DNA of 64,000 bases, taken from an uncultured Oscillospiraceae bacterium (GTDB lineage: Bacteria; Bacillota; Clostridia; UMGS1883). Positions 1-64,000 of the stretch are shown one piece after another; the stretch's first letter is position 1, and the number at the start of each line of letters is the position of its first letter. The notes beneath the pieces were generated by a model. That model had not been told where the DNA came from. It did not search any database and saw only the letters and a program-made list of their open reading frames with translations. A program made the translations under genes and the position numbers. The stretch lies in contig CAYLPQ010000004.1 of assembly GCA_964385605.1 (NCBI GenBank), positions 6,763 to 70,762 of the forward strand. The letters run 5' to 3'.

Positions 1-71
1 CTACCGTCACTGTCAATAACGCGAACCTCACTATCCCTGATTTCTTCGTTGATCATCATTTCCTTGCTAAT
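1..71 (-). CDS. infC: translation initiation factor IF-3, 5' fragment (gene continues beyond left edge)
   Basis: Reverse-strand translation from 71 reads (I)SKEMMINEEIRDSEVRVIDSDG, the conserved IF-3 N-terminus. GGAGG lies 7 nt upstream of an ATT codon at 71..69, and infC classically uses an AUU start. In-frame ATG alternatives are at 59 and 56. Absent from the ORF track because it is truncated. Confidence 0.6.
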   Translation of the reverse strand, partial: MSKEMMINEEIRDSEVRVIDSDG

Positions 72-124
72 GGAAAACACCTCCACAAATTAATTAAAGA
101 AGATTGCATAGTATCCTGCACAAC

Positions 125-150
125 AAAAAAGCGGCAGGAGAACCTACCGC
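125..150 (-). terminator. intrinsic terminator inside the infC leader (candidate attenuator)
   Basis: On the minus strand GCGGUAGG-UUCU-CCUGCCGC forms an 8-bp stem; the only non-Watson-Crick pair is U-G on this strand but C-A on the other. It is followed by T6. It lies between the promoter at 247..275 and the infC start. Confidence 0.55.
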
Positions 151-246
151 TACAAAAAACAAGCACAACAAAATGCCTATCATTTATTAACCACACAAGT
201 TAACCCGTGAGGTGAGAAGCGGTAACTTCTACTTCATTGCTTTGAT

Positions 247-275
247 ATTATAACAACATTTATTACGTTTGTCAA
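247..275 (-). promoter_or_regulatory. sigma-A type promoter of the infC operon
   Basis: Minus strand TTGACA (275..270), 17-nt spacer, TATAAT (252..247) with a TGn extension. Both hexamers match consensus perfectly. Confidence 0.65.
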
Positions 276-290
276 CTGTTTTTTGAAAAA

Positions 291-854
291 TTATTCAAGT
301 TCATTACCTTTTGAATCAAAAAGAGGTAATTTTGAAAGATAGACTATATCATCTCTGTCTGCGGCATCCCCCTCTGCAAGAACTGCCGCCTTGCCTACGA
401 TATTACCTCCTACAGCTTCAACAAGCTGTTCAAGAGCCGCAAGCGATTCTCCTGTACTTATAACATCATCGACTATAAGAACGCGCTTTCCCTTCATTTT
501 ATCGGAATCTTCCTTGCCGAGATAAAGCTTCTGCTCACCGTGTGTTGTAATTGAATTAAGTGCAACCTCGGTAATATCACTCATATACACCTTTGGTTTC
601 TTGCGGGCAATTATGTAGTCATTTACACCCATCTGGCGCGCCATTTCATAAATAAGAGGAATACTTTTAGCCTCTGCAGTTATCATTACGTCATGTTCAG
701 GAATTATCTTAACAAGCTCCCTTGCGCAGTTTACCGTCAGTTCAACATCGCCGAATATAATAAATGCCGCAATTGTAATTTTGTCGTTAACAGGAAACAT
801 CGGAAGCTTCCTTTTTATACCCGCAACTTCTATTTCATAACTCATCTTGTCCAT
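291..854 (-). CDS. type I phosphoribosyltransferase family protein (purine PRT-like)
   Basis: 187 aa. PRPP-binding loop VLIVDDVISTGESL. AAGGAG lies upstream of the ATG. Confidence 0.8.
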   Translation of the reverse strand: MDKMSYEIEVAGIKRKLPMFPVNDKITIAAFIIFGDVELTVNCARELVKIIPEHDVMITAEAKSIPLIYEMARQMGVNDYIIARKKPKVYMSDITEVALNSITTHGEQKLYLGKEDSDKMKGKRVLIVDDVISTGESLAALEQLVEAVGGNIVGKAAVLAEGDAADRDDIVYLSKLPLFDSKGNELE

Positions 855-2418
855 TTTTCTGTTTCTCCTTTTTAGATTTTTTGACTAAATAATATAACAA
901 CACCGCTATCAAGGCTGTTACCGATATGGCAACGATAGTATATGTAGTCTTTTTCATAACAGAAAGTTCTTTTTTCGACTGTTGAAGATTTATCCAGCCT
1001 TTCTTGCCGTCAATTTCTGTATATCCCCATCTGTCTTTACCTGTAGTTACTATCCGGGTAACCGTAAATCTTGAACCGCCTTTTACATCCAGGATTTTCC
1101 GGCTGTTACACAGCTCATTCTCCGTAGGAAGACTCATAAGAACTGCATCCTGATTTATCACATATCCCTGTTTTTCCTCCAGTGGATTCACCGAAACAGC
1201 TTCCTCGTAGTCACTTGTAAGATACTTTTTGTCTACCCAACCCGAGGCAAAACCGCATCTTATATACCTAAATTCGTTTTTCTCTGCAATAATTTCCACT
1301 TCCACACATTCGGGAATAGTCGTTACAAGCTCTTTCTTATCCCAGGATGCATACATTTTAGCCCCGGTGTTTTTTTCTCCTGAAATATATCCTTTTATAA
1401 ACTCGTCAAAAACATCTGCAAAATTGTCTGTCTCCTGCGCATCAGGCAAAGCACTTTCAGGAGGAATCCACCCTATCACACCGTCATGATTTATGAGTAA
1501 CCATCCGTTAAAGGTTACCCTTTGTACAAACATCCGTTTCCCAACTTCTATACTGCCAATAACAACGGCTCCGTCAACCTGTGAATCGGAGGGAATATTA
1601 TAAATATCCGCAGTCTTTTCAGCTACATATTCTTCGTTCACTTCAATACCGGTATTCGCCTGTGCATCTGCAAGGGATTTTGTGGTATCCGACACCTTGA
1701 CCCATCCGTTAATACCATCATAAGAAGTGTAAAGATAATCACCTTTTGTTTCCCTTACAGTAAGCTTTGTGCAATCCGGAATAACTCTTAAAACAGAACT
1801 TTTACGGCTTTGCAGATAAAGATTTGTTCCCTGTTTATTCTCTGAAAGGGTGTAAACGTAATATATACCGAGGTTTGAAATCTGCTCCTCAGTTTCAGTT
1901 TTATACGGAACAGTATTTTCAACCTGAACCCACACATAATCGCCGCTCATAGGAACAAGTGCCCATCCGGAGTCAGTTTCTCTCACGATTTTGAGCACAG
2001 TTCCGGCAGGAACAGAATACTTCTCTTCACTGCCCTTTTTCTCCTCTGTTGAAGGGAGACTGTATAGAACTGTTTTCTGCAAACCTGAATGCGTAGCAAC
2101 ATTTTTTACAGAGTCATAACCCGTCGCCTCCGCCGCCAGTTCATAAGAATCCCGCGTAAAGCTCAAATTCACCCATCCGGTTCTGTTATCAATACTCACA
2201 AGTCCCCAGGTATCTTCCTTTTTTATAAGGTTCATTTCCGTGCACGAGGGAACAACTTCAAGCACAAAGCTTTCCTTCTCCGGGGATATATGTATGGAAA
2301 TCTCCCCCGAAGAGGAGGCTCCGAACACCGTCTTTTCAGCAGATACAGAAAAAGCTGTAAGCATAATCAGAGACACTGCTATAAATATCAGACACAAAAA
2401 CTTTTTCATTGTTCTCAC
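835..2418 (-). CDS. SH3b-repeat protein with signal peptide and C-terminal transmembrane anchor
   Basis: 527 aa. N-terminal signal sequence. Repeated GW(V/I)N/GWVKV/GWIP SH3b-like motifs. C-terminal hydrophobic helix followed by a basic tail. Overlaps the downstream PRT gene by 20 nt. Confidence 0.7.
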   Translation of the reverse strand: MRTMKKFLCLIFIAVSLIMLTAFSVSAEKTVFGASSSGEISIHISPEKESFVLEVVPSCTEMNLIKKEDTWGLVSIDNRTGWVNLSFTRDSYELAAEATGYDSVKNVATHSGLQKTVLYSLPSTEEKKGSEEKYSVPAGTVLKIVRETDSGWALVPMSGDYVWVQVENTVPYKTETEEQISNLGIYYVYTLSENKQGTNLYLQSRKSSVLRVIPDCTKLTVRETKGDYLYTSYDGINGWVKVSDTTKSLADAQANTGIEVNEEYVAEKTADIYNIPSDSQVDGAVVIGSIEVGKRMFVQRVTFNGWLLINHDGVIGWIPPESALPDAQETDNFADVFDEFIKGYISGEKNTGAKMYASWDKKELVTTIPECVEVEIIAEKNEFRYIRCGFASGWVDKKYLTSDYEEAVSVNPLEEKQGYVINQDAVLMSLPTENELCNSRKILDVKGGSRFTVTRIVTTGKDRWGYTEIDGKKGWINLQQSKKELSVMKKTTYTIVAISVTALIAVLLYYLVKKSKKEKQKNGQDEL

Positions 2419-2661
2419 CTATGATTTTAATTATAAACGTCCACCTGTTTATTTTATATCATCCTCTTAAAAAAGTCAATACGGAAGCTCTCCCTGAAAT
2501 TTCTTTACTTTAAAAAGCATGCCGAGTCTGCCTCATGTCGCGTACAACAAAAGTGCAGTCACAGCTTCACGCACGATAATTTTGCACAGACTTCCTATGT
2601 AGTAAAAATGAATGCCGTAAAGCCTATGCAAGCTCTACGGCATTTATTCTTATGAAATTGA

Positions 2662-2865
2662 TTATTTGTCAGCCAAATATTCATTAAGCTTTGCAACAAG
2701 TGCGTCTGCATCTGCACCGTGAACAGCGCAAGCCTCTTCAATAGACTCACCACTTGCAGAAGGACAACCGAGACAGTGCATACCGATTTCAAGGAAGAAC
2801 GGCGCTGTACCTCTGTCCATCTGAAGGACATCAAGAATAATAGTGTCTTTTGTTACTTTAGCCAT
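2662..2865 (-). CDS. small redox-disulfide protein (DUF1858 / hybrid-cluster-protein-associated type)
   Basis: 67 aa. Contains the family motif GMHCLGCPSASGESIEEA. Confidence 0.7.
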   Translation of the reverse strand: MAKVTKDTIILDVLQMDRGTAPFFLEIGMHCLGCPSASGESIEEACAVHGADADALVAKLNEYLADK

Positions 2866-2986
2866 GAGAACACCTCCCCTAAAACATTTGCTTAAAATTA
2901 TTATATACTATCTATTCAGATTTTACAATGTTTTTTTGAGAAATAATCTCAAGTTTTAGAGTAAAGCATTTTTTAATACAAAACTA

Positions 2987-3014
2987 TTGATTTTTTAATT
3001 TTTTATGTTATAAT
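2987..3014 (+). promoter_or_regulatory. promoter of tRNA-Leu
   Basis: TTGATT (2987..2992), 16-nt spacer, TGtTATAAT extended -10 (3006..3014). The tRNA 5' end lies 13 nt downstream. Confidence 0.55.
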
Positions 3015-3026
3015 ATAATGGTATCA

Positions 3027-3113
3027 GCCGATGTGATGGAATTGGCAGACGTAACGGACTCAAAATCCGTCGGTGGCAACACCGTGCGGGTTCGACTCCC
3101 GCCATCGGCACCA
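3027..3113 (+). tRNA. tRNA-Leu (anticodon CAA), class II with long variable arm, CCA encoded
   Basis: Acceptor stem GCCGATG/CATCGGC. Anticodon stem ACGGA/TCCGT with loop CTCAAAA. Variable arm CGGTG-GCAA-CACCG. T arm GCGGG-TTCGACT-CCCGC. Ends in ACCA. Confidence 0.93.
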
Positions 3114-3119
3114 TAAAAA

Positions 3120-3155
3120 GGCAATCTGCTTCGCAAGAAGTAGGTTGTCTTTTTA
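3120..3155 (+). terminator. intrinsic terminator after tRNA-Leu
   Basis: 13-bp stem (3 G-U pairs) closing a GCAA tetraloop, followed by T5. Confidence 0.65.
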
Positions 3156-3292
3156 TTATACATTAAGAAGGGAGTCGAACCCTGTGAGAGCAAAAGGCAT
3201 TAAGAAAACGATTATCAATCGTTTTTAGGCTTTTGGTGCGCTTACCGGTACCGAAATGCGTCAGCATTTGGGTGGTCAAGCAAGCAAAGCAC

Positions 3293-3327
3293 GTAGCGGT
3301 TGTCTCCCGCCATCAGCACCATAAAAA
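3293..3327 (+). repeat. duplicated 3' end of tRNA-Leu (degenerate T arm, acceptor 3' strand, CCA and 6 nt of trailer)
   Basis: CTCCCGCCATCaGCACCATAAAAA matches 3097..3120 of the intact tRNA and its trailer with one mismatch. A degenerate T-arm remnant lies upstream. No 5' half is present. Confidence 0.6.
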
Positions 3328-3412
3328 AGAAGTGTGCCGCTTCACCCATTTTGCAGTTTTACCCTGTGCAAACATAGTTTCCTGCGTATTAGTTTGTCGC
3401 AATTTCCTATAC

Positions 3413-3444
3413 TGCAAAAAACGGGACGGCCTTTAGGCCGTCCC
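3413..3444 (-). terminator. intrinsic terminator downstream of nfnB
   Basis: GGGACGGCC-TTTA-GGCCGTCCC hairpin, followed by T6 on the minus strand. Confidence 0.75.
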
Positions 3445-3456
3445 CTACTATAAAAC

Positions 3457-4866
3457 TCATTTTAAATATTCATCTATTGCCTTTGCCGCTACCTTACCTG
3501 CACCCATTGCAGAAATTACCGTTGCGGCACCTGTTACCGCATCACCGCCGGCATACACTCCGTTCCGCGAAGTGAGACCGTCCTCGTTTACCACAATTCC
3601 ACCTTTTTTATTAACCTCAAGTCCGTCTGTTGTAGACTTGATAAGGGGATTAGGCGACGTACCGATTGACATTATAACGGTGTCTACCTCGATTTCAAAC
3701 TCACTGCCGGGAATTTCAACAGGTCTGCGACGACCTCTTTCATCCGGCTCACCAAGCTCCATTTTTATACATCTTATACCCGTCACAAAGCCGTTTCTTT
3801 CGTCACGTGTGTTGTCAGGATTGCTATATCCGAGGATTTCTACGGGCGAGCAGAGAAGATTGAACTCTACTCCCTCCTCCATTGCGTGCTCTACCTCTTC
3901 TTTTCTTGCAGGAAGCTCATCCATTGAACGGCGGTATACGATATACACCTTTTCCGCACCGAGGCGGAGAGCAGTTCTTGCCGCATCCATTGCCACATTT
4001 CCACCGCCCACAACGGCAACCTTGCCACCTTTCATAATCGGTGTATCAGGGTTTTCACGGTATGCTTTCATAAGGTTGCTTCTTGTAAGATATTCGTTTG
4101 CTGAATAAACACCCTTAAGTGATTCTCCGGGAATGTTCATAAACATAGGAAGCCCTGCACCCGAACCAATAAATACTGCCTCGTATCCCATATCAAAAAG
4201 TTCATCTACGGTCAGGGTTTTTCCTATAACAACATTTGTCTGTATTTCCACACCAAGTGCTTTGAGAGACTGAACCTCTTTCTTAACAATAGCTTTGGGA
4301 AGTCTGAATTCGGGAATGCCGTATACAAGCACTCCGCCCGCCGTGTGAAGTGCCTCAAATACGGTTACACCGTAGCCTTTCTTTGCAAGGTCTCCTGCAC
4401 AGGTGAGACCTGACGGGCCTGAACCTACTACTGCAACCTTGTGACCGTTACTTTCAGGCTTTACGGGAGGCTCTGTTGCAAATGTATTGTGCCAGTCAGC
4501 AACAAACCTTTCAAGTCTGCCGATACCCACAGATTCACCCTTGATACCGCGGACACACTTTGCCTCGCACTGGTTTTCCTGGGGGCATACTCTGCCACAC
4601 ACCGCAGGAAGTGATGAGGATTGTGTTATAATCTGATATGCACCCTCAAAGTCACCATCCTTTATCTTTGCAATAAATTCAGGAATATGGATATTAACGG
4701 GGCAACCCGTTACGCAAGGCATATGCTTGCAGTTGAGACAACGCATAGCTTCATCAATTGCCGCCTCTTCGCTATAGCCGAGAGCTACTTCATCGAAATT
4801 ACGGGCACGCACAATGGGGTCCTGAACGGGCATTTCGTTTCTTTTAACAGACATATTAGCCATCAC
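3457..4866 (-). CDS. nfnB: NADH-dependent reduced ferredoxin:NADP oxidoreductase large subunit (GltD-like, homotetrameric glutamate-synthase type)
   Basis: 469 aa. N-terminal 4Fe-4S cysteine motifs (CLNCKHMPCVTGCP, CGRVCPQENQCEAKC). Two Rossmann GxGxxG motifs (VVGSGPSG, VVGGGNVAMD). Start overlaps the stop of the upstream PyrK-like partner gene by 4 nt. Confidence 0.85.
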   Translation of the reverse strand: MMANMSVKRNEMPVQDPIVRARNFDEVALGYSEEAAIDEAMRCLNCKHMPCVTGCPVNIHIPEFIAKIKDGDFEGAYQIITQSSSLPAVCGRVCPQENQCEAKCVRGIKGESVGIGRLERFVADWHNTFATEPPVKPESNGHKVAVVGSGPSGLTCAGDLAKKGYGVTVFEALHTAGGVLVYGIPEFRLPKAIVKKEVQSLKALGVEIQTNVVIGKTLTVDELFDMGYEAVFIGSGAGLPMFMNIPGESLKGVYSANEYLTRSNLMKAYRENPDTPIMKGGKVAVVGGGNVAMDAARTALRLGAEKVYIVYRRSMDELPARKEEVEHAMEEGVEFNLLCSPVEILGYSNPDNTRDERNGFVTGIRCIKMELGEPDERGRRRPVEIPGSEFEIEVDTVIMSIGTSPNPLIKSTTDGLEVNKKGGIVVNEDGLTSRNGVYAGGDAVTGAATVISAMGAGKVAAKAIDEYLK

Positions 4867-5717
4867 TGCACCTCCTTACTGTAGAGGTTACAGGTGTTTT
4901 CATAAGCATGGTGTTCAAACTCGCCATACATTCTGCCTCTGGACATAGCCTCATCGAAATCAACCTCATATCCGTCAAAATCAGGACCGTCAACACAGGC
5001 AAACTTTGTAACCTTTTCGCCGTTTTTATTAAGAGTAAGTCTGCATCCTCCGCACATACCGGTACCGTCAATCATTATGGGATTCATAGATACTGTAACC
5101 GGCACACCGAAAGGCTTTGCAGTCAATGTAACAAATTTCATCATAATAAGAGGGCCGATAGTGATAATCATATCAAAAACTTCCCCGTCCTCAAGCATTT
5201 TCTTAAGGGGGATTGTAACATTACCCTCTTCCCCGTAAGAGCCGTCATCCGTCATAATAACAATGCGGTCAGAGCAAGCCTTGAACTCATCCTCTAAAAT
5301 AACTATATCCTTATTTCTGAAACCAATTATGGAAGTAACCTCTGCTCCCATTTCGTGCAGTTTCTGTGCAACGGGCATAGCAATGGCACATCCTACTCCG
5401 CCGCCTACTATACAGACCTTTTTGAGTCCATCAAGATGCGTCGCAGTGCCAAGAGGGCCTACGAAGTCCTGAATATAATCGTCTGCTCTTTTTTCAGCAA
5501 GCTTTTTCGTGGTTGAACCGACTGTCTGAAAAATTATCTTCACACTGCCCTTTTCTGCATCAGCACCCGCAACAGTGAGAGGAATCCTCTCCCCCTCCTC
5601 GTCAACACGGAGGATAATGAACTGTCCCGGCTGTGCCTTTTTTGCAACAAGAGGTGCTTCAATATTCATTTCTGTAACAGAAGGGTTCAAAACCCTCTTT
5701 TCTAAAATTCTGTACAT
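4863..5717 (-). CDS. nfnA: NfnA, ferredoxin-NADP reductase-like small subunit (PyrK/sulfide dehydrogenase type)
   Basis: Family-typical start MYRILEKRVLNP with a GGAG RBS. C-terminal 2Fe-2S motif CGGCR. The track ORF from 5816 adds 33 aa that run through a tandem DNA repeat, so I trimmed the start to the ATG at 5717. Confidence 0.85.
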   Translation of the reverse strand: MYRILEKRVLNPSVTEMNIEAPLVAKKAQPGQFIILRVDEEGERIPLTVAGADAEKGSVKIIFQTVGSTTKKLAEKRADDYIQDFVGPLGTATHLDGLKKVCIVGGGVGCAIAMPVAQKLHEMGAEVTSIIGFRNKDIVILEDEFKACSDRIVIMTDDGSYGEEGNVTIPLKKMLEDGEVFDMIITIGPLIMMKFVTLTAKPFGVPVTVSMNPIMIDGTGMCGGCRLTLNKNGEKVTKFACVDGPDFDGYEVDFDEAMSRGRMYGEFEHHAYENTCNLYSKEVQ

Positions 5718-5760
5718 TGTAAAGACTCCAATTTTTTTATTCTTATTACCGAAAGGCAAT

Positions 5761-5805
5761 ATATCGAATGCGTCAGCATATATCGAATGCGTCAGCATAT
5801 ATCGA
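5761..5805. repeat. tandem direct repeat, 19-bp unit ATATCGAATGCGTCAGCAT x 2.4
   Basis: Two exact copies at 5761..5779 and 5780..5798, plus a partial third. Located 44-88 nt upstream of the nfnA start. Confidence 0.9.
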
Positions 5806-5949
5806 TTAAAATGCAAAGCATCTTAAATAGGTATTTATTCATTATACATCACTATTTATTAAAAATCAACCTGTTCAGGAATAAAAACAGACTGTTTTAT
5901 TAATTTACACTGTCATTTTCCTTAATATAAATCCGTTAAATGGAAAAGG

Positions 5950-5979
5950 CAATTAAGTAACCTTTTGGTTACTTAATTG
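5950..5979. repeat. perfect 13-bp stem / 4-nt loop palindrome
   Basis: CAATTAAGTAACC-TTTT-GGTTACTTAATTG. No flanking T-run. Confidence 0.8.
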
Positions 5980-6020
5980 TAATATATTCTTGCGTATTTG
6001 TCAATCAAAAATCGGTCAAA

Positions 6021-6071
6021 GCATAAAATTCCCCAATTTGGGGACAGTCCCCAAATTGGGGAATTTTATGC
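6021..6071. terminator. 51-nt near-perfect palindrome (25-bp arms), likely terminator of the 1170-aa gene; member of a two-copy palindrome family
   Basis: GCATAAAATTCCCCAATTTGGGGAC-A-GTCCCCAAATTGGGGAATTTTATGC. Lies 76 nt downstream of the stop at 6147. Shares the GGGGACAGTCCCC centre and 16/21 arm positions with 41026..41068. Confidence 0.6.
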
Positions 6072-6146
6072 TCTAAACAAAGCTTTAAGAAAATGAGAAA
6101 AGAGATTCGCCCTTTCGGACGAATCTCTTTAATTATGCTTTTATTA

Positions 6147-9100
6147 TCAGTCGTGAAGTTCTGTGTTAGCATATGCAAGAGGTGTGATACCATCCGCATC
6201 TACAACGAAGATCTTAATCTGGTCGTAAGCTGCTGACTCCTTGGGATTTGCAGTACTGAGATTGTTAACAAGACCATTTGCTTCGTCATAACGGTCGCCT
6301 GTACCTGTCTCATCATCCCATGCTGCTGTTTCAGCAAAGTCAACAACACCTGCACCTACAAGCTTATCACCGAGGTATTTAGCTACGATAAGCTTTTCTG
6401 TACCTGCTGCACCTTCAATCCAAGCACCGTTGAGGCAGGCAGCTGAACCAAGTGCAAGGGCGCGGATTGAAACGGGAGCAACAAGTCTTGTAAATGTCTT
6501 AGACTCTGTAATACCGTTAGCAGTTGCTGTAACTGTCATTGTTACTTCCTTGGGAGAAGCTACATTGATTTCTGTTGCAGCCTGACCGTCAACTGTCCAT
6601 GCGATTGCGGGACCGTCTGTTACATATGTGTAACCTGCGGGATTTGCAGCCTTAAGAGCGCCCGATTCATCAAGGTCTCTGTTGAAGAGAGTGCCTGATA
6701 ACCACCATGACTTACCGATTGTCATAGCAGGAAGTGCACAGTTTGTAAGAACAGGCTTGTTATAAGTTGAAGCATAATCGAAGAGTGCTGCATTAAGAGC
6801 TGCATCTACTTCTACAGCATTCTGGTCGTTGTACTTTTTGAGTGTAATATTGTCAGCCCAGATTTCGCCTGTACCACTTAATTCAAGCGAGTAACCTCGG
6901 ATAGCGCTACCACCGTTTGCAGTAAGCTTCATATTAGCCTGAAGGATGGGAAGCTCGTTAAGGAGCTGACCATCAATGTAAACATACATTGTCTGAGAAA
7001 GAACGTTGTGGTCAACCATTACATTAACCCATTCTCCCTCGCCCTTTTCAATAACACTCTGGGGCATATCAAAGTACAATACCCCGCCAGAAGCAACAGA
7101 AAGAAATTTAGCTGCTGCTTCTACCTGTGCTACAGTTGAGTTTATGTGAATTTTTCCGGTGTTGTAATTGAAATAAATGTTTATACCGTTATAACCGGCA
7201 ATAGTCTTGAAGCTGATAGCACCTGAACTGCCAGCAGCACCGTTGTGTGTATACTTAACATCAGCGCTGATAACAACTCTGTCCTTACAGGTACCACCGT
7301 CAATAGTTGAGATAGCCCCGGTTGCCCAATGTTCGGTTGTTGTATTATTAAGGTGAATTACGTTACCGTGTGCAGCATCATCTGCTACGATTTCGGCATT
7401 ACTACCTGTTGATGTAGTAGTATCTGTGAAATCAATAGTATTAACAAGAGTTGTACCATCTGCAACAGGAACAGCAAATGTAACTGTATCACTTACATCG
7501 CCTGCTGTGATTGTAGCAGTCATATTAGCAACAAGGTTTGCGCCCACAGAAGCAAGCTTCGCTAATGTACCGTCATTTGTGATATAAGTTGCGTTATCCG
7601 ATGTCCAGTTAATTGCAACACCGAATGTTGTAAGGTCGTAATCTGCATATCCGTTGTCAAGGTCAAGCTGGTTGCCAACTTCAGAAACTGTACCAATTTC
7701 AGAAGCTTCAACAAGATCCTTAAAGAAAGCAACCTTCTCTGCATCTGAAAGTGTTGCAAGAACGTCAGATTTATCTAATTCTTTATAAAGCTTAATATCA
7801 TCAGCATCAAAAAAGTTGTTAATCTTTGTAACTGTAGCTGCATCTGTTGAGTCAGCATTGTAACGTCCCTTGAAGCTTACAAGTGCAGATGTGATATTTG
7901 CAGGAACTGCCTTGTATGTTTTGTGTGTGCCAACAAGCTGATCATTAATATAACATCTTACAGAGTAACCTGTGTCAACTTCTGCATTTGCATATACCTC
8001 ACACTTGATTGTGTACCAAGTATCCGCAGTAATATTCTTATCTGATCTTGCTGCGCCCGCACCGTGATAATCGTCCCATCCCTTGTCATAGTCATGGTCA
8101 TAGAGATAATCGTTGTAGTAAGAGAATGCTGCAATTTCAAGATCGTTAAGTTCAAGAGTCCAGTTCATAAGACCTGCCTTTACAGGCGCCTTAACCTTTG
8201 CCTCAAAAACAAGTGTTTCACCTGCTGCAAGAGATGCGGGGTATGACTGGAATGTATATTTGGGAACTGATCCGGTGGGCTGATATGCATTAGTTCCGAT
8301 ACGATAGAATTTGTTACCGTTTGCTTCCTGCATTACAGTCATGCTTTCCCACGTTTTGATTGAAGAAGGTGTCCAGCCTGTTGCACCAACGAAGCTGCCT
8401 ACTGCAAGGTTTTCTGCATCTGCAACCTCAGAAACGAATGACTGTGTAAGGGGAAGAACGTATGCAGTATATGTCTTAACAACGTCCTCTGCACCTTCCA
8501 CTGAAAGTGTACCTGTAACAGTAACTGTTGCTGCCTCTGAAATGGGGCGATTAACTGTACCGTCTGCAGCAATTACTGCAGGATTTGATGAAGCCCATGT
8601 AAGAGTTACACCGTCCACAAGCTCTTCACCGGGAGTGAAGTTAAGGTTTGTTGTAAGAGCTGCAAGGTTACCCTCACCTACAACATAGTCTTCTTCAAGA
8701 TACTGTGAATAGTAAGCTGACTTATCTGCAGCGCTTGCATTTGCAAGAACAGTTTCTGCAGGAACAGGCTGATACTCAACCCAGTTATCAATGCTGTAGT
8801 TACCTGTTGCACCATCAGATGCATCTACGATTGTTATGTTTGTAATAACAACCTTTTTAACGTCTGCTGCTGTGTTTTCATCTGTGAAAGTACCCTTTTC
8901 GAAAAGGTTGTTGGCAGAAAGCACTCCGTTACCGTAGAAGTCACCTGTAAGGGGATTGTACTTAATTTCAACATTGCTCTTTCTGTAGGCACCCATCCAG
9001 TAACCGCCCCAACCATTTGAAGCAAGTCTTGAAACAGTCTGACCGGAAATTGCACCAACCTTAGTACCTTCTGCGTTGTATTTCACAGCATCGATTCTAA

Positions 9101-9659
9101 TGTCGATACCTGTAACAACGTTTGCAATGTCCGCTGAATCAAATCTCATTGTGTAAATCTCATCAGATGCAGGAGCCTTGGGTGTATGATAAAGCCATAC
9201 ACGACCACTACCGTCTGTGTGGTTTACAGAGAACTTACCGTCAGCAACAGCACTGCCGCCGTTGTTTGTAGAACCAATGTACCACTCGGGATAGTTTGTG
9301 AATGTGTGTTTGTTTGATGATACAGTTGTAAGAGTCTCCGCTGTAGCGAAGTCTTCGCTGTAAAGCACATTTGTTGTCTGTGCCTTAACCGTAACATCAA
9401 CTGCTGTACCACCGTCAATTGCTACGGAAACAGTTGCATCCTCGAAAAGGGGACGTTTTACTGTACCATCTGTAGCTATAACAGCTTCGTTTGAAGATGT
9501 TATTGCGTGTTCGCCTAATACAAGATTACTTGTAACGAACTTTTGAGGCTGACCATTAGCGATAACTGAAAAATCAACCTCACCTTCTGCCATAACAGTG
9601 AATGTGCACATTGAGAGCACCATCAACACTGAAAGACAGAGTGCCATGAGTTTTTTCAT
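6147..9659 (-). CDS. giant secreted multidomain protein, paralogue A (atrophied-Ig type inserts plus LamG/concanavalin-like jelly-roll modules), function unknown
   Basis: 1170 aa. Signal peptide MKKLMALCLSVLMVLSMCTFTVMA. Repeated motif (W)xSSNxAVIxxDGTVxRP. Recurrent strand-terminal DN(I/W/F)x(V/L)(Y/K) motifs. No SLH, LPXTG or lipobox. First 106 aa identical to the 10910..13363 product. Confidence 0.85.
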   Translation of the reverse strand: MKKLMALCLSVLMVLSMCTFTVMAEGEVDFSVIANGQPQKFVTSNLVLGEHAITSSNEAVIATDGTVKRPLFEDATVSVAIDGGTAVDVTVKAQTTNVLYSEDFATAETLTTVSSNKHTFTNYPEWYIGSTNNGGSAVADGKFSVNHTDGSGRVWLYHTPKAPASDEIYTMRFDSADIANVVTGIDIRIDAVKYNAEGTKVGAISGQTVSRLASNGWGGYWMGAYRKSNVEIKYNPLTGDFYGNGVLSANNLFEKGTFTDENTAADVKKVVITNITIVDASDGATGNYSIDNWVEYQPVPAETVLANASAADKSAYYSQYLEEDYVVGEGNLAALTTNLNFTPGEELVDGVTLTWASSNPAVIAADGTVNRPISEAATVTVTGTLSVEGAEDVVKTYTAYVLPLTQSFVSEVADAENLAVGSFVGATGWTPSSIKTWESMTVMQEANGNKFYRIGTNAYQPTGSVPKYTFQSYPASLAAGETLVFEAKVKAPVKAGLMNWTLELNDLEIAAFSYYNDYLYDHDYDKGWDDYHGAGAARSDKNITADTWYTIKCEVYANAEVDTGYSVRCYINDQLVGTHKTYKAVPANITSALVSFKGRYNADSTDAATVTKINNFFDADDIKLYKELDKSDVLATLSDAEKVAFFKDLVEASEIGTVSEVGNQLDLDNGYADYDLTTFGVAINWTSDNATYITNDGTLAKLASVGANLVANMTATITAGDVSDTVTFAVPVADGTTLVNTIDFTDTTTSTGSNAEIVADDAAHGNVIHLNNTTTEHWATGAISTIDGGTCKDRVVISADVKYTHNGAAGSSGAISFKTIAGYNGINIYFNYNTGKIHINSTVAQVEAAAKFLSVASGGVLYFDMPQSVIEKGEGEWVNVMVDHNVLSQTMYVYIDGQLLNELPILQANMKLTANGGSAIRGYSLELSGTGEIWADNITLKKYNDQNAVEVDAALNAALFDYASTYNKPVLTNCALPAMTIGKSWWLSGTLFNRDLDESGALKAANPAGYTYVTDGPAIAWTVDGQAATEINVASPKEVTMTVTATANGITESKTFTRLVAPVSIRALALGSAACLNGAWIEGAAGTEKLIVAKYLGDKLVGAGVVDFAETAAWDDETGTGDRYDEANGLVNNLSTANPKESAAYDQIKIFVVDADGITPLAYANTELHD

Positions 9660-9697
9660 AGTGTTTTCCTCCTTAAATTTGAGCCGAAGCTCTTTAT
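9341..9697. repeat. left arm of a perfect 357-bp inverted repeat (38-nt leader with RBS plus first 106 codons)
   Basis: I compared blocks of about 60 nt across the whole arm against the reverse complement of 10872..11228 and found no mismatch. Identity ends abruptly at both borders. Confidence 0.9.
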
Positions 9698-9744
9698 TTA
9701 ATTTAAATTAATTTCTTTTATTATGTAATGGAAAAAACTACATT

Positions 9745-9770
9745 TACCACATAATTTGCATTATGTGGTA
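9745..9770. repeat. 26-bp putative recombinase core site, left (TACCACATAAT-TTGC-ATTATGTGGTA)
   Basis: Exact reverse complement of 10792..10817. Internally it has 11-bp symmetric arms around an asymmetric 4-bp centre. Confidence 0.8.
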
Positions 9771-9801
9771 GAGATACTCCTACCTATAATTATACATTTC
9801 A

Positions 9802-9830
9802 AGTATACCTCTGTTTTTCAAATTTGTCAA
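9802..9830 (-). promoter_or_regulatory. outward-facing sigma-A type promoter inside the invertible segment
   Basis: Minus strand TTGACA (9830..9825), 17-nt spacer AATTTGAAAAACAGAGG, TATACT (9807..9802). Located 32 nt inside the left site and 143 nt upstream of the ATG at 9659. Confidence 0.65.
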
Positions 9831-9893
9831 TACTTTGATGTATAATTTTGACAAAAGTATTAAATAAATTTTGTACGCTTTCAAAGAAATTGG

Positions 9894-10733
9894 TTAACAC
9901 CGTAAAAGCCCCAACATTTGAAGTTGTTTTCTGTGTTCAGCCCCTGATTCAACGGTGTAAATCCTCGTGGTATTAATGCTGGAATGACCCAAAACATCAG
10001 CAAGACGGACAATATCTTTTTGCAATGAATAAAAAGTCCTTGCGAAAAGATGACGGAAATTATGCGGAAACACCTTATCCTTTGACACCCCGGCACTTTT
10101 GCACAAAGATTTCAACATTTTCCATATATTTGAACGGTCAAGCGGATTGCCGTTTTTTGTTACAAAAATACTTCCTTTTTGCAAATTTTCTTCCCTTATA
10201 TATTTAACAAGCATTTTGCACAATTGCCCCGGCAGCATTACAACACGCATTTTCCCTTTGCAGTTTATTATTGCTTGCCGTGCTTTCACCGCTCCTACTG
10301 TAATATATTTAAGTTCAGATACTCTGATACCTGTAGAACATATTGTCTGCATTAAAAGCCAGAGCTTTTTGTTACCATCTTTAAGAGCTGCAGAAAGAAG
10401 CTTATCGTATTCTTTCTTGGTAAGTTCTTTTTCTTTATCTGCAAAAATGCGATTTTGAATTTTCAGTGTTTTTACCCGGCAATCACTCCATCCCAAAAAC
10501 TGAAAAAAGCAATTAAGTGACGACAACATAGAGTTTACACTGCGCGGAGCATATTCCCCCGAAATATAATTTTTATATTTAATAACACTCTCTTTGGTTA
10601 CGGTGTTTCCGTTTTGCCATTTTGCAAAAGCTAAAACATCGCGCAGGTATTTCCGGGATGTGGCAGACGACTTTTCCTCGCAAAAAAGATGTTGCCGGAA
10701 GTTTTCCATAGTTTCATCGGTTATTTTATACAT
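9894..10733 (-). CDS. tyrosine-type site-specific recombinase (XerC/D / phage-integrase fold)
   Basis: 279 aa. Catalytic set present: R (TGIRVSEL), K (CKGKMRVV), HxxR (HNFRHLFAR), H (LGHSSINTT), Y (TRIYT). N-terminal SAM-like core-binding domain. Confidence 0.9.
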   Translation of the reverse strand: MYKITDETMENFRQHLFCEEKSSATSRKYLRDVLAFAKWQNGNTVTKESVIKYKNYISGEYAPRSVNSMLSSLNCFFQFLGWSDCRVKTLKIQNRIFADKEKELTKKEYDKLLSAALKDGNKKLWLLMQTICSTGIRVSELKYITVGAVKARQAIINCKGKMRVVMLPGQLCKMLVKYIREENLQKGSIFVTKNGNPLDRSNIWKMLKSLCKSAGVSKDKVFPHNFRHLFARTFYSLQKDIVRLADVLGHSSINTTRIYTVESGAEHRKQLQMLGLLRC

Positions 10734-10791
10734 TTTAAAATCCTTCCTTTCATTTTCTCTTTATTATAACCGAAGCAATTCGATATATTCT

Positions 10792-10817
10792 TACCACATA
10801 ATGCAAATTATGTGGTA
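10792..10817. repeat. 26-bp putative recombinase core site, right (TACCACATAAT-GCAA-ATTATGTGGTA)
   Basis: Exact reverse complement of 9745..9770. Confidence 0.8.
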
Positions 10818-10871
10818 TAAACATATTTTCTGCCACGTTTGCACTTTGAAAATTTAATTAATTTAATTAAT

Positions 10872-11228
10872 ATAAAGAGCTTCGGCTCAAATTTAAGGAG
10901 GAAAACACTATGAAAAAACTCATGGCACTCTGTCTTTCAGTGTTGATGGTGCTCTCAATGTGCACATTCACTGTTATGGCAGAAGGTGAGGTTGATTTTT
11001 CAGTTATCGCTAATGGTCAGCCTCAAAAGTTCGTTACAAGTAATCTTGTATTAGGCGAACACGCAATAACATCTTCAAACGAAGCTGTTATAGCTACAGA
11101 TGGTACAGTAAAACGTCCCCTTTTCGAGGATGCAACTGTTTCCGTAGCAATTGACGGTGGTACAGCAGTTGATGTTACGGTTAAGGCACAGACAACAAAT
11201 GTGCTTTACAGCGAAGACTTCGCTACAG
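10872..11228. repeat. right arm of the perfect 357-bp inverted repeat
   Basis: See 9341..9697. Confidence 0.9.
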
Positions 11229-13363
11229 ATGATGAAGGAACGGTAAGTGGCACTACAAGAAGTTTTAGCTCTTATTCCGGATTTTCAGTGTCTACAGCTG
11301 CGGGAACAACAACAGCAATAGCTGACGGTGTCGTTAAAGTCGATATTGCGGCTGATTATGAAAAAGATGTGAAGGATCGTAGAACAAATTTCTACACTTA
11401 TGTACCGTCTTTTGACAAAACAAAACCTGTAGTAGTTCAGTTTGACGTTGATAACATAACAAACATTGTAAGTTCTTCCGCTGAAATCAGACCTACTTTT
11501 TATGCCTATCCGACGGATGGAAGTTCAAAAGTTGGTTTAGGCACTATTCAGCTTGCTAAACTTTACTCTGCCGGATTCGGAGCATCCAGTTTCTGTTCTT
11601 CTGACGGAGTTCCAAACAGCAAAACAGTAAAAATCCGCTACATTCCTACAACCGGCGAGATTTGGCTTAACGAACAGAAGTTGTCAAAAAATCTCCTTAC
11701 CTTAACGGACGGCGACTTCAGTTACGTAGCTTTAACCGGTATTAACATCTGTTGCGCAGGTAGCAACTGTGAGGCTCAATTTGATTTGGATAACTATGTT
11801 GTATATCAGGAATATTCCATTAATGATGTTCTTCTTAATGCAACAGATGAACAGAGAATCGAATATCTTAAAACTTATCTCACACCCGAAGTATTCGCAA
11901 ACGGACAGAGTCTTGCTTCAGTAGCTTCGAATCTTGTCTTTTCAACAGGACTTGATATGGAAGCTTTAGATGCAACTCTCGAATGGACAACAAGCGATGC
12001 CACAGTGATTGAGACCGATGGTACAATCCATCCAAAGCAGAATACATCTGTTAATGCAACAGTGCAGGGTACTCTTACCATTGGTGAGGAAATAACAGTA
12101 ACAAAGCCCTATAACATCAAGCTCGCGCCTGCCGGAACAATTGAATGTGTCACTGCAAAATTCAATTGGGATTTTGAAGATATGGAAGTAGGCACTACAA
12201 CCTCAACAACTAGTGTTAATACCTATTTAGGTGGTATAAAAGGTATTTACTTCGGTGGTGGAACGCATGAGTTTGTTAACGACTCTGAAAGAGGTATGAT
12301 GCTTAAGTCTACAGACCCGTCTATAATCCAGTTTTCTGCAGGTCAGCGCGGTCCCGGATATAACAAAAGATATGTTTTTGGATTCGACTACAAATTCACA
12401 CTCAAGGCAAATGCAACGTGGCATACTTTCACCACATATATGCGAGGCAACTCCAGTCAGCAAGTCGGATTTGCTTACTCAAATCAAGATGTGACAGTTG
12501 GTGATGTTACAACAAAATACCCTACCAGCGGTGGATATAAGCAGGATACTTTATTCGCAAGCAAGGTTCCTTGCTACAACGAAATAACTGCTCCTGACGT
12601 ATGGCATCACATTGATGTGGATTATAATTCCACCAAGAATGTTTATACTATTTATGTTGACGATAATAAAATCAACGAAATTCCGGGAAGTGCTCAAAAT
12701 AGTGCAGGCTATGTTGCTTACTGGATGCATACTCAACTTGCTAACATAGGAACATTCTATATGGACAATATGTATGTCAATGAATACACCGATTCTGACA
12801 TTGTAAAGGTAGACGGTGCTCTCAGACGTGCAGTATACGATGCAGCAGCACGTGAAACAGGGCAGAGCGGAGAATCCGGACCCTACAGAACAATCAACAG
12901 AACAGACCTTGATTCAGTTATAACAAGCGGTTCTGTTCCCACTCCCCAGACCGACAGTAATGGAGCAGTTCTTACTTGGAAGGTCAACGGAGTAGAACAT
13001 ACAGAAGCAACATACACTGCTCCTTCAGGTGCAAAGAGTGCTACATTTGAGGTAACTGCTTCATACAACGGAAAGAGCGCTTCACATACATTTACAAACA
13101 GATTTGCACCTGTTGAAATTACAGGATATACTTTTGAGGACAGAATTCTTAAGACAGTAACAATAGAAGGCAACTATACTGGTAAGAAGCTCGCAGTAGT
13201 TTCCGTGTCAACTCATAACAACAGTGTAAATAAAGTAAAGCTTGTAGAAATAACAGATACTACCGTTACACTTCCTGATGATTCAATTACCAACAATGGT
13301 AATGAAATTTATTTCTATGTGTTTGACGAAGAAACACTTCTCCCATATGCATTCAAGAGATAA
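10910..13363 (+). CDS. giant secreted multidomain protein, paralogue B (shares N-terminal 106 aa with A, then diverges)
   Basis: 817 aa. Same signal peptide and first domain as A. Built from the same module types (LEWTTSDATVIETDGTIHP motif, DNYVVYQ / DNMYVNEY strand motifs). Shares the C-terminal module ending IYFYVFDEETLLPYAF. Confidence 0.85.
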   Translation: MKKLMALCLSVLMVLSMCTFTVMAEGEVDFSVIANGQPQKFVTSNLVLGEHAITSSNEAVIATDGTVKRPLFEDATVSVAIDGGTAVDVTVKAQTTNVLYSEDFATDDEGTVSGTTRSFSSYSGFSVSTAAGTTTAIADGVVKVDIAADYEKDVKDRRTNFYTYVPSFDKTKPVVVQFDVDNITNIVSSSAEIRPTFYAYPTDGSSKVGLGTIQLAKLYSAGFGASSFCSSDGVPNSKTVKIRYIPTTGEIWLNEQKLSKNLLTLTDGDFSYVALTGINICCAGSNCEAQFDLDNYVVYQEYSINDVLLNATDEQRIEYLKTYLTPEVFANGQSLASVASNLVFSTGLDMEALDATLEWTTSDATVIETDGTIHPKQNTSVNATVQGTLTIGEEITVTKPYNIKLAPAGTIECVTAKFNWDFEDMEVGTTTSTTSVNTYLGGIKGIYFGGGTHEFVNDSERGMMLKSTDPSIIQFSAGQRGPGYNKRYVFGFDYKFTLKANATWHTFTTYMRGNSSQQVGFAYSNQDVTVGDVTTKYPTSGGYKQDTLFASKVPCYNEITAPDVWHHIDVDYNSTKNVYTIYVDDNKINEIPGSAQNSAGYVAYWMHTQLANIGTFYMDNMYVNEYTDSDIVKVDGALRRAVYDAAARETGQSGESGPYRTINRTDLDSVITSGSVPTPQTDSNGAVLTWKVNGVEHTEATYTAPSGAKSATFEVTASYNGKSASHTFTNRFAPVEITGYTFEDRILKTVTIEGNYTGKKLAVVSVSTHNNSVNKVKLVEITDTTVTLPDDSITNNGNEIYFYVFDEETLLPYAFKR

Positions 13364-13375
13364 TTATACGAAATT

Positions 13376-13424
13376 AAACACAAATCCCCCGACGGAATTC
13401 CGTCGGGGGATTTGTGTTTTTATT
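13376..13424. terminator. bidirectional intrinsic terminator between convergent paralogues B and C
   Basis: 20-bp perfect stem AAACACAAATCCCCCGACGG-AATT-CCGTCGGGGGATTTGTGTTT, flanked by A and T runs. Confidence 0.8.
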
Positions 13425-13437
13425 ATTATTTACTTTA

Positions 13438-16400
13438 TTACCAGTCAAGAAGGCCGTCTCTGAATGTCGCAGGACAAATTCCGTTTTCACCCATTACGAA
13501 AATCTTAACTTCTGTAATATCAGGCTCGATTTCTTCTGTATCGGGATTATCTTCCACTGTTCCCGGATGAGGTACACCGATACCCTTAAGAATACCTGTT
13601 TCGGGATTGTAACTCTTTTTGTTGTCTTCGTTAATTTCCTTGTTTGTAAGCTCTGCAAGGTCAAATAACTGAACCCAATCAACCTTTCTGTTATCAAGGT
13701 ATGTCACAACTACAACCTTTTCGTTACCTGTTGCGCCTTCAAGCCATACACCGTTAAGGCAAGACTCTGTACCGAGTGCAAGGCCACGGATAGCTACCGG
13801 AGCAGCCTTTCTGGCAACAGTCTTTGACTCTGTGATACCGTTTGCTGTTGCTGTAACTGTAAATTCTAAAATACCTGCCTGTGCAACATCGATTGAATCA
13901 ACTGCATCGCCGTTAACCTCATAGGTAAGAGCAGGACCGTCTTCTACATAAGTGTAAGTTGAGGGATTTTCAACCTTGATAGAAGGTGTTTCACCTTCAC
14001 CTGTACCGTCAAGATCTCTCTTATAAGCAGAGCCGTTAATCCATGACTTGCCGATTGTCATTGAGGGAAGGTCACAGTTAGTAAGAACAGACTTATATGC
14101 GTCTGAAGCATATTCAACAAGAGCTGCATTAAGAGCTGCATTTACTTCAACTGCATCTGTGTTAGAGAATTTCTTGAGAGAAACATTGTCAACCCACATT
14201 TCACCAGTCTGGCTAAGCTCAATCGAGAAGCCTCTGATTGCACTGCCACCGTTTGCGCCGAGGTCCATCTGTGCCTGAAGAAGGGGAACTTCGTTAACGA
14301 GCTGCCCGTCAAGGTATACTGAATATGTCTGTGAAAGTGCGTTGTGGTCAACAGTAATATGTACCCATTCGCCTTCGCCCTTTTCGATAACACTTGCGGG
14401 CATAGGGAATGTTACAGACTTGTTTGTATCTACAGTCAGAATGCTTGCACTACCGTCAACCCTTACTGTAGTTGTTACAAGCGAAACATTGCCTGTGTTA
14501 TAGTTAAGTCCAACTTGGATACCCTTCTTGCCTGCATAGGTCATAACACCAAGAGCACCGTATGCAGCTTCAGCCTCACCGTGTACATACTTAACGTCAG
14601 CCTCAACAACAAGTCTGTCTCCACGTCCACCGCCGGAAATAGCTGCGATAGTTCTGGACGTATTGTGTCCTGTTGTTTCGTTCTTGAGGTGAAGGACACT
14701 GCCGTGTGCAGCATCGTCTGTTACATAATCAGCTGTGCCTGAAGCAACTGTTGTATCAGAGAAGTCAACTGACTTAACAAGCACTGTACCGTCTGCAAGA
14801 GCAATTTCAATAGTTGAAGCACCACTTTCAGCACCTGCTGTGATTGTAGCTGTCATATCAACAGTTACATTTGTGCCGATTTCAGCAAGCTTGTTAACTT
14901 TACCATCGTTTGAAATATAGCTTTCATCGGATGACTTCCAAGTGATTGTTACACCGAGAGCATCAAGGTCATAATCTGCATATGTAGCATCAAGACCGAG
15001 AGTCTGACCTGCTGTTACGTCAAGGATTTCTGTAGTATCCACAAGTTCCTTGAAGAACGCAACCTTGCCTGCATCATCAAGGCCATCGAGAACAGAATCT
15101 ACTGACTGTGTTGTGTAAACCTGAATATCGTCTGTATCAAAGTAGTATACAGGAGCTGTAGGCTCGGTTATGCTGTCCATGTTGCTACGTCCTGTGAAAC
15201 CAAACTGCGCTGATGTAATTTCTTCGGGAACAGCATTCTTTGTAGAGTGTGTACCTACATTCTTACCGTCGATGAAGCAGTTAACTGTCCAGCCTGTTGT
15301 TGCTGCTGCGTTTTCAGTAATTTCAAGTCTGATATTGTACCAAGTGTCAGCTGTGATGTTCTTATCATTTCTTGCTGTACCGGCACCGTAGTAAGCATCA
15401 TTACCAAGGTCGTAGTCGTTATCATAAAGATAGTTGCTATAGTAGATGAACTCTGCTATTTCACTGTTGTTAAGGTAGAATGTCCAGTTACCTACACCGC
15501 CCTTTACGGGAACCTTAACCTTTGCCTCGAACACGAGTGTTTCACCCTCACCAACTGCGGGGTTAGTTTTGAAAGTATATCTGGGAGTTGAACCTGTTGG
15601 CTCATAAGCACTGGTAGAAATGCTGAAGTACTTATTGCCGTCAGCCTCTTCCTTAACTTCCATAGCTTCCCACTCCTTGATTATTGCAGGAGTCCAACCC
15701 TCTGCACCAACGAAGCTACCTGCTTCAAGGTTTTCAGCATCAACAACTTCTGTTGCGGATGTCATTGAAAGAGGAAGAACCTTTACAGTATATGTCTTCA
15801 CAATATCGTCTGCACCGTCAACCTTAACTGTGCCAGTGATTGTAACAGTCTTCGGTTCAAAGAAAGGACGTGTAACTGTACCATCTGTAGCTATAACAGC
15901 TTCATCGCTTGATTCCCATTCAATAGAAACACCTGCTACAAGCTCTTCATCAGCTTCAAACTTGAGGTCTTTTGTAAGGGCTTCGAAGTTACCGCCGTTT
16001 GCAATGTAATCCGCTGCAAGATACTTTGAATAATAAAGTGACTGCTGTGCAGGAGTTGCGCTCACAAGAACATCCTCTGCAGGAACGTCCTGATATACTG
16101 CAAAGTTATCAATTGTGTATGTACCTGTTGCGCTGTCAGATGCGTCTACAAAAGTCAAGCTTGTAACAGCAACCTTTGCTACATCTTCAGAAGTGTAACC
16201 TTCTTTTATTGTAGCATTGTCTGCAATAAGGTTCTTTGAATAAAGCACACCGTTACCCCAGAAGTCACCTGTCGTAGGATCATACTTCATTGTAACTCCT
16301 GCCTTCTTGTAGCTACCCATCCAGTAGCCACCCCAACCACTTGCAGAAAGTCTCGAAATTGTACCACCATTGTTAATAGAACCGATTATGTCACCGTCTG

Positions 16401-16980
16401 CATCATAAAGAGAACCGCCGAAACGGATATCAATACCTACACCAACATCAGCAATGTCCGCTGAATCAAATTGAATTGTCACAGGTTCATCTGTTTCGGG
16501 AGCAGCAACCTTATGGTAAAGCCATACTCGACCGTCACCGTCAGTGTGATTTGCTGTAAGCTTTCCGTCTGCAATCTTAACATTGTTATTTGCTGAACCA
16601 ATGTACCATTCGCTGTAATCTTCAAATGTGTGCTTGTTAGCCGACTCGGAAACAGCATCATTATCAACTGCGAAGTCCTCCGCATAGAGAACAGACACAG
16701 TCTGAGCCTTTACTGTTACATCGACAGCTTCACCGCCATCGATTGCTACCTGTACAACCGCATCCTCAAAAAGGGGACGTGTTACTGTACCGTCTGTTTC
16801 AATAACAGCCTCGTCGGAAGATGTTATTGTATGACTGCCGAGATCAAGATCAGCAGTTACAAAGTTTACAGGCTGACCGTTTGCGATTTCTGCAAAGTCA
16901 ACCTCTGCTGCCATTGCTGTAAATGAACACATTGAAAGTGCCATTAACATTGCAAGGCAGAGTGCCATGAGTTTTCTCAT
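13438..16980 (-). CDS. giant secreted multidomain protein, paralogue C (full-length homologue of A)
   Basis: 1180 aa. Collinear with A over its whole length at roughly 60-75% identity by eye. Signal peptide MRKLMALCLAMLMALSMCSFTAMA. Confidence 0.85.
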   Translation of the reverse strand: MRKLMALCLAMLMALSMCSFTAMAAEVDFAEIANGQPVNFVTADLDLGSHTITSSDEAVIETDGTVTRPLFEDAVVQVAIDGGEAVDVTVKAQTVSVLYAEDFAVDNDAVSESANKHTFEDYSEWYIGSANNNVKIADGKLTANHTDGDGRVWLYHKVAAPETDEPVTIQFDSADIADVGVGIDIRFGGSLYDADGDIIGSINNGGTISRLSASGWGGYWMGSYKKAGVTMKYDPTTGDFWGNGVLYSKNLIADNATIKEGYTSEDVAKVAVTSLTFVDASDSATGTYTIDNFAVYQDVPAEDVLVSATPAQQSLYYSKYLAADYIANGGNFEALTKDLKFEADEELVAGVSIEWESSDEAVIATDGTVTRPFFEPKTVTITGTVKVDGADDIVKTYTVKVLPLSMTSATEVVDAENLEAGSFVGAEGWTPAIIKEWEAMEVKEEADGNKYFSISTSAYEPTGSTPRYTFKTNPAVGEGETLVFEAKVKVPVKGGVGNWTFYLNNSEIAEFIYYSNYLYDNDYDLGNDAYYGAGTARNDKNITADTWYNIRLEITENAAATTGWTVNCFIDGKNVGTHSTKNAVPEEITSAQFGFTGRSNMDSITEPTAPVYYFDTDDIQVYTTQSVDSVLDGLDDAGKVAFFKELVDTTEILDVTAGQTLGLDATYADYDLDALGVTITWKSSDESYISNDGKVNKLAEIGTNVTVDMTATITAGAESGASTIEIALADGTVLVKSVDFSDTTVASGTADYVTDDAAHGSVLHLKNETTGHNTSRTIAAISGGGRGDRLVVEADVKYVHGEAEAAYGALGVMTYAGKKGIQVGLNYNTGNVSLVTTTVRVDGSASILTVDTNKSVTFPMPASVIEKGEGEWVHITVDHNALSQTYSVYLDGQLVNEVPLLQAQMDLGANGGSAIRGFSIELSQTGEMWVDNVSLKKFSNTDAVEVNAALNAALVEYASDAYKSVLTNCDLPSMTIGKSWINGSAYKRDLDGTGEGETPSIKVENPSTYTYVEDGPALTYEVNGDAVDSIDVAQAGILEFTVTATANGITESKTVARKAAPVAIRGLALGTESCLNGVWLEGATGNEKVVVVTYLDNRKVDWVQLFDLAELTNKEINEDNKKSYNPETGILKGIGVPHPGTVEDNPDTEEIEPDITEVKIFVMGENGICPATFRDGLLDW

Positions 16981-17074
16981 AGTTATTTTCCTCCTTTATT
17001 AAATAAATATATATGTGCGCTGAAAATCCTCCGCTGATATAACAGCTTTTTTCAGCACAAACACTCACATCATC

Positions 17075-17103
17075 ATTGTACATCAATAACAACAAAAAGT
17101 CAA
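17075..17103 (-). promoter_or_regulatory. fixed promoter of paralogue C
   Basis: Minus strand TTGACT (17103..17098), 17-nt spacer, TACAAT (17080..17075). Not flanked by inverted repeats. Confidence 0.5.
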
Positions 17104-17142
17104 CTAAAGTTGTAACATAATTTTAAAGAATTTGTAAACTTG

Positions 17143-17180
17143 AAAGCAGAGGTGAAGTCCGGGGAGCTCGCCTCTGCTTT
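17143..17180 (-). terminator. stem-loop downstream of the 913-aa SLH protein gene
   Basis: AAAGCAGAGG...CCTCTGCTTT 10-bp stem with flanking A/T runs. Lies 10 nt after the stop at 17190. Confidence 0.5.
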
Positions 17181-17189
17181 TATCAATTT

Positions 17190-19931
17190 TTATTTAAGCA
17201 CTACAAGTATATCACAAAGATGCTGTCTCTGACGGAAACCGTAAATCATTACACTGCCATCACCAATATCTATGTTGCCGTACTTATCAACATTACCTAT
17301 TGTAGGAATCTTTGTCTTGTCACCCTTTGTGATTTCACCTGTTCTGGTATCAAAGATTGTTACATAGGTAGCAGATGATGTTGTTTCAACATAGTATTCA
17401 TTATTTGCGAGAATACCGATAGAGCCATCTGTACCGGAAATGGGGTAACCTATAACATAACCCCATGTTGTTACATCATAGCTCGTTGATGAATAAGGTC
17501 CAAAGCCTTTACGGATTTGAGTTTCATCGCGCTGTGGAGACGCAACCATAATGGTTTTTGAAATTTCCTGTTTTTCGTTGTCAAACTGTATGAGGAATAT
17601 GTCGCCACACTTGACTCCTGTATACCCTTTTTCTTTGAGAGCGGCTTCAAACACTCCCGGAGCATGCTCACGGAATGTCCATATGTTGTTTTTCCAGAAA
17701 CCTGTTACCTGATAACGTTCTTCTCCAAATTCATCGATAATGACCTTGGCTTCTTTAACAGTAAAGGTTCTGTCATCGTAAGAAGATGCTGTCTGACAGC
17801 AAACCATTGCACCTGCCGCCCAATTCTGGTCTGTATCATAAATAGCAACCTGAAGACCCACAAGAGCAAAGCTGCTGTAGGGGACTACCCTTACTTTTGT
17901 TTCGTCTGTAGTTGTAAGCGAACCGGGTTGCTCTATAAGGAATATCTTGGTATTTTTATCGATGATATACTTACCACCGAGATTTTTGCTTGAATATCCC
18001 GCATAGGTTGAATAACTTCCTGTAACAATTTTATTGAACTTGCTCTGGTCAAAACCGTAGGGAGCTTCCTGCGTTGTTATAACAGTATTATCATACTCAA
18101 GCTTTGTAAATTCACCCTTGGAATTAATCTTGATTCTTATAAGCTGGGGAATAAAATTACCGGTTGTGCTGTAAAGGTCAGCACTGTTGACTACAGCATT
18201 ACCGTCATTTTCGTGGGTTCCGGCTGAATCGATAACCGTAAACTTCTTCGCCGCTTTCACAACAAGGCAGTCTCCCTGTTCGTTAACTATTTTAACAGCA
18301 GGTTTATCACCGGCAAGCCTATCTGTCGAGTCACTGCCTACTTCAAGAAGATATGCATACTCCTCACGCAGTTGAACCTCCTGGAACATTCCCGCTTCAC
18401 CGGCAACATTTATATACACAGTATATTTCGCACCTGACACGGGAGCCTTGAGACTTGAATTTTCGTCATTCATTGCCGCCATATACCATGCACCTACACG
18501 GTAAGTGCTTTCGCCCACCTCAATATGCATTATGTCGTTCTCATCAACCACGACACTGTCAATAACCATAGAGCTATTTACTTCACAAATATAAACAATA
18601 AGCTTTGTATAATCCTTTGACTTGTACACTGAAATGAGAGAATCATTTTTTATATCTGCTATTTCAGCCTCTTCACCTGCTAAATTATAGAAGTGAACAA
18701 CCTCATACTCTTTGTAAAGGATGGGGTCAGCATAATTGCTGTATATTGCTCCGGTAATAGTATTTACAGTTTTTACAAGGTAGTCCTCAAAAGTTTCTGC
18801 AACGATTGTTTCATACTCATTATTCATATCTGCATCAATAAGAGTAAGCTTACCTGTAGGAATTTTGAGCGTTTCACCGACAAATGACGGATATGCTGAA
18901 CCGTTATAGATTAAATCCGCATATATGCTAACCTTAACTTCTTCATTCTTACCTTTTGCATTCTTGTAAACAATGTTGCTCTTTGTGAATTTGTCAGAAT
19001 CTGTAGCAAGGTCATACGCATCTATAACTAAAATATTGTTCCTTGCTGTATCTGTGTAAGCATGTAAAAGTTCCTTTGTGCTACCGTCTCTGTAATAAGC
19101 AACCACACTTCTTCCGATAAGACCGGTAAATTTTTCAGCAACATTGACCATTCTCACACCGTCAATAACAGCAGTGCCGAGGCCTGATGCACTTTTAGAG
19201 CTGAGAGCTGTCTGTCCGTTGTCTGTCATTATACCTTTCCGCTTATAAATACTGTGGTAAACACCTAAAAAATCCAGATGTTCTTTATCTGTATAAGTAG
19301 AAGCCTGATAGGACACAGACTCCAGCACCGGAACCTTCGCGTCAAGAACAGCATCAATCATAAGCACTGCATCATACATTGTAAGGTCACGGTCATAGTC
19401 CGCTGCACCGCTTCTTAAAATGCCAAGATCGATTGCCTTTTTAAGATAACCTGTATAGTATCCGCCATAAAGCTCCGCAAGGTCCTTATAGCCAAGACCT
19501 GAAACAAGAACTTTTATAGCCTGTGCATAGGTAACTTTATTATCGGGCTTAAACTCAACATTATTCACTCCGACCATAAGACCCATTTTCTTAAGGGCTA
19601 TGATTGCTGTAGCATTTGTAGTAAGCTCTTTTACGTCAACATAGGGGTTTTCTGCAAATGATGCTTCGTAAAGATAATTACCAAGCACCTTTTCCATTAC
19701 TCCGGCAAATTCCGCTCTTGAAAGTGTTTCATCTGCATCTTTATCCAATTCTGGGAAAACACCTAAATCAAGAAGCATTTCCAGCTTGCTTTCAAAGGAG
19801 GCAAGCTCTGACTCTGAATACAGGGATTCTACAGTTTCAGCAGTCTCTTCTGCAGAGCCGATCACAAAATTCATCTGCGTAAACAGCAGTGTAAGCGCCG
19901 CTATGATAGCGATTAATCGTTTATTACGCAT
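17190..19931 (-). CDS. SLH-domain cell-surface protein, function unknown
   Basis: 913 aa. Signal peptide. Three N-terminal SLH-like repeats (e.g. YVDVKELTTNATAIIALKKMGLMVGVNNVEFKPDNKVTYAQAIKVL). The large C-terminal region is uncharacterised. Confidence 0.75.
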   Translation of the reverse strand: MRNKRLIAIIAALTLLFTQMNFVIGSAEETAETVESLYSESELASFESKLEMLLDLGVFPELDKDADETLSRAEFAGVMEKVLGNYLYEASFAENPYVDVKELTTNATAIIALKKMGLMVGVNNVEFKPDNKVTYAQAIKVLVSGLGYKDLAELYGGYYTGYLKKAIDLGILRSGAADYDRDLTMYDAVLMIDAVLDAKVPVLESVSYQASTYTDKEHLDFLGVYHSIYKRKGIMTDNGQTALSSKSASGLGTAVIDGVRMVNVAEKFTGLIGRSVVAYYRDGSTKELLHAYTDTARNNILVIDAYDLATDSDKFTKSNIVYKNAKGKNEEVKVSIYADLIYNGSAYPSFVGETLKIPTGKLTLIDADMNNEYETIVAETFEDYLVKTVNTITGAIYSNYADPILYKEYEVVHFYNLAGEEAEIADIKNDSLISVYKSKDYTKLIVYICEVNSSMVIDSVVVDENDIMHIEVGESTYRVGAWYMAAMNDENSSLKAPVSGAKYTVYINVAGEAGMFQEVQLREEYAYLLEVGSDSTDRLAGDKPAVKIVNEQGDCLVVKAAKKFTVIDSAGTHENDGNAVVNSADLYSTTGNFIPQLIRIKINSKGEFTKLEYDNTVITTQEAPYGFDQSKFNKIVTGSYSTYAGYSSKNLGGKYIIDKNTKIFLIEQPGSLTTTDETKVRVVPYSSFALVGLQVAIYDTDQNWAAGAMVCCQTASSYDDRTFTVKEAKVIIDEFGEERYQVTGFWKNNIWTFREHAPGVFEAALKEKGYTGVKCGDIFLIQFDNEKQEISKTIMVASPQRDETQIRKGFGPYSSTSYDVTTWGYVIGYPISGTDGSIGILANNEYYVETTSSATYVTIFDTRTGEITKGDKTKIPTIGNVDKYGNIDIGDGSVMIYGFRQRQHLCDILVVLK

Positions 19932-19957
19932 GTGTTATCACCCTTGCCTTTCCTTTC

Positions 19958-21748
19958 TTATTTTATTATTATCTCATAAATAATTTTTGCAGCCTGTGCT
20001 CTTGTAAGAGTACCCATCGGGCGGAAGGTTTCATCCTCAAATCCATTGATTACAGCAGAGCTCTCAAGCGAAGCAACCGCTTCTATTGCATAATCTGAAA
20101 CCGAATCCGAATCCTTAAAGCTGAGCGCATCTGATTTTGTAACAGTCTTTTTCATAACGTTACAGAATCTGTAAGCCATAACTGCTGCATCCTGTCTGGT
20201 AAGAGTTGCCGCAGGCTTAAATGTATTGTCGGTGTAGCCTGAAACAATACCTCTGGAAACGGCACTGGCGATATAAGCTTTTGACCATCTGTCTGCAGCA
20301 ACGTCAGCAAATGTAGTGTCAATTTCTTCATTATATATATCGCCTGCTACAATAAGCATTTTAACAAACTGCTCACGTGTTACAAGGTCATCGGGGGCAA
20401 ATCCGCCATTTTCAAAACCTTCAACTATACTCATTTCAGCAAGAGTCTGAACTGCGGTATATGCCCAGTGTTCTTTTACAACATCACTGAATTTCTGTTC
20501 CATCTCGTCATTAGGAAGATTTTGTTCGATTACATCAGAACCTATTGTTATGTTATCAGCTATGTATCCGTTATCAATGGTTCCGACTGTGCTGCTAGGG
20601 AGGCTTCCGCCGCCACCGCCGCCTCCGCCACCGCCGGAGCCGCCTTTCTTCTCTTTAAGATATGCAATACCTTCAGCATAAGCCGCTGTCACATCAGAAG
20701 GAAGCTCAAAGTTTCTTTCAACAAAAGCCTTATTCACCTCTGCTGCAGAATACTTTTTGCACTGCTTCGCATGGTCCTTCATATCTACACCAAGGATTTC
20801 GCCGTATTCTTCAAGAATATCCGTAGCTGTTTCTGCATCGCATCCGTTAATTGCTACAACACCCTTGCTCTGCTCAAACACCTTGCGTGCATCAAGCATT
20901 GAACGCGGAACATATTTGCCCTTTTCCGAACCTTCCGCAATCGAATTGAGAAATATCTTTGCAACGGCTGTTTTATCATCTGTATAATCCTCATTTTCAA
21001 TGTCGATACCGAGAATATCTGCATTACTTTCAAGAATTTCGATAAGCTCTGCAGGTGTTTCTGCCGCATACATATCACGGAAAATGCCTATTGCAGAGAA
21101 TGTATCCTGAACTTTATACATTTCACCCGCTGCATAACCGTCGGGGTAGTCATCAGTCTTAATCGATTCAAAAAGGCTGTTAATTACATCCTTGTTATCT
21201 TCGTAATCGCCTGCAACATCAACACCAATAAGAAGCTCCTTCTCACGGATTAGAGGTTCAACAGTATCTTTTGTTGCTTCGTTAAATGCAGGAATTGTAA
21301 CTGTATTGATTGAGTTTACGTTTTCAAAGTAGATAAACTCTGAATCTTTTGAAATCGCGCTTCTGTAACCGCCGCCTGATGCTGATACCATATAGTATCC
21401 GGCGGTAAGGTCAGCAAGTTTAAATTCTGCACTGAAGTTACCATCAAGGTCGGCAGTCACATTTTTGATTTTCTTAATATTCATTACACTTAAAGGATAC
21501 TGGGGTTCGGGATTAAGTCTGTCGGCAACATCCGCCATACCCGTAATAGTCTCCTCGGGTGCGTAAATTACGATTGACACGTTCTGCCCGTAAAGAGCGG
21601 GAGTCACACCCGTTATTGTAATCTTTTCATTGTCATAGTCAATGAGGGGTGTTATCTCAAAATCAGCGGCAGATGCATTAATCACCACTAGATTCATGGA
21701 TAACGCAAACATAAGACAAATGATAAGGCTTAAAATACGCTTTTTCAT
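19958..21748 (-). CDS. SLH-domain cell-surface protein with poly-Gly linker
   Basis: 596 aa. Signal peptide. GGSGGGGGGGGGGS linker. Three canonical C-terminal SLH domains (FSDVVKEHWAYTAV..., FADVAADRWSKAYI..., FKDSDSVSDYAIEAV...). Confidence 0.8.
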   Translation of the reverse strand: MKKRILSLIICLMFALSMNLVVINASAADFEITPLIDYDNEKITITGVTPALYGQNVSIVIYAPEETITGMADVADRLNPEPQYPLSVMNIKKIKNVTADLDGNFSAEFKLADLTAGYYMVSASGGGYRSAISKDSEFIYFENVNSINTVTIPAFNEATKDTVEPLIREKELLIGVDVAGDYEDNKDVINSLFESIKTDDYPDGYAAGEMYKVQDTFSAIGIFRDMYAAETPAELIEILESNADILGIDIENEDYTDDKTAVAKIFLNSIAEGSEKGKYVPRSMLDARKVFEQSKGVVAINGCDAETATDILEEYGEILGVDMKDHAKQCKKYSAAEVNKAFVERNFELPSDVTAAYAEGIAYLKEKKGGSGGGGGGGGGGSLPSSTVGTIDNGYIADNITIGSDVIEQNLPNDEMEQKFSDVVKEHWAYTAVQTLAEMSIVEGFENGGFAPDDLVTREQFVKMLIVAGDIYNEEIDTTFADVAADRWSKAYIASAVSRGIVSGYTDNTFKPAATLTRQDAAVMAYRFCNVMKKTVTKSDALSFKDSDSVSDYAIEAVASLESSAVINGFEDETFRPMGTLTRAQAAKIIYEIIIK

Positions 21749-21753
21749 TGTGC

Positions 21754-24678
21754 TTATCTCCTTTCTTCTGCTGTGGGGGGAGTAGTTTTTCTTACAATAG
21801 TAGTCGTTCCTACAATTTCATCGGGAACTTTTACATCAACAGATTTGATATATGCCTCTGTGCTGACACCGCTTATGCGGAAGTCAGTTCCCAGGATAAA
21901 CATATTATCAAGGTTGATGTCGTCAAAATGAATAGTCTCCGTCACAAACCGGCCGGTATTCTTTCTCTCAATAAAGACTTCTCTTTCAGTAAGCGTTCCA
22001 TAACCACCCACATTGTTGTCCCATGTGTTGTAAGTAAGCTTGATGGGAGTTGTTCCCTCGTCAAGGAAAGTTACAGCTATATCAGCAGAAGTATTTTCAG
22101 TCTCAACATAGCTTGCCTTAACGTTTACGTTCATCTGATTGTTACGGGGAATTCTGAATCCCTGAATTTCACCATTTTCATCTTTATCGGCAATTATATA
22201 GTGATCAAAGCCATTGTAGCCGAAGGTGTCACAGGTTTCAGAAACTTCATACTGACCACCCTCGAGAGGAGTGCCAAAAACTATATCGGAAACATCCATC
22301 CACGCAATTTCAACGTGTGACAGGTCATCTGACTGATGACCTATAATAACCTTTGTATCATCCATTGAGAACTGGGGATGAATATGTCCGGGGTTATCTG
22401 TAAGAGGAAATCTGCCGAGGAAGTAGTCCTTTCCTGTATAAGTATCTATAAGATAAAGGTCTGACCTTCCACGTCCGTACTGTGAGTCACCTACAAGCCA
22501 ACGGTCAGTGGTATTACTGAGCATTGCATGGTTGATTGATGCACCGCCACCATTCTTTGCGGTATATTCATATTCTACAGGAATATATTTCTTATCGGTA
22601 CCATCAGGACGAACCATAACCGCACCTGCAACACCGATACCACGTTTAACGCCATCCATCGTACCAACATTCTTAACTGCCATTATCCACTCGCCGTTAT
22701 TACTCCATGCTTCGTGAACAAGTGATTCACCACTGTAGTACTTGTTTCCAAGAAGGTCATTATCCCAGCGGTACGGCTTCTGGGGAATTGCACAGTAGTA
22801 TTCATCTGTATCCATATCAACCACCCATACACGGTCATACTGGGGCGTGCCGTTGGGATGCTCCCACTCGTGAGCAAAGAATGCGTAATTGTCATAAACG
22901 GGATTGATACAAACATGGTTGGGATAGTACCAGTTAGAAATAAAGCCCCACCAGTGGTCTATATCCCACTCCTGCTCGTCCACCTTGTAAATCGGTATAC
23001 GGCTGTAGTAGTTGGCATCAAAATCACCCTTCGTATCACGCCACTCGTAGCTGATACGGGTTTCTGCATTGTTAACCTGCATCATTATGGGCTGACGTGT
23101 CTGCCATTCGGGAATACGTCCCATAATCTCGTATGTAAATTCGTCTGTCTTTATGTCTACACCATCAAGGGGAACCTTGACAATATTCCAATCCTTATCA
23201 GTATACCAGAGATTATTCTTGGGAGTAATCATAAAGTTGTAGTCCGTAAGAAGGTTACCTACAAACTTTGTCTTATTTGTTTCAATTTCATATACATACA
23301 AATGCATATTGCTGTCACGGAATACCAAATAACGGTTATCTATACTCATACAGTTCTGCGTATAATACTCTTTAAGAGCATTCTGACCGAAGAAGTCAAT
23401 CTCATGGTATTCACGACGCGAATCTTCGTTAATAAGAGTACGTTTCTCAATTGTGAAGATATTTTCAAGAAGCCAGTTGTTAAGTGCCTTGTCCTTCGCA
23501 TTAAGAAGGGTGTCCTCTGTATAGAAGCCGGCATCAAACAGCTTACCGAAAGCACTCTCCCCTGTGTTAAGGTTTGAAATGGAGAATACGTTCATTGCAA
23601 GAGTTACGAAAACGTCTACATTTCCGTCTTTTTCCGGCTGGAAAATCATTGAGCCTGCATTGATAAGACCGTATTCCTTTCCGAGCCTGATGCAATCTGA
23701 TTCAAGATTGACACCGCTTACACCGATAAGGCGCAGATATGCGGCAATCATTTCCTTCTGCTTTATGTTTTCACCTGCGCCAAGGGTTGTGCTGTCGGAC
23801 TTTATAATACCGAGCTTTTCAGCATAGCCTATGTATGGAGCCGCTTCTGAACTTACGTCTGTAAACTTTGACTTACGGTTTTCTGCAAGAGCAGCTTCCT
23901 GGAGAGCATAAGATTTCATCATCTGAACATAGAACTCTTCACGGGTAAGCTTTTTGTCAAGCTTGGGGTCAAACTCCTCACCCTCACCATAACCGTCAAA
24001 CATCTGAAGGTAGTTAAGAGAAGTTACCTTCTGGCTGTTGAACACTCCGAAGTCCTCATCTGCACCTGCAGTCTTTGAAAGGTTACGCACCTCTATACGT
24101 GAGAATGTATTGTACGCATTTGATACAAGACGGAAGTCTGTACCGTGGTCAAGCGCCTGTGTGAAGCAGGCATCGTCTACATAAAGAGTAGCTCTGTGCC
24201 ATCCACCGGCTGTCTTCTTACTGTTTTCGTCAAGACCGAGCTTATATATTGAAGCTCTCACAACCTCGCCCTGATTTTTAGTTGTGTATTCTACGTGGAA
24301 GTAACCGCCTCCGCCGTAGTCCCAGTAGTCTATTATAAATGCGAACACACTGTCTTCCTTATCAGCAAAACCCGGTTCAAAAGTGCAGTACAGATAGTTT
24401 TCAACATACACCTGTCTGCCGGGGATGCCGTTCCACTCAACCTGCTCGCTGTATTTTTCGTCATATCTGCCGGCTGACTGTCCGTCGATGAAAGTCATTT
24501 TGTTCATCTGCGGCATAGGACTGAATATGATTGAAGCATTATTGGGGTCCGCCGGATCTGCTTTCTGCACATTCATAACCTGTGTTGTTGTGTAGTAGTC
24601 TGCAGCATTTACTGCAATACTCCATATGGTAAAACACAGCACAAGACATAATACTATGCTTATGAGTTTTTTTCGCAT
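21754..24678 (-). CDS. secreted protein with internal SLH-like pair and a PL22 (oligogalacturonate lyase)-like / TolB-like beta-propeller
   Basis: 974 aa. Signal peptide. SLH-like segment FTDVSSEAAPYIGYAEKLGII. Propeller region ends in the metal-site-like motif NPGHIHPQFSMDDTKVIIGHQSD. C-terminal module paralogous to that of the 34904..38740 product. Confidence 0.6.
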   Translation of the reverse strand: MRKKLISIVLCLVLCFTIWSIAVNAADYYTTTQVMNVQKADPADPNNASIIFSPMPQMNKMTFIDGQSAGRYDEKYSEQVEWNGIPGRQVYVENYLYCTFEPGFADKEDSVFAFIIDYWDYGGGGYFHVEYTTKNQGEVVRASIYKLGLDENSKKTAGGWHRATLYVDDACFTQALDHGTDFRLVSNAYNTFSRIEVRNLSKTAGADEDFGVFNSQKVTSLNYLQMFDGYGEGEEFDPKLDKKLTREEFYVQMMKSYALQEAALAENRKSKFTDVSSEAAPYIGYAEKLGIIKSDSTTLGAGENIKQKEMIAAYLRLIGVSGVNLESDCIRLGKEYGLINAGSMIFQPEKDGNVDVFVTLAMNVFSISNLNTGESAFGKLFDAGFYTEDTLLNAKDKALNNWLLENIFTIEKRTLINEDSRREYHEIDFFGQNALKEYYTQNCMSIDNRYLVFRDSNMHLYVYEIETNKTKFVGNLLTDYNFMITPKNNLWYTDKDWNIVKVPLDGVDIKTDEFTYEIMGRIPEWQTRQPIMMQVNNAETRISYEWRDTKGDFDANYYSRIPIYKVDEQEWDIDHWWGFISNWYYPNHVCINPVYDNYAFFAHEWEHPNGTPQYDRVWVVDMDTDEYYCAIPQKPYRWDNDLLGNKYYSGESLVHEAWSNNGEWIMAVKNVGTMDGVKRGIGVAGAVMVRPDGTDKKYIPVEYEYTAKNGGGASINHAMLSNTTDRWLVGDSQYGRGRSDLYLIDTYTGKDYFLGRFPLTDNPGHIHPQFSMDDTKVIIGHQSDDLSHVEIAWMDVSDIVFGTPLEGGQYEVSETCDTFGYNGFDHYIIADKDENGEIQGFRIPRNNQMNVNVKASYVETENTSADIAVTFLDEGTTPIKLTYNTWDNNVGGYGTLTEREVFIERKNTGRFVTETIHFDDINLDNMFILGTDFRISGVSTEAYIKSVDVKVPDEIVGTTTIVRKTTPPTAEERR

Positions 24679-24711
24679 CAGTGTACCTCCTTTTCAGATT
24701 TCCCGTTTTTA

Positions 24712-26307
24712 TTATTCGGGAATATATGCACGTACGGAATGAATTGTAATCTCATTACCGCTTGATGTACCGATTGTAAAGTCAGCATTTGCAATCTGAC
24801 TTGCTGACATACTGTTGCCTCCGAAGTCTGCATCTGTAAGTTCAAATCTTACTCTCTGCCACTCGCCTGTTGCTGTTACGGGAACCACTATTGGTTCGTT
24901 ACCGTCGTAGTTATATGTAAATACGATTTCCTCGCCCTCTGTTTCTGTGTAGTATTCAACTTCTACGTTAACTGTGCTTGAACCTGTAACTGCAGATTCT
25001 GTAACGTCACATTCGAGAACACTACCGCTATCTACCTTAACGCCGCCCTTGCCGTCAATTTTAACCTTTTCCGTGTCGTCTGCCTTATCTGTGAAAAGCA
25101 CGCCGTCATTGATGTAAGCATCTGTCACTCTGCCTATAGCTTCCTTCATAAGCTCATTATACTGACTGGTAGGAAGAACTGAAAGGCTGTAAATTTTAAG
25201 TCCTTTACCGCCTGACGCGAAAATTCTGAGCTTACAATAGCTGTTACCGCTTGAAGATGAAAGCTCACCGAAGTTACAGTTAGTTACACGCTTTACCAGT
25301 GTTTTCCACTGTTTTGTATTGCCAAGCGAACCTAATGTTGCACCGGTGTAAAGGGAATCCGGGCCATCACCGACACGGTTGTAGTCCATGGTAATAGACT
25401 TATTGCTGTAGCCCATGTCATCATCATAATATGTCATAATGAATGTAAGGTCCGGCTCATTCGCAAGCTCCGCCGCTGCCTCGGCAGAGAACTTAAATGG
25501 AATTCTTGTTACGATGTCACGTCCGCCGTAACCATCCTTGCTGGGATTAACTGTTGCTCTGCAAGCAAGACCGTCCGCCTCGGAAGCACCGGAGAATCCG
25601 TAGTATGAAGTACTCTTTTCATTACAGAAAAGGAGTCCGCCGCTTTCTATAATGTTATCACCGTCAAGAATAACAGTGGGGATATTCTTCGTCATCATAT
25701 TAAGGGCAATTTCCTGAACAGATTCAATACCCTCATCATCAACTGCTTTAACAGAGTATGTTGTTTCCACACCGCGCTCCTGATTTGTAGCGGTGAAGCT
25801 TCTGTCCTCTGTATTGCCAAGGAAGATACCCATATTGTATACGTTATACGAGGTAATGCCATGATAGTCATCATCACCTGCATTCCATTCAAGGTCAACA
25901 GTAGTCATTGACTGGTCAGGAGAATTAAGTTCTGTTGAAGGAACAGGTGCGCTGTTTTCAAGTGGTGTACGGATTTCTTCACCGTCCCATATGTAGTATG
26001 AAAGAGTTGAAGTTGCACTCATATCCTCAATTTCGACCGTAATAGTCTCCGTAGCGCCCTGTGCCACTGCTATAGCTCCGCTCTGGTTAATAGCAGTAAT
26101 CTTATCATTTTCGTCAGTATACACTGCGATAAGATTAACCCGGGCATCATCTGCTGTATTATTTGTTGCATTCACCTTTACATATGTAGTGGCATCAGAA
26201 TCAAGCCTCTCAAGCACTATTTTTCTGGGTGCGGCAAAAGCAGACAGTGAAACCATTGACACTGCCACAACAATTACCATTAATGCTGCACTCAATTTTT
26301 TAAACAT
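24712..26307 (-). CDS. secreted protein with fibronectin type III domain, function unknown
   Basis: 531 aa. Signal peptide. FN3-like segment TVDLEWNAGDDDYHGITSYNVYNMG...TYSVKAVDDEGIES. Confidence 0.7.
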   Translation of the reverse strand: MFKKLSAALMVIVVAVSMVSLSAFAAPRKIVLERLDSDATTYVKVNATNNTADDARVNLIAVYTDENDKITAINQSGAIAVAQGATETITVEIEDMSATSTLSYYIWDGEEIRTPLENSAPVPSTELNSPDQSMTTVDLEWNAGDDDYHGITSYNVYNMGIFLGNTEDRSFTATNQERGVETTYSVKAVDDEGIESVQEIALNMMTKNIPTVILDGDNIIESGGLLFCNEKSTSYYGFSGASEADGLACRATVNPSKDGYGGRDIVTRIPFKFSAEAAAELANEPDLTFIMTYYDDDMGYSNKSITMDYNRVGDGPDSLYTGATLGSLGNTKQWKTLVKRVTNCNFGELSSSSGNSYCKLRIFASGGKGLKIYSLSVLPTSQYNELMKEAIGRVTDAYINDGVLFTDKADDTEKVKIDGKGGVKVDSGSVLECDVTESAVTGSSTVNVEVEYYTETEGEEIVFTYNYDGNEPIVVPVTATGEWQRVRFELTDADFGGNSMSASQIANADFTIGTSSGNEITIHSVRAYIPE

Positions 26308-26498
26308 AACATTTCCTCCTTAAGTGTTTATGTAAATAAAATTATTACCCTTATTATATGATACAACAATTTTCTACATTTTTCAATGAACTATATTAGC
26401 TTTTCTCAAAAATCATTGCACTATATTGACATTTAGTCGAAACTACACCAGTATCATTCTTATTTAATATATGATACCATATCGGAAACCTCATAACA

Positions 26499-26533
26499 AT
26501 ACGTTTTTAGACTTAAATTATACGTTTTTGGAC
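26499..26533. repeat. direct repeat ATACGTTTTT(A/G)GAC x2 at 21-bp spacing
   Basis: Copies at 26499..26512 and 26520..26533, 13/14 identical. Located in the 400-bp region upstream of the 24712..26307 operon. Confidence 0.7.
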
Positions 26534-26650
26534 ATTTTTACCGATTTAAGGGTTTCCCCAAGCTTATTATAGCATAAAATTGCACAAAACTGAATGGAAT
26601 TTTTCCTTTTCATCATATGTAATTTTTCCCTTTTTAAAGTAAGAGAACGC

Positions 26651-26689
26651 AAAAACACCCAATCCGGCAAGCCGAATCAGGTGTTTTTA
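26651..26689 (-). terminator. intrinsic terminator downstream of the AraC-type regulator gene
   Basis: AAAACACC...GGTGTTTT outer stem with an inner CGGC-AA-GCCG stem, followed by T5 on the minus strand. Confidence 0.65.
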
Positions 26690-26709
26690 CATTTTCCCGC
26701 AATATTTTT

Positions 26710-28917
26710 TTATTTCATAGTTTTATATTTATTCGGTGTCACTCCTACAGTATCCGTAAACACACGGACAAAGGTACGATAGCTTGTAAAACCTACCATT
26801 TCCGCAATATCTGCAATAAGCTCGTCAGATTCACGGAGAAGCTGCTTTGCCTTTTCTATACGTATGTCCCTTATATAATCATTTATGGTTTTTCCTGTGT
26901 GTTCGCGGAAGCGCCTTGAAATATAATCAGGATTCATTGAGAACGCGTCACCCATATGCCGGAGACTGAGGTTCTGATTTGAATAATTCTGATTTACATA
27001 ACGCATAACACCGCTTATTAAATCATCTTTGTTTGACGGCATTTCAAACACATCTTTGCAACATGCAGTGCATACATAACGTATTACGTTCTGCATTTTT
27101 TCAATATCACGGCTTTCAAATATATTTTCCACAAACAGGTTTTCTTCAGGATATTCTTTCTGTATAGCATGTCCGTATTGCATCATCAGTCTCTTCACCG
27201 TTGCAAAAAGTTCAACCATCAGATACCGCACAGAATCAAGGGACACATCCTTTTTGATATTTTTCTCAAATATCTCATCAAGAAGCAGCTCCACCTTTTT
27301 CTGCTCGTTTGACTTAATAAAATTCACAAGCCTGGACTCAATCTCTACGGAATAGAAATAGCCATCCTTAAGCGATTCTGCAATATTATCATACCGGGTA
27401 AATTCTGTTTTACCGGACGCAATTACATACTCCAGGGCGCGCTTTGCCTCGTTAAAGCTGCTGTATATGCCCTTAACTCCATTATGAACACTGCCCAATG
27501 CGCTGAAAAACTCAAAATCGAACTCTTTCTTTGCAAATGAAGACAGAAAATTTACTACTTCTTCAGCTTTAACACGCAAGTCTTCCCTGAAACACAGTAT
27601 ATAAACTATATCCTCATCTTTTTTTACAGAAGCAAACCCAAATTCTTCATTTGTAAGAAGCTCATCCGTAACGTTGCACAGCACAAACTGTTTCATAGAG
27701 AGTTCTTCAACGTCATTTCCGCCGAGAGAATATATTAAAACCGCAAAATCTCCTTTTTCAATATCAAACTGCAGTTTTTCAAGTTCAGTCCTGCTTCGCT
27801 TCCCCACAGGCGCGTGCCCAAGCAGAAGCTCATTCAACAGATGCTCGCGTATCATTTTATTCTGACTGTCAAGCTCCTTATTAAGCTTCATATTGTGAGA
27901 CAACGACTCTGTTATTTTCTCGTTCAGATAGGAGAATTCGTCATTTTTGTCTTCATCCCCTTTATTTGAAAAAAGAGTCATAAGATTATCTATAGGCTGA
28001 TAGTTACGCCGTGTAAAGTATCTTATCAGCAATATACCTGCAACAAAGCATATCGCATATAAAAGTATCATTACAATAAATATGTTATACACATTGCCGT
28101 ATGCTCTGCTTTTCGGCAGTGTATATGTGTATTTCCATCCCATTACCTCCGATTCTTTTACGAATGAAACAGTCTTATCAGAGGGGGAATTTTTTTCCGA
28201 ATTTGATTTTACAATGACATTTCCGTCGGTATCAGAAAGAGCAAAACTACCGTATTCATAATGATACAGGCTTTGCACTTCTTCAAGAATTTTGTCGGTA
28301 TTTATTTTATAAATAACAGTAACATACGACTGTTCATCATATCCCGGATAAAGTGTTCTGGCGAATAAAAGCTCATTAGTTTCAGAAAAAATATTAGCAT
28401 TGAAAAAAATGCCGTTATACTTCTTGTTCAGAAAATCCATCCATTCGTCTTTTGTGAAATTATCGCTGTCTACTCGTCCCAGATAATAGCTTTCTGACGG
28501 GATTGCTGCACCATTAAACACAACAAAGTCAATCTTTGGAAAATAGAGGAAAAAGGTATCAGAATAATTCTCTACAGTTTCATATCCGCGAACACTTTTA
28601 ATTTTCCCCGTAAATTCACGCAGAACATTAGTTTCCGCCGTAGATATTGGTTCTGTAAATTCACTGATTTCCTCTACATAAGTATTGCTGTTAAGCTGCA
28701 GCGACGAATCAACAATAGCTTCAAGATGTGCATCCACCGTATTACAGACAGAAGTAAGAACAATGTCATTTCTCTCCTCTATTTGCCGCTTGAACCCGCT
28801 ATATACGAAGGTTCCTGCAACTACACTTACCAGAAGCGGCATAAGGAAAACAATGAGATAGCTTATTATCCAGAAGCTCTTTATTCCGTATTTTTTAGTT
28901 TTGTTGGGATTTATCAT
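26710..28917 (-). CDS. membrane-anchored AraC-family transcriptional regulator with extracytoplasmic sensor domain
   Basis: 735 aa. Two hydrophobic helices (about aa 15-40 and 275-298) bracket a domain of roughly 235 aa. C-terminal AraC HTH (IADIAEMVGFTSYRTFVRVFTDTVGVTPNKYK). Confidence 0.8.
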   Translation of the reverse strand: MINPNKTKKYGIKSFWIISYLIVFLMPLLVSVVAGTFVYSGFKRQIEERNDIVLTSVCNTVDAHLEAIVDSSLQLNSNTYVEEISEFTEPISTAETNVLREFTGKIKSVRGYETVENYSDTFFLYFPKIDFVVFNGAAIPSESYYLGRVDSDNFTKDEWMDFLNKKYNGIFFNANIFSETNELLFARTLYPGYDEQSYVTVIYKINTDKILEEVQSLYHYEYGSFALSDTDGNVIVKSNSEKNSPSDKTVSFVKESEVMGWKYTYTLPKSRAYGNVYNIFIVMILLYAICFVAGILLIRYFTRRNYQPIDNLMTLFSNKGDEDKNDEFSYLNEKITESLSHNMKLNKELDSQNKMIREHLLNELLLGHAPVGKRSRTELEKLQFDIEKGDFAVLIYSLGGNDVEELSMKQFVLCNVTDELLTNEEFGFASVKKDEDIVYILCFREDLRVKAEEVVNFLSSFAKKEFDFEFFSALGSVHNGVKGIYSSFNEAKRALEYVIASGKTEFTRYDNIAESLKDGYFYSVEIESRLVNFIKSNEQKKVELLLDEIFEKNIKKDVSLDSVRYLMVELFATVKRLMMQYGHAIQKEYPEENLFVENIFESRDIEKMQNVIRYVCTACCKDVFEMPSNKDDLISGVMRYVNQNYSNQNLSLRHMGDAFSMNPDYISRRFREHTGKTINDYIRDIRIEKAKQLLRESDELIADIAEMVGFTSYRTFVRVFTDTVGVTPNKYKTMK

Positions 28918-28934
28918 AATATCTCCTCAAACAG

Positions 28935-28970
28935 TTAATTTGGCGCAGGGGATTCCCTGCGCCAAATTAA
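28935..28970. terminator. 16-bp perfect stem-loop between the SBP gene stop and the regulator start
   Basis: TTAATTTGGCGCAGGG-GATT-CCCTGCGCCAAATTAA. No clear T-run, so its function (terminator or processing site) is uncertain. Confidence 0.45.
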
Positions 28971-28981
28971 TAGATCAAAAA

Positions 28982-30682
28982 TTATCTTGCGTTATAAGCA
29001 TCAAATGCTGCCTGCTTCATTTCGATCATTTCTCTAAGACCTATCTTCTCAAGTTCTTTTACGAAATCATCATATTCGCTGATAGGTCTTTCACCTGTGA
29101 TGAACTTAATCCACATTTCATCTCTGTGCTTATTTATATCTGTGTAAAGCTGTGAATATCTCTTTGCATCCTCTTCAGCTACACCTGTGCTGGGAACATA
29201 GTGGTCAAATGTATCTGTGTTAACCCATGTTGTCCAAGCCTGCTGCTGCTGGGGAAGAGCTGCATACTGCTCAAGATATCTTACATCCTGCTTGTAGTTA
29301 CCGCCCTGGCCTGCCTGTGAATAGATTGTGAATGCCTGCTGCATTGAAAGGCCCTTGGGGTTAGCAGTAACTTCGGGAAGGTACTGGGGATACTTGCCTG
29401 TTACTATCTTATAAGAACCATCTTCGTTCTTGATGTAGCTACCAAATTCGTCAGTTGCCTTATGTTCTTTTTCAACCCACTCATATGACTGACCCTCGAT
29501 ACCGAAGTTGTAAAGCATATGACCTTCTTCTGTATAACCGAAGTTGAGCCACTTCATAGCAAGTTCAGGATCTTTACACTGTGTTGTGATAGCTGACTTC
29601 ACACCGAAACGTGCACTTGCCTGACCGAACTGGGGAACGTCGCCCTCATTCACTACAGGGTAAGGAGCACCTGCGAATACAGCCTTGGGATCCTTCTCCT
29701 TAATAGCATTTGTGAGAACACCGATACCGCCGCCAAGTGCATTCCATGTAGCACCTGAATCACCATTAAGAAGGTTAGCTGTGATTGTTGTAGAATCTGT
29801 AGTTGAGAAGTTCTTGTCATAAAGACCTTCTGTGTACCACTTGTTCATTGTTGTGAAGAATTCCTTCATTCCTTCTTCAGCAGCTGCGAACTTAACAACA
29901 CCGTCATCATGATACCAGTCACCATTTGTGCCGTAAGCACCTGTTACGAAACCACAGAAGAAGCCCTGGTTAGACATTGTAAGAGGAGCTTTTGCACCCT
30001 TCTTTTCCTTGAATGCCTTAAGCATTACATACCAGTCGTCAATTGTCTCGGGAAGTTCGAGACCGAGTTCATCAAGCCAGTCCTTTCTAACGATGGGACC
30101 TGCTGTTGTGTTAAGCTCTCTGTCAGGAGCTACTATACCTGTTGCAAAGTAGTAACCTGCATCAGTCTTAGCTTCCTTACCAACTTCGGGGTTTTCATCA
30201 AGAAATCTCTTGAAGTCGGGAGCCCATGCATCGATCATGCTGTTGCCTTCTTCGTTAAGAGGAAGGATGATTTCATCATCGATAGCTGTCTGTGCACCGC
30301 CGGGATATGAGTTCCACTGGTAATTAATAATATCTGTGAACTCACCGCTAGCAATCATAAGATTGAACTTTTCACTTGAATTTGTGAGTGAAGGATGTAC
30401 ATACTCAACCTTGATACCGGTAAGCTTCTCAAGCTCGATAGCAACGGGGAGTTCTCCGTAGTTCTGAGCACTCTCAGCAATGTTTGCTGTAATGGGCATC
30501 CAACATGTAAGTGTTACGTCTTTTGCATCAACAGGATATGTATCGCCATACTTTGACACTTTAGTATCAACTGTTGTGCCTTCTTCTGCCTTCTTGTCGC
30601 CACAGCCTGTAAATACACTGAGTGCAAGAATAACAGCAAGAGCAAGAACCAGAATGTTCTTGAGGGATTTGATGTTCTTCAT
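28982..30682 (-). CDS. extracellular solute-binding lipoprotein of a CUT1-type sugar ABC importer (LplA-like)
   Basis: 566 aa. Lipobox LSVFTGC. Size and composition are typical of large family-1 oligosaccharide binders. Confidence 0.8.
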   Translation of the reverse strand: MKNIKSLKNILVLALAVILALSVFTGCGDKKAEEGTTVDTKVSKYGDTYPVDAKDVTLTCWMPITANIAESAQNYGELPVAIELEKLTGIKVEYVHPSLTNSSEKFNLMIASGEFTDIINYQWNSYPGGAQTAIDDEIILPLNEEGNSMIDAWAPDFKRFLDENPEVGKEAKTDAGYYFATGIVAPDRELNTTAGPIVRKDWLDELGLELPETIDDWYVMLKAFKEKKGAKAPLTMSNQGFFCGFVTGAYGTNGDWYHDDGVVKFAAAEEGMKEFFTTMNKWYTEGLYDKNFSTTDSTTITANLLNGDSGATWNALGGGIGVLTNAIKEKDPKAVFAGAPYPVVNEGDVPQFGQASARFGVKSAITTQCKDPELAMKWLNFGYTEEGHMLYNFGIEGQSYEWVEKEHKATDEFGSYIKNEDGSYKIVTGKYPQYLPEVTANPKGLSMQQAFTIYSQAGQGGNYKQDVRYLEQYAALPQQQQAWTTWVNTDTFDHYVPSTGVAEEDAKRYSQLYTDINKHRDEMWIKFITGERPISEYDDFVKELEKIGLREMIEMKQAAFDAYNAR

Positions 30683-30709
30683 TTTCTTTCTTCCTTTCTT
30701 TTTTATATG

Positions 30710-31594
30710 TTATCCTTTAACCGCACCAATCATTACACCCTTTGCAAAGTACTTCTGCAGGAAGGGATATACGCAAAGAATGGGAACGGTGGAAACCACA
30801 ATTATGGCATACTTAAGAACTTCACTTATAGACTGTTCGTCAGAGTCGAGGACTATATCGCCACCCATACCTGACATATCGCCTTTGATAAGCTTTTCTC
30901 TTAAATAAAGCTGAAGGGGGTATTTTGTTCTGTCTTCAATGTAGATAGAAGCACCGAACCATGAGTTCCAGTGACCTACAAGGTAGTAAAGAACTATAAC
31001 TGCCAATGTAGCTTTTGTAAGAGGAAGCATAATCTGCACAAGAATTCTGAAGTGACCTGCACCGTCAATTCTTGCAGCCTCATACAAGCTGTCAGGAACA
31101 GCCGCAAATGCTGTTCTTAAAACGATCATATTATATGTACCGATAGCACCGGGAAGAATCAATGCCCAGAAAGTGTCAAGCAAACCAAGTGTTCTTACAA
31201 CAAGATATGAAGGAACAAGTCCGCCACCGAAGTACATTGTAACCATGATAAGCGACATGATGAGTTTTCTGCCCACTGCTTCCTTTCTTGTAAGGAAGTA
31301 TGCCGCAAAGGTTGTCATAATCATATTGATTATAATTGAAACTACACAGATGTAGATAGTGTTACCGTAACATCTGAAAAGCTCGCCGCCTTCAAAAATC
31401 ATCTCAAAAGCCTTTACATTAGGCTTCAGGGGGAGAAGCAACGGACCTCTGTGTGCAAGCAACGCGTTACCGTCACTGAAAGCTGCCATAAATACGTGAA
31501 TAATAGGGTAAAGAGTAACAAGAACCAAAAGTGTAAGTATTATATAATTACAAACCTGAAAAATCTTTACTCCGAGTGTATCTTTAATTTTCAT
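30710..31594 (-). CDS. sugar ABC transporter permease (LplC-like)
   Basis: 294 aa. Polytopic membrane protein. EAA-type loop YEAARIDGAGHFRILVQIMLP. Confidence 0.85.
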   Translation of the reverse strand: MKIKDTLGVKIFQVCNYIILTLLVLVTLYPIIHVFMAAFSDGNALLAHRGPLLLPLKPNVKAFEMIFEGGELFRCYGNTIYICVVSIIINMIMTTFAAYFLTRKEAVGRKLIMSLIMVTMYFGGGLVPSYLVVRTLGLLDTFWALILPGAIGTYNMIVLRTAFAAVPDSLYEAARIDGAGHFRILVQIMLPLTKATLAVIVLYYLVGHWNSWFGASIYIEDRTKYPLQLYLREKLIKGDMSGMGGDIVLDSDEQSISEVLKYAIIVVSTVPILCVYPFLQKYFAKGVMIGAVKG

Positions 31595-31611
31595 AATTTG
31601 CTCCTCCTTTC

Positions 31612-32565
31612 TTAGAACAATGATGTGCCGTTAAGCTTATCACAAATCTTGTTAGTAGCAACAAGAAGTACGATATTGATTGCCGAGTTAAACAGACCAA
31701 CTGCGGTACTGAGACCGAAGTTTGCATCAATAAGACCTACTCTGTATGTATAGGTAGAGATAACGTCTGCTGTATCGTAGATACCTGGATTGTAAAGAAG
31801 AAGTATCTTCTCGTATCCTACGGAAAGCATTGAGCCCATCTTCATGATAAAGAGAATTATGATAGTGGGAAGAATTCCGGGAATTGTGATATGTATTGTC
31901 TGGGCAAATCTACCTGCACCATCGATTTCTGCTGCTTCGTAAAGTTCCTGGTCAACAGAGCTGAGTGCTGCAAGATAGATAATTGAGTTCCAGCCGATTT
32001 CCTGCCAGATACCTGATACTACATATATAGGTACAAACAGCTTTGAATTTGCAAGCATTGTATCGCCGTTGTAACCAAAGAGCTGACAGAACTCATTAAC
32101 TATACCGGTATCAGCAGTGAACTCTCTTACGATTGAACATACGATAACCAGCGAAATGAAGTGAGGCATATATGTAATAGTCTGAACTGTTCTTGCAAAA
32201 AGCTTATTACGAACCTCGTTAATAAGGAGTGCCAGTATGATAGGCATCGGGAAACTGAATATCAATGTGCTTACACTGATTGTAAGTGTGTTACCCATTA
32301 CCTCAAAGAAGTTAAGTGATGTAAGGAAAGTCTTAAAGTTATCAAAACCAACCCAGTCACTTCCGGACATACCGAATCTGAGATTGTAGTCCTGGAAACC
32401 TATGAGCGCACCGTACATAGGCCAATAGCAGAAAATTGCATAGTAAAGAATTACGGGAACAACCATCAGGTAAAGCTCCCAGTTGTTACCTATAAGACCC
32501 AGCTTCCTCCGGAAGTCGCTTTTCAAAGCAGGGTTCTTTACAGAAACAGCATTATTGTTTTTCAT
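31612..32565 (-). CDS. sugar ABC transporter permease (LplB-like)
   Basis: EAA loop YEAAEIDGAGRFAQTIHITIP. Start trimmed to the ATG at 32565 (MKNNNAVSV), which has an AAGGGGA RBS. Confidence 0.85.
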   Translation of the reverse strand: MKNNNAVSVKNPALKSDFRRKLGLIGNNWELYLMVVPVILYYAIFCYWPMYGALIGFQDYNLRFGMSGSDWVGFDNFKTFLTSLNFFEVMGNTLTISVSTLIFSFPMPIILALLINEVRNKLFARTVQTITYMPHFISLVIVCSIVREFTADTGIVNEFCQLFGYNGDTMLANSKLFVPIYVVSGIWQEIGWNSIIYLAALSSVDQELYEAAEIDGAGRFAQTIHITIPGILPTIIILFIMKMGSMLSVGYEKILLLYNPGIYDTADVISTYTYRVGLIDANFGLSTAVGLFNSAINIVLLVATNKICDKLNGTSLF

Positions 32566-32633
32566 AATACATCCCCTTCTGTTGTAATGTCCTGGCATAA
32601 TCGCGCAGACATTATAATATTCAATATACCTTT

Positions 32634-32662
32634 ATTATAAACGCATTTTTCCATGTTGTCAA
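32634..32662 (-). promoter_or_regulatory. consensus sigma-A promoter of the ABC importer genes
   Basis: Minus strand TTGACA (32662..32657), 17-nt spacer, TATAAT (32639..32634). Both hexamers match consensus perfectly. Confidence 0.65.
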
Positions 32663-32676
32663 TATTTTGTACAGAA

Positions 32677-32706
32677 TTGGCACATCGGGTAAGATTTTGG
32701 CACATC
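32677..32706. repeat. 10-bp exact direct repeat TTGGCACATC x2 at 20-bp spacing (candidate activator/operator site)
   Basis: Copies at 32677..32686 and 32697..32706. The proximal copy starts 14 nt upstream of the -35 hexamer. Confidence 0.7.
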
Positions 32707-32800
32707 AGTCCCGCAAAGGGGCATTATTACGTGGTTTTCACATTTGTGCAATTTTACCACATACGCGTTTTTTGAAAAATTTTTATTACTTTGTGACAAT

Positions 32801-34888
32801 TCATTCTCCGAGCATATTCATCACTGCCACTCCTGCAGTAAGAACAATGCCAACACCGTGGTCATCGTTAACAATAGTACCAAGGTCAATGTAGTACTGT
32901 TCATCCATACTGCAACCGGAGCCCATACACACGCCAAGAACATTACCGTCACTGTCAACGCACTTTTCTGTAAGACCTTCCCATGCTTCAATAATGTCTG
33001 CCTTTATGCTGTCATCAAGCCAGCCATACTTGACACCTCTTGCTAGACCTGTTATGAACATTGCAGTGCCGCTTGTCTCAATATAGCTGTTGTGATTATT
33101 GATTACCTGATGCCAGATTTTTTCTTCCTTATCACGGCAGTTAAGGACACCTTTGGCAAATCCGCGGAATATTTCAAGAATGCGCTGATAGTCCATATGG
33201 GTTTTCGGCATATGCATAAGCACTTCGCTTATCGCAACCATTACCCAGCCATTACCTCTTCCCCACGGAATGCGGTTAGGAACGCCCTCCAGCGGGAAGA
33301 AAATATGAGAATATATATCCTGATCGTGCATATACATACGTTCCCAGAAGCCTATAATCTGCCTTGCCGCTTCGTCAAAATACTTCTGCTCGCCCGTTAT
33401 AACGGCATAACGTGCAAGAAATGGCAGACACATATACATATCGTCTGTCCACATAGTTTTCACACGGTTAAATACACCGTCGGGGAAACGGGGAACTTCA
33501 GTCTCAAGGCCGTGGGCAAGTGCCTCAAGCATACCCTTTGCTTTTACATCGCCTGTCATCATATAATACTCTGAAATAATTATACCGTAGCTGCCGATAG
33601 CATCCAGGTGGTCAAATTTTCCTGCACCGCCCATATATTTTGACCATCCGAGAACACCTCTCTGGTGCTTACCGTAATCGCGATGCATACAGAGTGTTTC
33701 AACAAACGAGATGAAATAATCATAGAATTCTTTTATTCCAAGCTTCGCTGCGGTGTGGCGCATACCCTCGAGTCCTACCATAACCGCATAGAACCACTGA
33801 CCGTAGAACGACGTCGTAAGATACTGATAAAGATATGTATTTTCTCTGTAAAACATCCAGTATGCAGTTTTTCCGCACACCGAAACCATCGGTTCTTTAA
33901 AGTCAAGCTTATATTCCGGAACATAGGGATATTCAATGGGGTCAGTAATTCTTCCGAAAGGTCCCGACCATATCCACTGAAGGTCAGGGGTATCGGCGCC
34001 CGTTACAAAGGCAAGGCGGTTTTCACTGTGAAAAGCCTTAAAGCCCCACTTCCCCTGTTCATTAATGCTCTTTATAAGAAGAGGTGTAAATTCAGAAAAA
34101 TCTGCTTCAAATTTTCCCGCTGTAAATGATTCACAAACAACCTCTTTATCAGAAAAAATTCTTATGGGAGACTGATGTTCAAGCACAAGCTTACCCTTTG
34201 CCTCGGTATAAACGTATGCAGCTCTGCCGTTTCCGCCACAAAGCTGTGTAAAGTCAAATTCTTTGACGTTTGTCTGTTCAGGCTTTACGGGGAATACCCA
34301 GTCGATTGATTCCATAGAAACAGCGGGTGTTTCATCTTTTTTATAAAGGCGGGAATAATACATACACTCCATTCCGTTATATCCGTCACATTCAACGTAA
34401 GAATATGCATTATATCCGTATCCGTCCGCACCCATATGAAGCCCCGTCATAAGGTTACGGATTGCAATCTGAAAACTACCCTCTTCTGCAGGAACTTTGA
34501 CGATAACAAGGTTCTTTCCCTCTTTAAAAGTAACATCTGCCTCGTAGGTTTCAGCGCCACGGATGTCTGTTCTGTGTACATCCTTCTTTTCACCGTTGAA
34601 ATAAACCTCGCAGGACTTATTCTTTATCATATTTATATGCATGTCTTTTTCATAAATTCCATCCACATAATATGCCATGAAAACATAGTCCCCTGCATTT
34701 GCATCGGGATAAATTTTTGAAAAATCTGTTCCTGAATTATATATCATATTCAGATTCTCAAAAATTGTGAAAGGACGGTATACAACATCATCCTTTTTAC
34801 GGGTTTTCAGCATATGGTCATAAATTCTGCGGAGAATTTCCGCATTGGTAGATGCCACGTCTCTGATTGATTTTTCACAATACTTCAT
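32801..34888 (-). CDS. cytoplasmic GH105/GH88-like unsaturated uronyl hydrolase with roughly 330-aa N-terminal extension
   Basis: 695 aa. No signal peptide. The C-terminal alpha/alpha-barrel region has the family hallmark WGRGNGW. The N-terminal third has no recognisable motif. Confidence 0.7.
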   Translation of the reverse strand: MKYCEKSIRDVASTNAEILRRIYDHMLKTRKKDDVVYRPFTIFENLNMIYNSGTDFSKIYPDANAGDYVFMAYYVDGIYEKDMHINMIKNKSCEVYFNGEKKDVHRTDIRGAETYEADVTFKEGKNLVIVKVPAEEGSFQIAIRNLMTGLHMGADGYGYNAYSYVECDGYNGMECMYYSRLYKKDETPAVSMESIDWVFPVKPEQTNVKEFDFTQLCGGNGRAAYVYTEAKGKLVLEHQSPIRIFSDKEVVCESFTAGKFEADFSEFTPLLIKSINEQGKWGFKAFHSENRLAFVTGADTPDLQWIWSGPFGRITDPIEYPYVPEYKLDFKEPMVSVCGKTAYWMFYRENTYLYQYLTTSFYGQWFYAVMVGLEGMRHTAAKLGIKEFYDYFISFVETLCMHRDYGKHQRGVLGWSKYMGGAGKFDHLDAIGSYGIIISEYYMMTGDVKAKGMLEALAHGLETEVPRFPDGVFNRVKTMWTDDMYMCLPFLARYAVITGEQKYFDEAARQIIGFWERMYMHDQDIYSHIFFPLEGVPNRIPWGRGNGWVMVAISEVLMHMPKTHMDYQRILEIFRGFAKGVLNCRDKEEKIWHQVINNHNSYIETSGTAMFITGLARGVKYGWLDDSIKADIIEAWEGLTEKCVDSDGNVLGVCMGSGCSMDEQYYIDLGTIVNDDHGVGIVLTAGVAVMNMLGE

Positions 34889-34903
34889 AGTTTAACCTCC
34901 TGA

Positions 34904-37900
34904 TTATTGTTCTGTAACTGAAATATTTTTAACCGCAAGGGCTGTTTCCTCTCCCTTGATTGTGAAGTCTGTTCCCATCATTTTAAGGTTTTCCGCGTTA
35001 ATTCCGCTTAAAGTTACTGTTGCAGTCTTGACATTCCCTGTATCTGTACGAGCGATTTTTTCAGAATAATTTACTATTTTGTTTTTGCCATTCACGGTTT
35101 CCCACTTAACGTAGTCGATAACTATAACGTCCGTTCCGTTGTCAACATAGTCAAAGGTAATACTAACATCCACTGTTTCTTTTTCAAAAGCAGTGATGTT
35201 TACATTCATATGGTTACCACTTGCAATATTGAAGAATTCATTGCCGTTTATAGTTTCCCTTACAAGGTAGAAATCCGTATCACCGTAGCTTGTGGTAGAA
35301 CAGGATTCAGAAAGGGAGATTTCTTCACCATCGGCAACATTATTTATTATGTCAGAAATATCCATCCATCCCACGCGGATTGTAGAAAGGTCTTCCGAAT
35401 AAAGACCAAAGATGACCTTTTTACCGTCACGGCTGAACGAAGGGTGGGTATGCCCGGGGTCCTTACCGTTTTGGGGAAGGGTTGCAAGAAGATAAGACTT
35501 GCCTGTGTAGCAATCTATAAGAACAAGCTTGGTCACAGAGCCATCATAGCCTGTATCGGAAACTACAAAACGGTCTGTCACCGTGCTTCCTGACGGATGA
35601 AGATAGTTGTAGTCACCATTTACATAACGGCGATCAGAGCCGTCCTTTTTAAACAAAGTAATACCGCCCGGTGTAGTCTCCGAGCCATTGGCAAACATCA
35701 TAAGTTCACCTGACTGCATCCATGCCTCGTGGCTTACAATTTCTGCAGGGACACGGTCATAGAGCATCTTCTGTTTAAACAGATTCACATATTCTCCTGT
35801 GTCACGATTAAGAAGCCAGATTCTCTCGGGATTCCCCTCACCGTTGTCCCCCGTTCCCTCGTGGGCAAATGCCACGAGATTTGAATATTCGGGATTGGGG
35901 TTAAGGTTCATATGGTCGGGTGCATACACCTTTGTATCAAAGCCGTATACATAGCGAAGATCCCACTCCCCAGTTTCAATATCCATTACCGGAATACGTT
36001 TCTGTTTTGTCACATCGAATTCTTCGCTGCTATTTTCGGTTATTTCAAGACTCAAGTAGCTTTCGTCGTCGTTCACCTGTAAAAGTCCTGCCGCACCGAT
36101 ATTCATATCCCCGGGTAAGTTCCCCACAATTTCTTTTTCCTTTGTTTCAGAATCCATTCTGATTATTTCACCGGTTTTTTTGATGTAGAATACATTACCA
36201 AGCCTTGACACCATTACAAGATTCTGTCCGTAGAGGGTGTCGATATATTTATATCCGGCCGTATCAATATCATATTCGTAAAGCCTGTACTGGTTGTCAT
36301 AGAAGTAGAATTTATCGGCATTTTTCGCCCAGGTTGTCATTGTATAGTAGCTGCGGAGAGCATTCTCGCCATTCAGGTCAATCGTGTAATAAGTCCTTCC
36401 GGTACCTTCGTCGGTAAATTCATTGGGAACTATCGTTCCATTCAGCTTATGGGGGAAGTTATAATCCACTCGCACAGGAGAAAGTTTCCCCGTCGAATCC
36501 AAAAAAAACACTTTCATTTTCGCATTTTCGATTGCATCAGGAATTTCCAGTGACGGAAAGGTTACATTAATAATTCCGTCCTGTGCCTGTCCGCTTGTCA
36601 TTGCTACATCATACAGCTTTTCACCATCATATATGCCTGCAATTACAGAAGCGCCATCGAGAGTCATATTTTCCCGAAAGTCATACAACTGAACCTCTGC
36701 GCTTACTACATCTTCTGTTTCAATATATCCAAGGTCAATAACCTTTTCACTGTTTTTATAAAGGGCAACATCCGCCGTCATACCCCGGGTGCTGTATGTA
36801 GCAAAGTCATCTATGTACACTTCACCAAAGGGCATTGTCCTGAAAGGATGTACCGAAAAATACTTTATTTCTGTAGCTTTTGCCGAAATATCAACATCCT
36901 TATCCTTCATAAAATTCACCGGAGTCGGTGTAAGAAGATTGCCGTTTACGTAGATATTCATTGTTTTATGGAACATATCAATTTCCATTTTAAAATCAAA
37001 CCATTCTCCGGGAGATGCAAAATTTGATATAAGTGCTTTTGACTCATTAGAGCCTTTAACATCATTATAGCAGCTAATTCTCATACTGGTAGAGGTTTTT
37101 GACGCATAGATATGCATCTGCGCAAAAGTAACCTGAAGGCTGTTTCCTTCATATTTTCCGTACACGTTGATATTATAAATCTGTTGCGTATCTATGGTCT
37201 CGCCAATCTTCATTCTTGTTTCTACAGTGATGTCGCGTTTTGAAGCATCGGAGAAATTATAGCGAAAATCGGCACTATCTGTTCCGTTGGTTGTATCAGA
37301 TACCGTACGAAAGGTCTTTATCGCATAATTTCCTGTTTCAGCAACATATTCGGAGTCAAGGTATCCCGTATGTTCAGAGGCAGAGTTCAGGCACCATCCG
37401 CCCGACGAAGAAACTACTTTTTCCCCCACAAGTTCCGGATAATAGAACGACTCCGATATATACACCTTGCAATCTGTACCCTTCACGGTGAACTTAAAGG
37501 TTTTCTGTTGTGAAAAATCGGTATTATCCTTTGATATAGTGGCATAAAGAATCGCCTGGGCATCCTTCTCCTCGCGGATAATTTCGCCCACATCACCGCT
37601 GATTATAAGGTTATCACTGCCACTTTCAAAAGTTATATTCACATCCTCATATCCGTCAATCACTGCTCTTGAAAAATCAAGGCTCTGTGTTACGGCAAAC
37701 TCTGATTCTGATGAAAAATTCTCATGAGCAAGAAGTGTGTACACGTCAACAATTTCCTTTTCGTCAACGTCATCATACTCTGTCACAACTGACATATCAT
37801 CAATAAGAAGCACCATATCAACAATATTTTCGCCTATATTAAAATCAACTCTTTGAAGAGGCCCAATCATTTTAGGGGTATCAAGACCGCCTGATACTGA

Positions 37901-38740
37901 AACGAGGGCATTGTCGATATACAGCCAGGTTTTCTGTGAATCAGAATCAAATTCAAAGTCCAGCTTTACCCATCTGCGTCTTAAATTCATACTGTTAAAT
38001 TTAGTTGCACCCAGGCTCTGTCCTTTTTGTACTCCACCGTAGTAGCGTACCTCGCCAACAGTGTTGTCTTCATTAAAATAAAAACGCATCTGTGCGTTTG
38101 AATCACCACCAAAGTAAAACTCGAAATCATACATTCCCACCATATCATCCGCAATATCCATATAAACCATATAGCTTACGGTAAATCTTCCCGTAGGCTT
38201 TATTCCTTTAAGGACATATTGTGGGCGGTCCTTCCACATCTCGTTACGGATGAAGCAATTGGCGCTTCCGTCCTCAAGAGTTTCAACGGCAAATTTACTT
38301 GAGGGATAGCTTGCATTACCCCATCTTGTTTTCCAATCCGTAAGGAAGTTTGTTATAACAGAATTTTCATACTCGGAATAATTAAAGCTGTCGGAGTAAT
38401 TTACGTAATAATTCTCCGGCATAACGGTGAAAGTGAACTCCTTGCTCTCACTACCTGTCGTTGCTGTAAGAGTAACCTCCTCCGGCTCACTGTCAGGACG
38501 GCTAACAACACCCGAGTTACTTATCACAGAAGAATTACTACTTGACCAGGTAATGTTTTCTTCTCCGGCTACTTCAGGCAAAGTTAAATCCATGGAGATA
38601 CAGTTTTTTGCCTCAGAAGAAAGATTTTCATATGTAACAGAAGCCAATTCCGAAACTGTATCAGTCGCACCGGCAAAAGACGGTATCAAAGCCATTATTG
38701 TAGTCACTGATAAAACCAACGATAACAAACGTTTTTTCAT
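34904..38740 (-). CDS. giant secreted protein: atrophied-Ig insert, two LamG-like modules, shared beta-sandwich module, PL22-like/TolB-like beta-propeller, C-terminal CBM-like module
   Basis: 1278 aa. Signal peptide. NITWSSSNSSVISNSGVVSRP motif. LLIDDMSVV and VYIDDFATY strand motifs. Propeller ends in DPGHTHPSFSRDGKKVIFG. C-terminus is paralogous to that of the 974-aa protein. Confidence 0.65.
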   Translation of the reverse strand: MKKRLLSLVLSVTTIMALIPSFAGATDTVSELASVTYENLSSEAKNCISMDLTLPEVAGEENITWSSSNSSVISNSGVVSRPDSEPEEVTLTATTGSESKEFTFTVMPENYYVNYSDSFNYSEYENSVITNFLTDWKTRWGNASYPSSKFAVETLEDGSANCFIRNEMWKDRPQYVLKGIKPTGRFTVSYMVYMDIADDMVGMYDFEFYFGGDSNAQMRFYFNEDNTVGEVRYYGGVQKGQSLGATKFNSMNLRRRWVKLDFEFDSDSQKTWLYIDNALVSVSGGLDTPKMIGPLQRVDFNIGENIVDMVLLIDDMSVVTEYDDVDEKEIVDVYTLLAHENFSSESEFAVTQSLDFSRAVIDGYEDVNITFESGSDNLIISGDVGEIIREEKDAQAILYATISKDNTDFSQQKTFKFTVKGTDCKVYISESFYYPELVGEKVVSSSGGWCLNSASEHTGYLDSEYVAETGNYAIKTFRTVSDTTNGTDSADFRYNFSDASKRDITVETRMKIGETIDTQQIYNINVYGKYEGNSLQVTFAQMHIYASKTSTSMRISCYNDVKGSNESKALISNFASPGEWFDFKMEIDMFHKTMNIYVNGNLLTPTPVNFMKDKDVDISAKATEIKYFSVHPFRTMPFGEVYIDDFATYSTRGMTADVALYKNSEKVIDLGYIETEDVVSAEVQLYDFRENMTLDGASVIAGIYDGEKLYDVAMTSGQAQDGIINVTFPSLEIPDAIENAKMKVFFLDSTGKLSPVRVDYNFPHKLNGTIVPNEFTDEGTGRTYYTIDLNGENALRSYYTMTTWAKNADKFYFYDNQYRLYEYDIDTAGYKYIDTLYGQNLVMVSRLGNVFYIKKTGEIIRMDSETKEKEIVGNLPGDMNIGAAGLLQVNDDESYLSLEITENSSEEFDVTKQKRIPVMDIETGEWDLRYVYGFDTKVYAPDHMNLNPNPEYSNLVAFAHEGTGDNGEGNPERIWLLNRDTGEYVNLFKQKMLYDRVPAEIVSHEAWMQSGELMMFANGSETTPGGITLFKKDGSDRRYVNGDYNYLHPSGSTVTDRFVVSDTGYDGSVTKLVLIDCYTGKSYLLATLPQNGKDPGHTHPSFSRDGKKVIFGLYSEDLSTIRVGWMDISDIINNVADGEEISLSESCSTTSYGDTDFYLVRETINGNEFFNIASGNHMNVNITAFEKETVDVSITFDYVDNGTDVIVIDYVKWETVNGKNKIVNYSEKIARTDTGNVKTATVTLSGINAENLKMMGTDFTIKGEETALAVKNISVTEQ

Positions 38741-38809
38741 TGTAGCTATCCTCCTACTTCATCCGTATATATAAAAAAGAACACTTTCCCTTATACCATT
38801 TTAAGTTTA

Positions 38810-38838
38810 ATTATATACTATATTTTCGTACAAAGCAA
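38810..38838 (-). promoter_or_regulatory. promoter of the 1278-aa gene / utilisation operon
   Basis: Minus strand TTGCTT (38838..38833), 17-nt spacer, TATAAT (38815..38810). Confidence 0.5.
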
Positions 38839-38891
38839 GAGCTTTGCAACTTTTAACTAACTGTATTTTACCTGTTTTTTGATATTGGATA

Positions 38892-38920
38892 TTGAAAATC
38901 CTGACATTTGATGTTATACT
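38892..38920 (+). promoter_or_regulatory. promoter of pyk
   Basis: TTGAAA (38892..38897), 17-nt spacer, TGtTATACT extended -10 (38912..38920). Confidence 0.55.
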
Positions 38921-38939
38921 AGCTACGGGAGTGATTTTT

Positions 38940-40358
38940 ATGAGAAAAACAAAAATTATATGTACTATAGGTCCTGCCTGTAATAATGAAGATACACTGA
39001 CAAAAATGTGTCTTGCAGGTATGAATGTTGCAAGGCTTAACTTCTCTCACGGTACGCACGAGGATCATAAGAAAAATATCGATCTCATCAAGTCTGTCCG
39101 CGAAAAGTTAGGGCTTCCCATTGCAATACTTCTTGATACAAAGGGCCCCGAATACAGAATAAGAACCTTCAAAGACGGCAAAATAACCCTTGCCGACGGC
39201 GATAGCTTCACATTCACAACAGAAGAAATTGTGGGCGATGAAACAAAGGTAAGTGTAAACTACAAGGGGCTTATGGCTGACCTTGCGGTTGGTGATACAA
39301 TCCTTGTAAACAACGGTCTTGTAAGCTTTGAAGTTAAGGAACTGACAGAAACCGAGGCACACTGCACCGTCATTACCGGCGGTGAGCTGTCAAATCAGAA
39401 GAGTATGAGTTTCCCCGGAAAAGTGCTCCATCAGACATTTTTAAGCGAGCAGGACAAGAGTGACATCCTTTTCGGTATTGAGAACGACATTGACTACATT
39501 GCCGCATCATTTGTTTCAAGCGCACAGGATGTCCTTGATATAAAGAACTTTATTGAAGAAAACGGCGGAAGCGACGTCGGTATTGTTGCAAAAATTGAGA
39601 ACCGCTCCGGTGTTGACAATATTTACGAAATATGCGAGCATTGCGAGGGTGTAATGATTGCCCGCGGCGACCTTGGTGTTGAAATACCATTTAAGGAGCT
39701 CCCCGCAGTTCAGAAAAAGCTCATTACTGTATGCCGTATGATGGGTAAGAGAATTATCACAGCAACGGAAATGCTTGAATCAATGATTTACAATCCCCGC
39801 CCTACCCGTGCGGAGATTTCAGACGTTGCAAACGCGGTATACGACGGTACAAGTGCCGTTATGCTCTCGGGCGAAACTGCGGCAGGTAAATATCCAGTAC
39901 AGACAATCAAGATAATGAGTGACATCTGCGAAGAAACAGAGAACAACATCCATTACAACAAACGCTTCCACAGAGCGGATTTCGAAATAAGAAACAACCT
40001 TGACGCAATATCTCACTCTGCCTGCTCAATGGCTATCGGAGTAAATGCAAAGGCTATCGCCGTATGCTCACTTTCCGGCATGAGTGCAAGACTTGTATCA
40101 AGATTCCGCCCGGTTGTGGATATTATCGGTCTTACAACCAAGGAAAGAGTATGGCGCAAGCTGGCACTTTCATGGGGTGTGACACCTATTCTCTGCGACG
40201 AATACCCCTCTCCCGAGGTTATGTTCTACAGTGCTGCAAAGAAGACCGCAAAGCTTCTTAATCTGCAGGATGGCGACAATATTATAATTGTCGGCGGTAC
40301 AACAAGCGGTAAGTCGGGGCAGACAAATACAATAAGACTTGAAAGAATTACAAGGTAA
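38940..40358 (+). CDS. pyk: pyruvate kinase
   Basis: MRKTKIICTIGPA start with a GGGAG RBS. Motifs NFSHG and MIARGDLGVEIP. The track start at 38892 lies inside the promoter. Confidence 0.93.
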   Translation: MRKTKIICTIGPACNNEDTLTKMCLAGMNVARLNFSHGTHEDHKKNIDLIKSVREKLGLPIAILLDTKGPEYRIRTFKDGKITLADGDSFTFTTEEIVGDETKVSVNYKGLMADLAVGDTILVNNGLVSFEVKELTETEAHCTVITGGELSNQKSMSFPGKVLHQTFLSEQDKSDILFGIENDIDYIAASFVSSAQDVLDIKNFIEENGGSDVGIVAKIENRSGVDNIYEICEHCEGVMIARGDLGVEIPFKELPAVQKKLITVCRMMGKRIITATEMLESMIYNPRPTRAEISDVANAVYDGTSAVMLSGETAAGKYPVQTIKIMSDICEETENNIHYNKRFHRADFEIRNNLDAISHSACSMAIGVNAKAIAVCSLSGMSARLVSRFRPVVDIIGLTTKERVWRKLALSWGVTPILCDEYPSPEVMFYSAAKKTAKLLNLQDGDNIIIVGGTTSGKSGQTNTIRLERITR

Positions 40359-40362
40359 CATT

Positions 40363-40923
40363 ATGAACGAAAGATTTATAGTTTTTGACGTAGAAACACC
40401 AAACAGCAGAAACGACAGAATGAGTGCAATCGGTATAACCGTTGTGGAAGACGGAAAAATTCTCGGCGGTTATTACCATCTGATTGACCCGGAAACCCAT
40501 TTTGACGATTTTAATATTTATCTGACGGGGATTTCCCCCGAAACGGTTAAAGGTAAGCCGAACTTTGCAGAGCTTTGGAAAATGCTTGAACCGGTTATGT
40601 CGGGTGGCACACTGATTGCCCACAATGCCCCATTTGATATGGGGGTTCTTGCAAAGTGTCTGCGTGATTACGGAATCCGGTGGAAAGCTACTGTTCCCTA
40701 TGCCTGCACTTGTCAGATGTCCAGGAAAACTTTGCCGAACCTTTCAAATCACAAGCTTAACACAATTTCAGACTATCTCGGCCTTGAGCTTGACCACCAT
40801 AATGCCGCAAGTGATTCAAATGCTGCTGCGTGTGTGCTGCTTCACTGTATATCAATCGGCGCAGATGTGAAAGCCTTTACGAAAAACTATGATTTAAAAA
40901 ACATATGCACACTCAAAAAATAA
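40363..40923 (+). CDS. DEDDh 3'-5' exonuclease (DnaQ/epsilon-like)
   Basis: Exo motifs FDVETP, HNAPFDMGVL and HHNAASDSNAAA. Start trimmed to MNERFIVFDVE. Confidence 0.85.
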   Translation: MNERFIVFDVETPNSRNDRMSAIGITVVEDGKILGGYYHLIDPETHFDDFNIYLTGISPETVKGKPNFAELWKMLEPVMSGGTLIAHNAPFDMGVLAKCLRDYGIRWKATVPYACTCQMSRKTLPNLSNHKLNTISDYLGLELDHHNAASDSNAAACVLLHCISIGADVKAFTKNYDLKNICTLKK

Positions 40924-40985
40924 TATTACATAACTGCATCTGTTGTCCATACGTTTTCAGACAAAAAATATATGTTTTCAGACAA

Positions 40986-41019
40986 AAATGCTGAACGACT
41001 TACATCGTTCAGCATTTTT
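40986..41019 (+). terminator. intrinsic terminator after the exonuclease gene
   Basis: AAATGCTGAACGA-CTTACA-TCGTTCAGCATTT hairpin followed by a T run. Confidence 0.7.
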
Positions 41020-41025
41020 ACGTCC

Positions 41026-41068
41026 AAAATCTCCCAAAAAGGGGACAGTCCCCTTTTTGGGAGATTTT
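41026..41068. terminator. 43-nt perfect palindrome (21-bp arms), terminator of topB; second member of the palindrome family
   Basis: AAAATCTCCCAAAAAGGGGAC-A-GTCCCCTTTTTGGGAGATTTT. Abuts the topB stop codon. Confidence 0.6.
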
Positions 41069-43166
41069 AAAAAACAAATACTGCTTTGTCGCCTACAAGC
41101 TTTAATACTGCGGAAAAGGTTTTGCCCGTTTTTTTCGAAACAAATCCCTCGATACAGCTTGTTTTGCCCGTTTCGAGAAGCAATTTTACATTTGATTTGG
41201 ATATTACTCTGTCAAGGATTACGTTGCTTATACTGAATTTACAACCGTCTTTATAGCGATCACATCCATAGCCAAAGCGGTTGCGAACTACATTTCCCTC
41301 ACAGAGAGGGCATTTGCCGATTACATCCCCTATGAAGCCGTCATCGATGTCTTTTTCGGGCGGAACTTCCGCTGTGCTTTTCGAAAAAACCTCTGTTATT
41401 TCTCTCTGTGCAAGAAGGATACTGTCCTTAACGGTAATCTCACTTCTGTACACTTTTTTCAGTGCCTGACCCATCAGGGAGGTTTTATACTTATCCATAC
41501 TTATTCCCATACGTTTAAGGGATTCTATAAGGTGTTCTCCCCCGGGGAGAATTGTGTAAACGTCCTTTTTCAGGGCTATATATTCGCTCTTTATGGCATT
41601 ATCTATGATACCTGTACGCGTTGCCTCCGTGCCAAGCTCCAACCCCTCAAAGATTGCGCGGTATTCCTCTTCGTCATCGTGCTCGGAGGCATTTGCCTTT
41701 TCCTCGCGGAATGGATTTTTTAGGTAATTGTTGAGGGTTTCAATGGTATAATGCTTGGGAGGCGAGGTTTCCTTTTCCTTCGGTTGGAAATTCACATCAA
41801 TAATGTCGCCCTTCTGAAGCACCGGCAGAATTTTATCCTTTTTTGTATAATCGTCATACTTAGTCCAGCCCGGCTCGATAATAACCGTTCCCTTAAGGGT
41901 AAATTCCTCCATACCTCCTACGTCAATCTTGATTTCGCTCTTCTGTGCGATACATTCTTCACTGCAGAAAACTGCCACAAATCGGCGCATTATAGTGGAA
42001 TACACCTTTGCCTCATCCTCGGAAAGTGCAGATTTATCGGGAATTTTATGAGTCGGAGTCAGTGCCGAGTGAGACTCGATTTTCTTATCATCAAATATAG
42101 TTTTTCCGTCCTTGAATTTCACTGGATAGCCAATTTTTGATACCGCGGCAAGAATACCTTTGACCTTGTCCTTTTCCGCTTCCGCAAGATATTCGGAGTT
42201 TGTACGGGGATATGTAACATATCCCTTTTCGTAAAGCCCCTGAACGATACGCAGACTTTCCTCCATAGGCATTTTGTACTTTTTACCAAGAACGTTCTGA
42301 AGTTTTGTAAGCGAAAACAATTTACCCGGCGAAAGAGTATCTTTTTTGGACTTTGACTCTGTTACAACACCCTTTGCTTCATTATATTTGTCACAAAGTG
42401 CCTGCGCTTTATTTTTCTCATTTTTATTGAATTTTTCTTTGCTTGTAAGCTCAATTTCCGCACCGTTATGTTCTGTAACACTGTATGGTGCATAGTAAAT
42501 ATCAGGCTTAAAATTACGGATTTCCATATCGCGGTCATAGATTGCCTTGACAATAGGCACTATAACTCTGCCCACACGCATAAGTGTACCTGTTTTAAGA
42601 GATGCGTAACGGGTAAGATTTACTCCGTAAAGCCAGTCGATAAACGTTCGGGCATAACCCTCTTTAGCAAGAGAGTTGTACTCTGTCTCGTCCTTCATTT
42701 CGATAAGTCCCTGACGGATAGTTTCCTCCGTCTGGTCGGGAAGCCACAGTCTTTTAAAGGGCTTGTCCCCGCATTCTGCCATTCTTACGCAGGTTCTTAC
42801 TATAATTTCACCTTCACGGTCGGAGTCACCTGCGTTGACAATCTCCGTCACATCCTCACGGTTGCAGAGCATCTTAATCAAATCAAACTGCGCTTTCACA
42901 CCGCTGTCGGTCTGTTTATTTTTGTCCTTTTTAAGCTCGTACTCAAACTTTTCGGGAAAGCAAGGAAGATTTTTCATTGTCCACCTGTTTTCCCCGTCTG
43001 GGTTAGGCGAATAATTCTCCACATCGCAAAGCGAAAACAAATGACCGAATGCCCACGTCACAATATAACCGCTACCCTCAAATGAGTTACCGGACTTTTT
43101 CATACTCCCGATTGCAGATGCAATATTGCGTGCAAGGGAAGGTTTTTCGGCAATAATAAGCTTCAT
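41067..43166 (-). CDS. topB: DNA topoisomerase III (type IA) with C-terminal zinc-ribbon region
   Basis: MKLIIAEKPSLARNIA Toprim start. Motifs WAFGHLF and YVTYPRTNSEYL (active-site Tyr). C-terminal CPLC...C..C cysteines. Start trimmed from the TTG at 43202. Confidence 0.88.
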   Translation of the reverse strand: MKLIIAEKPSLARNIASAIGSMKKSGNSFEGSGYIVTWAFGHLFSLCDVENYSPNPDGENRWTMKNLPCFPEKFEYELKKDKNKQTDSGVKAQFDLIKMLCNREDVTEIVNAGDSDREGEIIVRTCVRMAECGDKPFKRLWLPDQTEETIRQGLIEMKDETEYNSLAKEGYARTFIDWLYGVNLTRYASLKTGTLMRVGRVIVPIVKAIYDRDMEIRNFKPDIYYAPYSVTEHNGAEIELTSKEKFNKNEKNKAQALCDKYNEAKGVVTESKSKKDTLSPGKLFSLTKLQNVLGKKYKMPMEESLRIVQGLYEKGYVTYPRTNSEYLAEAEKDKVKGILAAVSKIGYPVKFKDGKTIFDDKKIESHSALTPTHKIPDKSALSEDEAKVYSTIMRRFVAVFCSEECIAQKSEIKIDVGGMEEFTLKGTVIIEPGWTKYDDYTKKDKILPVLQKGDIIDVNFQPKEKETSPPKHYTIETLNNYLKNPFREEKANASEHDDEEEYRAIFEGLELGTEATRTGIIDNAIKSEYIALKKDVYTILPGGEHLIESLKRMGISMDKYKTSLMGQALKKVYRSEITVKDSILLAQREITEVFSKSTAEVPPEKDIDDGFIGDVIGKCPLCEGNVVRNRFGYGCDRYKDGCKFSISNVILDRVISKSNVKLLLETGKTSCIEGFVSKKTGKTFSAVLKLVGDKAVFVF

Positions 43167-43247
43167 TGGTTTAATCGAGGAAAGGGGTTGCACGTGCCGC
43201 AAAGCAAAACCTGCGGTTCGTCACGTACTTCCTCACCTTTGCTTCTC

Positions 43248-44141
43248 CTACTTTAAGATTTTTTTAAATATGCGCACAAAGTTGTTGTAAAGAATATCGC
43301 TCACTGTATCTTCACTGTAATTATTTTTAAGCAGCTCTTCTGCTATTGTGTTCATAAATTCCGCACCGTTACAGCCAAGGGGCATACATTCAATGCCGTC
43401 AAAGTCACTGCCGATGCCAATATTTTTCTCACCGCCGAGAGAGCAGAAATGCTCAATATGGCGGACAATATCTTCTACACCGGCATTTTCTCCGAGGAAA
43501 TACGGTGCAAAGTTGATGCCGCTGACACCACCCTTTTCCACAAGGATTTTAAACTGTTCGTCGGAAAGTCCGCGTCTGTGCTCATACACGGCTCTTGAAT
43601 TGGAATGACTGCAGATAAAGGGCTTCTTTGCAGCTTCCGCCACATCGTAAAAGCCTTTTTCACTTATATGGGATAAATCAATCATTATACCCAGGTTCTC
43701 ACATTCTTTCACGACCATTCTGCCAAATCCGGTAAGTCCGTTATCCGATTCCGACATAATAGCAGAGGAAATTGCGTTATTGTTATTCCAGGTAAGTGTA
43801 AAAAGTCTCACCCCAAAGTCATAGAACATACGGATTGAAGAAAGATTATGTATAGAATCGGCACCCTCAATAGCAAGAATTCCGCCATAATCCACCCAGT
43901 CAAGGTCGTCTGCTGTAAGAATTTTCTCTATACCCCAGTTATATACAAGCCTGTCGTATCGCTTTATAAAACGGCGATTATGGAGATACGACGGTTTCCC
44001 GACGGCGCAGATTGCAAAGACCTGGATATATCCCGGGTATTTATACATATCGCGGGGGTTAAGGTTTGTTTTTGTATGCAAAAGATTTTTCACCGTTATA
44101 GTGTCACAGTGTCCGTCAAACACCCTGTAATCTGAAAGCAT
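43248..44141 (-). CDS. membrane (renal-type, M19) dipeptidase family protein
   Basis: FDGHCDT motif and DLSHIS. GGAGG RBS 8 nt before the ATG at 44141. Confidence 0.8.
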   Translation of the reverse strand: MLSDYRVFDGHCDTITVKNLLHTKTNLNPRDMYKYPGYIQVFAICAVGKPSYLHNRRFIKRYDRLVYNWGIEKILTADDLDWVDYGGILAIEGADSIHNLSSIRMFYDFGVRLFTLTWNNNNAISSAIMSESDNGLTGFGRMVVKECENLGIMIDLSHISEKGFYDVAEAAKKPFICSHSNSRAVYEHRRGLSDEQFKILVEKGGVSGINFAPYFLGENAGVEDIVRHIEHFCSLGGEKNIGIGSDFDGIECMPLGCNGAEFMNTIAEELLKNNYSEDTVSDILYNNFVRIFKKILK

Positions 44142-44541
44142 CTTTAATAACCTCCGCCTCGAATTTTCTATTTTTCTTCGAAAAGTCAGCATTTATCAGC
44201 ACTGCGTCAAATCGCATAGGACTGTCGTAGATTCCCTTTTCTACAGCATAATATTGTGCCGTCTTTATAATTTTCTGCTGCTTGCGTTCATCTATAAAAT
44301 CCCCCGGCGAACCGAAGTCGTCATTTTTGCGTAGCTTAACCTCCACAAAACAGGTATATTCCCCGTCAAGGGCAATTATATCTATCTCTCCCATTTTTGT
44401 GCGATAGTTTTTTTCAAGGATTTTATATCCGTGTTTTTTCAGTATTTTAACGGCAGTTTCCTCACCGGACGCACCTATGGAAACTGCCGTTTTGTTTTCA
44501 TCAGACAAATTTTTTAATAAAAGTTTTTCTATGAATTTCAC
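44116..44541 (-). CDS. yraN: YraN-family (UPF0102) endonuclease-like protein
   Basis: GEETAVKILKKHGYKILEKNYRTKMGEIDIIA...VEVK core. The start is uncertain. The ORF overlaps rnhB by 41 nt and the dipeptidase gene by 26 nt. Confidence 0.75.
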   Translation of the reverse strand: MKFIEKLLLKNLSDENKTAVSIGASGEETAVKILKKHGYKILEKNYRTKMGEIDIIALDGEYTCFVEVKLRKNDDFGSPGDFIDERKQQKIIKTAQYYAVEKGIYDSPMRFDAVLINADFSKKNRKFEAEVIKDAFRLQGV

Positions 44542-45133
44542 TTGCCCCGAACTCCTTCAATGCGTCGATATGCACTTTTGTTCCGTAGCCCTTGTGCTTT
44601 TCAAAGCCGTACTGGGGATATTTTTCTGACATTTCAAGCATCTTTCTGTCCCTGGACACTTTTGCAAGAATCGATGCCGCCGCAATACTCAAGCTGCGTG
44701 CATCACCCTTAACAACACATTCGTGAGGGTAGTTACAGTTTGTTATGCAGTCGCCGTCAACTATTACGTAATCGGGTTTCACACCCAGGGCTTCGATAGC
44801 TCTGTTCATCGCCATATATGTAGCATTGCGGATATTATATTCATCAATTTCCGCCACAGTTGCCGTGGCTACTGCATAGGCAATTGCAACCTCTTTTATT
44901 TCGTCAAAGAGCTTCTCCCGCTTTTTTTCAGAAATCTTTTTGGAATCGTTAAGTCCCTCTATACAGATGTCGGGCGGCAGAATTACTGCTGCGGCATACA
45001 CATCTCCTGCAAGAGGACCCCGACCTGCTTCGTCAACACCTGCAATTATGTTGTAACCCTTATCAAACAGGCTGTGTTCAATTTCCCACATTGCCCGCAG
45101 TCTTAAAATTTCTTCCTCTTTCATTTGTATCAC
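44501..45133 (-). CDS. rnhB: ribonuclease HII
   Basis: GVDEAGRGPLAGDVYAAAV active-site motif. About 210 aa. Confidence 0.92.
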   Translation of the reverse strand: MIQMKEEEILRLRAMWEIEHSLFDKGYNIIAGVDEAGRGPLAGDVYAAAVILPPDICIEGLNDSKKISEKKREKLFDEIKEVAIAYAVATATVAEIDEYNIRNATYMAMNRAIEALGVKPDYVIVDGDCITNCNYPHECVVKGDARSLSIAAASILAKVSRDRKMLEMSEKYPQYGFEKHKGYGTKVHIDALKEFGASEIHRKTFIKKFV

Positions 45134-45384
45134 CTACTAATTCCAAGCTCATAAGGGATAGGGAAAATTGTTCAGAACACACAAATGGAACCGAAGGGAA
45201 CCCGAAGCTGTATGTAGATACAGCGAGAGGTGACATTTGTGCGTAGCAAAGGGCATAAATTTCGAAATTCGCTCTGCGAATTTCTTCAACAGACAAGGAA
45301 AAGCACTTTGTTATATTTGTTATTAAAACAAAAACTTAACATTCTCTGCCCTTTGCGGTCTGGGCAATTTTAGCATCCCGTTGA

Positions 45385-46224
45385 CTACTCCAGAGTAATT
45401 TTACCGAGCTTTGCACCGCGAAACTCGTCAAGCACTACGTTTGCACCGCGAAGATAGTCAATCTCGCCGCCTTTTACGATAAAGCCGCGTTTTCTGCAGA
45501 TTCTTTCAAGGATTTCAAATCCCTGAAGTCCATCTTCAAGCTCTATCTTATATCTTTCAACAAGTCTTTCAGGATAGTTTTCCGCAAGGAATGCACAAAG
45601 AAGCGCGCACAAATCTTCAACGTCAAGAACATCATCCTTGATTGCACCGGTATATGCAAGGCGGAGAGCCGCCTCCTTATCCTCAAACTTGGGCCAGAGG
45701 ATACCGGGAGTATCAAGAAGCTCCATCCCATTTTTAAGAGTAATCCACTGTTTACCGCGGGTTACACCGGGTCTGTCACCTGTAACGGCAGCACTTTTGC
45801 CGTAGAGCTTGTTTATAAAAGAGCTTTTTCCCACGTTGGGAATACCGCATATCATAACACGGATAGCCTTATTCACGTAACCTCTTTCACGGTCCCGCTG
45901 AATTTTTTCCTTAAGTGCGTCCTTAACAATTTCTGTTATTTTGGCAACACCTTTTGAATCGTTACAGCTTATGGCAATGGCATAGATGCCCTCACTCTTA
46001 AACCTTTCAACCCACTGTTGTGTTTTAACGGGGTCTGCAATATCCGATTTATTAATTACAAGTATCAGCTTTTTATTTCCGATAAGTCCGGGAAGCTCGG
46101 GATTACGGCTACTTTCAGGACACCGCGCATCACAAAGCTCTATTACGCAATCACACAGCTTAATCTGGTCTGCAATCATACGTTTGGTTTTGGTCATATG
46201 CCCCGGAAACCACTGTATATTCAT
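45385..46224 (-). CDS. rbgA: ribosome biogenesis GTPase A (YlqF/RbgA)
   Basis: MNIQWFPGHM start. Circularly permuted GTPase motifs NKSD...GIPNVGKS. Confidence 0.92.
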   Translation of the reverse strand: MNIQWFPGHMTKTKRMIADQIKLCDCVIELCDARCPESSRNPELPGLIGNKKLILVINKSDIADPVKTQQWVERFKSEGIYAIAISCNDSKGVAKITEIVKDALKEKIQRDRERGYVNKAIRVMICGIPNVGKSSFINKLYGKSAAVTGDRPGVTRGKQWITLKNGMELLDTPGILWPKFEDKEAALRLAYTGAIKDDVLDVEDLCALLCAFLAENYPERLVERYKIELEDGLQGFEILERICRKRGFIVKGGEIDYLRGANVVLDEFRGAKLGKITLE

Positions 46225-46251
46225 TAAATTACCGCCTTTGTAACAAAACTC

Positions 46252-46890
46252 TTATTTATGAGGGTTTTTGAAAATGCCGATCTTGGTAAAGGGCCAGAAT
46301 CTCACAACCGATTTACCCACTATACTGTCTTCACTTATACAGCCCACAAACCGGCTGTCTGTGCTGTGGTTACGGTTATCACCCATTGCAAAAACACAAT
46401 CCTCGGGCACGGTAATCTCCGTAATGTCGTAATTTACCATAGGGTCGCGCATTGCTTCACCAAGATATTCCTCGTCAAGCTTTTCGCCATCAACATAGAT
46501 GCTGTTTGTGCTGTAGTCAATTTCAACCGTCTGACCTTCGGTAGCTATAACTCTTTTAACCCAGTAAACATTTTTACTCTGCTGCGGAGGATTAAATATT
46601 ATAATATCACCCGCTTTGGGCTCATATCCCAATCTCCACACAATCATTCTGTCACTGTGCTGAAGTGTAGGCTCCATAGACTGACCGTCAACCTTTACCA
46701 CCGTAAATACAAAATTACGCACCAAAAGCGCAAGGACAACCGCTATTGCTATAGCCTGCACCCACTCAATAAGTTCTTTTGCCGCGCTCTTTTTCTTGGG
46801 GGCTTCTGCAACTTCAGGCTCATTGTCTGCGCTGTTAACTTTAGGAATCTGCTCCTCCTGATTATTCTGGTTGTTATTGAAATCTTCCAT
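46252..46890 (-). CDS. lepB: signal peptidase I
   Basis: SMEPTL (catalytic Ser), VKRVIA (Lys) and GDNRNHSTDSR boxes. Confidence 0.92.
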   Translation of the reverse strand: MEDFNNNQNNQEEQIPKVNSADNEPEVAEAPKKKSAAKELIEWVQAIAIAVVLALLVRNFVFTVVKVDGQSMEPTLQHSDRMIVWRLGYEPKAGDIIIFNPPQQSKNVYWVKRVIATEGQTVEIDYSTNSIYVDGEKLDEEYLGEAMRDPMVNYDITEITVPEDCVFAMGDNRNHSTDSRFVGCISEDSIVGKSVVRFWPFTKIGIFKNPHK

Positions 46891-46912
46891 AAATCATGCT
46901 CCTATAAGTAAA

Positions 46913-46950
46913 ATGGAAAAGAGAACCTGCCGTGTGACAGATTCTCTTTT
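46913..46950 (-). terminator. intrinsic terminator after rplS
   Basis: AAGAGAA...TTCTCTT stem with an inner CTG/CAG extension and a T-rich tail on the minus strand. Confidence 0.55.
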
Positions 46951-46958
46951 GTTGACTA

Positions 46959-47300
46959 TTAAAGTCTTTCCTTAACTTTAGCTGCCTTACCAACTCTGTC
47001 ACGCAGATAGTACAGTTTAGCACGCTTAACTTTACCGTGTCTTACAACCTCAATGTGATCAAGGCTGGGTGAATTAACAGGGAATGTTCTCTCAACACCG
47101 ACACCGTATGAAAGACGTCTTACAGTAAATGTTTCCTGGATGCCGCCATGCTTCTTTGAGATAACAGTACCCTCAAACATCTGAAGTCTTTCCTTTGCAC
47201 CTTCCTTAACCTTTACGTAAAGCTTAACATAGTCACCTATTTCAAGCTTGGGAAGGTCTGTTCTGATCTGTTCCTGAGTAATCGCCTTTAAAACGTCCAC
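46959..47300 (-). CDS. rplS: 50S ribosomal protein L19
   Basis: 113 aa. GTG start 8 nt after AGGAG. Typical L19 sequence ([22 protein letters not shown]). Confidence 0.93.
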
Positions 47301-47389
47301 TCAAATCGCTCCTTTCTCTCCCACAAAACAATGTGGTAAAAATAAAGCGTTCGTACGAAAGAAATGCAGAGGACCGCTTTTACCTGAAT

Positions 47390-47418
47390 ACTATAACACA
47401 CTTTTTTTACTAATGCAA
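47390..47418 (-). promoter_or_regulatory. promoter of rplS
   Basis: Minus strand TTGCAT (47418..47413), 17-nt spacer, TATAGT (47395..47390). This gives a leader of roughly 85 nt. Confidence 0.5.
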
Positions 47419-47435
47419 GTGTTTTTTTAATTTTT

Positions 47436-47738
47436 TTATGCTATTACATTATCCGCAACTATATCTTCCAGTGTGGAGGGTGTTACAACACACCTGCACA
47501 GCATATCAATAAACTTTTCCGCTTCCCTTTTAGTGGCAAAAATATTTTCCACGATTTTTCTCTCTTTCAGTGTTCTCTCTCCGGGGAGCTGCGTATACAT
47601 ATCTATACCTACTCCGTAGCGGATGCTTTCTTCTCTTTCACTGTGGTTTCTTTTTTCCATTGTAAAGTAATACAGTATAATTCTGTCTCCCATAATGCTT
47701 TCGGTTTCGGTCTGTCTGATGTACATTGGCTCATCCAT
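47436..47738 (-). CDS. small hypothetical protein (about 100 aa)
   Basis: The ORF is 138 aa in the track. GAAGGAGG lies 7 nt before the internal ATG at 47738 (MDEPMYIRQTE), which supports the shorter form. No recognisable motif. Confidence 0.55.
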   Translation of the reverse strand: MDEPMYIRQTETESIMGDRIILYYFTMEKRNHSEREESIRYGVGIDMYTQLPGERTLKERKIVENIFATKREAEKFIDMLCRCVVTPSTLEDIVADNVIA

Positions 47739-48029
47739 AAAGATGCCTCCTTCAATTATTGAGTTTTGTCTTAATTTTAGGGGTTTACGCAACTTTTGTC
47801 TACTGCTACTTTTTAACAAATATTTCATTCGTAATTTTACATATTTTTCCATTAAGTTTCAACAGTTTATTTTCTGTTTTTATGCATAAGATTTCAGAAT
47901 TTTGTAATATTTTGACGTAAATTTCTGATTTCAAACAGTTTTTCCATTTATCATGGGTGCGCAGTAAAATTTTTGCTTGAAATGAAGTTTATAATATATT
48001 ATAATTAAGTAGGTTAAGGAGTTAGAACT

Positions 48030-49919
48030 ATGTATAACGATTTTTTACCTGTTTCAAAAAGAGAAATGGATAGTCTTGGTTGGGATTATTACGACTTCCT
48101 TTTTATATCAGGCGATGCTTATGTAGACCACCCGTCATTCGGGACAGCACTTCTTGCAAGATGGCTCCAGTATAACGGCTACAGAATATGCATCTGCCCC
48201 CAGCCTGACAGAAATAACCCAAAGGCTCTTACATCTTATGGAGAGCCACGGCTTGGTGTTCTCATATCAGGCGGTGTCATTGACTCAATGGTTAATCACT
48301 ACACAGCATCAAAAAAGCCCCGTTCGGAGGATGTTTACTCTCCCGGAGGCAAAGCAGGTCTTCGTCCTGACAGATGCGTTATTGTATATTCAAATATGGC
48401 AAGGGCGGCTTTTGGCGATATACCTGTAATTATCGGCGGAACCGAGGCAAGTCTCAGGCGGTTTGCTCATTACGATTACTGGCAGGATAAGGTCAGACGG
48501 AGTGTTCTTGTGGATTCCGGTGCAGATATCCTCCTTTTCGGTATGGGCGAAAGGTCACTTCTGGAGGTTTGCGACAGACTTCGTGACGGCATTCCTGTAA
48601 AAAGAATAACCAATGTAAAAGGCAGTTGTTATATCTCTGACACTGTTCCGAAAAATTCTATTGTGCTCCCGTCCTTTGAAAAGGTCAGCACCGATAAGGA
48701 AAGCTATGCAAGAGCGGCGGCTACGGAATATTATGAGCAGGACAGTATCCGCGGAAAAACCCTTGTTCAGCAACACGGCGACAGATACCTTGTGCAGTTG
48801 CCGCAGTCTCCTCCCCTTTCACAAAAAGAAATGGACAAGGTATATTCGTTAAATTATATGCGCGCATGGCACCCGATATACGATAAAGATGGGGGAGTTC
48901 CTGCGCTCAGTGAGGTTAAGTTTTCAATCACTTCCTCAAGGGGATGTTTTGGAAGCTGTTCATTCTGCGCGCTGACATTCCATCAGGGCAGGGTTGTTCA
49001 GTCAAGAAGTCAACAATCAATCCTGGCAGAAGCTGAAAAGCTCATCTGGGAAGAGGACTTTAAGGGATATATCCACGATGTCGGCGGTCCTACAGCGAAC
49101 TTCCGTGCACCTGCCTGCAAAAAGCAGTTAAAGGCAGGCACCTGCCGTGACAGACAGTGTCTTTACCCGTCTGTTTGTCCCAATGCAGAGGTTGACCACA
49201 AGGATTACCTTGAACTGTTGCGTAAGCTACGCGCTCTTCCCCGGGTCAAAAAAGTATTTATAAGAAGCGGCATCCGTTACGACTACCTTATCGCGGACAA
49301 GGACGATACCTTCTTCCGTGAATTGTGCGAGCATCACGTAAGCGGTCAGCTTAAAGTAGCGCCGGAGCATATCAGTGACAATGTTCTTCGGTATATGGGA
49401 AAGCCCGGTGTAAAGCAATACGAAAAATTCTGTAAAAAGTTTTACGATATAAACAGAGAAATCGGCAAGGAGCAATACCTTGTTCCCTATCTGATGTCAA
49501 GCCATCCGGGAAGCACTCTCCGGGATGCAATAGAGCTTGCTGTGTATCTTAAACGTAATAATATACGTCCCGAGCAGGTACAGGACTTCTATCCCACCCC
49601 AGGAACACTTTCTACGGCGATGTTCTACACGGAGCTTGACCCCAGAACAATGAAAAAGGTGTACGTTCCCCGTACTCCTCACGAAAAGGCATTGCAGAGG
49701 GCGCTTCTGCAGTCTTCAAGGAAAGAGAATTACAAATTGGTGCACGAAGCACTTACCAAGGCAAAGCGGACTGACCTTATAGGTTTTGGCCCCGATTGTC
49801 TGATAAAACCTGAAAGGAGAATTCAAAATGGCGAAAATTTTGGACGGAAAAACGTTATCAGCAAGAATAAAGGAGGAAATAAGACAAGAGTCAGAAGAGC
49901 TCAAGGCAAAAGGCATTAA
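48030..49919 (+). CDS. YgiQ-family radical SAM protein (UPF0313)
   Basis: 629 aa. N-terminal [15 protein letters not shown]. Radical-SAM cysteine motif CFGSCSFC. Basic C-terminal tail. Confidence 0.88.
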
Positions 49920-50682
49920 TCCCGGTCTTGCTGTAATTATTGTAGGCGACGACCCTGCAAGCCGTGTTTATGTAAATAATAAGAAAAAGGCATGTGAGGC
50001 ATGCGGTTTCTATTCAGAGGAGCATGCTCTACCTGCTGAAACTACCGAGGAAGAACTTCTTAAGCTCATTGATACTCTTAACAATCGCAAGGATATTAAC
50101 GGCATTCTTGTCCAGCTTCCTCTCCCCAAGGGTATTGATAGCGAAAAGGTGCTTCTTTCTATCTCTCCCGAAAAGGATGTTGATGCGTTCCACCCCGTAA
50201 ACGTAGGCAAAATTATGATTGGTAACTTCGATTTTCTTCCCTGCACACCTGCAGGTGTAATGGAGCTTATCCACCTTACAGACATCGACGTATGCGGCAA
50301 GGAATGTGTTGTAATAGGCAGAAGCAATATTGTAGGTAAACCCCAGGCAATGCTTCTTCTTCATGAGAATGCAACTGTTACAATATGTCACAGCCGCACA
50401 AAGGACCTTAAGGAAGTTACAAAGCGGGCAGACATCATTGTTGCCGCTGTAGGCAAAGCAAAATTTGTAACTGCGGATATGGTTAAAGAAGGTGCAATCG
50501 TAATCGACGTTGGTATGAACCGCGACGAAAACGGTAAGCTCTGCGGCGACGTGGATTATGAAAGTGTTGAGCCTGTTGCTTCTGCAATCACACCCGTTCC
50601 CGGAGGGGTTGGTCCAATGACCATTGCAATGCTTATGAAAAACACCATTAAAGCTGCTATTCTTCAAAACAACGAAAACTAA
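49828..50682 (+). CDS. folD: bifunctional methylenetetrahydrofolate dehydrogenase / methenyl-THF cyclohydrolase
   Basis: MAKILDGK start with an AAGGAG RBS. Motifs VQLPLP and GRSNIVGKP...PGGVGPMT. Confidence 0.93.
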
Positions 50683-50719
50683 CACTTCAAAATATACTAA
50701 CTAAACGGAGGATGTGTAA

Positions 50720-52702
50720 ATGGCTAAAAAAAGCTACGGAAACGAAAGTATTACAGCCCTTAAGGGTGCTGACCGCGTACGAAAAAGACCGGGGGTTATT
50801 TTCGGTTCCGACGGACTTGAAGGCTGTCAGCACAGCGTATTCGAAATAATTTCAAACTCAATAGATGAAGCTAAAGAGGGCTACGGTAAGGTTATCGAGG
50901 TAACTCGTTATGCCGATATGTCTATAGAGGTAAAGGACTACGGCCGTGGTATTCCCCTGGACTGGAATCCCAAGGAGGAAAAGTATAACTGGGAGCTTGT
51001 ATTCTGCGAGCTTTACGCAGGCGGTAAGTATGACAAGGGCGAGGGTGAGAACTATCTCTACTCACTAGGTCTTAACGGTCTTGGTCTCTGTGCTACGCAG
51101 TACAGTGCCGAGTATATGAATGTTACCGTTAACCGCGACGGCTATGAGCACACTCTTTACTTTGAAAAAGGTGAAAACGTAGGCGGTCTCTACAAGGAAG
51201 AAAAGAAGTACCGCACTACAGGCACAGTTATCAAATGGCGCCCGGACCTTGAGGTGTTCACAGACATCAATATTCCTCTTGACTTTCTTACTTCTTCCCT
51301 TAAAAGGCAGGCAGTGGTAAATGCAGGTCTTACGTTCAAGCTTAATTACCACGACCCAAGCGGTGTTCAGCGGTTTGAATTCCGCTATGACAATGGTATT
51401 GTTGATTATATCAACGAAATTTGTCCCGAGGATGAGAAGCGAATTTCGACAACTGCTTTCTACGAGGGTGAACGTACTGGTCGTGACCGTGAGGATATGA
51501 AGGATTACAAGGTTAAGCTCAGTGCGGCATTTGCGTTTTCAAACGATGTGCAGATGATTGAGTATTACCATAACTCAAGCTTTCTTGAACACGGCGGAGC
51601 ACCTGACAAGGCCGCAAGAAGTGCTTTTGTAAGTGCCGTTGACGCATACCTTAAACAAAACAATAAATATGCAAAGAATGAGGCGAAAATTACATTCAAC
51701 GATATTTCTGACAGTCTTATTCTTGTTACAAACTGTTTTTCAACCGTAGTAAGCTACGAAAATCAGACAAAGAAGAGTATTACAAACAAATTTATTCAGG
51801 AGGCTATGACAGACTTTCTCCGTAAAAATCTTGATATTTACTTTATAGAAAACCGCCCCGAGGCTGAAAAAATCTGCAATCAGGTGCTCGTAAACAAGCG
51901 CAGCCGTGAACAGGCTGAAAAGACACGTACCACCATTAAAAAGAAGCTTACAGGCTCTATGGACGTAACCAACCGTGTGCAGAAATTCGTTGACTGCCGT
52001 ACAAAGGATATAACACGCAGAGAGCTTTATATAGTGGAGGGTGACTCGGCTCTTGGTGCTTGTAAACTTGGCAGAGATGCGGAGTTTCAGGCGATTATTC
52101 CCGTAAGAGGTAAGATACTTAACTGTCTTAAGGCAGATTTTGAAAAAATCTTCAAGAGCGAAATCATTACAGACCTTATTAAGGTTATAGGTTGCGGTGT
52201 CGAGCTCAAAACGAAGCATAACAAGGATATGAATGCTTTTGATATGGCAAATCTTCGTTGGGATAAAATCATTATCTGTACCGATGCCGATGTTGACGGT
52301 TTCCAGATAAGAACACTTATTCTGACGATGCTTTACACTCTTGTCCCCACACTTATTGACGAGGGCAAGGTGTTTATCGCAGAATCGCCTCTTTTTGAAA
52401 TTGTCCACAAGGACGTTTCCTACTTTGCATATAATGAAAAGGAAAAGACAGAAATCCTTGCCCAGCTTCCCGAAAAGGGTGTGTCTATCCAGAGAAGTAA
52501 AGGTCTTGGTGAAAATCAGCCCGATATGATGTGGCAGACAACTATGAATCCCGAAACCCGTCGCCTTATTAAGGTTATGCCTGATGAGGCTGAAAAAACC
52601 GCAGAGGTATTTGAGCTTCTCCTCGGCAACAACCTCCAGGGCAGAAAAGAATATATCGCAAAATATGGCAAGGACTATATTGAAATGACAGATATTAGCT
52701 AA
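50720..52702 (+). CDS. type IIA DNA topoisomerase subunit B (GyrB/ParE family, divergent), no adjacent A subunit
   Basis: 660 aa. GHKL ATPase (EIISNSIDE, GLNGLGL), QTK loop, and Toprim motifs EGDSALG, PVRGKILN, ICTDADVDG. Confidence 0.85.
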   Translation: MAKKSYGNESITALKGADRVRKRPGVIFGSDGLEGCQHSVFEIISNSIDEAKEGYGKVIEVTRYADMSIEVKDYGRGIPLDWNPKEEKYNWELVFCELYAGGKYDKGEGENYLYSLGLNGLGLCATQYSAEYMNVTVNRDGYEHTLYFEKGENVGGLYKEEKKYRTTGTVIKWRPDLEVFTDINIPLDFLTSSLKRQAVVNAGLTFKLNYHDPSGVQRFEFRYDNGIVDYINEICPEDEKRISTTAFYEGERTGRDREDMKDYKVKLSAAFAFSNDVQMIEYYHNSSFLEHGGAPDKAARSAFVSAVDAYLKQNNKYAKNEAKITFNDISDSLILVTNCFSTVVSYENQTKKSITNKFIQEAMTDFLRKNLDIYFIENRPEAEKICNQVLVNKRSREQAEKTRTTIKKKLTGSMDVTNRVQKFVDCRTKDITRRELYIVEGDSALGACKLGRDAEFQAIIPVRGKILNCLKADFEKIFKSEIITDLIKVIGCGVELKTKHNKDMNAFDMANLRWDKIIICTDADVDGFQIRTLILTMLYTLVPTLIDEGKVFIAESPLFEIVHKDVSYFAYNEKEKTEILAQLPEKGVSIQRSKGLGENQPDMMWQTTMNPETRRLIKVMPDEAEKTAEVFELLLGNNLQGRKEYIAKYGKDYIEMTDIS

Positions 52703-52799
52703 TGGCGGGATGTTAAAAATGCCCGGAACACACAAAGCAAAAATAAAATCTTTTTGCTAAATAAATACGTTACATTGGTGTAATTTCCCACATATTAAA

Positions 52800-52836
52800 C
52801 AAAAAACAGGTTTGAAAAATCAAACCTGTTTTTTTG
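52800..52836. terminator. bidirectional intrinsic terminator
   Basis: AACAGGTTTG-AAAAAT-CAAACCTGTT hairpin, flanked by A6 and T7. Confidence 0.8.
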
Positions 52837-52837
52837 T

Positions 52838-55800
52838 TTAACTGATTGGTGTTTCTTCATACACACATAGTGGCGCAGTTGAATTTTTATCCCATACAAA
52901 AGCTTTTATTTTTTCTAACTTATCAAGCGGCACTATTATTTGCCCTGCGCCGTTTGTCAGGACAACAGGCTGAACAGAAACAAGCTTTTTATCGGTATCA
53001 TATGCCGCAATGTACACTACCGCACCGTCAGGAACATTTAATGTTCCTATATCTATAAGACCGTATATACCCATATCATTTACGGTCAATGCTGTAATTT
53101 GTACTTCTTCAGTGTCACTATCACCATCTTCGCCGCCGGTGTGTTCATCGACAGGTTCTTCACAGGTTGTGAAAGATTTTATTTCGCCTCTCTCCGTCAT
53201 CTGATAATAATAGGTCGTTTCTGCCGCGAGATCCATAAGCTCTGTAGTATAATCACCGCTACCGCTTTCAACTTCAGTTACATACACAGTGTCAACATCG
53301 TCTGCACTCCAATAGCGAATATATTTTACTGCATTTTCATCTTCGCCTGAAACAGAACCGCTAACTACAGCAAAATAATCTCCCACATCTTCCGCATCAT
53401 TTGTTGTAGCTACAACATCCGTACTTATGCTTGTTACATCCATTGTTATCACAGAATCTTCAGTCAATATAAAGCTGTTTCCGGCAACCTCCTCGCCGTT
53501 TACATAAATGCTATCTACAGTATAGTCACTATCTGCTACTGCATTGACTTGTATTTCTTCGCCATCATTTGCAGTAATAGAGCTGTCATTACTTGCCAAA
53601 AGTGCCATTGCACTCATAAGCATAGGAGTCGCCGCATCTGCATTAACCAGTGATGCATTTACGTTTTCGTTTGCAGCTATGCTTACATCAAACACAGGAA
53701 TTTCCTCTGCGAATGTAACATAAACCTCATCATTACCGTCAACAACGAATGTTGTGCCATCCTGTTCTACACCATCAACATAAACTTTATTTAAGATATA
53801 ACCATCATTAGGTGTTGCAGTGATAGTTACTACCTCACCATCAACAGCTTGTGTTTTGTCAATTGTAACACTTCCGTTTTCAATATCATCGGATATTGTG
53901 ATGTCATTTAAACAGTTATAGTAAAGCTCGGGTAATTTACCATTTTCAAGCACCCAAACAGCTTTATTATCGTTTGCTACATTTGCAACAGATGTATATG
54001 GTGTTAAGCCAAGCAGATTTGTATAAAATGGAACATTCATTGATATTTCAGACCTTGCAGTACCTGTTGAGTCAATTGAATTGTTTGATGATGTAACATT
54101 CATTTCCGTGTTATAGTAAGCATTATTAAAGATAAAATACCCGTTATTGTTAGCAACTATATTTCCTACCTTATGCGAGGAACTTATACCATCAGCAATT
54201 GATATTACATTCTGTGCAACAGAACTTGCGCCCGAGCTGCCGCTTGCACTCCCCAAAATTCCGCCAACATTTGCATTACTGCTTCCACTGCCTGACAAAT
54301 TACCGTTGATATTTGCAAACGAACGATTTATTGCGGAATTGTCTGTATCAACAATGGCTGCTATTTTGTATGTTTTGTAAGTTTCTTCAAGAGCGTTCAA
54401 ATATGGATAACCGTTATTTATATTACTCCTTGCCCATAAATCACTACTTAAATAAGATAAATCTAATGACATTGGGCTGGCCGTAAAATGTGCTGAATCC
54501 TTCACTCCAACATGATTAATCTCCGCATATGAACCTAAACTGCCAACAAAATTTAACCCTCTTGCATCATAAATTGTATAAAATTTTTCGATATTTGTTA
54601 TGTTATAATCGGTTCCTTCTGCCGATCCAACTATAGCACCTAAATTTGTATCGCAATATGCTTTTCCAATATTGTATCCGCCATTTAAGTCCGAACAATA
54701 CATTTGACCTATGATCCCTGCAACCTCACGTGTTCCATCTTTCAAAGTTCCAGAATTATGAACATCTCTTATATAACCATATTTAATACTTCCAACTATT
54801 CCACCTGTTTGATAAGAAGCTTTTATGTCCCCGGCATTATAAGATCTATAAATGTACGACCCACTTGCATATCCACATATACCGCCACCACAACTACCAC
54901 TTGTCCGTATATATCCGTAGTTGCAACAATATGTTATTGTACTATCAATAAATTTACCTACTATTCCACCGCAGAAACCATATCCTTTTATATCACCATA
55001 ATTTATACATTCATTAATTTGTGACCCCTCAGCATATCCAATCAAACCACCAACATTTTGTTTACCCTTAACATTACGACCATAATTCACACAACCATAA
55101 ATCTCACTGTTATATGAACGACCACTAATAAATCCAATGTAATGATATAAAAAATTATTATTATCCACTACCGAATTAATCATGCTCTTTTTTATTACTA
55201 TAGAAGAAACGACTCCATTTTTTATGCACCCAAACAACCCTCTATCGCACTCAACCTCATTGTTAATAAATAGACCATAGACGGTATGATCTAATCCATC
55301 AAACCGACCAGCAAATGGAGTTGTATCACAACCCATCGGTTTCCAATTGTTCTTTGGTGGTATTGTATCCCAATTCTCCCAATTTGTTGTATCGTTCAAA
55401 TAAATATCATTTGCAAGTTCAATGGTATATCCGCTAAAGGTTATATCTGTCGGAAAGTTTGTTCCGCTTGTAATCACTCCATTTGTTACATCAGACACCC
55501 ATGCAAGTTCTTCGCCGTTTGTAATTGTATAGGTTTTAGCATTTGCATTATAGGCAGGCTCTTTTGATGTACCATCCCAAATGTCAGGAGCATCATCTCC
55601 CTCTTCCCATTTTGCATAAAGTGTCATATCGCTTGCAACCGTTTGCGAAAAATCATAGAGAGTTGTCATTCCCGCATCGATATACCATGTTGCTTTATAT
55701 CCATCTTTTGTTGGCAAATCTGCTTTACTTAATGAAAGACCTCCATTTACACTTACAGTCGGGTTTGTTTTTGCTGTTGCTGTACCCACTAAACCACCAA

Positions 55801-58243
55801 CTGCTGTGCTACCTGATGTTGTGGTTGAATTTACAGAATTCCCGTCAAACTTACAGTCTGTAATTTTCGCATTGCTTGTAGCAAAGCCGGCAATTCCACC
55901 GATTTCAGTTGAGCCGATACCACTCATAGTTATACTGTTTGATGCTTCGTCATTAAACTGTGTTGAGCACACCGTTACTTTCCCGTCAAGATAACCAACC
56001 AAACCTCCGACAGAAGATGCCGCCGTTGTTTTTATGTTATTAGAAAAATATGGTGCATATACAGAACATCTTTTGGCATTTGCACTCAAATTACCGCATA
56101 AGCTACCTAAACGAAATTCTCCTACAGTTGTTTGTGTGCTGAACAGTCCTCCCGTAGTAGCTATTGCCGAACAATCCGCCATGTCAGCATTTGAATAACC
56201 TGCAATCATACCTGCTTCAAATTTTCCTGATTTTAAATCAATATGGCTGTCTGTAGAAATACAATCAGATACAGATCCTCCCGACATATAGCCTGCAATA
56301 GTTCCCATTCGGGTATAATCGGTTGTACCTGCACTTATGCTACCGATATTAAAATACATAGTATTTAATTCTTTTAATGTAGTATTTTCTGCATAGCCTA
56401 CGATTGTACCAATATTCAAAACATTGGAAGATGTTATGCTTTCGATTGCTCCGGTTACGGTAAGGTTTTTAATTTCGCTATCCTTTACATAACCAAACAA
56501 GCCAACATTTTTTTCATTTTCCTTTGTGATATAAAGGTCTGAAATTGTGAATCCATTACCATCAAAAGAACCGTAAAAATATTGATATTCATTTCCGTAA
56601 AGTCCGATTGGCACCCATTCGTTATAAGCAAGGTTTATATTATTTGTCAGCTTATAATATTCGTATGTAGGTGTTGTTGTTTGACTATTCACTTTATTGG
56701 CAAGATAACCCAAATCAGATTCTGATTGAATAAGGTAAGGATCAGCCTCCGTGCCACTTCCGGATAATGATGCAGATGCTCCGCCGCTCCAAGTGCTTGT
56801 TCCCCAAACTGCATAAAGGGTCGTATTTGCATCAAATTTATAGTCCATACCTATTTTGTATGTTGCAGTTGTGGCAGTTTTACTTGTTGACCAGCCTTTT
56901 AAATATGAATAATCGCAAATAACATCATTGGGAATACGAATTGCATCACCATAGGTAATTGTTGTATCTAATATTTCGCCTTTACCGCCGTTTGCATCAA
57001 ACTTGATTGTATATGTTTCAGGCTCCCAAACTGCATAAAGCGTTACTTTTGCATTTCTGCTATAAGCATCACCCGACTGATATTCTGCTACAGTTGCATT
57101 TTTACTTCTTGCCCAACCTTTAAATATATAATGTACCTTTGTGGGCGCTTGTGTTTTAAGAGTAAAATTATTATCGTCTTGTAATTTTTCATGACTTGAT
57201 GGAGCATTACTTCCACCATTTGCATTATATGAAATAGTATATGTTTCAACTATTTTGAAACTTTCACAACTATCACTGCGTTCTTCACCTGTGCTGGAAT
57301 TCTTTGCATATAAGGTTGCAGTATAGTTACCGCTTGGTAATCCGGTTATTTTGTATGTATCGGAGGACATATTATATGTGTTATACAAACTGTTATTGCA
57401 ATATAATTTTAAAGAATAACTTGTAGCATTACTTACATTATTACGATAGAATGTAGCTGTTCCTTTTGTTTTTTCAAATGAACGAGTAAGATTTACATTC
57501 CCTACCGGATAACAGGCTGAACAAGTAGAAATAAGCTTTTTATTCCCTGTATATTCTTTATCTCCGCACGAGCAATATTTATATTCTGAATGAGGATGTG
57601 CAGAGTCGTTCAAATAAGAATATGAATGGTTATGTACAGGAGGAGTAACTATAGGCATAGTCAGTGTACAGTTACCACTTTTCACATACCAATACATTCT
57701 TAAATTTCCTATACGTTCATCTTGACTACTTCCTGTCAGATAGGCGCTTGTCAGGGGAATTCTTCCTTTAGCAATGCTGTTTGCTGGATCTGCACAATAC
57801 ACTGTGCCGGTAGCAGAATCATAATCTGTCGCTAAAACAGCATGTGTTTTTTTGCCGTCACCATACATATATATAATAACACCCTCTGGATGTTCACTCA
57901 ACAATAAAAGCAACTTCGCTTCCTTTTGTGTTTGGCTCATGCCTTTAAAAGTTCCATATACAACACGCATTCCCGCGTATGTAAAATCCCATTTTAATCC
58001 ACCACCTGACCAGGCAACAGATTTTATGGAATTTTCAGTTATTGAGCTCCAATTTTCATTTCCCTCTAAAAATGCACGCCTGCGTAACATCATCACCGCA
58101 GAAGCAAGGGTACATCTTCCGCTTGCACTTTGTTTTACAAAAACAGCGGAATTTGTTACTGCATCTGCGGCTTGTACGGGCACAGTGACAAACAATGATA
58201 AAGTCATTATTAAAGCTAAAACAAAACAATTTATTCTTTTCAT
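52838..58243 (-). CDS. giant secreted protein: papain-fold (C39-like) peptidase-like domain, Listeria-Bacteroides repeats, many GLUG-motif repeats, Ig-like C-terminal modules
   Basis: 1801 aa. Signal peptide. Candidate catalytic triad context Cys/His/Asp (SGRCTLASAVMML ... KTHAVLATDYD ... CADP). Two YT(I)xxxANGG...GW...Y..G......tLYAVW repeats. Numerous (V/I)GG(L/I)(V/A/I)G(Y/F) GLUG-type units. Confidence 0.75.
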   Translation of the reverse strand: MKRINCFVLALIMTLSLFVTVPVQAADAVTNSAVFVKQSASGRCTLASAVMMLRRRAFLEGNENWSSITENSIKSVAWSGGGLKWDFTYAGMRVVYGTFKGMSQTQKEAKLLLLLSEHPEGVIIYMYGDGKKTHAVLATDYDSATGTVYCADPANSIAKGRIPLTSAYLTGSSQDERIGNLRMYWYVKSGNCTLTMPIVTPPVHNHSYSYLNDSAHPHSEYKYCSCGDKEYTGNKKLISTCSACYPVGNVNLTRSFEKTKGTATFYRNNVSNATSYSLKLYCNNSLYNTYNMSSDTYKITGLPSGNYTATLYAKNSSTGEERSDSCESFKIVETYTISYNANGGSNAPSSHEKLQDDNNFTLKTQAPTKVHYIFKGWARSKNATVAEYQSGDAYSRNAKVTLYAVWEPETYTIKFDANGGKGEILDTTITYGDAIRIPNDVICDYSYLKGWSTSKTATTATYKIGMDYKFDANTTLYAVWGTSTWSGGASASLSGSGTEADPYLIQSESDLGYLANKVNSQTTTPTYEYYKLTNNINLAYNEWVPIGLYGNEYQYFYGSFDGNGFTISDLYITKENEKNVGLFGYVKDSEIKNLTVTGAIESITSSNVLNIGTIVGYAENTTLKELNTMYFNIGSISAGTTDYTRMGTIAGYMSGGSVSDCISTDSHIDLKSGKFEAGMIAGYSNADMADCSAIATTGGLFSTQTTVGEFRLGSLCGNLSANAKRCSVYAPYFSNNIKTTAASSVGGLVGYLDGKVTVCSTQFNDEASNSITMSGIGSTEIGGIAGFATSNAKITDCKFDGNSVNSTTTSGSTAVGGLVGTATAKTNPTVSVNGGLSLSKADLPTKDGYKATWYIDAGMTTLYDFSQTVASDMTLYAKWEEGDDAPDIWDGTSKEPAYNANAKTYTITNGEELAWVSDVTNGVITSGTNFPTDITFSGYTIELANDIYLNDTTNWENWDTIPPKNNWKPMGCDTTPFAGRFDGLDHTVYGLFINNEVECDRGLFGCIKNGVVSSIVIKKSMINSVVDNNNFLYHYIGFISGRSYNSEIYGCVNYGRNVKGKQNVGGLIGYAEGSQINECINYGDIKGYGFCGGIVGKFIDSTITYCCNYGYIRTSGSCGGGICGYASGSYIYRSYNAGDIKASYQTGGIVGSIKYGYIRDVHNSGTLKDGTREVAGIIGQMYCSDLNGGYNIGKAYCDTNLGAIVGSAEGTDYNITNIEKFYTIYDARGLNFVGSLGSYAEINHVGVKDSAHFTASPMSLDLSYLSSDLWARSNINNGYPYLNALEETYKTYKIAAIVDTDNSAINRSFANINGNLSGSGSSNANVGGILGSASGSSGASSVAQNVISIADGISSSHKVGNIVANNNGYFIFNNAYYNTEMNVTSSNNSIDSTGTARSEISMNVPFYTNLLGLTPYTSVANVANDNKAVWVLENGKLPELYYNCLNDITISDDIENGSVTIDKTQAVDGEVVTITATPNDGYILNKVYVDGVEQDGTTFVVDGNDEVYVTFAEEIPVFDVSIAANENVNASLVNADAATPMLMSAMALLASNDSSITANDGEEIQVNAVADSDYTVDSIYVNGEEVAGNSFILTEDSVITMDVTSISTDVVATTNDAEDVGDYFAVVSGSVSGEDENAVKYIRYWSADDVDTVYVTEVESGSGDYTTELMDLAAETTYYYQMTERGEIKSFTTCEEPVDEHTGGEDGDSDTEEVQITALTVNDMGIYGLIDIGTLNVPDGAVVYIAAYDTDKKLVSVQPVVLTNGAGQIIVPLDKLEKIKAFVWDKNSTAPLCVYEETPIS

Positions 58244-58373
58244 TCTTCTTTTTCTCCTTTCATTTCACAAAAATCATATCATAAATAATGCTATTAGTCA
58301 ACTTTTAATTCTGTCGATGCATTATAAATTCTTAACCAATAGTATATAATTAATACTGTAAGGCGGTGATTTT

Positions 58374-58712
58374 ATGAAAAACACATTCGACTATATAGCT
58401 CTGGGTGAAAGAATAAGAAAAGCTCGCAAAGCAAAAAAATTAACCCAGGAACAATTAGCGGAAGCTTGTGACCTGTCTACCGCACACATCGGACATATAG
58501 AGAGAGGCAGTCGTGCTCTTTCAATAGAATCACTGATTACAATATCTACTGTACTGGAAGTCAGTACAGATTATTTACTTCTGGATATTTCAAACTCTGC
58601 AGACAAAAATGTTTCAGCAATATTCAATTCTCTGTCAGGCATAGACGAAAATAAATACAATCTGCTCTATTCTGTTACAAAAATTTTAGCAGAAAATATT
58701 GAAAAGCTATAG
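58374..58712 (+). CDS. XRE-family helix-turn-helix transcriptional regulator
   Basis: 112 aa. HTH motif KKLTQEQLAEACDLSTAHIGHIERGSRALSIESL. Confidence 0.85.
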   Translation: MKNTFDYIALGERIRKARKAKKLTQEQLAEACDLSTAHIGHIERGSRALSIESLITISTVLEVSTDYLLLDISNSADKNVSAIFNSLSGIDENKYNLLYSVTKILAENIEKL

Positions 58713-58733
58713 ATTTATTATTTATTTCAAAAA

Positions 58734-58766
58734 AAGAAATTCTCAAAACGAGAATTTCTTTTTTTA
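58734..58766 (+). terminator. intrinsic terminator after the XRE gene
   Basis: AAGAAATTCTC-AAAAC-GAGAATTTCTT hairpin followed by T5+. Confidence 0.75.
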
Positions 58767-58810
58767 TTTTACAGATAATATCTTACATACAAACAAAAAG
58801 GAGTTTTGCC

Positions 58811-59485
58811 ATGCTTTCTGTTTTTTTAAGAACGGTTATTCTTTATCTTTGCGTTGTAGTAGCACTTCGGCTCATGGGCAAAAGACAGCTTGGCGAGCTA
58901 CAGCCATCAGAGCTTGTTATTGCGCTTATGATTTCAGACCTTGCGGCTATTCCTATTGAGTCTGACAAAATCCCTATCACCAGAGGAATTATACCTGTAT
59001 TCACTCTTGTGGCATTGGAATTTCTTCTTTCTGTACTGGTTTTAAAAAGTGTGACCTTGCGCAAATTTATTACCGGAACCCCCACCCAAATTATAAAAGA
59101 CGGAAAATTTGACGAAAAACAATTAAGGAAACTGCGCATTACTTTTGACGATGTTATGGAACAGCTACGTCTTGCAGGCTACAGCTCTATTTCACAAATA
59201 GACAGTGCAATTATTGAAACCAACGGACAGCTTTCCATTGTCCCCACGGAGAAAGAACGTCCGGTAGTATGCAAAGACTTCAATCTTTCCCCTGCGCAAA
59301 CTCATGTTCCTTACACGATTATTTCCGATGGCAAATTGCGAAAAAACAATCTGAAAAATTCAGGTATAAGCGAAAATTGGCTTCGTGAGAAGTTGAAAAA
59401 ATATAATATTACCGACTACAGTCAGATTACATTTTTAAGCATAACTGACGAAAAAGAGCTTGTTTTACAAATTTCCGATAATTAA
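58811..59485 (+). CDS. DUF421 (YetF-like) membrane protein
   Basis: 224 aa. N-terminal membrane helices with the family-typical LRLMGKRQLGELQPSELV. Confidence 0.75.
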   Translation: MLSVFLRTVILYLCVVVALRLMGKRQLGELQPSELVIALMISDLAAIPIESDKIPITRGIIPVFTLVALEFLLSVLVLKSVTLRKFITGTPTQIIKDGKFDEKQLRKLRITFDDVMEQLRLAGYSSISQIDSAIIETNGQLSIVPTEKERPVVCKDFNLSPAQTHVPYTIISDGKLRKNNLKNSGISENWLREKLKKYNITDYSQITFLSITDEKELVLQISDN

Positions 59486-59499
59486 GGAGTGTTTATATT

Positions 59500-61860
59500 T
59501 TGAAAGCAGTTATTTTTTCCTCCGGCGACGGCACAAGACTGCGCCCTGTCACCTGTTCCATCCCTCACTGTATGCTTCCTGTAATGGGGCGGCCTGTCAT
59601 TGAGCATACAGTCCGACTTCTGTCGCGGCATAACATCACTGATATTACCATTGCTTCCTCCTACCTTACGGACGAGATAAAAAAACATTTTTCTTTCTAT
59701 CCGGTTGAGGGAATATCTATCAATTTCAGAAGCATAAACGATTTTTGCGACCTGTTCACCACAGATGATGTCCTTTTAATAAGCGACAGTATACTTTTTG
59801 ATACCGACCTTGGTGAGCTATTGTCCATCCATCGTCACAGCGGTAGCGATGTAACCGCTGTAACAAAGCATACCTCCGCGGCATACCGTTACGGTATTTT
59901 TCAGATTGGCAAAGAAGGATTTGCAACGGAGTATACCAGCTGTCCTGATTTTGCACAGGTTTACGGGATTCCGTTTATGGGAATTGCCGTTATACGCAAA
60001 GGCATATCTATGACAGATTGCAGAAGCTTTCATTCAATGATGGAAAAGCTTGTTAAGAGCGAAAACAACATTTACTGCTACACTCCCGACTCCTATATAC
60101 GCGATATATCGGATTTCGACAGTTATCATAGATGTTGCCGTGATTTCATGGACAAAAAAATTTTTCTTCCGTTCCCCTGTGAAGAAAAAGCTCCCTCTGT
60201 CTGGATTGACGAGAATGCCACCGTTATGCAGGGAGCCGTTATTACTCCGCCGGTATACATTGGCCCCGGCAGTATTATTACCAAAGGTGCCCGTGTAGAA
60301 GCCTATTGTCAGATTTGCCGTGACGTCACTGTAGATTGCTTTTCCAGTATAAAACGCAGTACCGTCATGGATAACTCATATATATCTGAAAATGTTTCTC
60401 TGCGTGGCACAATCATCGGAAAGCGCTGTCATATAGGGGACGAAAGTGCCGCTTATGAAGGCAGTGTCATCGGCTTCGGTAGCAAGATAGGAAAACATTG
60501 CGTAGTACGCACCTCCGTTCATATATGGCCCGACAAGCTTATCGAAGATGAAAGCTGTGTGAATGAAAACATAACATGGGACAACACCATCAGAAATACC
60601 TTGTTTTATTCAGGTTGTGCCGAAGGTGTCATCAATCGAGAGCTTACTCCTGAATTTGCACTACAGCTTGCCAGAGCTGCCGTAAAGCTTACAGGCAACA
60701 AAATAGCCGTTTCCTGTGAGGATGAAGGTGCAGGGCTGATGATAAAAAATGCCCTTATTGCCGGCATACAATCCGCAGGTGGCAAAGCTTATGACATGGG
60801 AGAACAACCACTTCCCATAACGCGAAGTGCTGTTAAGTTTTATTCACTTGACGGAGGAATTGCCCTTTCGGTACGCAGTGATAAATCCTCACTTTATGGC
60901 ACACTGGATATTATAGATTCCAGAGGAATAAATCTTGAATATGATGATACCGGAAAGCTCGGGCAGATAATTAACGACTTGTCTGCAAAAAAAATTGCTC
61001 CGCAGGATATTACTGCCCCTGAATTTTTGTATGAATACAAGCTGTATTATCTGAAACAGCTTATTAACTCTACGTCTAAAAAACCTCTGGGGGCAAAAAT
61101 TCTTATACACGCACCATCTCCTTGGGCTAAAGAGCTTTTAAAAAGTGCCGCAGCAGACCTTAACTGCACATTTGTATTTTCCAAACACTCTGACAAGGAA
61201 AGCTTCTCAAAGGAGCTTACTCTCGGTAATTACGACATGGGCGCCATATGCGATTACAAGTGCGAAACCCTTACACTTGTAACATCGGCCGGATATGTTC
61301 TTTCGGAATTTGACTACTGTGGGCTGACTTCACTTATAATAATGAAGTTTTTTCCTGATTCCACAATATATGTTCCCGAATCCGCCCCCGACAGTATAGA
61401 GGTACTTGCAAAAAAGTATAATGCAAGTGTTCACCGCACTAATCTTAACCCGCCTATTCTTATGAATGAGCTTTCAAAAAGCAATCAAAAAATGCTTCTG
61501 CATCAGTTCATATACCGATATGACGCAGTGGGTGCTATTATAATCCTGCTTGATTGTCTTTATACAAACAACCTCACTGTAGAATCACTTTTAACTGAAA
61601 TCCCGCCAACAAATGTCATTACCACAACAGTAACATGCCCGAAAGCCGAGCAACGCAATGCTATCAAGCAGCTATATTCGCACCACAAAGCTGAAATCCC
61701 CCGAACTGCAAACTCATTAAAAATCAACTTTGATAATGGCTGGGTACTTGTTGTTCCCGACCGCGACCGTTCTCTTATAAAAGTAATAAGCTATGCTGTA
61801 AGCAAAGAGTATGCCAGAGAGATAGCCGATATATGTATAGACGATATTGCAAACAAATAG
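59500..61860 (+). CDS. tripartite nucleotidyltransferase / left-handed beta-helix / phosphohexomutase-like protein (catalytic motifs degenerate)
   Basis: 786 aa. TTG start 9 nt after AAGGAG. N-terminal SGDGTRLRPVT loop. Hexapeptide-repeat middle region. C-terminal four-domain mutase-like region lacks TASHNP and DGDxDR. Confidence 0.7.
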   Translation: MKAVIFSSGDGTRLRPVTCSIPHCMLPVMGRPVIEHTVRLLSRHNITDITIASSYLTDEIKKHFSFYPVEGISINFRSINDFCDLFTTDDVLLISDSILFDTDLGELLSIHRHSGSDVTAVTKHTSAAYRYGIFQIGKEGFATEYTSCPDFAQVYGIPFMGIAVIRKGISMTDCRSFHSMMEKLVKSENNIYCYTPDSYIRDISDFDSYHRCCRDFMDKKIFLPFPCEEKAPSVWIDENATVMQGAVITPPVYIGPGSIITKGARVEAYCQICRDVTVDCFSSIKRSTVMDNSYISENVSLRGTIIGKRCHIGDESAAYEGSVIGFGSKIGKHCVVRTSVHIWPDKLIEDESCVNENITWDNTIRNTLFYSGCAEGVINRELTPEFALQLARAAVKLTGNKIAVSCEDEGAGLMIKNALIAGIQSAGGKAYDMGEQPLPITRSAVKFYSLDGGIALSVRSDKSSLYGTLDIIDSRGINLEYDDTGKLGQIINDLSAKKIAPQDITAPEFLYEYKLYYLKQLINSTSKKPLGAKILIHAPSPWAKELLKSAAADLNCTFVFSKHSDKESFSKELTLGNYDMGAICDYKCETLTLVTSAGYVLSEFDYCGLTSLIIMKFFPDSTIYVPESAPDSIEVLAKKYNASVHRTNLNPPILMNELSKSNQKMLLHQFIYRYDAVGAIIILLDCLYTNNLTVESLLTEIPPTNVITTTVTCPKAEQRNAIKQLYSHHKAEIPRTANSLKINFDNGWVLVVPDRDRSLIKVISYAVSKEYAREIADICIDDIANK

Positions 61861-61861
61861 T

Positions 61862-61893
61862 AAAAAGGACTTTGCGGATGCAAAGTCCTTTTT
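61862..61893. terminator. bidirectional intrinsic terminator
   Basis: AAAAAGGACTTTGC-GGAT-GCAAAGTCCTTTTT. Confidence 0.8.
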
Positions 61894-61894
61894 A

Positions 61895-62563
61895 CTATTT
61901 GTTAACATTTTTTCTTAAATTCTCCATTTTAAGATCCAGCTCTGCACTCATCTCGGCACATCTATAGAGTTCTTCCGCCATTTCCTCTGTAAAAATAACA
62001 TCCTTTTTGTATCTGAGCTGATGCTCAAGTGTTGCCCAAAAATCCATTGCTATAGTTCTTAACTGAATTTCCGCACACATAATCCGCTTTTCGTGAGCAA
62101 GGAAAATAGGTATTGCTACGATAATATGCAAGCTTCTGTATCCGTTAGGCTTGGGATTTTTTATGTAATCCTTCATTTCTACCAAAGTTATATCATCCTG
62201 CTTCAAAAGGGCATTTGCCAGTGCATAAACATCCTCCGGAAAAGAACAGATTACCCTTATCCCCGCAATATCGTTGAGATTTTCTTCTATAGCATTAAGA
62301 GTAACCGGTAAACCTCGCCTTTCAAGCTTTCCTTTAATGCTGGGTAAAGATTTCAGCCTTGTTTTTATGCTGTTTATAGGATTACGGTCAAATTCCAGCG
62401 AATACTCCTCATCAAGAACCCGTAACTTGGTTTCAATTTCCATCATAGCACATTTATAATAGCTCATCAATTTCATATAAGGGATTGCCGCATCATGTAA
62501 ATATTCAAATGCTTCTTTATTTAAATACATTTTTTCCATAGCATCTTTATCATTTAGATTCAA
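61895..62563 (-). CDS. small alarmone synthetase (RelA/SpoT-domain GTP pyrophosphokinase, RelQ/RelP type)
   Basis: 222 aa. Motifs GIRVICSF, YRSLHIIV and EIQLRTIAMDFWATLEH. Confidence 0.88.
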   Translation of the reverse strand: MNLNDKDAMEKMYLNKEAFEYLHDAAIPYMKLMSYYKCAMMEIETKLRVLDEEYSLEFDRNPINSIKTRLKSLPSIKGKLERRGLPVTLNAIEENLNDIAGIRVICSFPEDVYALANALLKQDDITLVEMKDYIKNPKPNGYRSLHIIVAIPIFLAHEKRIMCAEIQLRTIAMDFWATLEHQLRYKKDVIFTEEMAEELYRCAEMSAELDLKMENLRKNVNK

Positions 62564-63683
62564 CTTTTTTAACTCCTTTTTCTTTAATGGTCACATCATC
62601 ACGCACAAGGCGGTACAGCACCGCAGTTAAAGGCACACCTACAAGCATTCCGGCTATACCTCCTATACCACCGCCAACCGTAATTGCGGCAAGCACATAC
62701 ACCGCCGGAAGTCCGACGGATTTTCCCACTACTTTCGGATAAACAAAATTACCTTCAATCTGTTGAAGCACCACTATAAACACTAAAAACAGTAATGCTT
62801 TCAGAGGTGACACCGTAAAAATCATAACGGCGCCTACTGCCGCACCAATATATGCTCCTGCTATGGGAACAAGGGCAGTAATTCCAATAAGGACACTTAT
62901 CATCCCGGCATACGGAAACCGGAGTGTAATCATCCCGACAAAGCACATCACTCCGAGAATAACGGCTTCGGCACACTGTCCTACTATATAATTATGAAAG
63001 CTCTCGTCGGTCAGCCTGACTATGTGATAAATCTTCTTTCTGACCTTTTCAGAAAGATAAGTTCGTGTAAATCTCCTGATATGAGACTTCAGTTTTTCTT
63101 TGTTCAACAGGAAATACACAGAAAAAACAAATCCCAACACTACTGTAACCACTACCGAGAAAACAGAAGATAATGCAAATGCTACTGCCATAGTAACATT
63201 GCCAATTCCATTTGTGATGGCGCTTGCCACATTTCCTATATGCTTCTGCCAATCAATGTTTTTAAGTGCAGACAATGATTTTTCAGGAAGAATTTCTGCT
63301 AAAAATTCACTGTTAAATACTTTTTCAACCGCAGGAGGAATTTCATTGACCAACAACCTCACACAGGCTACAAGCTCGGGAACAACTATAATTATGACCC
63401 CTGTTACTATAAGTGCAAGAGTAAGAATTGCCGCTAAAAGGCACACCGGTCTGCGGCTCTTTACAACTATTGAGCGATCAGACTTTTTATTTAAATAATG
63501 CCTTTCGTAAAAGCACATCAGTATATTGAGCACATATGCCATAAAAAAGCCAACTATAACAGGTGTTACGGCACCACTTATTTCCACAATAATTTTCTCT
63601 ATTTTATCCCAGTAATTAAAGCACACAAACAGCACAAAAGCTGCCAAAAGAAATTTTACAAATAACTTTTTATCAAGCTTCAT
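62550..63683 (-). CDS. AI-2E family (PerM/YtvI-like) transporter
   Basis: Polytopic membrane protein with the C-terminal conserved stretch QQIEGNFVYPKVVG. Start trimmed to MKLDKK (GGGGTGA RBS). The stop overlaps the alarmone synthetase start by 14 nt. Confidence 0.82.
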   Translation of the reverse strand: MKLDKKLFVKFLLAAFVLFVCFNYWDKIEKIIVEISGAVTPVIVGFFMAYVLNILMCFYERHYLNKKSDRSIVVKSRRPVCLLAAILTLALIVTGVIIIVVPELVACVRLLVNEIPPAVEKVFNSEFLAEILPEKSLSALKNIDWQKHIGNVASAITNGIGNVTMAVAFALSSVFSVVVTVVLGFVFSVYFLLNKEKLKSHIRRFTRTYLSEKVRKKIYHIVRLTDESFHNYIVGQCAEAVILGVMCFVGMITLRFPYAGMISVLIGITALVPIAGAYIGAAVGAVMIFTVSPLKALLFLVFIVVLQQIEGNFVYPKVVGKSVGLPAVYVLAAITVGGGIGGIAGMLVGVPLTAVLYRLVRDDVTIKEKGVKKVESK

Positions 63684-63786
63684 ACTATCACCCCATAAGT
63701 TAATTATATAAACTATTTCCAATATAATCAAGTCAAATACTTTTAATTTACATTTAATTTAATTTTACCCGATTTTCCTATACGGC

Positions 63787-63825
63787 AAAAAAACAGTTTC
63801 CCAAGAAAATCTCGGGAAACTGTTT
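63787..63825 (-). terminator. intrinsic terminator after the KH-domain protein gene
   Basis: AAACAGTTTCCC...GGGAAACTGTTT 12-bp stem, followed by a T-run on the minus strand. Confidence 0.7.
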
Positions 63826-64000
63826 TTATTCGATAATATCAACGATAACCTTTTTACCGTCTCTTCCTGATGCGGCACGCATAACAGTTCTGATTGCCTT
63901 TGCAATTCTTCCCTGCTTACCGATAACCTTACCCATATCGGAAGGATTCACACGGAGCTCAAGAAGTTGTACATCTTCGCGCTCAATCAAAGTAACGTTG
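63826..64000 (-). CDS. KH-domain RNA-binding protein (YlqC/UPF0109), 3' part; gene continues beyond right edge
   Basis: Reverse translation ends ...LELRVNPSDMGKVIGKQGRIAKAIRTVMRAASGRDGKKVIVDIIE*. It contains the GKxGR KH signature. Absent from the ORF track because it is truncated. Confidence 0.75.
   Translation of the reverse strand, partial: NVTLIEREDVQLLELRVNPSDMGKVIGKQGRIAKAIRTVMRAASGRDGKKVIVDIIE

Follow-up and report, generated by a model that had tools for sequence, protein, structure and literature searches.

A probable site-specific promoter toggle between two secreted paralogues sharing a concertedly evolving 5' module in an uncultured gut Clostridia bacterium

Phase and antigenic variation have been well studied in pathogens and in Bacteroides, whereas the uncultured Clostridia, dominant in the guts of animals, have received much less attention. 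In the sap locus of Campylobacter fetus, which Dworkin & Blaser are said to have worked out in 1996-97, crossover reportedly takes place within conserved 5' regions of ~600 bp and is largely RecA-dependent, and the sap segment is said to carry the secretion genes sapCDEF (type I, for the S-layer proteins) and no recombinase. The slpA and slpB genes of Lactobacillus acidophilus, reportedly described by Boot et al. in 1996, are opposed S-layer genes with identical 5' regions, and inversion is said to exchange the expressed and the silent gene; the genes reportedly lie inside the 6-kb inverting segment, with the promoter outside it and no recombinase encoded within it. The vpma locus of Mycoplasma agalactiae and the vsp locus of M. 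bovis involve the Xer1/Mbr recombinase, a single promoter and sites in the 5' UTR, and the alternative genes, whose bodies are unrelated, have in common a highly conserved stretch of 5' UTR and signal peptide (PMC2268961). For cultured gut Clostridia, PMC11892184 describes an inverton group 139 that is linked to a nearby group of tyrosine invertases and flips in culture, its inverted repeats, at most 26 bp long, enclosing segments of ~205-230 bp. The ordinary gut-Clostridia invertons with which we compare our locus below are probably the "inverton group 139 / invertase group 35" of that source, an assignment made from geometry and taxonomy only. The locus described here, from an uncultured gut Clostridia bacterium, is a variant of these known phase-variation systems and involves no new mechanism.

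The locus lies within a 64-kb stretch of DNA, which we call the window. Its features, with the strand where one applies, are the following.

6147..9659, minus strand: gene A, encoding a secreted protein of 1170 aa with a Sec-type signal peptide; the target faced by the promoter in this assembly
9341..9697: left arm, comprising A codons 1-106, the ribosome-binding site (RBS, 9668-9674), a UUCG hairpin (9681-9692) and 38 nt of leader
9698..9744: type-1 spacer, separating the left arm from the left site; absent on the B side; type conserved in relatives
9745..9770: predicted left recombination site, TACCACATAAT-TTGC-ATTATGTGGTA, with two 11-bp palindromic binding arms and an asymmetric 4-nt core
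9802..9830, minus strand: predicted sigma-70-type promoter, TTGACA-17-TATACT, within the segment and reading across the left site towards A
9894..10733, minus strand: Xer-like tyrosine recombinase of 279 aa, encoded within the putative invertible segment
10792..10817: predicted right recombination site, TACCACATAAT-GCAA-ATTATGTGGTA, its core reverse-complementary to that of the left site
10818..10871: type-2 spacer, on the B side, holding a weak promoter-like TTGAAA-16-TAATAT element
10872..11228: right arm, comprising leader, hairpin (10877-10888), RBS (10895-10901) and B codons 1-106
10910..13363, plus strand: gene B, encoding a secreted paralogue of 817 aa; the proposed alternative target after inversion
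13438..16980, minus strand: gene C, a third paralogue outside the switch, with its own fixed promoter-like site at 17103-17075

A segment of 1073 bp (9745-10817) thus lies between the long arms and is bounded by the two 26-bp sites, which are inverted relative to each other because the right core is reverse-complementary to the left one. Both sites lie outside the ORFs, at 85 and 92 nt before the start codons, for which reason a gene-altering inversion or shufflon, with sites in coding sequence and chimeric ORFs, was rejected as a model for the locus. The only coding content of the segment is the tyrosine recombinase, which matches PF00589 (E 4.7e-27) and PF02899, is XerA/XerD-like by NCBIfam and PDB sequence search, and carries the R..HxxR..Y signature, read directly from its translation as GIRVSEL, HNFRH and GHSSINTTRIY. 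The predicted promoter is an 11/12 match, tied for the best sigma-70 match in a scan of 5800-17400, and is kept in six related segments, a conserved consensus match that suggests promoter activity; it faces A in this assembly, although with a perfect repeat of 357 bp the inner part may have been set in either orientation by a short-read assembler. A literature search for the site sequence returned chance primer matches only.

The product of gene A matches an atrophied Big_2 Ig-like domain in Pfam (PF20578, E 1.8e-26), the PDB sequence search with protein A gave no match, and the NCBIfam search gave none for proteins A and B. The signal peptide of B, read from the translation, is likewise of the Sec type, and the signal-peptide cysteine is unconserved in relatives, which indicates that the two proteins are not lipoproteins. 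The first-pass annotation had described the genes as fused to one perfect inverted repeat and otherwise different. A base-by-base check of the 357-nt arms found zero mismatches between one arm and the reverse complement of the other, and the pair is by a wide margin the longest inverted repeat of the window; a repeat finder extends it to 9341-9713 / 10856-11228 (373 nt, 99%), with 2 mismatches within the added 16 nt. The arm content is also as first described, namely 38 nt of leader with a GAGC-TTCG-GCTC hairpin and an AAGGAGG ribosome-binding site, followed by codons 1-106 of A and B, and the arms take in one further base past codon 106 in both ORFs. The edge of identity is as abrupt as had been claimed, the A and B proteins being 100% identical over residues 1-106 and sharply divergent thereafter, and the arm-to-site spacers of 47 and 54 nt are indeed unlike, except for their first ~16 nt. 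The wording "otherwise different" was slightly overstated, since A and B are only weakly similar past codon 106 but are distant paralogues over their whole length.

No recognisable recombinase site is present in the arms, although these sit inside ORFs, and an Rfam scan of 9300-11300 gave no match. The outer end of the arm holds a palindrome, AGCGAAGACTTCGCT, which was considered as a second site and rejected; it is unconserved in relatives and falls within a conserved protein motif (..Y.(E/N)DF..). The TTGAAA-16/17-TAnnAT element of the type-2 spacer was also considered, as a non-inverting promoter that would serve the adjacent gene, but is just a weak match in AT-rich DNA.

The layout is sap-like, as the first-pass annotation had recognised, with two opposed paralogues that share a 5' region around a promoter-bearing segment, and as in sap an inversion would swap which of the two gets the single promoter. 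Unlike in sap, a tyrosine recombinase and 26-bp sites sit between the arms, comparison of loci puts the crossover at those sites, A and B carry Sec signal peptides, and the segment is without secretion genes. The arrangement also differs from slpA/slpB in that the genes are outside the segment and the promoter and recombinase within it. With vpma and vsp the locus shares an Xer-like recombinase, sites in the 5' UTR, one promoter and a conserved 5' UTR and signal peptide. Those systems, however, comprise many lipoprotein genes in Mollicutes, whereas here there are two non-lipoprotein genes in a lineage of Clostridia known from metagenome-assembled genomes (MAGs); there the recombinase lies beside the invertible DNA and blocks of genes move to a fixed promoter, whereas here promoter and recombinase would flip together; and the conserved module here reaches 106 codons into the protein. 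The ordinary gut-Clostridia invertons have the same recombinase family (50-68% identical), sites of the form ACCACATAAT-N4-ATTATGTGGT and an outward promoter on the segment, but their recombinase lies just outside a segment of ~190-300 bp and one downstream gene is turned ON or OFF, whereas in four genomes, the window included, a second target gene makes of this an A/B toggle with long arms.

We give a probability of about three in four (0.75) to the reading that the locus is a site-specific promoter toggle with a concertedly evolving shared 5' module, the arms being dispensable for the switch. The recombinase would invert the 1073-bp segment by crossover at the two 26-bp sites, and the outward promoter at one segment end would then read into A, as in this assembly, or, once flipped, into B. 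The targets would be two large secreted proteins whose leader, signal peptide and first Ig-like domain are held in common, and the 357-bp repeat would be their shared 5' module, its DNA identity stemming from recent conversion between the facing copies and the conversion tract ending where gene-body homology ends (~codon 106), in related genomes too. Recombination between the arms would turn round a somewhat longer stretch, to the same phenotypic effect, and would be an occasional by-product at most.

Comparison of loci places the crossover at the 26-bp sites, at which the segment of this strain would flip too. A site pair of the form given above, with reverse-complementary cores, was found at 69 of the 88 genome/Logan loci (a set that includes the window's own locus) and at 46 of the 76 metagenome loci. 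The site arms are conserved throughout these ~115 homologous loci, while the 4-nt core varies (34 distinct cores in the genome/Logan set, including a compensatory TTGA/TCAA pair in the related genome L001) and is always reverse-complementary between partners; the conserved arms together with the covarying cores mark the 26-bp sites as the crossover points. In relatives the 26-bp site is perfectly conserved and its flanking DNA 77-83% identical. Both spacer types remain outside the segment, and the type-1 spacer borders its promoter end in the window and in L003 but, in L001 and L002, the end where the recombinase gene starts; relative to the spacers, then, the segment has been inverted. An independent contig of 1081 nt (L081), 100% identical to the window's segment, has the A-side flank CATT on both ends, and its junction CATT|site|AGAATATATCG is missing from the window and is the product predicted for inversion at the sites, although this evidence amounts to a 4-nt flank and a strain variant with an inverted repeat extending past the site would yield the same contig. 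In L164, whose recombinase is 80% identical, the same sites and an internal recombinase serve one target gene and there are no long arms, which shows that long arms are not needed for flipping.

At most homologous loci the site pair flanks a non-coding segment of ~190-300 bp that adjoins the recombinase gene. In the window's sub-clade the upstream site instead lies beyond the recombinase gene, so that the enzyme would flip along with the promoter. The two-gene layout is retained in three related genomes, and a scan of metagenomes found almost no further close relatives that have it. Three loci from different samples with the same recombinase (L085, L086 and L087), compared to look for opposite orientations, are collinear in their overlapping parts.

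If the 26-bp palindromes were terminators or hairpins flanking the recombinase gene, the arms would be the sole substrate or there would be no inversion, and a terminator scan does flag 9770-9745 (minus strand), where a stem of 11 bp runs into a T-rich tail and RNA fold prediction gives a stable hairpin. We consider this very improbable, since the stems are conserved across loci whose recombinases are 50-68% identical, where terminator stems would covary and not stay identical in sequence, since the loops differ between loci and are always reverse-complementary within a locus, and since such a pair around a short non-coding segment beside a recombinase is classic inverton geometry. The first-pass annotation had envisaged two nested possible routes, one site-specific and one homologous. 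In a rival explanation built on the second of these, RecA-dependent inversion within the 357-bp arms would be selected and arm identity kept for it. The sap-like layout is in keeping with this, RecA would find an excellent substrate in a perfect repeat of 357 bp, arms of equal extent are retained in the three other genomes, and the link between body and spacer is inconstant: a B-type body is paired with spacer type 2 in the window and with type 1 in L002, a mismatch that calls for at least some recombination in the arms or close to them. An occasional crossover there is possible and compatible with the data from the four complete genomes compared. The proposal that the arms are a selected route found no support in the comparison, however, and we judge it unlikely, because the dedicated recombinase and its strongly conserved, covarying sites already explain inversion. 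Core covariation, the L081 junction and the exchange of spacers between segment ends, which an arm crossover is unable to produce, all favour the 26-bp sites; a relative without arms exists; the arms of relatives are just 76-88% identical, so their identity is unmaintained; and crossover between identical arms adds no outcome beyond that of site-specific inversion. A sap-like RecA route through the arms is possible and unsupported.

What the arms do record, on the reading of a site-specific toggle, is recombination of another kind, and the identical 357-bp starts of A and B are best explained, as far as sequence comparison can tell, by recent gene conversion between the facing copies, probably of a RecA type. 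That the arms have been homogenised rather than simply conserved was already suspected at first pass and is borne out when the N-terminal module of gene C is taken as the unconverted reference: third codon positions of the module are 100% identical between A and B and 51-67% identical between A and C, and an 8-nt hairpin insertion that occurs in this genome only is found in both arms. A conversion signature is also seen in relatives, as the A-type orthologues of L001 and L003 show 0 differences in 215 body columns and 46 in 380 arm columns; at 38 of the 46 differing columns, one or both of the two sequences agree with their own partner arm. Purifying selection acting by itself on leader, signal peptide and first domain would account for the module being the best-conserved part among all paralogues (A/C protein identity is 75-76% there, in agreement with the ~75% first estimated, versus 55% overall), but as the cause of the identity it is effectively refuted by the A/C versus A/B third positions. 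Synonymous sites are free under protein selection, yet A and B agree at every third position over 106 codons; the 38 nt of untranslated leader are identical too, and the partner-matching substitutions in relatives are what conversion predicts. Within-genome arm identity in the four genomes is 100, 88, 86 and 76%, and past the arm end it falls to 16-36% inside the same 40-column alignment block. The arms of relatives stop at the same codon, and perfect identity is episodic rather than maintained. It would be improbable, in our view, for the perfect identity to be an assembly or polishing artefact of a MAG whose true arms are similar and non-identical. The window matches MAG-type records only, the 1081-nt Logan contig with the recombinase breaks at the repeat, and multi-mapped reads can homogenise near-identical repeats, so that polishing could turn such a repeat into a seemingly perfect one; the 76-88% identity of relatives' arms speaks for an artefact as well. 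A de Bruijn graph would keep arms at 76-88% apart, however, so that collapse requires near-identity anyway; the sharp identity edge stands at the same module boundary in independent assemblies, the genome-specific hairpin insertion is in both arms, and the conclusion of conversion survives even if a few differences were erased. We read the perfect arm identity here as reflecting very recent conversion in a shared 5' module that evolves in concert.

A more ambitious reading, which we hold to be unlikely, is that the 5' module is a maintained homology anchor working with the invertase, giving a two-tier antigenic variation. The module could be converted again and again, either through Holliday junctions or breaks arising at the sites or through RecA events in the arms, and a single crossover in it would swap in whole gene bodies. 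Four related genomes carry four body pairs behind the same module (A/B, A/D, B/D' and A/E), which body swapping through module crossover could explain.

As a probable two-state switch between surface proteins, the locus is a clean case defined at the level of sequence. For a very large family of recombinases it also establishes the site grammar, ACCACATAAT-N4-ATTATGTGGT with a core specific to each locus, by which such switches could be located, and their orientation read, straight from metagenomes. The shared module is a clear natural case of concerted evolution that goes no further than a sharp edge of homology. If the module does act as a homology anchor, a fast site-specific toggle would be combined in gut Clostridia with a slower, homology-anchored replacement of cassettes.

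Base-by-base comparison of positions 9341-9697 and 10872-11228 gave perfect reverse complementarity over 357 nt, as the first-pass annotation had described, and all of the factual statements in that annotation were borne out. A repeat finder lengthened the pair to 373 nt at 99% identity, and it is by a wide margin the largest inverted repeat of the 64-kb window. Each arm contains a 38 nt leader, in which a GAGC-UUCG-GCUC hairpin precedes the AAGGAGG ribosome-binding site, followed by codons 1-106 of an open reading frame (ORF).

Features of the locus
6147-9659, minus strand: gene A, ORF of 1170 aa
9745-9770: left site, TACCACATAAT-TTGC-ATTATGTGGTA, 26 bp
9830-9802, minus strand: outward sigma-70 promoter match, TTGACA-17-TATACT (11/12, tied best in the 11.6 kb scanned)
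9894-10733, minus strand: tyrosine recombinase, 279 aa (PF00589, E 4.7e-27; XerA/XerD-like)
10792-10817: right site, 26 bp, flanks as in the left site, core GCAA
10910-13363, plus strand: gene B, ORF of 817 aa
13438-16980, minus strand: C, third paralogue

Proteins A and B are identical over residues 1-106 and weakly similar thereafter (46% across the first ~410 residues, identical part counted, and ~22% further on). Overall identity between C and A is 55%, rising to 75-76% in the N-terminal module, matching the ~75% first noted. All three begin with a Sec-type signal peptide and contain atrophied Big_2 domains; a domain search found neither an S-layer-homology (SLH) domain nor another recognizable anchor in them, a sequence search with protein A gave no PDB match, and A and B had no NCBIfam match. 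Two genes with SLH domains (17190-21748) lie directly downstream of C, so the organism probably has an SLH-anchored surface layer, and a cell-surface role for A, B and C is likely. The convergent genes B and C have a perfect 44-nt palindrome (13376-13419) between them, likely a bidirectional terminator, and a perfect 26+26-nt palindrome (6020-6072) lies downstream of gene A.

The two sites, of which the 64-kb window holds no further copy, bound a 1073-bp segment that encodes the recombinase, in whose translated sequence the R, HxxR and Y motifs can be recognized. The predicted promoter is at the segment end distal to the recombinase start and points across the left site towards gene A, so that in the assembled state it faces A and inversion at the sites would redirect it to B. 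We propose that the recombinase inverts the segment in this strain and that the promoter, if active, would be the sole driver of A or B in turn. The leader is predicted to fold into a site hairpin and the UUCG hairpin, and no Rfam family matched in the leader region. On the minus strand, site 9745-9770 forms an 11-bp hairpin in the promoter's transcript, with a U-rich run a few bases on and a T-rich tract to ~9731; a scan scored it as terminator-like, relatives retain a GGAGTTTCTTC tract there, and it could act as a leader attenuator. The stretch separating the stop codon of the recombinase gene from the outward promoter holds a second conserved block (TTTAATACTTTTGT.AAAA.TATACA in recombinase orientation; 9817-9846, plus strand), and the block's opposite strand has a TTCAAA-18-TATAAT match, a possible antisense promoter directed into that gene. 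Small TTCG-loop hairpins are lineage-specific insertions whose position varies among loci: in the window they occur in the leader (9681-9692 / 10877-10888) and upstream of the recombinase gene (~10762-10775), and they adjoin the site in the homologous loci L083 (~1440-1462) and L164 (~3455-3475).

The recombinase family is very large in metagenome-assembled genomes (MAGs) of gut Clostridia. In most homologous loci, whose recombinases are 50-68% identical, a ~190-300-bp segment comes directly after the gene, with 20-30-bp flanking inverted repeats, all of the form ACCACATAAT-N4-ATTATGTGGT, and the downstream genes are varied (TetR-like and Rrf2-like regulators, large secreted proteins). Site pairs with reverse-complementary cores were found in 69 of the 88 genome/Logan loci (the window's own included), with 34 different cores in that set, and in 46 of 76 metagenome loci. 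Conserved binding arms around a locus-specific, partner-matched core are what tyrosine-recombinase strand exchange requires; a terminator hairpin would lack this pattern, and it is very unlikely that the site pair consists only of terminators. Many ordinary loci have two or three tandem site copies on one or both sides of the segment, with the same core throughout (L028, 6940-7428; L015, L017, L023, L030, L048, L051, L054, L058, L061, L065, L067, L073), mostly spaced ~32-43 nt (53 nt in L073), which could allow nested alternative inversions or serve as accessory binding sites. The family and its typical paired sites also occur in a Rikenellaceae MAG (L066, Bacteroidota) and a Gastranaerophilaceae MAG (L035, Cyanobacteria-related Melainabacteria), through either horizontal transfer or binning contamination; a published survey likewise notes its own invertase group 35 in both Clostridia and Bacteroidia (PMC11892184). 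By geometry and taxonomy, the family fits 'inverton group 139' from that survey of cultured gut strains, comprising 33 invertons (32 from Clostridia), with examples having inverted repeats up to 26 bp and segments of ~205-230 bp, linked to a neighbouring tyrosine invertase group and flipping during passaging (PMC11892184).

The closest relatives, with recombinases 74-84% identical, have their upstream site on the far side of the recombinase gene, so that the enzyme is part of the segment that flips. Every base of the 26-bp site is conserved in these relatives within DNA that is 77-83% identical, L001 carries a compensatory core change (TTGA/TCAA), and the outward promoter match is conserved in six related segments. 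One and the same recombinase protein (P0002) occurs with and without an extra HEPN/nucleotidyltransferase (MNT) toxin-antitoxin-like gene pair, inserted within the invertible DNA on the upstream side of the recombinase gene (L082:96-840, cf. L083, L084). The complete two-gene arrangement, with ~400-nt arms, is retained in three MAGs (L001, L002, L003). In the metagenome contig L164 the internal recombinase shares 80% identity with that of the window, the sites are again TTGC/GCAA, and there is a single target gene (N-terminal module 83% identical to A), with no inverted repeat besides the sites, which puts the long arms outside the flipping machinery; only loci with two opposed paralogous targets have them.

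The proposal that the arms are actively homogenized held, with episodic gene conversion as the form it takes. Identity at third codon positions is 100% for A and B and 51-67% for A and C, and the untranslated leader is likewise identical between the arms; protein-level selection therefore cannot explain the arm identity and is ruled out as its cause. An 8-nt insertion creating the UUCG hairpin is present in both window arms and in neither the relatives nor C, most simply one event copied to the other arm. Within-genome arm identity is 88% in L001, 86% in L002, 76% in L003 and 100% in the window, the last in an apparently MAG-type assembly, where a few true mismatches of nearly identical arms could be lost in polishing and where the part enclosed by 357-bp perfect repeats cannot always be oriented from short reads. 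In all four genomes identity drops to 16-36% inside one and the same 40-column alignment block, immediately past the ..EDFA motif (~codon 106), beyond which gene bodies group by type and not by genome: A-type in the window, L001 and L003 (83-98% identical), B-type in the window and L002, D-type in L001 and L002, and a unique body in L003. The relatives keep the extent of the arms, which end alike while bodies diverge, but not their perfect identity, at only 76-88% in L001-L003. The A-type orthologues of L001 and L003 show 0 differences in 215 aligned body columns and 46 in 380 arm columns, and at 38 of these 46 at least one of the two sequences agrees with its own partner arm, a direct mark of gene conversion between the two arms facing each other. 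Of the four genomes, the window is the most recently converted, and its tract is bounded outward by the end of homology and inward by the heterologous spacers; RecA-type homologous repair between the inverted copies would carry out the conversion. Alternative body pairs vary by genome (A/B, A/D, B/D', A/E) around a conserved 5' module and switch, which suggests whole-body replacement or reassortment at the locus.

Three indirect lines, namely core covariation, spacer types and the contig L081, point to crossover at the 26-bp sites. The spacers between arm and site (47-54 nt; 9698-9744 and 10818-10871 in the window) are of two conserved types, one of each per genome in the window and L001-L003, and type 1 adjoins the segment's promoter end in two of them (window, L003) and its recombinase-start end in the other two (L001, L002). 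The segment has therefore turned relative to the spacers, which crossover in the arms could not achieve because the spacers would travel along. Type 2 spacers carry a conserved promoter-like TTGAAA-16/17-TAnnAT element directed at the gene, and this could provide the gene with basal expression in either orientation. L081, an independent 1081-nt contig (run SRR14307658) 100% identical to the window's segment, ends exactly 30 nt into the repeat on each side, presumably k-1 of a k=31 assembly, and has the A-side flank CATT at both ends; its junction CATT|site|AGAATATATCG, which the window lacks, is what inversion at the sites is predicted to produce. This evidence is suggestive and rests on 4 nt, and a strain whose inverted repeat extended past the site would yield the same contig. 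The first-pass annotation had also seen in the arms a possible second, homologous crossover route, which is unsupported, since the crossover evidence favours the sites and L164 lacks arms. The B-type body is accompanied by spacer type 2 in the window but type 1 in L002, so some recombination must have occurred within the module or close to it, and arm crossover is plausible as an occasional event, inverting a slightly larger piece with the same effect on expression as inversion at the sites; the comparison, of four genomes, gave no indication of it as a selected route.

The Campylobacter fetus sap locus, initially proposed as the closest parallel, has opposed paralogues, a conserved 5' region and a promoter on an invertible piece, and this layout is common to both loci. 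However, sap is not known to encode a recombinase and RecA acts within its conserved regions, whereas the window encodes a recombinase and a RecA crossover route there is unsupported. The Mycoplasma vpma/vsp systems share with the window an Xer-like recombinase, a single promoter, sites in the 5' UTR and a conserved 5' UTR and signal peptide, but they are multigene lipoprotein families with the recombinase outside the moving DNA (PMC2268961). Homology groups the window's locus with the promoter invertons of Clostridia, and it is a derived member in which the recombinase was internalized, a second target added and a long module shared. Its switch logic is that of known surface-antigen toggles, and the locus would represent a well-documented, unsurprising pairing of a site-specific promoter toggle with concerted evolution of a shared 5' module.

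Follow-up and report, generated by a model that had tools for sequence, protein, structure and literature searches.

A putative invertible promoter cassette between two secreted-protein paralogues in a lineage of uncultured gut Clostridia

In the 64-kb stretch of DNA analysed here (the window), two large genes for related secreted proteins point away from each other on either side of a short segment that encodes a recombinase. The question raised by this locus is whether the segment inverts and whether, in doing so, it decides which of the two genes is expressed. We consider it probable that the locus is a site-specific inversion switch, in which a Xer-like recombinase flips a 1,021-bp promoter segment and thereby chooses gene A or gene B. 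This reading explains the locus best because both flanks carry outward-facing paralogues, in addition to a conserved promoter and to inversion at the sites.

The cassette and its flanking genes

The presumed invertible segment (9771 to 10791, without strand) holds the gene for the recombinase together with an outward promoter and lies between two 26-bp sites, likewise without strand: TACCACATAAT-TTGC-ATTATGTGGTA on the left (9745 to 9770; as a whole TACCACATAATTTGCATTATGTGGTA) and TACCACATAAT-GCAA-ATTATGTGGTA on the right (10792 to 10817). Both copies were found where the initial annotation had placed them, each being the exact reverse complement of the other. The left site is dif-like, with 11-bp arms and a 6-bp T-NNNN-A centre in which four nucleotides are variable, and the two segment ends carry matched centres, TTGC on the left and GCAA on the right. 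A search of the 64-kb window for further copies returned just this pair, even when three mismatches were allowed, and there were no matches in 100 shuffles.

The segment encodes a Xer-like tyrosine recombinase of 279 aa on the minus strand (9894 to 10733), which matches the Pfam domains Phage_integrase (PF00589; 4.7e-27) and Phage_int_SAM_1 (PF02899) and, in the PDB, the XerA/XerC-like protein 4a8e at 2e-23. The R, K, HxxR, H and Y residues align with the catalytic residues of 4a8e, confirming the complete set that had been read from the sequence earlier, and we presume that this enzyme is the catalyst of inversion. Homologues are abundant, at least 7,968 being found at E<=1e-60. The recombinase scores below the NCBIfam equivalog cut-offs of XerA (146.5 vs 220), XerD (131.6 vs 329.6), XerC (109.9 vs 335) and XerS (64 vs 267), and far below those of the FimB/E-type models PRK09870 (31.6 vs 221 bits) and PRK09871 (26.2 vs 222). 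A housekeeping XerC/D acting at dif was rejected on these scores and on the arrangement of the sites: two inverted dif-like sites surround the gene 1 kb apart, where a single dif at the terminus is expected of chromosome-dimer resolvases. A single metagenome-assembled genome (MAG) can carry several such site pairs.

Past the end of the recombinase gene, the segment contains a predicted outward sigma-70-type promoter, TTGACA-17-TATACT (9802 to 9830, minus strand), which points across the left site at gene A. It begins 64 nt beyond the recombinase stop, 31 nt separate its -10 element from the left site, and it is the top promoter-like site between 9300 and 11300. The near-consensus promoter proposed initially is thus borne out as a prediction by an 11/12 match and by the conservation of its sequence and position in the family described below, and it is presumably active. 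Outside the segment, the same scan detected zero promoter-like sites of at least 10/12 facing either A or B, and it showed no promoter that could be clearly assigned to the recombinase gene. Two minor features were recorded at the other end of the segment: a conserved TATAAT, which lies inward of the right site by about 24 nt, and a 9/12 match across the right-site junction, from 10836 to 10807.

Gene A (6147 to 9659, minus strand) encodes a protein of 1,170 aa with a signal-peptide-like N-terminus and aBig_2 Ig-like domains (Pfam, 1.8e-26), and gene B (10910 to 13363, plus strand) encodes an 817-aa paralogue, also with a Pfam match to aBig_2. Residues 1 to 106 of the two proteins are identical, after which the sequences suddenly diverge. 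At the DNA level, the shared leader, the ribosome binding site and codons 1 to 106 form the two arms of a 373-nt inverted repeat of 99% identity, the left arm at 9341 to 9713 (minus strand) and the right arm at 10856 to 11228 (plus strand). The initial annotation was right that leader and N-terminus are common to A and B but understated the extent of the shared sequence. Between each site and the shared leader lies a short outer flank, 31 nt on the side of gene A (9714 to 9744, minus strand; X-type) and 38 nt on the side of gene B (10818 to 10855, plus strand; Y-type); these flanks are not homologous to each other and each stays with its outer gene. The exact protein products of A and B were absent from the contig index in which they were looked up.

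A family of clostridial switches with pair-matched sites

Recombinases 53 to 80% identical to that of the window are encoded at 80 genome loci, and at 66 of these a pair of CCACATAAT-N4-ATTATGTGG sites lies beside the recombinase gene. The arms are conserved throughout these 66 loci; the centres occur in 35 variants and are reverse-complementary within every pair. Most members carry a TTGACA-17-TATAAT promoter in the segment, typically 34 to 37 nt from one end, which points away from the recombinase in 12 cases and toward it in 42, its direction being unclear in 7. In the standard layout the recombinase gene lies outside and both sites lie downstream of it, so that they enclose an ON/OFF segment of about 240 bp (range about 200 to 300 bp). 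That such segments turn over is illustrated by L077 and L079, whose flanks are alike while the 207-bp segment between them is 97.6% identical only when reverse-complemented.

A family of this description is, at least in part, already on record. An 'inverton group 139 / invertase group 35' with flipping at the read level was reported from Clostridia (PMC11892184), including an inverton of Clostridium sp. D5 (3525576 to 3525832) with 26-bp repeats, a segment of about 205 bp and a tyrosine recombinase nearby; an inverton of Intestinimonas DSM 26588 (1750639 to 1750893) is listed there as well (PMC11892184). The CCACATAAT-N4-ATTATGTGG family is probably the same group, matched by its geometry and taxonomy. 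Literature searches with the site motif gave only unrelated primer matches. A scan of JGI metagenomes for the exact 26-mer found two unrelated family members of standard layout and nothing from the strain of the window.

The features of the family bear directly on an alternative in which nothing inverts at all, the palindromes being shared operators, leader RNA hairpins or terminators that were inherited together with the duplicated 5' regions, with the recombinase as an unrelated passenger. The palindrome precedes both ATGs by a similar distance and in the same sense, RNA folding predicts that it forms an 11-bp hairpin whose loop is GCAA in the predicted leader, and on the minus strand it is rated terminator-like. 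The sites, however, accompany recombinases with as little as 53% identity, also where the downstream genes are unrelated, and the reverse-complementary covariation of their centres is needed neither by an operator nor by a hairpin loop. Segments moreover occur either way round between the sites, in L077 and L079 as well as in L002 and L004 (see below), and a scan of 9200 to 11400 against Rfam gave no meaningful match. We therefore regard this alternative as very improbable. A run of T residues follows the site hairpin at a distance of about 8 nt in the leader of A, and hairpin and T-run together could conceivably cause transcription attenuation.

Compared with this family, the cassette of the window has the same arms with a matched variable centre, a recombinase 53 to 68% identical to those of the family, and a promoter that lies about 35 nt inside one segment end. 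It differs in that one site precedes the recombinase gene instead of both following it, in that the segment measures 1,021 bp instead of about 200 to 300 bp, and in that an outward gene is present on each side, whereas the family members switch a single downstream gene ON or OFF. Judged by its sequence, the cassette has a derived layout within a very large clostridial family whose ordinary members are ON/OFF invertible promoters, and as such is an unusual version of a widespread and partly described type of switch.

Orientation of the segment among close relatives

The derived layout is shared by a clade, comprising L001 to L004 and L084 to L092, whose recombinases are 74 to 100% identical. 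In all members of at least 74% identity the recombinase lies between two sites, an organization seen only in this clade, with divergent paralogues on either side. In most, one site precedes the start of the recombinase gene by approximately 80 to 90 nt; in L084 to L088 the distance is larger. Neither the window nor the rest of the clade has both sites downstream of the recombinase or a segment of about 200 to 300 bp.

Inversion is evident from comparisons within the clade. The left flank of L002 aligns with the reverse complement of the right flank of L004 at about 85% identity over approximately 10 kb, and this alignment stops exactly at the site, the inner segment being co-linear. Correspondingly, the X and Y flanks of these two loci are cross-paired, with identities of 88.9/88.9% as against 64/71% for the straight pairing; they are also cross-paired between the window and L002 and L003, and straight between the window and L004. 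The orthologous X flank thus lies next to the promoter end of the segment in the window, L004 and L090, and next to the recombinase 5' end in L002 and L003, where the promoter faces the Y-flank gene. In L002 both centres have changed jointly, to TTGA and TCAA. These data support two of the earlier claims: that the segment inverts, as it is inverted between related genomes (L002 relative to L004, the window relative to L002), the breakpoints falling at the 26-bp sites, and that the 26-bp pair represents the inversion sites of a tyrosine recombinase, whose arms are kept with the recombinase in 66 loci, whose four central nucleotides covary within each pair, and between which the segment is inverted among relatives. 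As far as sequence comparison reaches, this proves historical flipping rather than a present frequency of flipping, the genomes compared being different at the species level; we infer that flipping also takes place within the strain of the window.

The sole match in a look-up of the recombinase was a Logan unitig of 1,081 nt (L001), which is 100% identical to 9741 to 10817, ends at the site boundaries and has left-flank sequence at both ends. We considered L001 as a sign of mixed orientations and rejected this, as its length, which for k=31 equals 1,021 + 2 x 30, is better explained by a strain in which an inverted repeat of at least 31 nt is present. L085 has such a repeat of 54 nt, and similar repeats are found in L084 to L086. 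Another Logan unitig, L092, stops 1 nt past both sites, and its ends possibly reflect both flank types following both segment ends within one sample.

Because its ends are perfect terminal inverted repeats and the recombinase is its sole coding content, the 1.07-kb unit could also be taken for a small transposon of the tyrosine-recombinase type that inserted between the paralogues, and variable cargo is on record too, with a HEPN/nucleotidyltransferase pair inside the repeats of L084. All copies in the clade, however, are found at the same type of locus, between outward-facing paralogues with a shared leader, and the 64-kb window contains only one copy. The recombinase of the parent family is situated outside the repeat-bounded segment, which is incompatible with a transposon. 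There is hardly any probability left for this explanation.

A different route to inversion is homologous recombination. In the sap system of Campylobacter fetus, studied by Dworkin and Blaser in the 1990s, one promoter on an invertible segment reportedly picks among oppositely oriented surface-protein paralogues; inversion is said to proceed through the conserved 5' regions of these genes and to be largely RecA-dependent, and the segment is said to contain secretion genes. The window resembles sap in having a single invertible promoter between opposed paralogues with conserved 5' ends, and by analogy RecA-dependent recombination between the 99% identical gene ends might drive inversion, the 26-bp sites and the recombinase being secondary or vestigial. 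The near-perfect 373-nt inverted repeat around the promoter would be a good RecA substrate, and the abrupt drop in identity at codon 106 points to recent gene conversion between the arms. In contrast to sap, the window has dedicated 26-bp sites and a recombinase, and breakpoints are not located in the conserved 5' ends of the paralogous genes: the X and Y flanks, which are not part of the repeat, remain outside with the outer genes (L002 compared with L004; the window compared with L002 and L003) and the alignments break at the 26-bp sites, which therefore, and not the long repeat, contain the breakpoints. The covariation of the site centres likewise shows selection for site-specific exchange. 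Furthermore, the counterpart of the 373-nt repeat is only 75 to 88% identical in relatives with perfect 26-bp sites. We therefore attribute the near-identity of the arms in the window to paralogy and recent gene conversion and rejected the idea that the mechanism requires the long repeat. Inversion driven by RecA is thus improbable as the main explanation, but given the 99% identity of the repeat it may provide an additional route in the window.

Proposed selection between two genes and relation to known switches

For site-specific inversion by the recombinase, we propose the following mechanism. The recombinase would bind both dif-like 26-bp sites and exchange strands in their matched central region, and the resulting flip would move the 1,021-bp segment together with the recombinase's own gene and the strong outward promoter. 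In the orientation of the window, transcription from the promoter would cross the left site and the shared leader to reach A, and after inversion it would cross the right site to reach B; the gene that is not selected would presumably be silent. A cell would consequently produce one of two large secreted Ig-domain proteins with a common signal peptide and common first 106 residues. The cassette itself probably derives from the ON/OFF module that is very common in Clostridia, in which an invertible promoter of about 240 bp follows a recombinase gene; the recombinase-proximal site would have been relocated in the clade, from a position directly behind the gene to one directly ahead of it. A fuller version of this reading, which we put forward tentatively and for which we see slightly less than an even chance, is that of a symmetric two-state toggle in which recombinase, promoter and sites form one unit without an OFF state, which originated once by relocation of one site, and in which the pair-matched centre acts as an address that stops cross-recombination among the switches of a genome.

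The switch might also be real but asymmetric, or ON/OFF for A only, with B either transcribed from a weak promoter of its own in the Y flank or always silent. A 9/12 promoter-like sequence, TTGAAA-16-TAATAT (10846 to 10873), which spans the end of the Y flank and the beginning of the shared leader, faces B, and its TTGAAA is kept in the Y flanks of relatives. L090 has a Y-type remnant without an outward gene on the side of the recombinase 5' end, and the parent family consists of ON/OFF switches. On the other hand, 9/12 matches occur here at chance level (7 observed, 6.4 expected), and A and B keep an identical leader, ribosome binding site and N-terminus, while neither possesses a near-consensus promoter like that of paralogue C (TTGACT-17-TACAAT). 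In L002 and L003, moreover, the promoter points at the Y-flank gene. An asymmetric switch is thus unlikely, though it deserves more weight than inversion driven by RecA, and we retain selection between A and B as the preferred reading.

Individual elements of this arrangement are familiar from other bacteria. The H-segment of the Salmonella Hin/hix system, about 1 kb in length, is flanked by 26-bp inverted sites and contains, besides its own recombinase gene, an outward promoter that serves a surface-structure gene, all of which recalls the cassette of the window. Hin is a serine recombinase that needs a Fis-bound enhancer, its promoter has a target on one side, and the alternative flagellin is controlled via a repressor. 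The window differs from Hin/hix in that its enzyme is a tyrosine recombinase and its promoter would have a target on each side; domain searches at the locus yielded tyrosine-recombinase domains only and no serine recombinase of the resolvase/invertase fold. The fimS element of E. coli, inverted by FimB and FimE, is similar as an invertible promoter for a surface structure that depends on tyrosine recombinases, but the recombinases are encoded outside its 314-bp segment, it is an ON/OFF switch only and it has accessory IHF and Lrp sites. In Ureaplasma parvum (MBA/UU376 and UU172/UU171) and in Mycoplasma (Vpma/Xer1), inversion at short inverted repeats alternates neighbouring surface-protein genes and has been attributed to Xer-like tyrosine recombinases (PMC3047005, PMC2268961). 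These systems are comparable in their site-specific inversion, Xer-like enzyme and neighbouring surface genes, which is a likeness of description; they differ from the window in that the recombinase gene lies outside the cassette, in that the sites are located in or next to coding regions so that chimeric genes are possible, and in that the hosts are Mollicutes. The initial suggestion that the locus represents an undescribed system can thus not be upheld: switches with the recombinase inside are known (Hin, and a putative one in Providencia; PMC5903667), as are two-gene toggles (Ureaplasma, PMC3047005; C. fetus sap), and there is a large ON/OFF family in Clostridia.

If the toggle works as proposed, a single 1.07-kb module would oblige a lineage of uncultured gut Clostridia to make either one or the other of two large secreted Ig-domain proteins. 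Such a choice of surface protein would bear on immune or phage evasion and on surface adhesion of gut commensals, and the window clade would exemplify how an ON/OFF switch became a two-output switch by one rearrangement. The small cassette is also a potential genetic part. The comparative result on the family is perhaps weightier than the single locus, as the conserved arms and pair-matched centres represent a natural data set on the evolution of site specificity and partner choice in tyrosine recombinases. That a TetR regulator is the commonest cargo in this family, located downstream at 19 of 47 loci, suggests that gut Firmicutes often have phase-variable regulons.

The cassette and its flanking genes

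The 26-bp site TACCACATAATTTGCATTATGTGGTA at 9745-9770 recurs as its exact reverse complement at 10792-10817, a pair whose sequence is as given in the initial annotation. Within the 64-kb window no copy besides this pair was found at up to three mismatches (0 in 100 shuffles). Between the two sites (9771..10791; 1,021 bp) lies a recombinase gene (9894..10733, minus strand; 279 aa) with a Pfam Phage_integrase and a SAM-like N-terminal domain. In an alignment to 4a8e, a XerA/XerC-like structure, the R, K, HxxR, H and Y of its product fall on the catalytic residues, so that the catalytic set noted earlier is indeed complete. The enzyme is Xer-like, yet its NCBIfam scores for XerA, XerC, XerD and XerS stay well under the respective equivalog cut-offs, which excludes a housekeeping Xer recombinase, and it barely touches the FimB/E-type model, which excludes a Fim-type invertase. 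The predicted promoter TTGACA-17-TATACT (9830..9802, minus strand; 11/12) is the top promoter-like site in 9300-11300 and, as originally proposed, is directed outward, across the left site, at gene A (1,170 aa; ATG at 9659).

Gene A and its paralogue on the other side of the segment, gene B, share a leader and N-terminus, as recognized initially. The underlying inverted repeat (9341-9713 and 10856-11228; 373 nt, 99% identity), which had been touched on only briefly, takes in, for both genes, the common leader, the ribosome-binding site (RBS) and the first 106 codons. It is separated from the sites by two patches not homologous to each other, the outer flank X on the gene A side (left; 9714-9744, 31 nt) and the outer flank Y on the gene B side (right; 10818-10855, 38 nt). 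The two genes are 100% identical to codon 106, after which identity drops sharply (approximately 46% over residues 1-403), and over the same N-terminal region the neighbouring paralogue, gene C, shows just 72-80% identity to them. The sharp edge of this identity resembles a recent gene-conversion tract. Overall identity of the long repeat is 95% in the window and falls to 75-88% in relatives. The repeat reflects paralogy and recent gene conversion in the window lineage, and the inversion mechanism does not require it.

Gene C (13438..16980) has a promoter-like sequence of its own (TTGACT-17-TACAAT), whereas no comparable promoter was found for genes A or B outside the segment, which supports their reliance on the invertible promoter. 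A weak 9/12 promoter-like site at 10846-10873 points to gene B; matches of this quality occur here at chance frequency. In the predicted leader the 26-bp site folds into a hairpin (11-bp stem, GCAA loop), followed in the gene A leader by a T-run after about 8 nt. Since transcription crosses the site throughout the family, this hairpin is taken to be tolerated rather than to act as a terminator. The common leader also contains a small GAGC-UUCG-GCUC hairpin (9672-9683 and 10886-10897), located in both genes about 12 nt upstream of the RBS and about 1 nt before the AAGGAGG box.

The recombinase family and its sites

At least 7,968 homologues of the recombinase (E<=1e-60) are present in the protein database, and scanning a single genome for each species yielded 80 loci with recombinases of 53-80% identity. 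Nearly all of these belong to uncultured gut Clostridia, Oscillospiraceae and Lachnospiraceae; the few cultured hosts are Bengtsoniella, Chakrabartyella and Faecalicatena contorta. A site pair CCACATAAT-NNNN-ATTATGTGG accompanies the recombinase in 66 loci, with arms kept down to 53% recombinase identity; loci lacking a matched pair mostly have a contig edge near the switch, and one (L060) is off by a single base. The four central bases vary among loci (35 strand-collapsed variants) and are reverse-complementary within every one of the 66 pairs. Fixed protein-binding arms with a variable but pair-matched centre, the overlap region, are the pattern demanded of tyrosine-recombinase inversion sites. 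Reverse-complementary centres are needed neither in an operator nor in the loop of an RNA hairpin, and the pattern argues against both. The site can also be read as 11-6-11 (...ACCACATAA-TNNNNA-TTATGTGGT...), which resembles dif (GGTGCGCATAA-TGTATA-TTATGTTAAAT) and fits an Xer-like enzyme.

Ten loci (L016, L029, L049, L052, L055, L059, L062, L066, L068, L074) carry extra tandem site copies with the same centre, about 33 nt apart, next to one end of the segment or to both ends; these copies may offer alternative points of crossover or act as accessory binding sites. Some single MAGs hold two or three recombinase/switch pairs: CAKSSN01 has L039, L048 and L057, the first and last with a CAGT centre in common; in CAYPIJ01 the centres of L044 and L051 differ (CGGT/ACCG versus CGTC/GACG); and CAYQKW01 has two recombinases, L034 and L042, with a single site found in L034. 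The centre may insulate the switches of one genome from each other.

In the 61 matched-pair loci with recombinase identity up to 68%, both sites follow the recombinase gene. The first is mostly no more than about 20 nt past the stop codon, with a longer gap in some loci, and the second lies about 200-300 nt beyond it (range 196-467, median 239). The segment between them contains a consensus or near-consensus TTGACA-17-TATAAT, whose -10 usually stops 34-37 nt short of one segment end and which points toward the recombinase in 42 loci and away from it in 12, with 7 unclear. Two such loci, L077 and L079, have near-identical flanks, and their 207-bp segments are 97.6% identical only when one is reverse-complemented (31% otherwise). 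The usual-layout family thus represents bona fide ON/OFF invertible promoters. Both segments (10856-11062 in each locus) also show a GC-rich hairpin with a T-run on the strand opposite the promoter, a terminator that in the OFF state would stop recombinase read-through into the downstream gene. Among 47 standard-layout loci (L005-L081), the first ORF after the distal site encodes a TetR-family regulator in 19 and an Rrf2 regulator in three, and in several a large surface protein with SLH, Flg_new or dockerin domains; regulators as the commonest switch outputs suggest phase-variable regulons.

A site upstream of the recombinase start is restricted to the window and its closest relatives (recombinase identity 74-100%; protein clusters P0001-P0009, loci L001-L004 and L084-L092). 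Here the segment measures 1.0-1.4 kb (1.97 kb in L084) and encloses the recombinase gene, and in the window the -10 is 31 nt from the left site, the family geometry being retained at the promoter end. The 26-bp site is identical in most genomes of this clade despite differing adjoining intergenic DNA; in L002 both centres are altered together (TTGA/TCAA). Outward-facing genes with a common leader are generally present on both sides where loci are long enough, with the exception of L090, which has one on one side only. L084:1-2032 (Logan SRR14307643) has acquired a HEPN and nucleotidyltransferase gene pair, placed between one site and the recombinase; L085 and L086 encode the same recombinase protein without this cargo.

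Segment orientation in related genomes

When loci are oriented by the recombinase, positions 24-9937 of L002 are about 85% identical to the reverse complement of 20325-10463 of L004, and the far right flank of L002 shares 81% identity with the reverse-complemented left flank of L004. Inner segments are co-linear, with their ends pairing straight (83% and 82%), and the inner edge of the sites is exactly where the flank alignments break off. The X and Y patches of these loci match crosswise (88.9% and 88.9%) rather than straight (64% and 71%); for the window, pairing is straight against L004 but crosswise against L002 and L003. Consistently, in the window, L004 and L090 the predicted promoter points to the gene next to X, orthologous to gene A, and in L002 and L003 to the gene next to Y. 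Taken together, these comparisons show that the recombinase-containing segment inverts at the 26-bp sites on an evolutionary scale, between related genomes, in agreement with the initial reading of the pair as inversion sites. X and Y remain with the outer genes, which places the crossover in the 26-bp site, outside the long 5' repeat. Occasional RecA-mediated inversion via the 99%-identical 373-nt repeat could still occur in the window lineage.

Read-level signs of both orientations were sought for the window strain and not found. The JGI metagenome scan for the 26-mer yielded two unrelated family members only, and neither gene A nor gene B had an index entry for its exact product. The sole contig with an identical recombinase is L001, a Logan unitig of 1,081 nt that is 100% identical to 9741-10817 and continues past the right site with four bases that reverse-complement the left flank. 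Its length equals 1,021 + 2 x 30, the k=31 graph signature of an inverted repeat of at least 31 nt, as in L084-L086, where a 54-nt inverted repeat is documented; L001 was therefore treated as ambiguous rather than as a mixed-orientation signal. Another unitig (L092:1-1091; Logan SRR28204438, 78% identity) halts one base beyond both sites, the pattern predicted for a sample in which each segment end is followed by both flank types; within-sample inversion and a mixture of strains would look alike here.

Relation to known switches and genomic context

The window feature is well supported by sequence comparison as a site-specific invertible cassette, which most likely works as a two-output toggle between genes A and B. 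The promoter faces gene A in the window orientation, and a flip would turn it to gene B; promoter activity and silence of the unselected gene are predicted parts of this toggle. Its closest functional analogue is the sap system of Campylobacter fetus, in which inversion, there mainly RecA-dependent, alternates neighbouring surface-protein genes. Similar alternation is found in Mycoplasma and in Ureaplasma (PMC3047005), and a recombinase inside its own switch in Hin and in a putative Providencia element (PMC5903667). The internal recombinase and the two-gene choice thus each have precedents. In the literature we found no description uniting a tyrosine recombinase and promoter in one cassette, dif-like sites and two divergent paralogue outputs. 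The cassette is a variation on known inversion switches rather than a new kind of system. A study of a defined gut community connects 'inverton group 139' (33 invertons, 32 of them in Clostridia) to 'invertase group 35'; the group shows an adjacent tyrosine recombinase and orientation shifts at the read level, and in Clostridium sp. D5 its 26-bp repeats flank a 205-bp segment (PMC11892184). Judged by this description, the clostridial family described here is very probably this group.

The window represents ordinary chromosome (YlqF-type GTPase, RNase HII, signal peptidase, oxidoreductases) with no phage or plasmid signs, and genes for large secreted proteins (aBig_2, SLH and Flg_new domains) abound in it. 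Three SLH-domain proteins in a row (17190-24678) adjoin the aBig_2 paralogue cluster, and a further aBig_2 protein (34904-38740) and a 1,801-aa Flg_new protein (52838-58243) follow in this region dense in cell-surface genes. Perfect palindromes with arms of 22-26 nt, located downstream of gene A (6020-6072), between the convergent genes B and C (13376-13419) and downstream of the ORF at 59500-61860 (61852-61903), are probably bidirectional intrinsic terminators.
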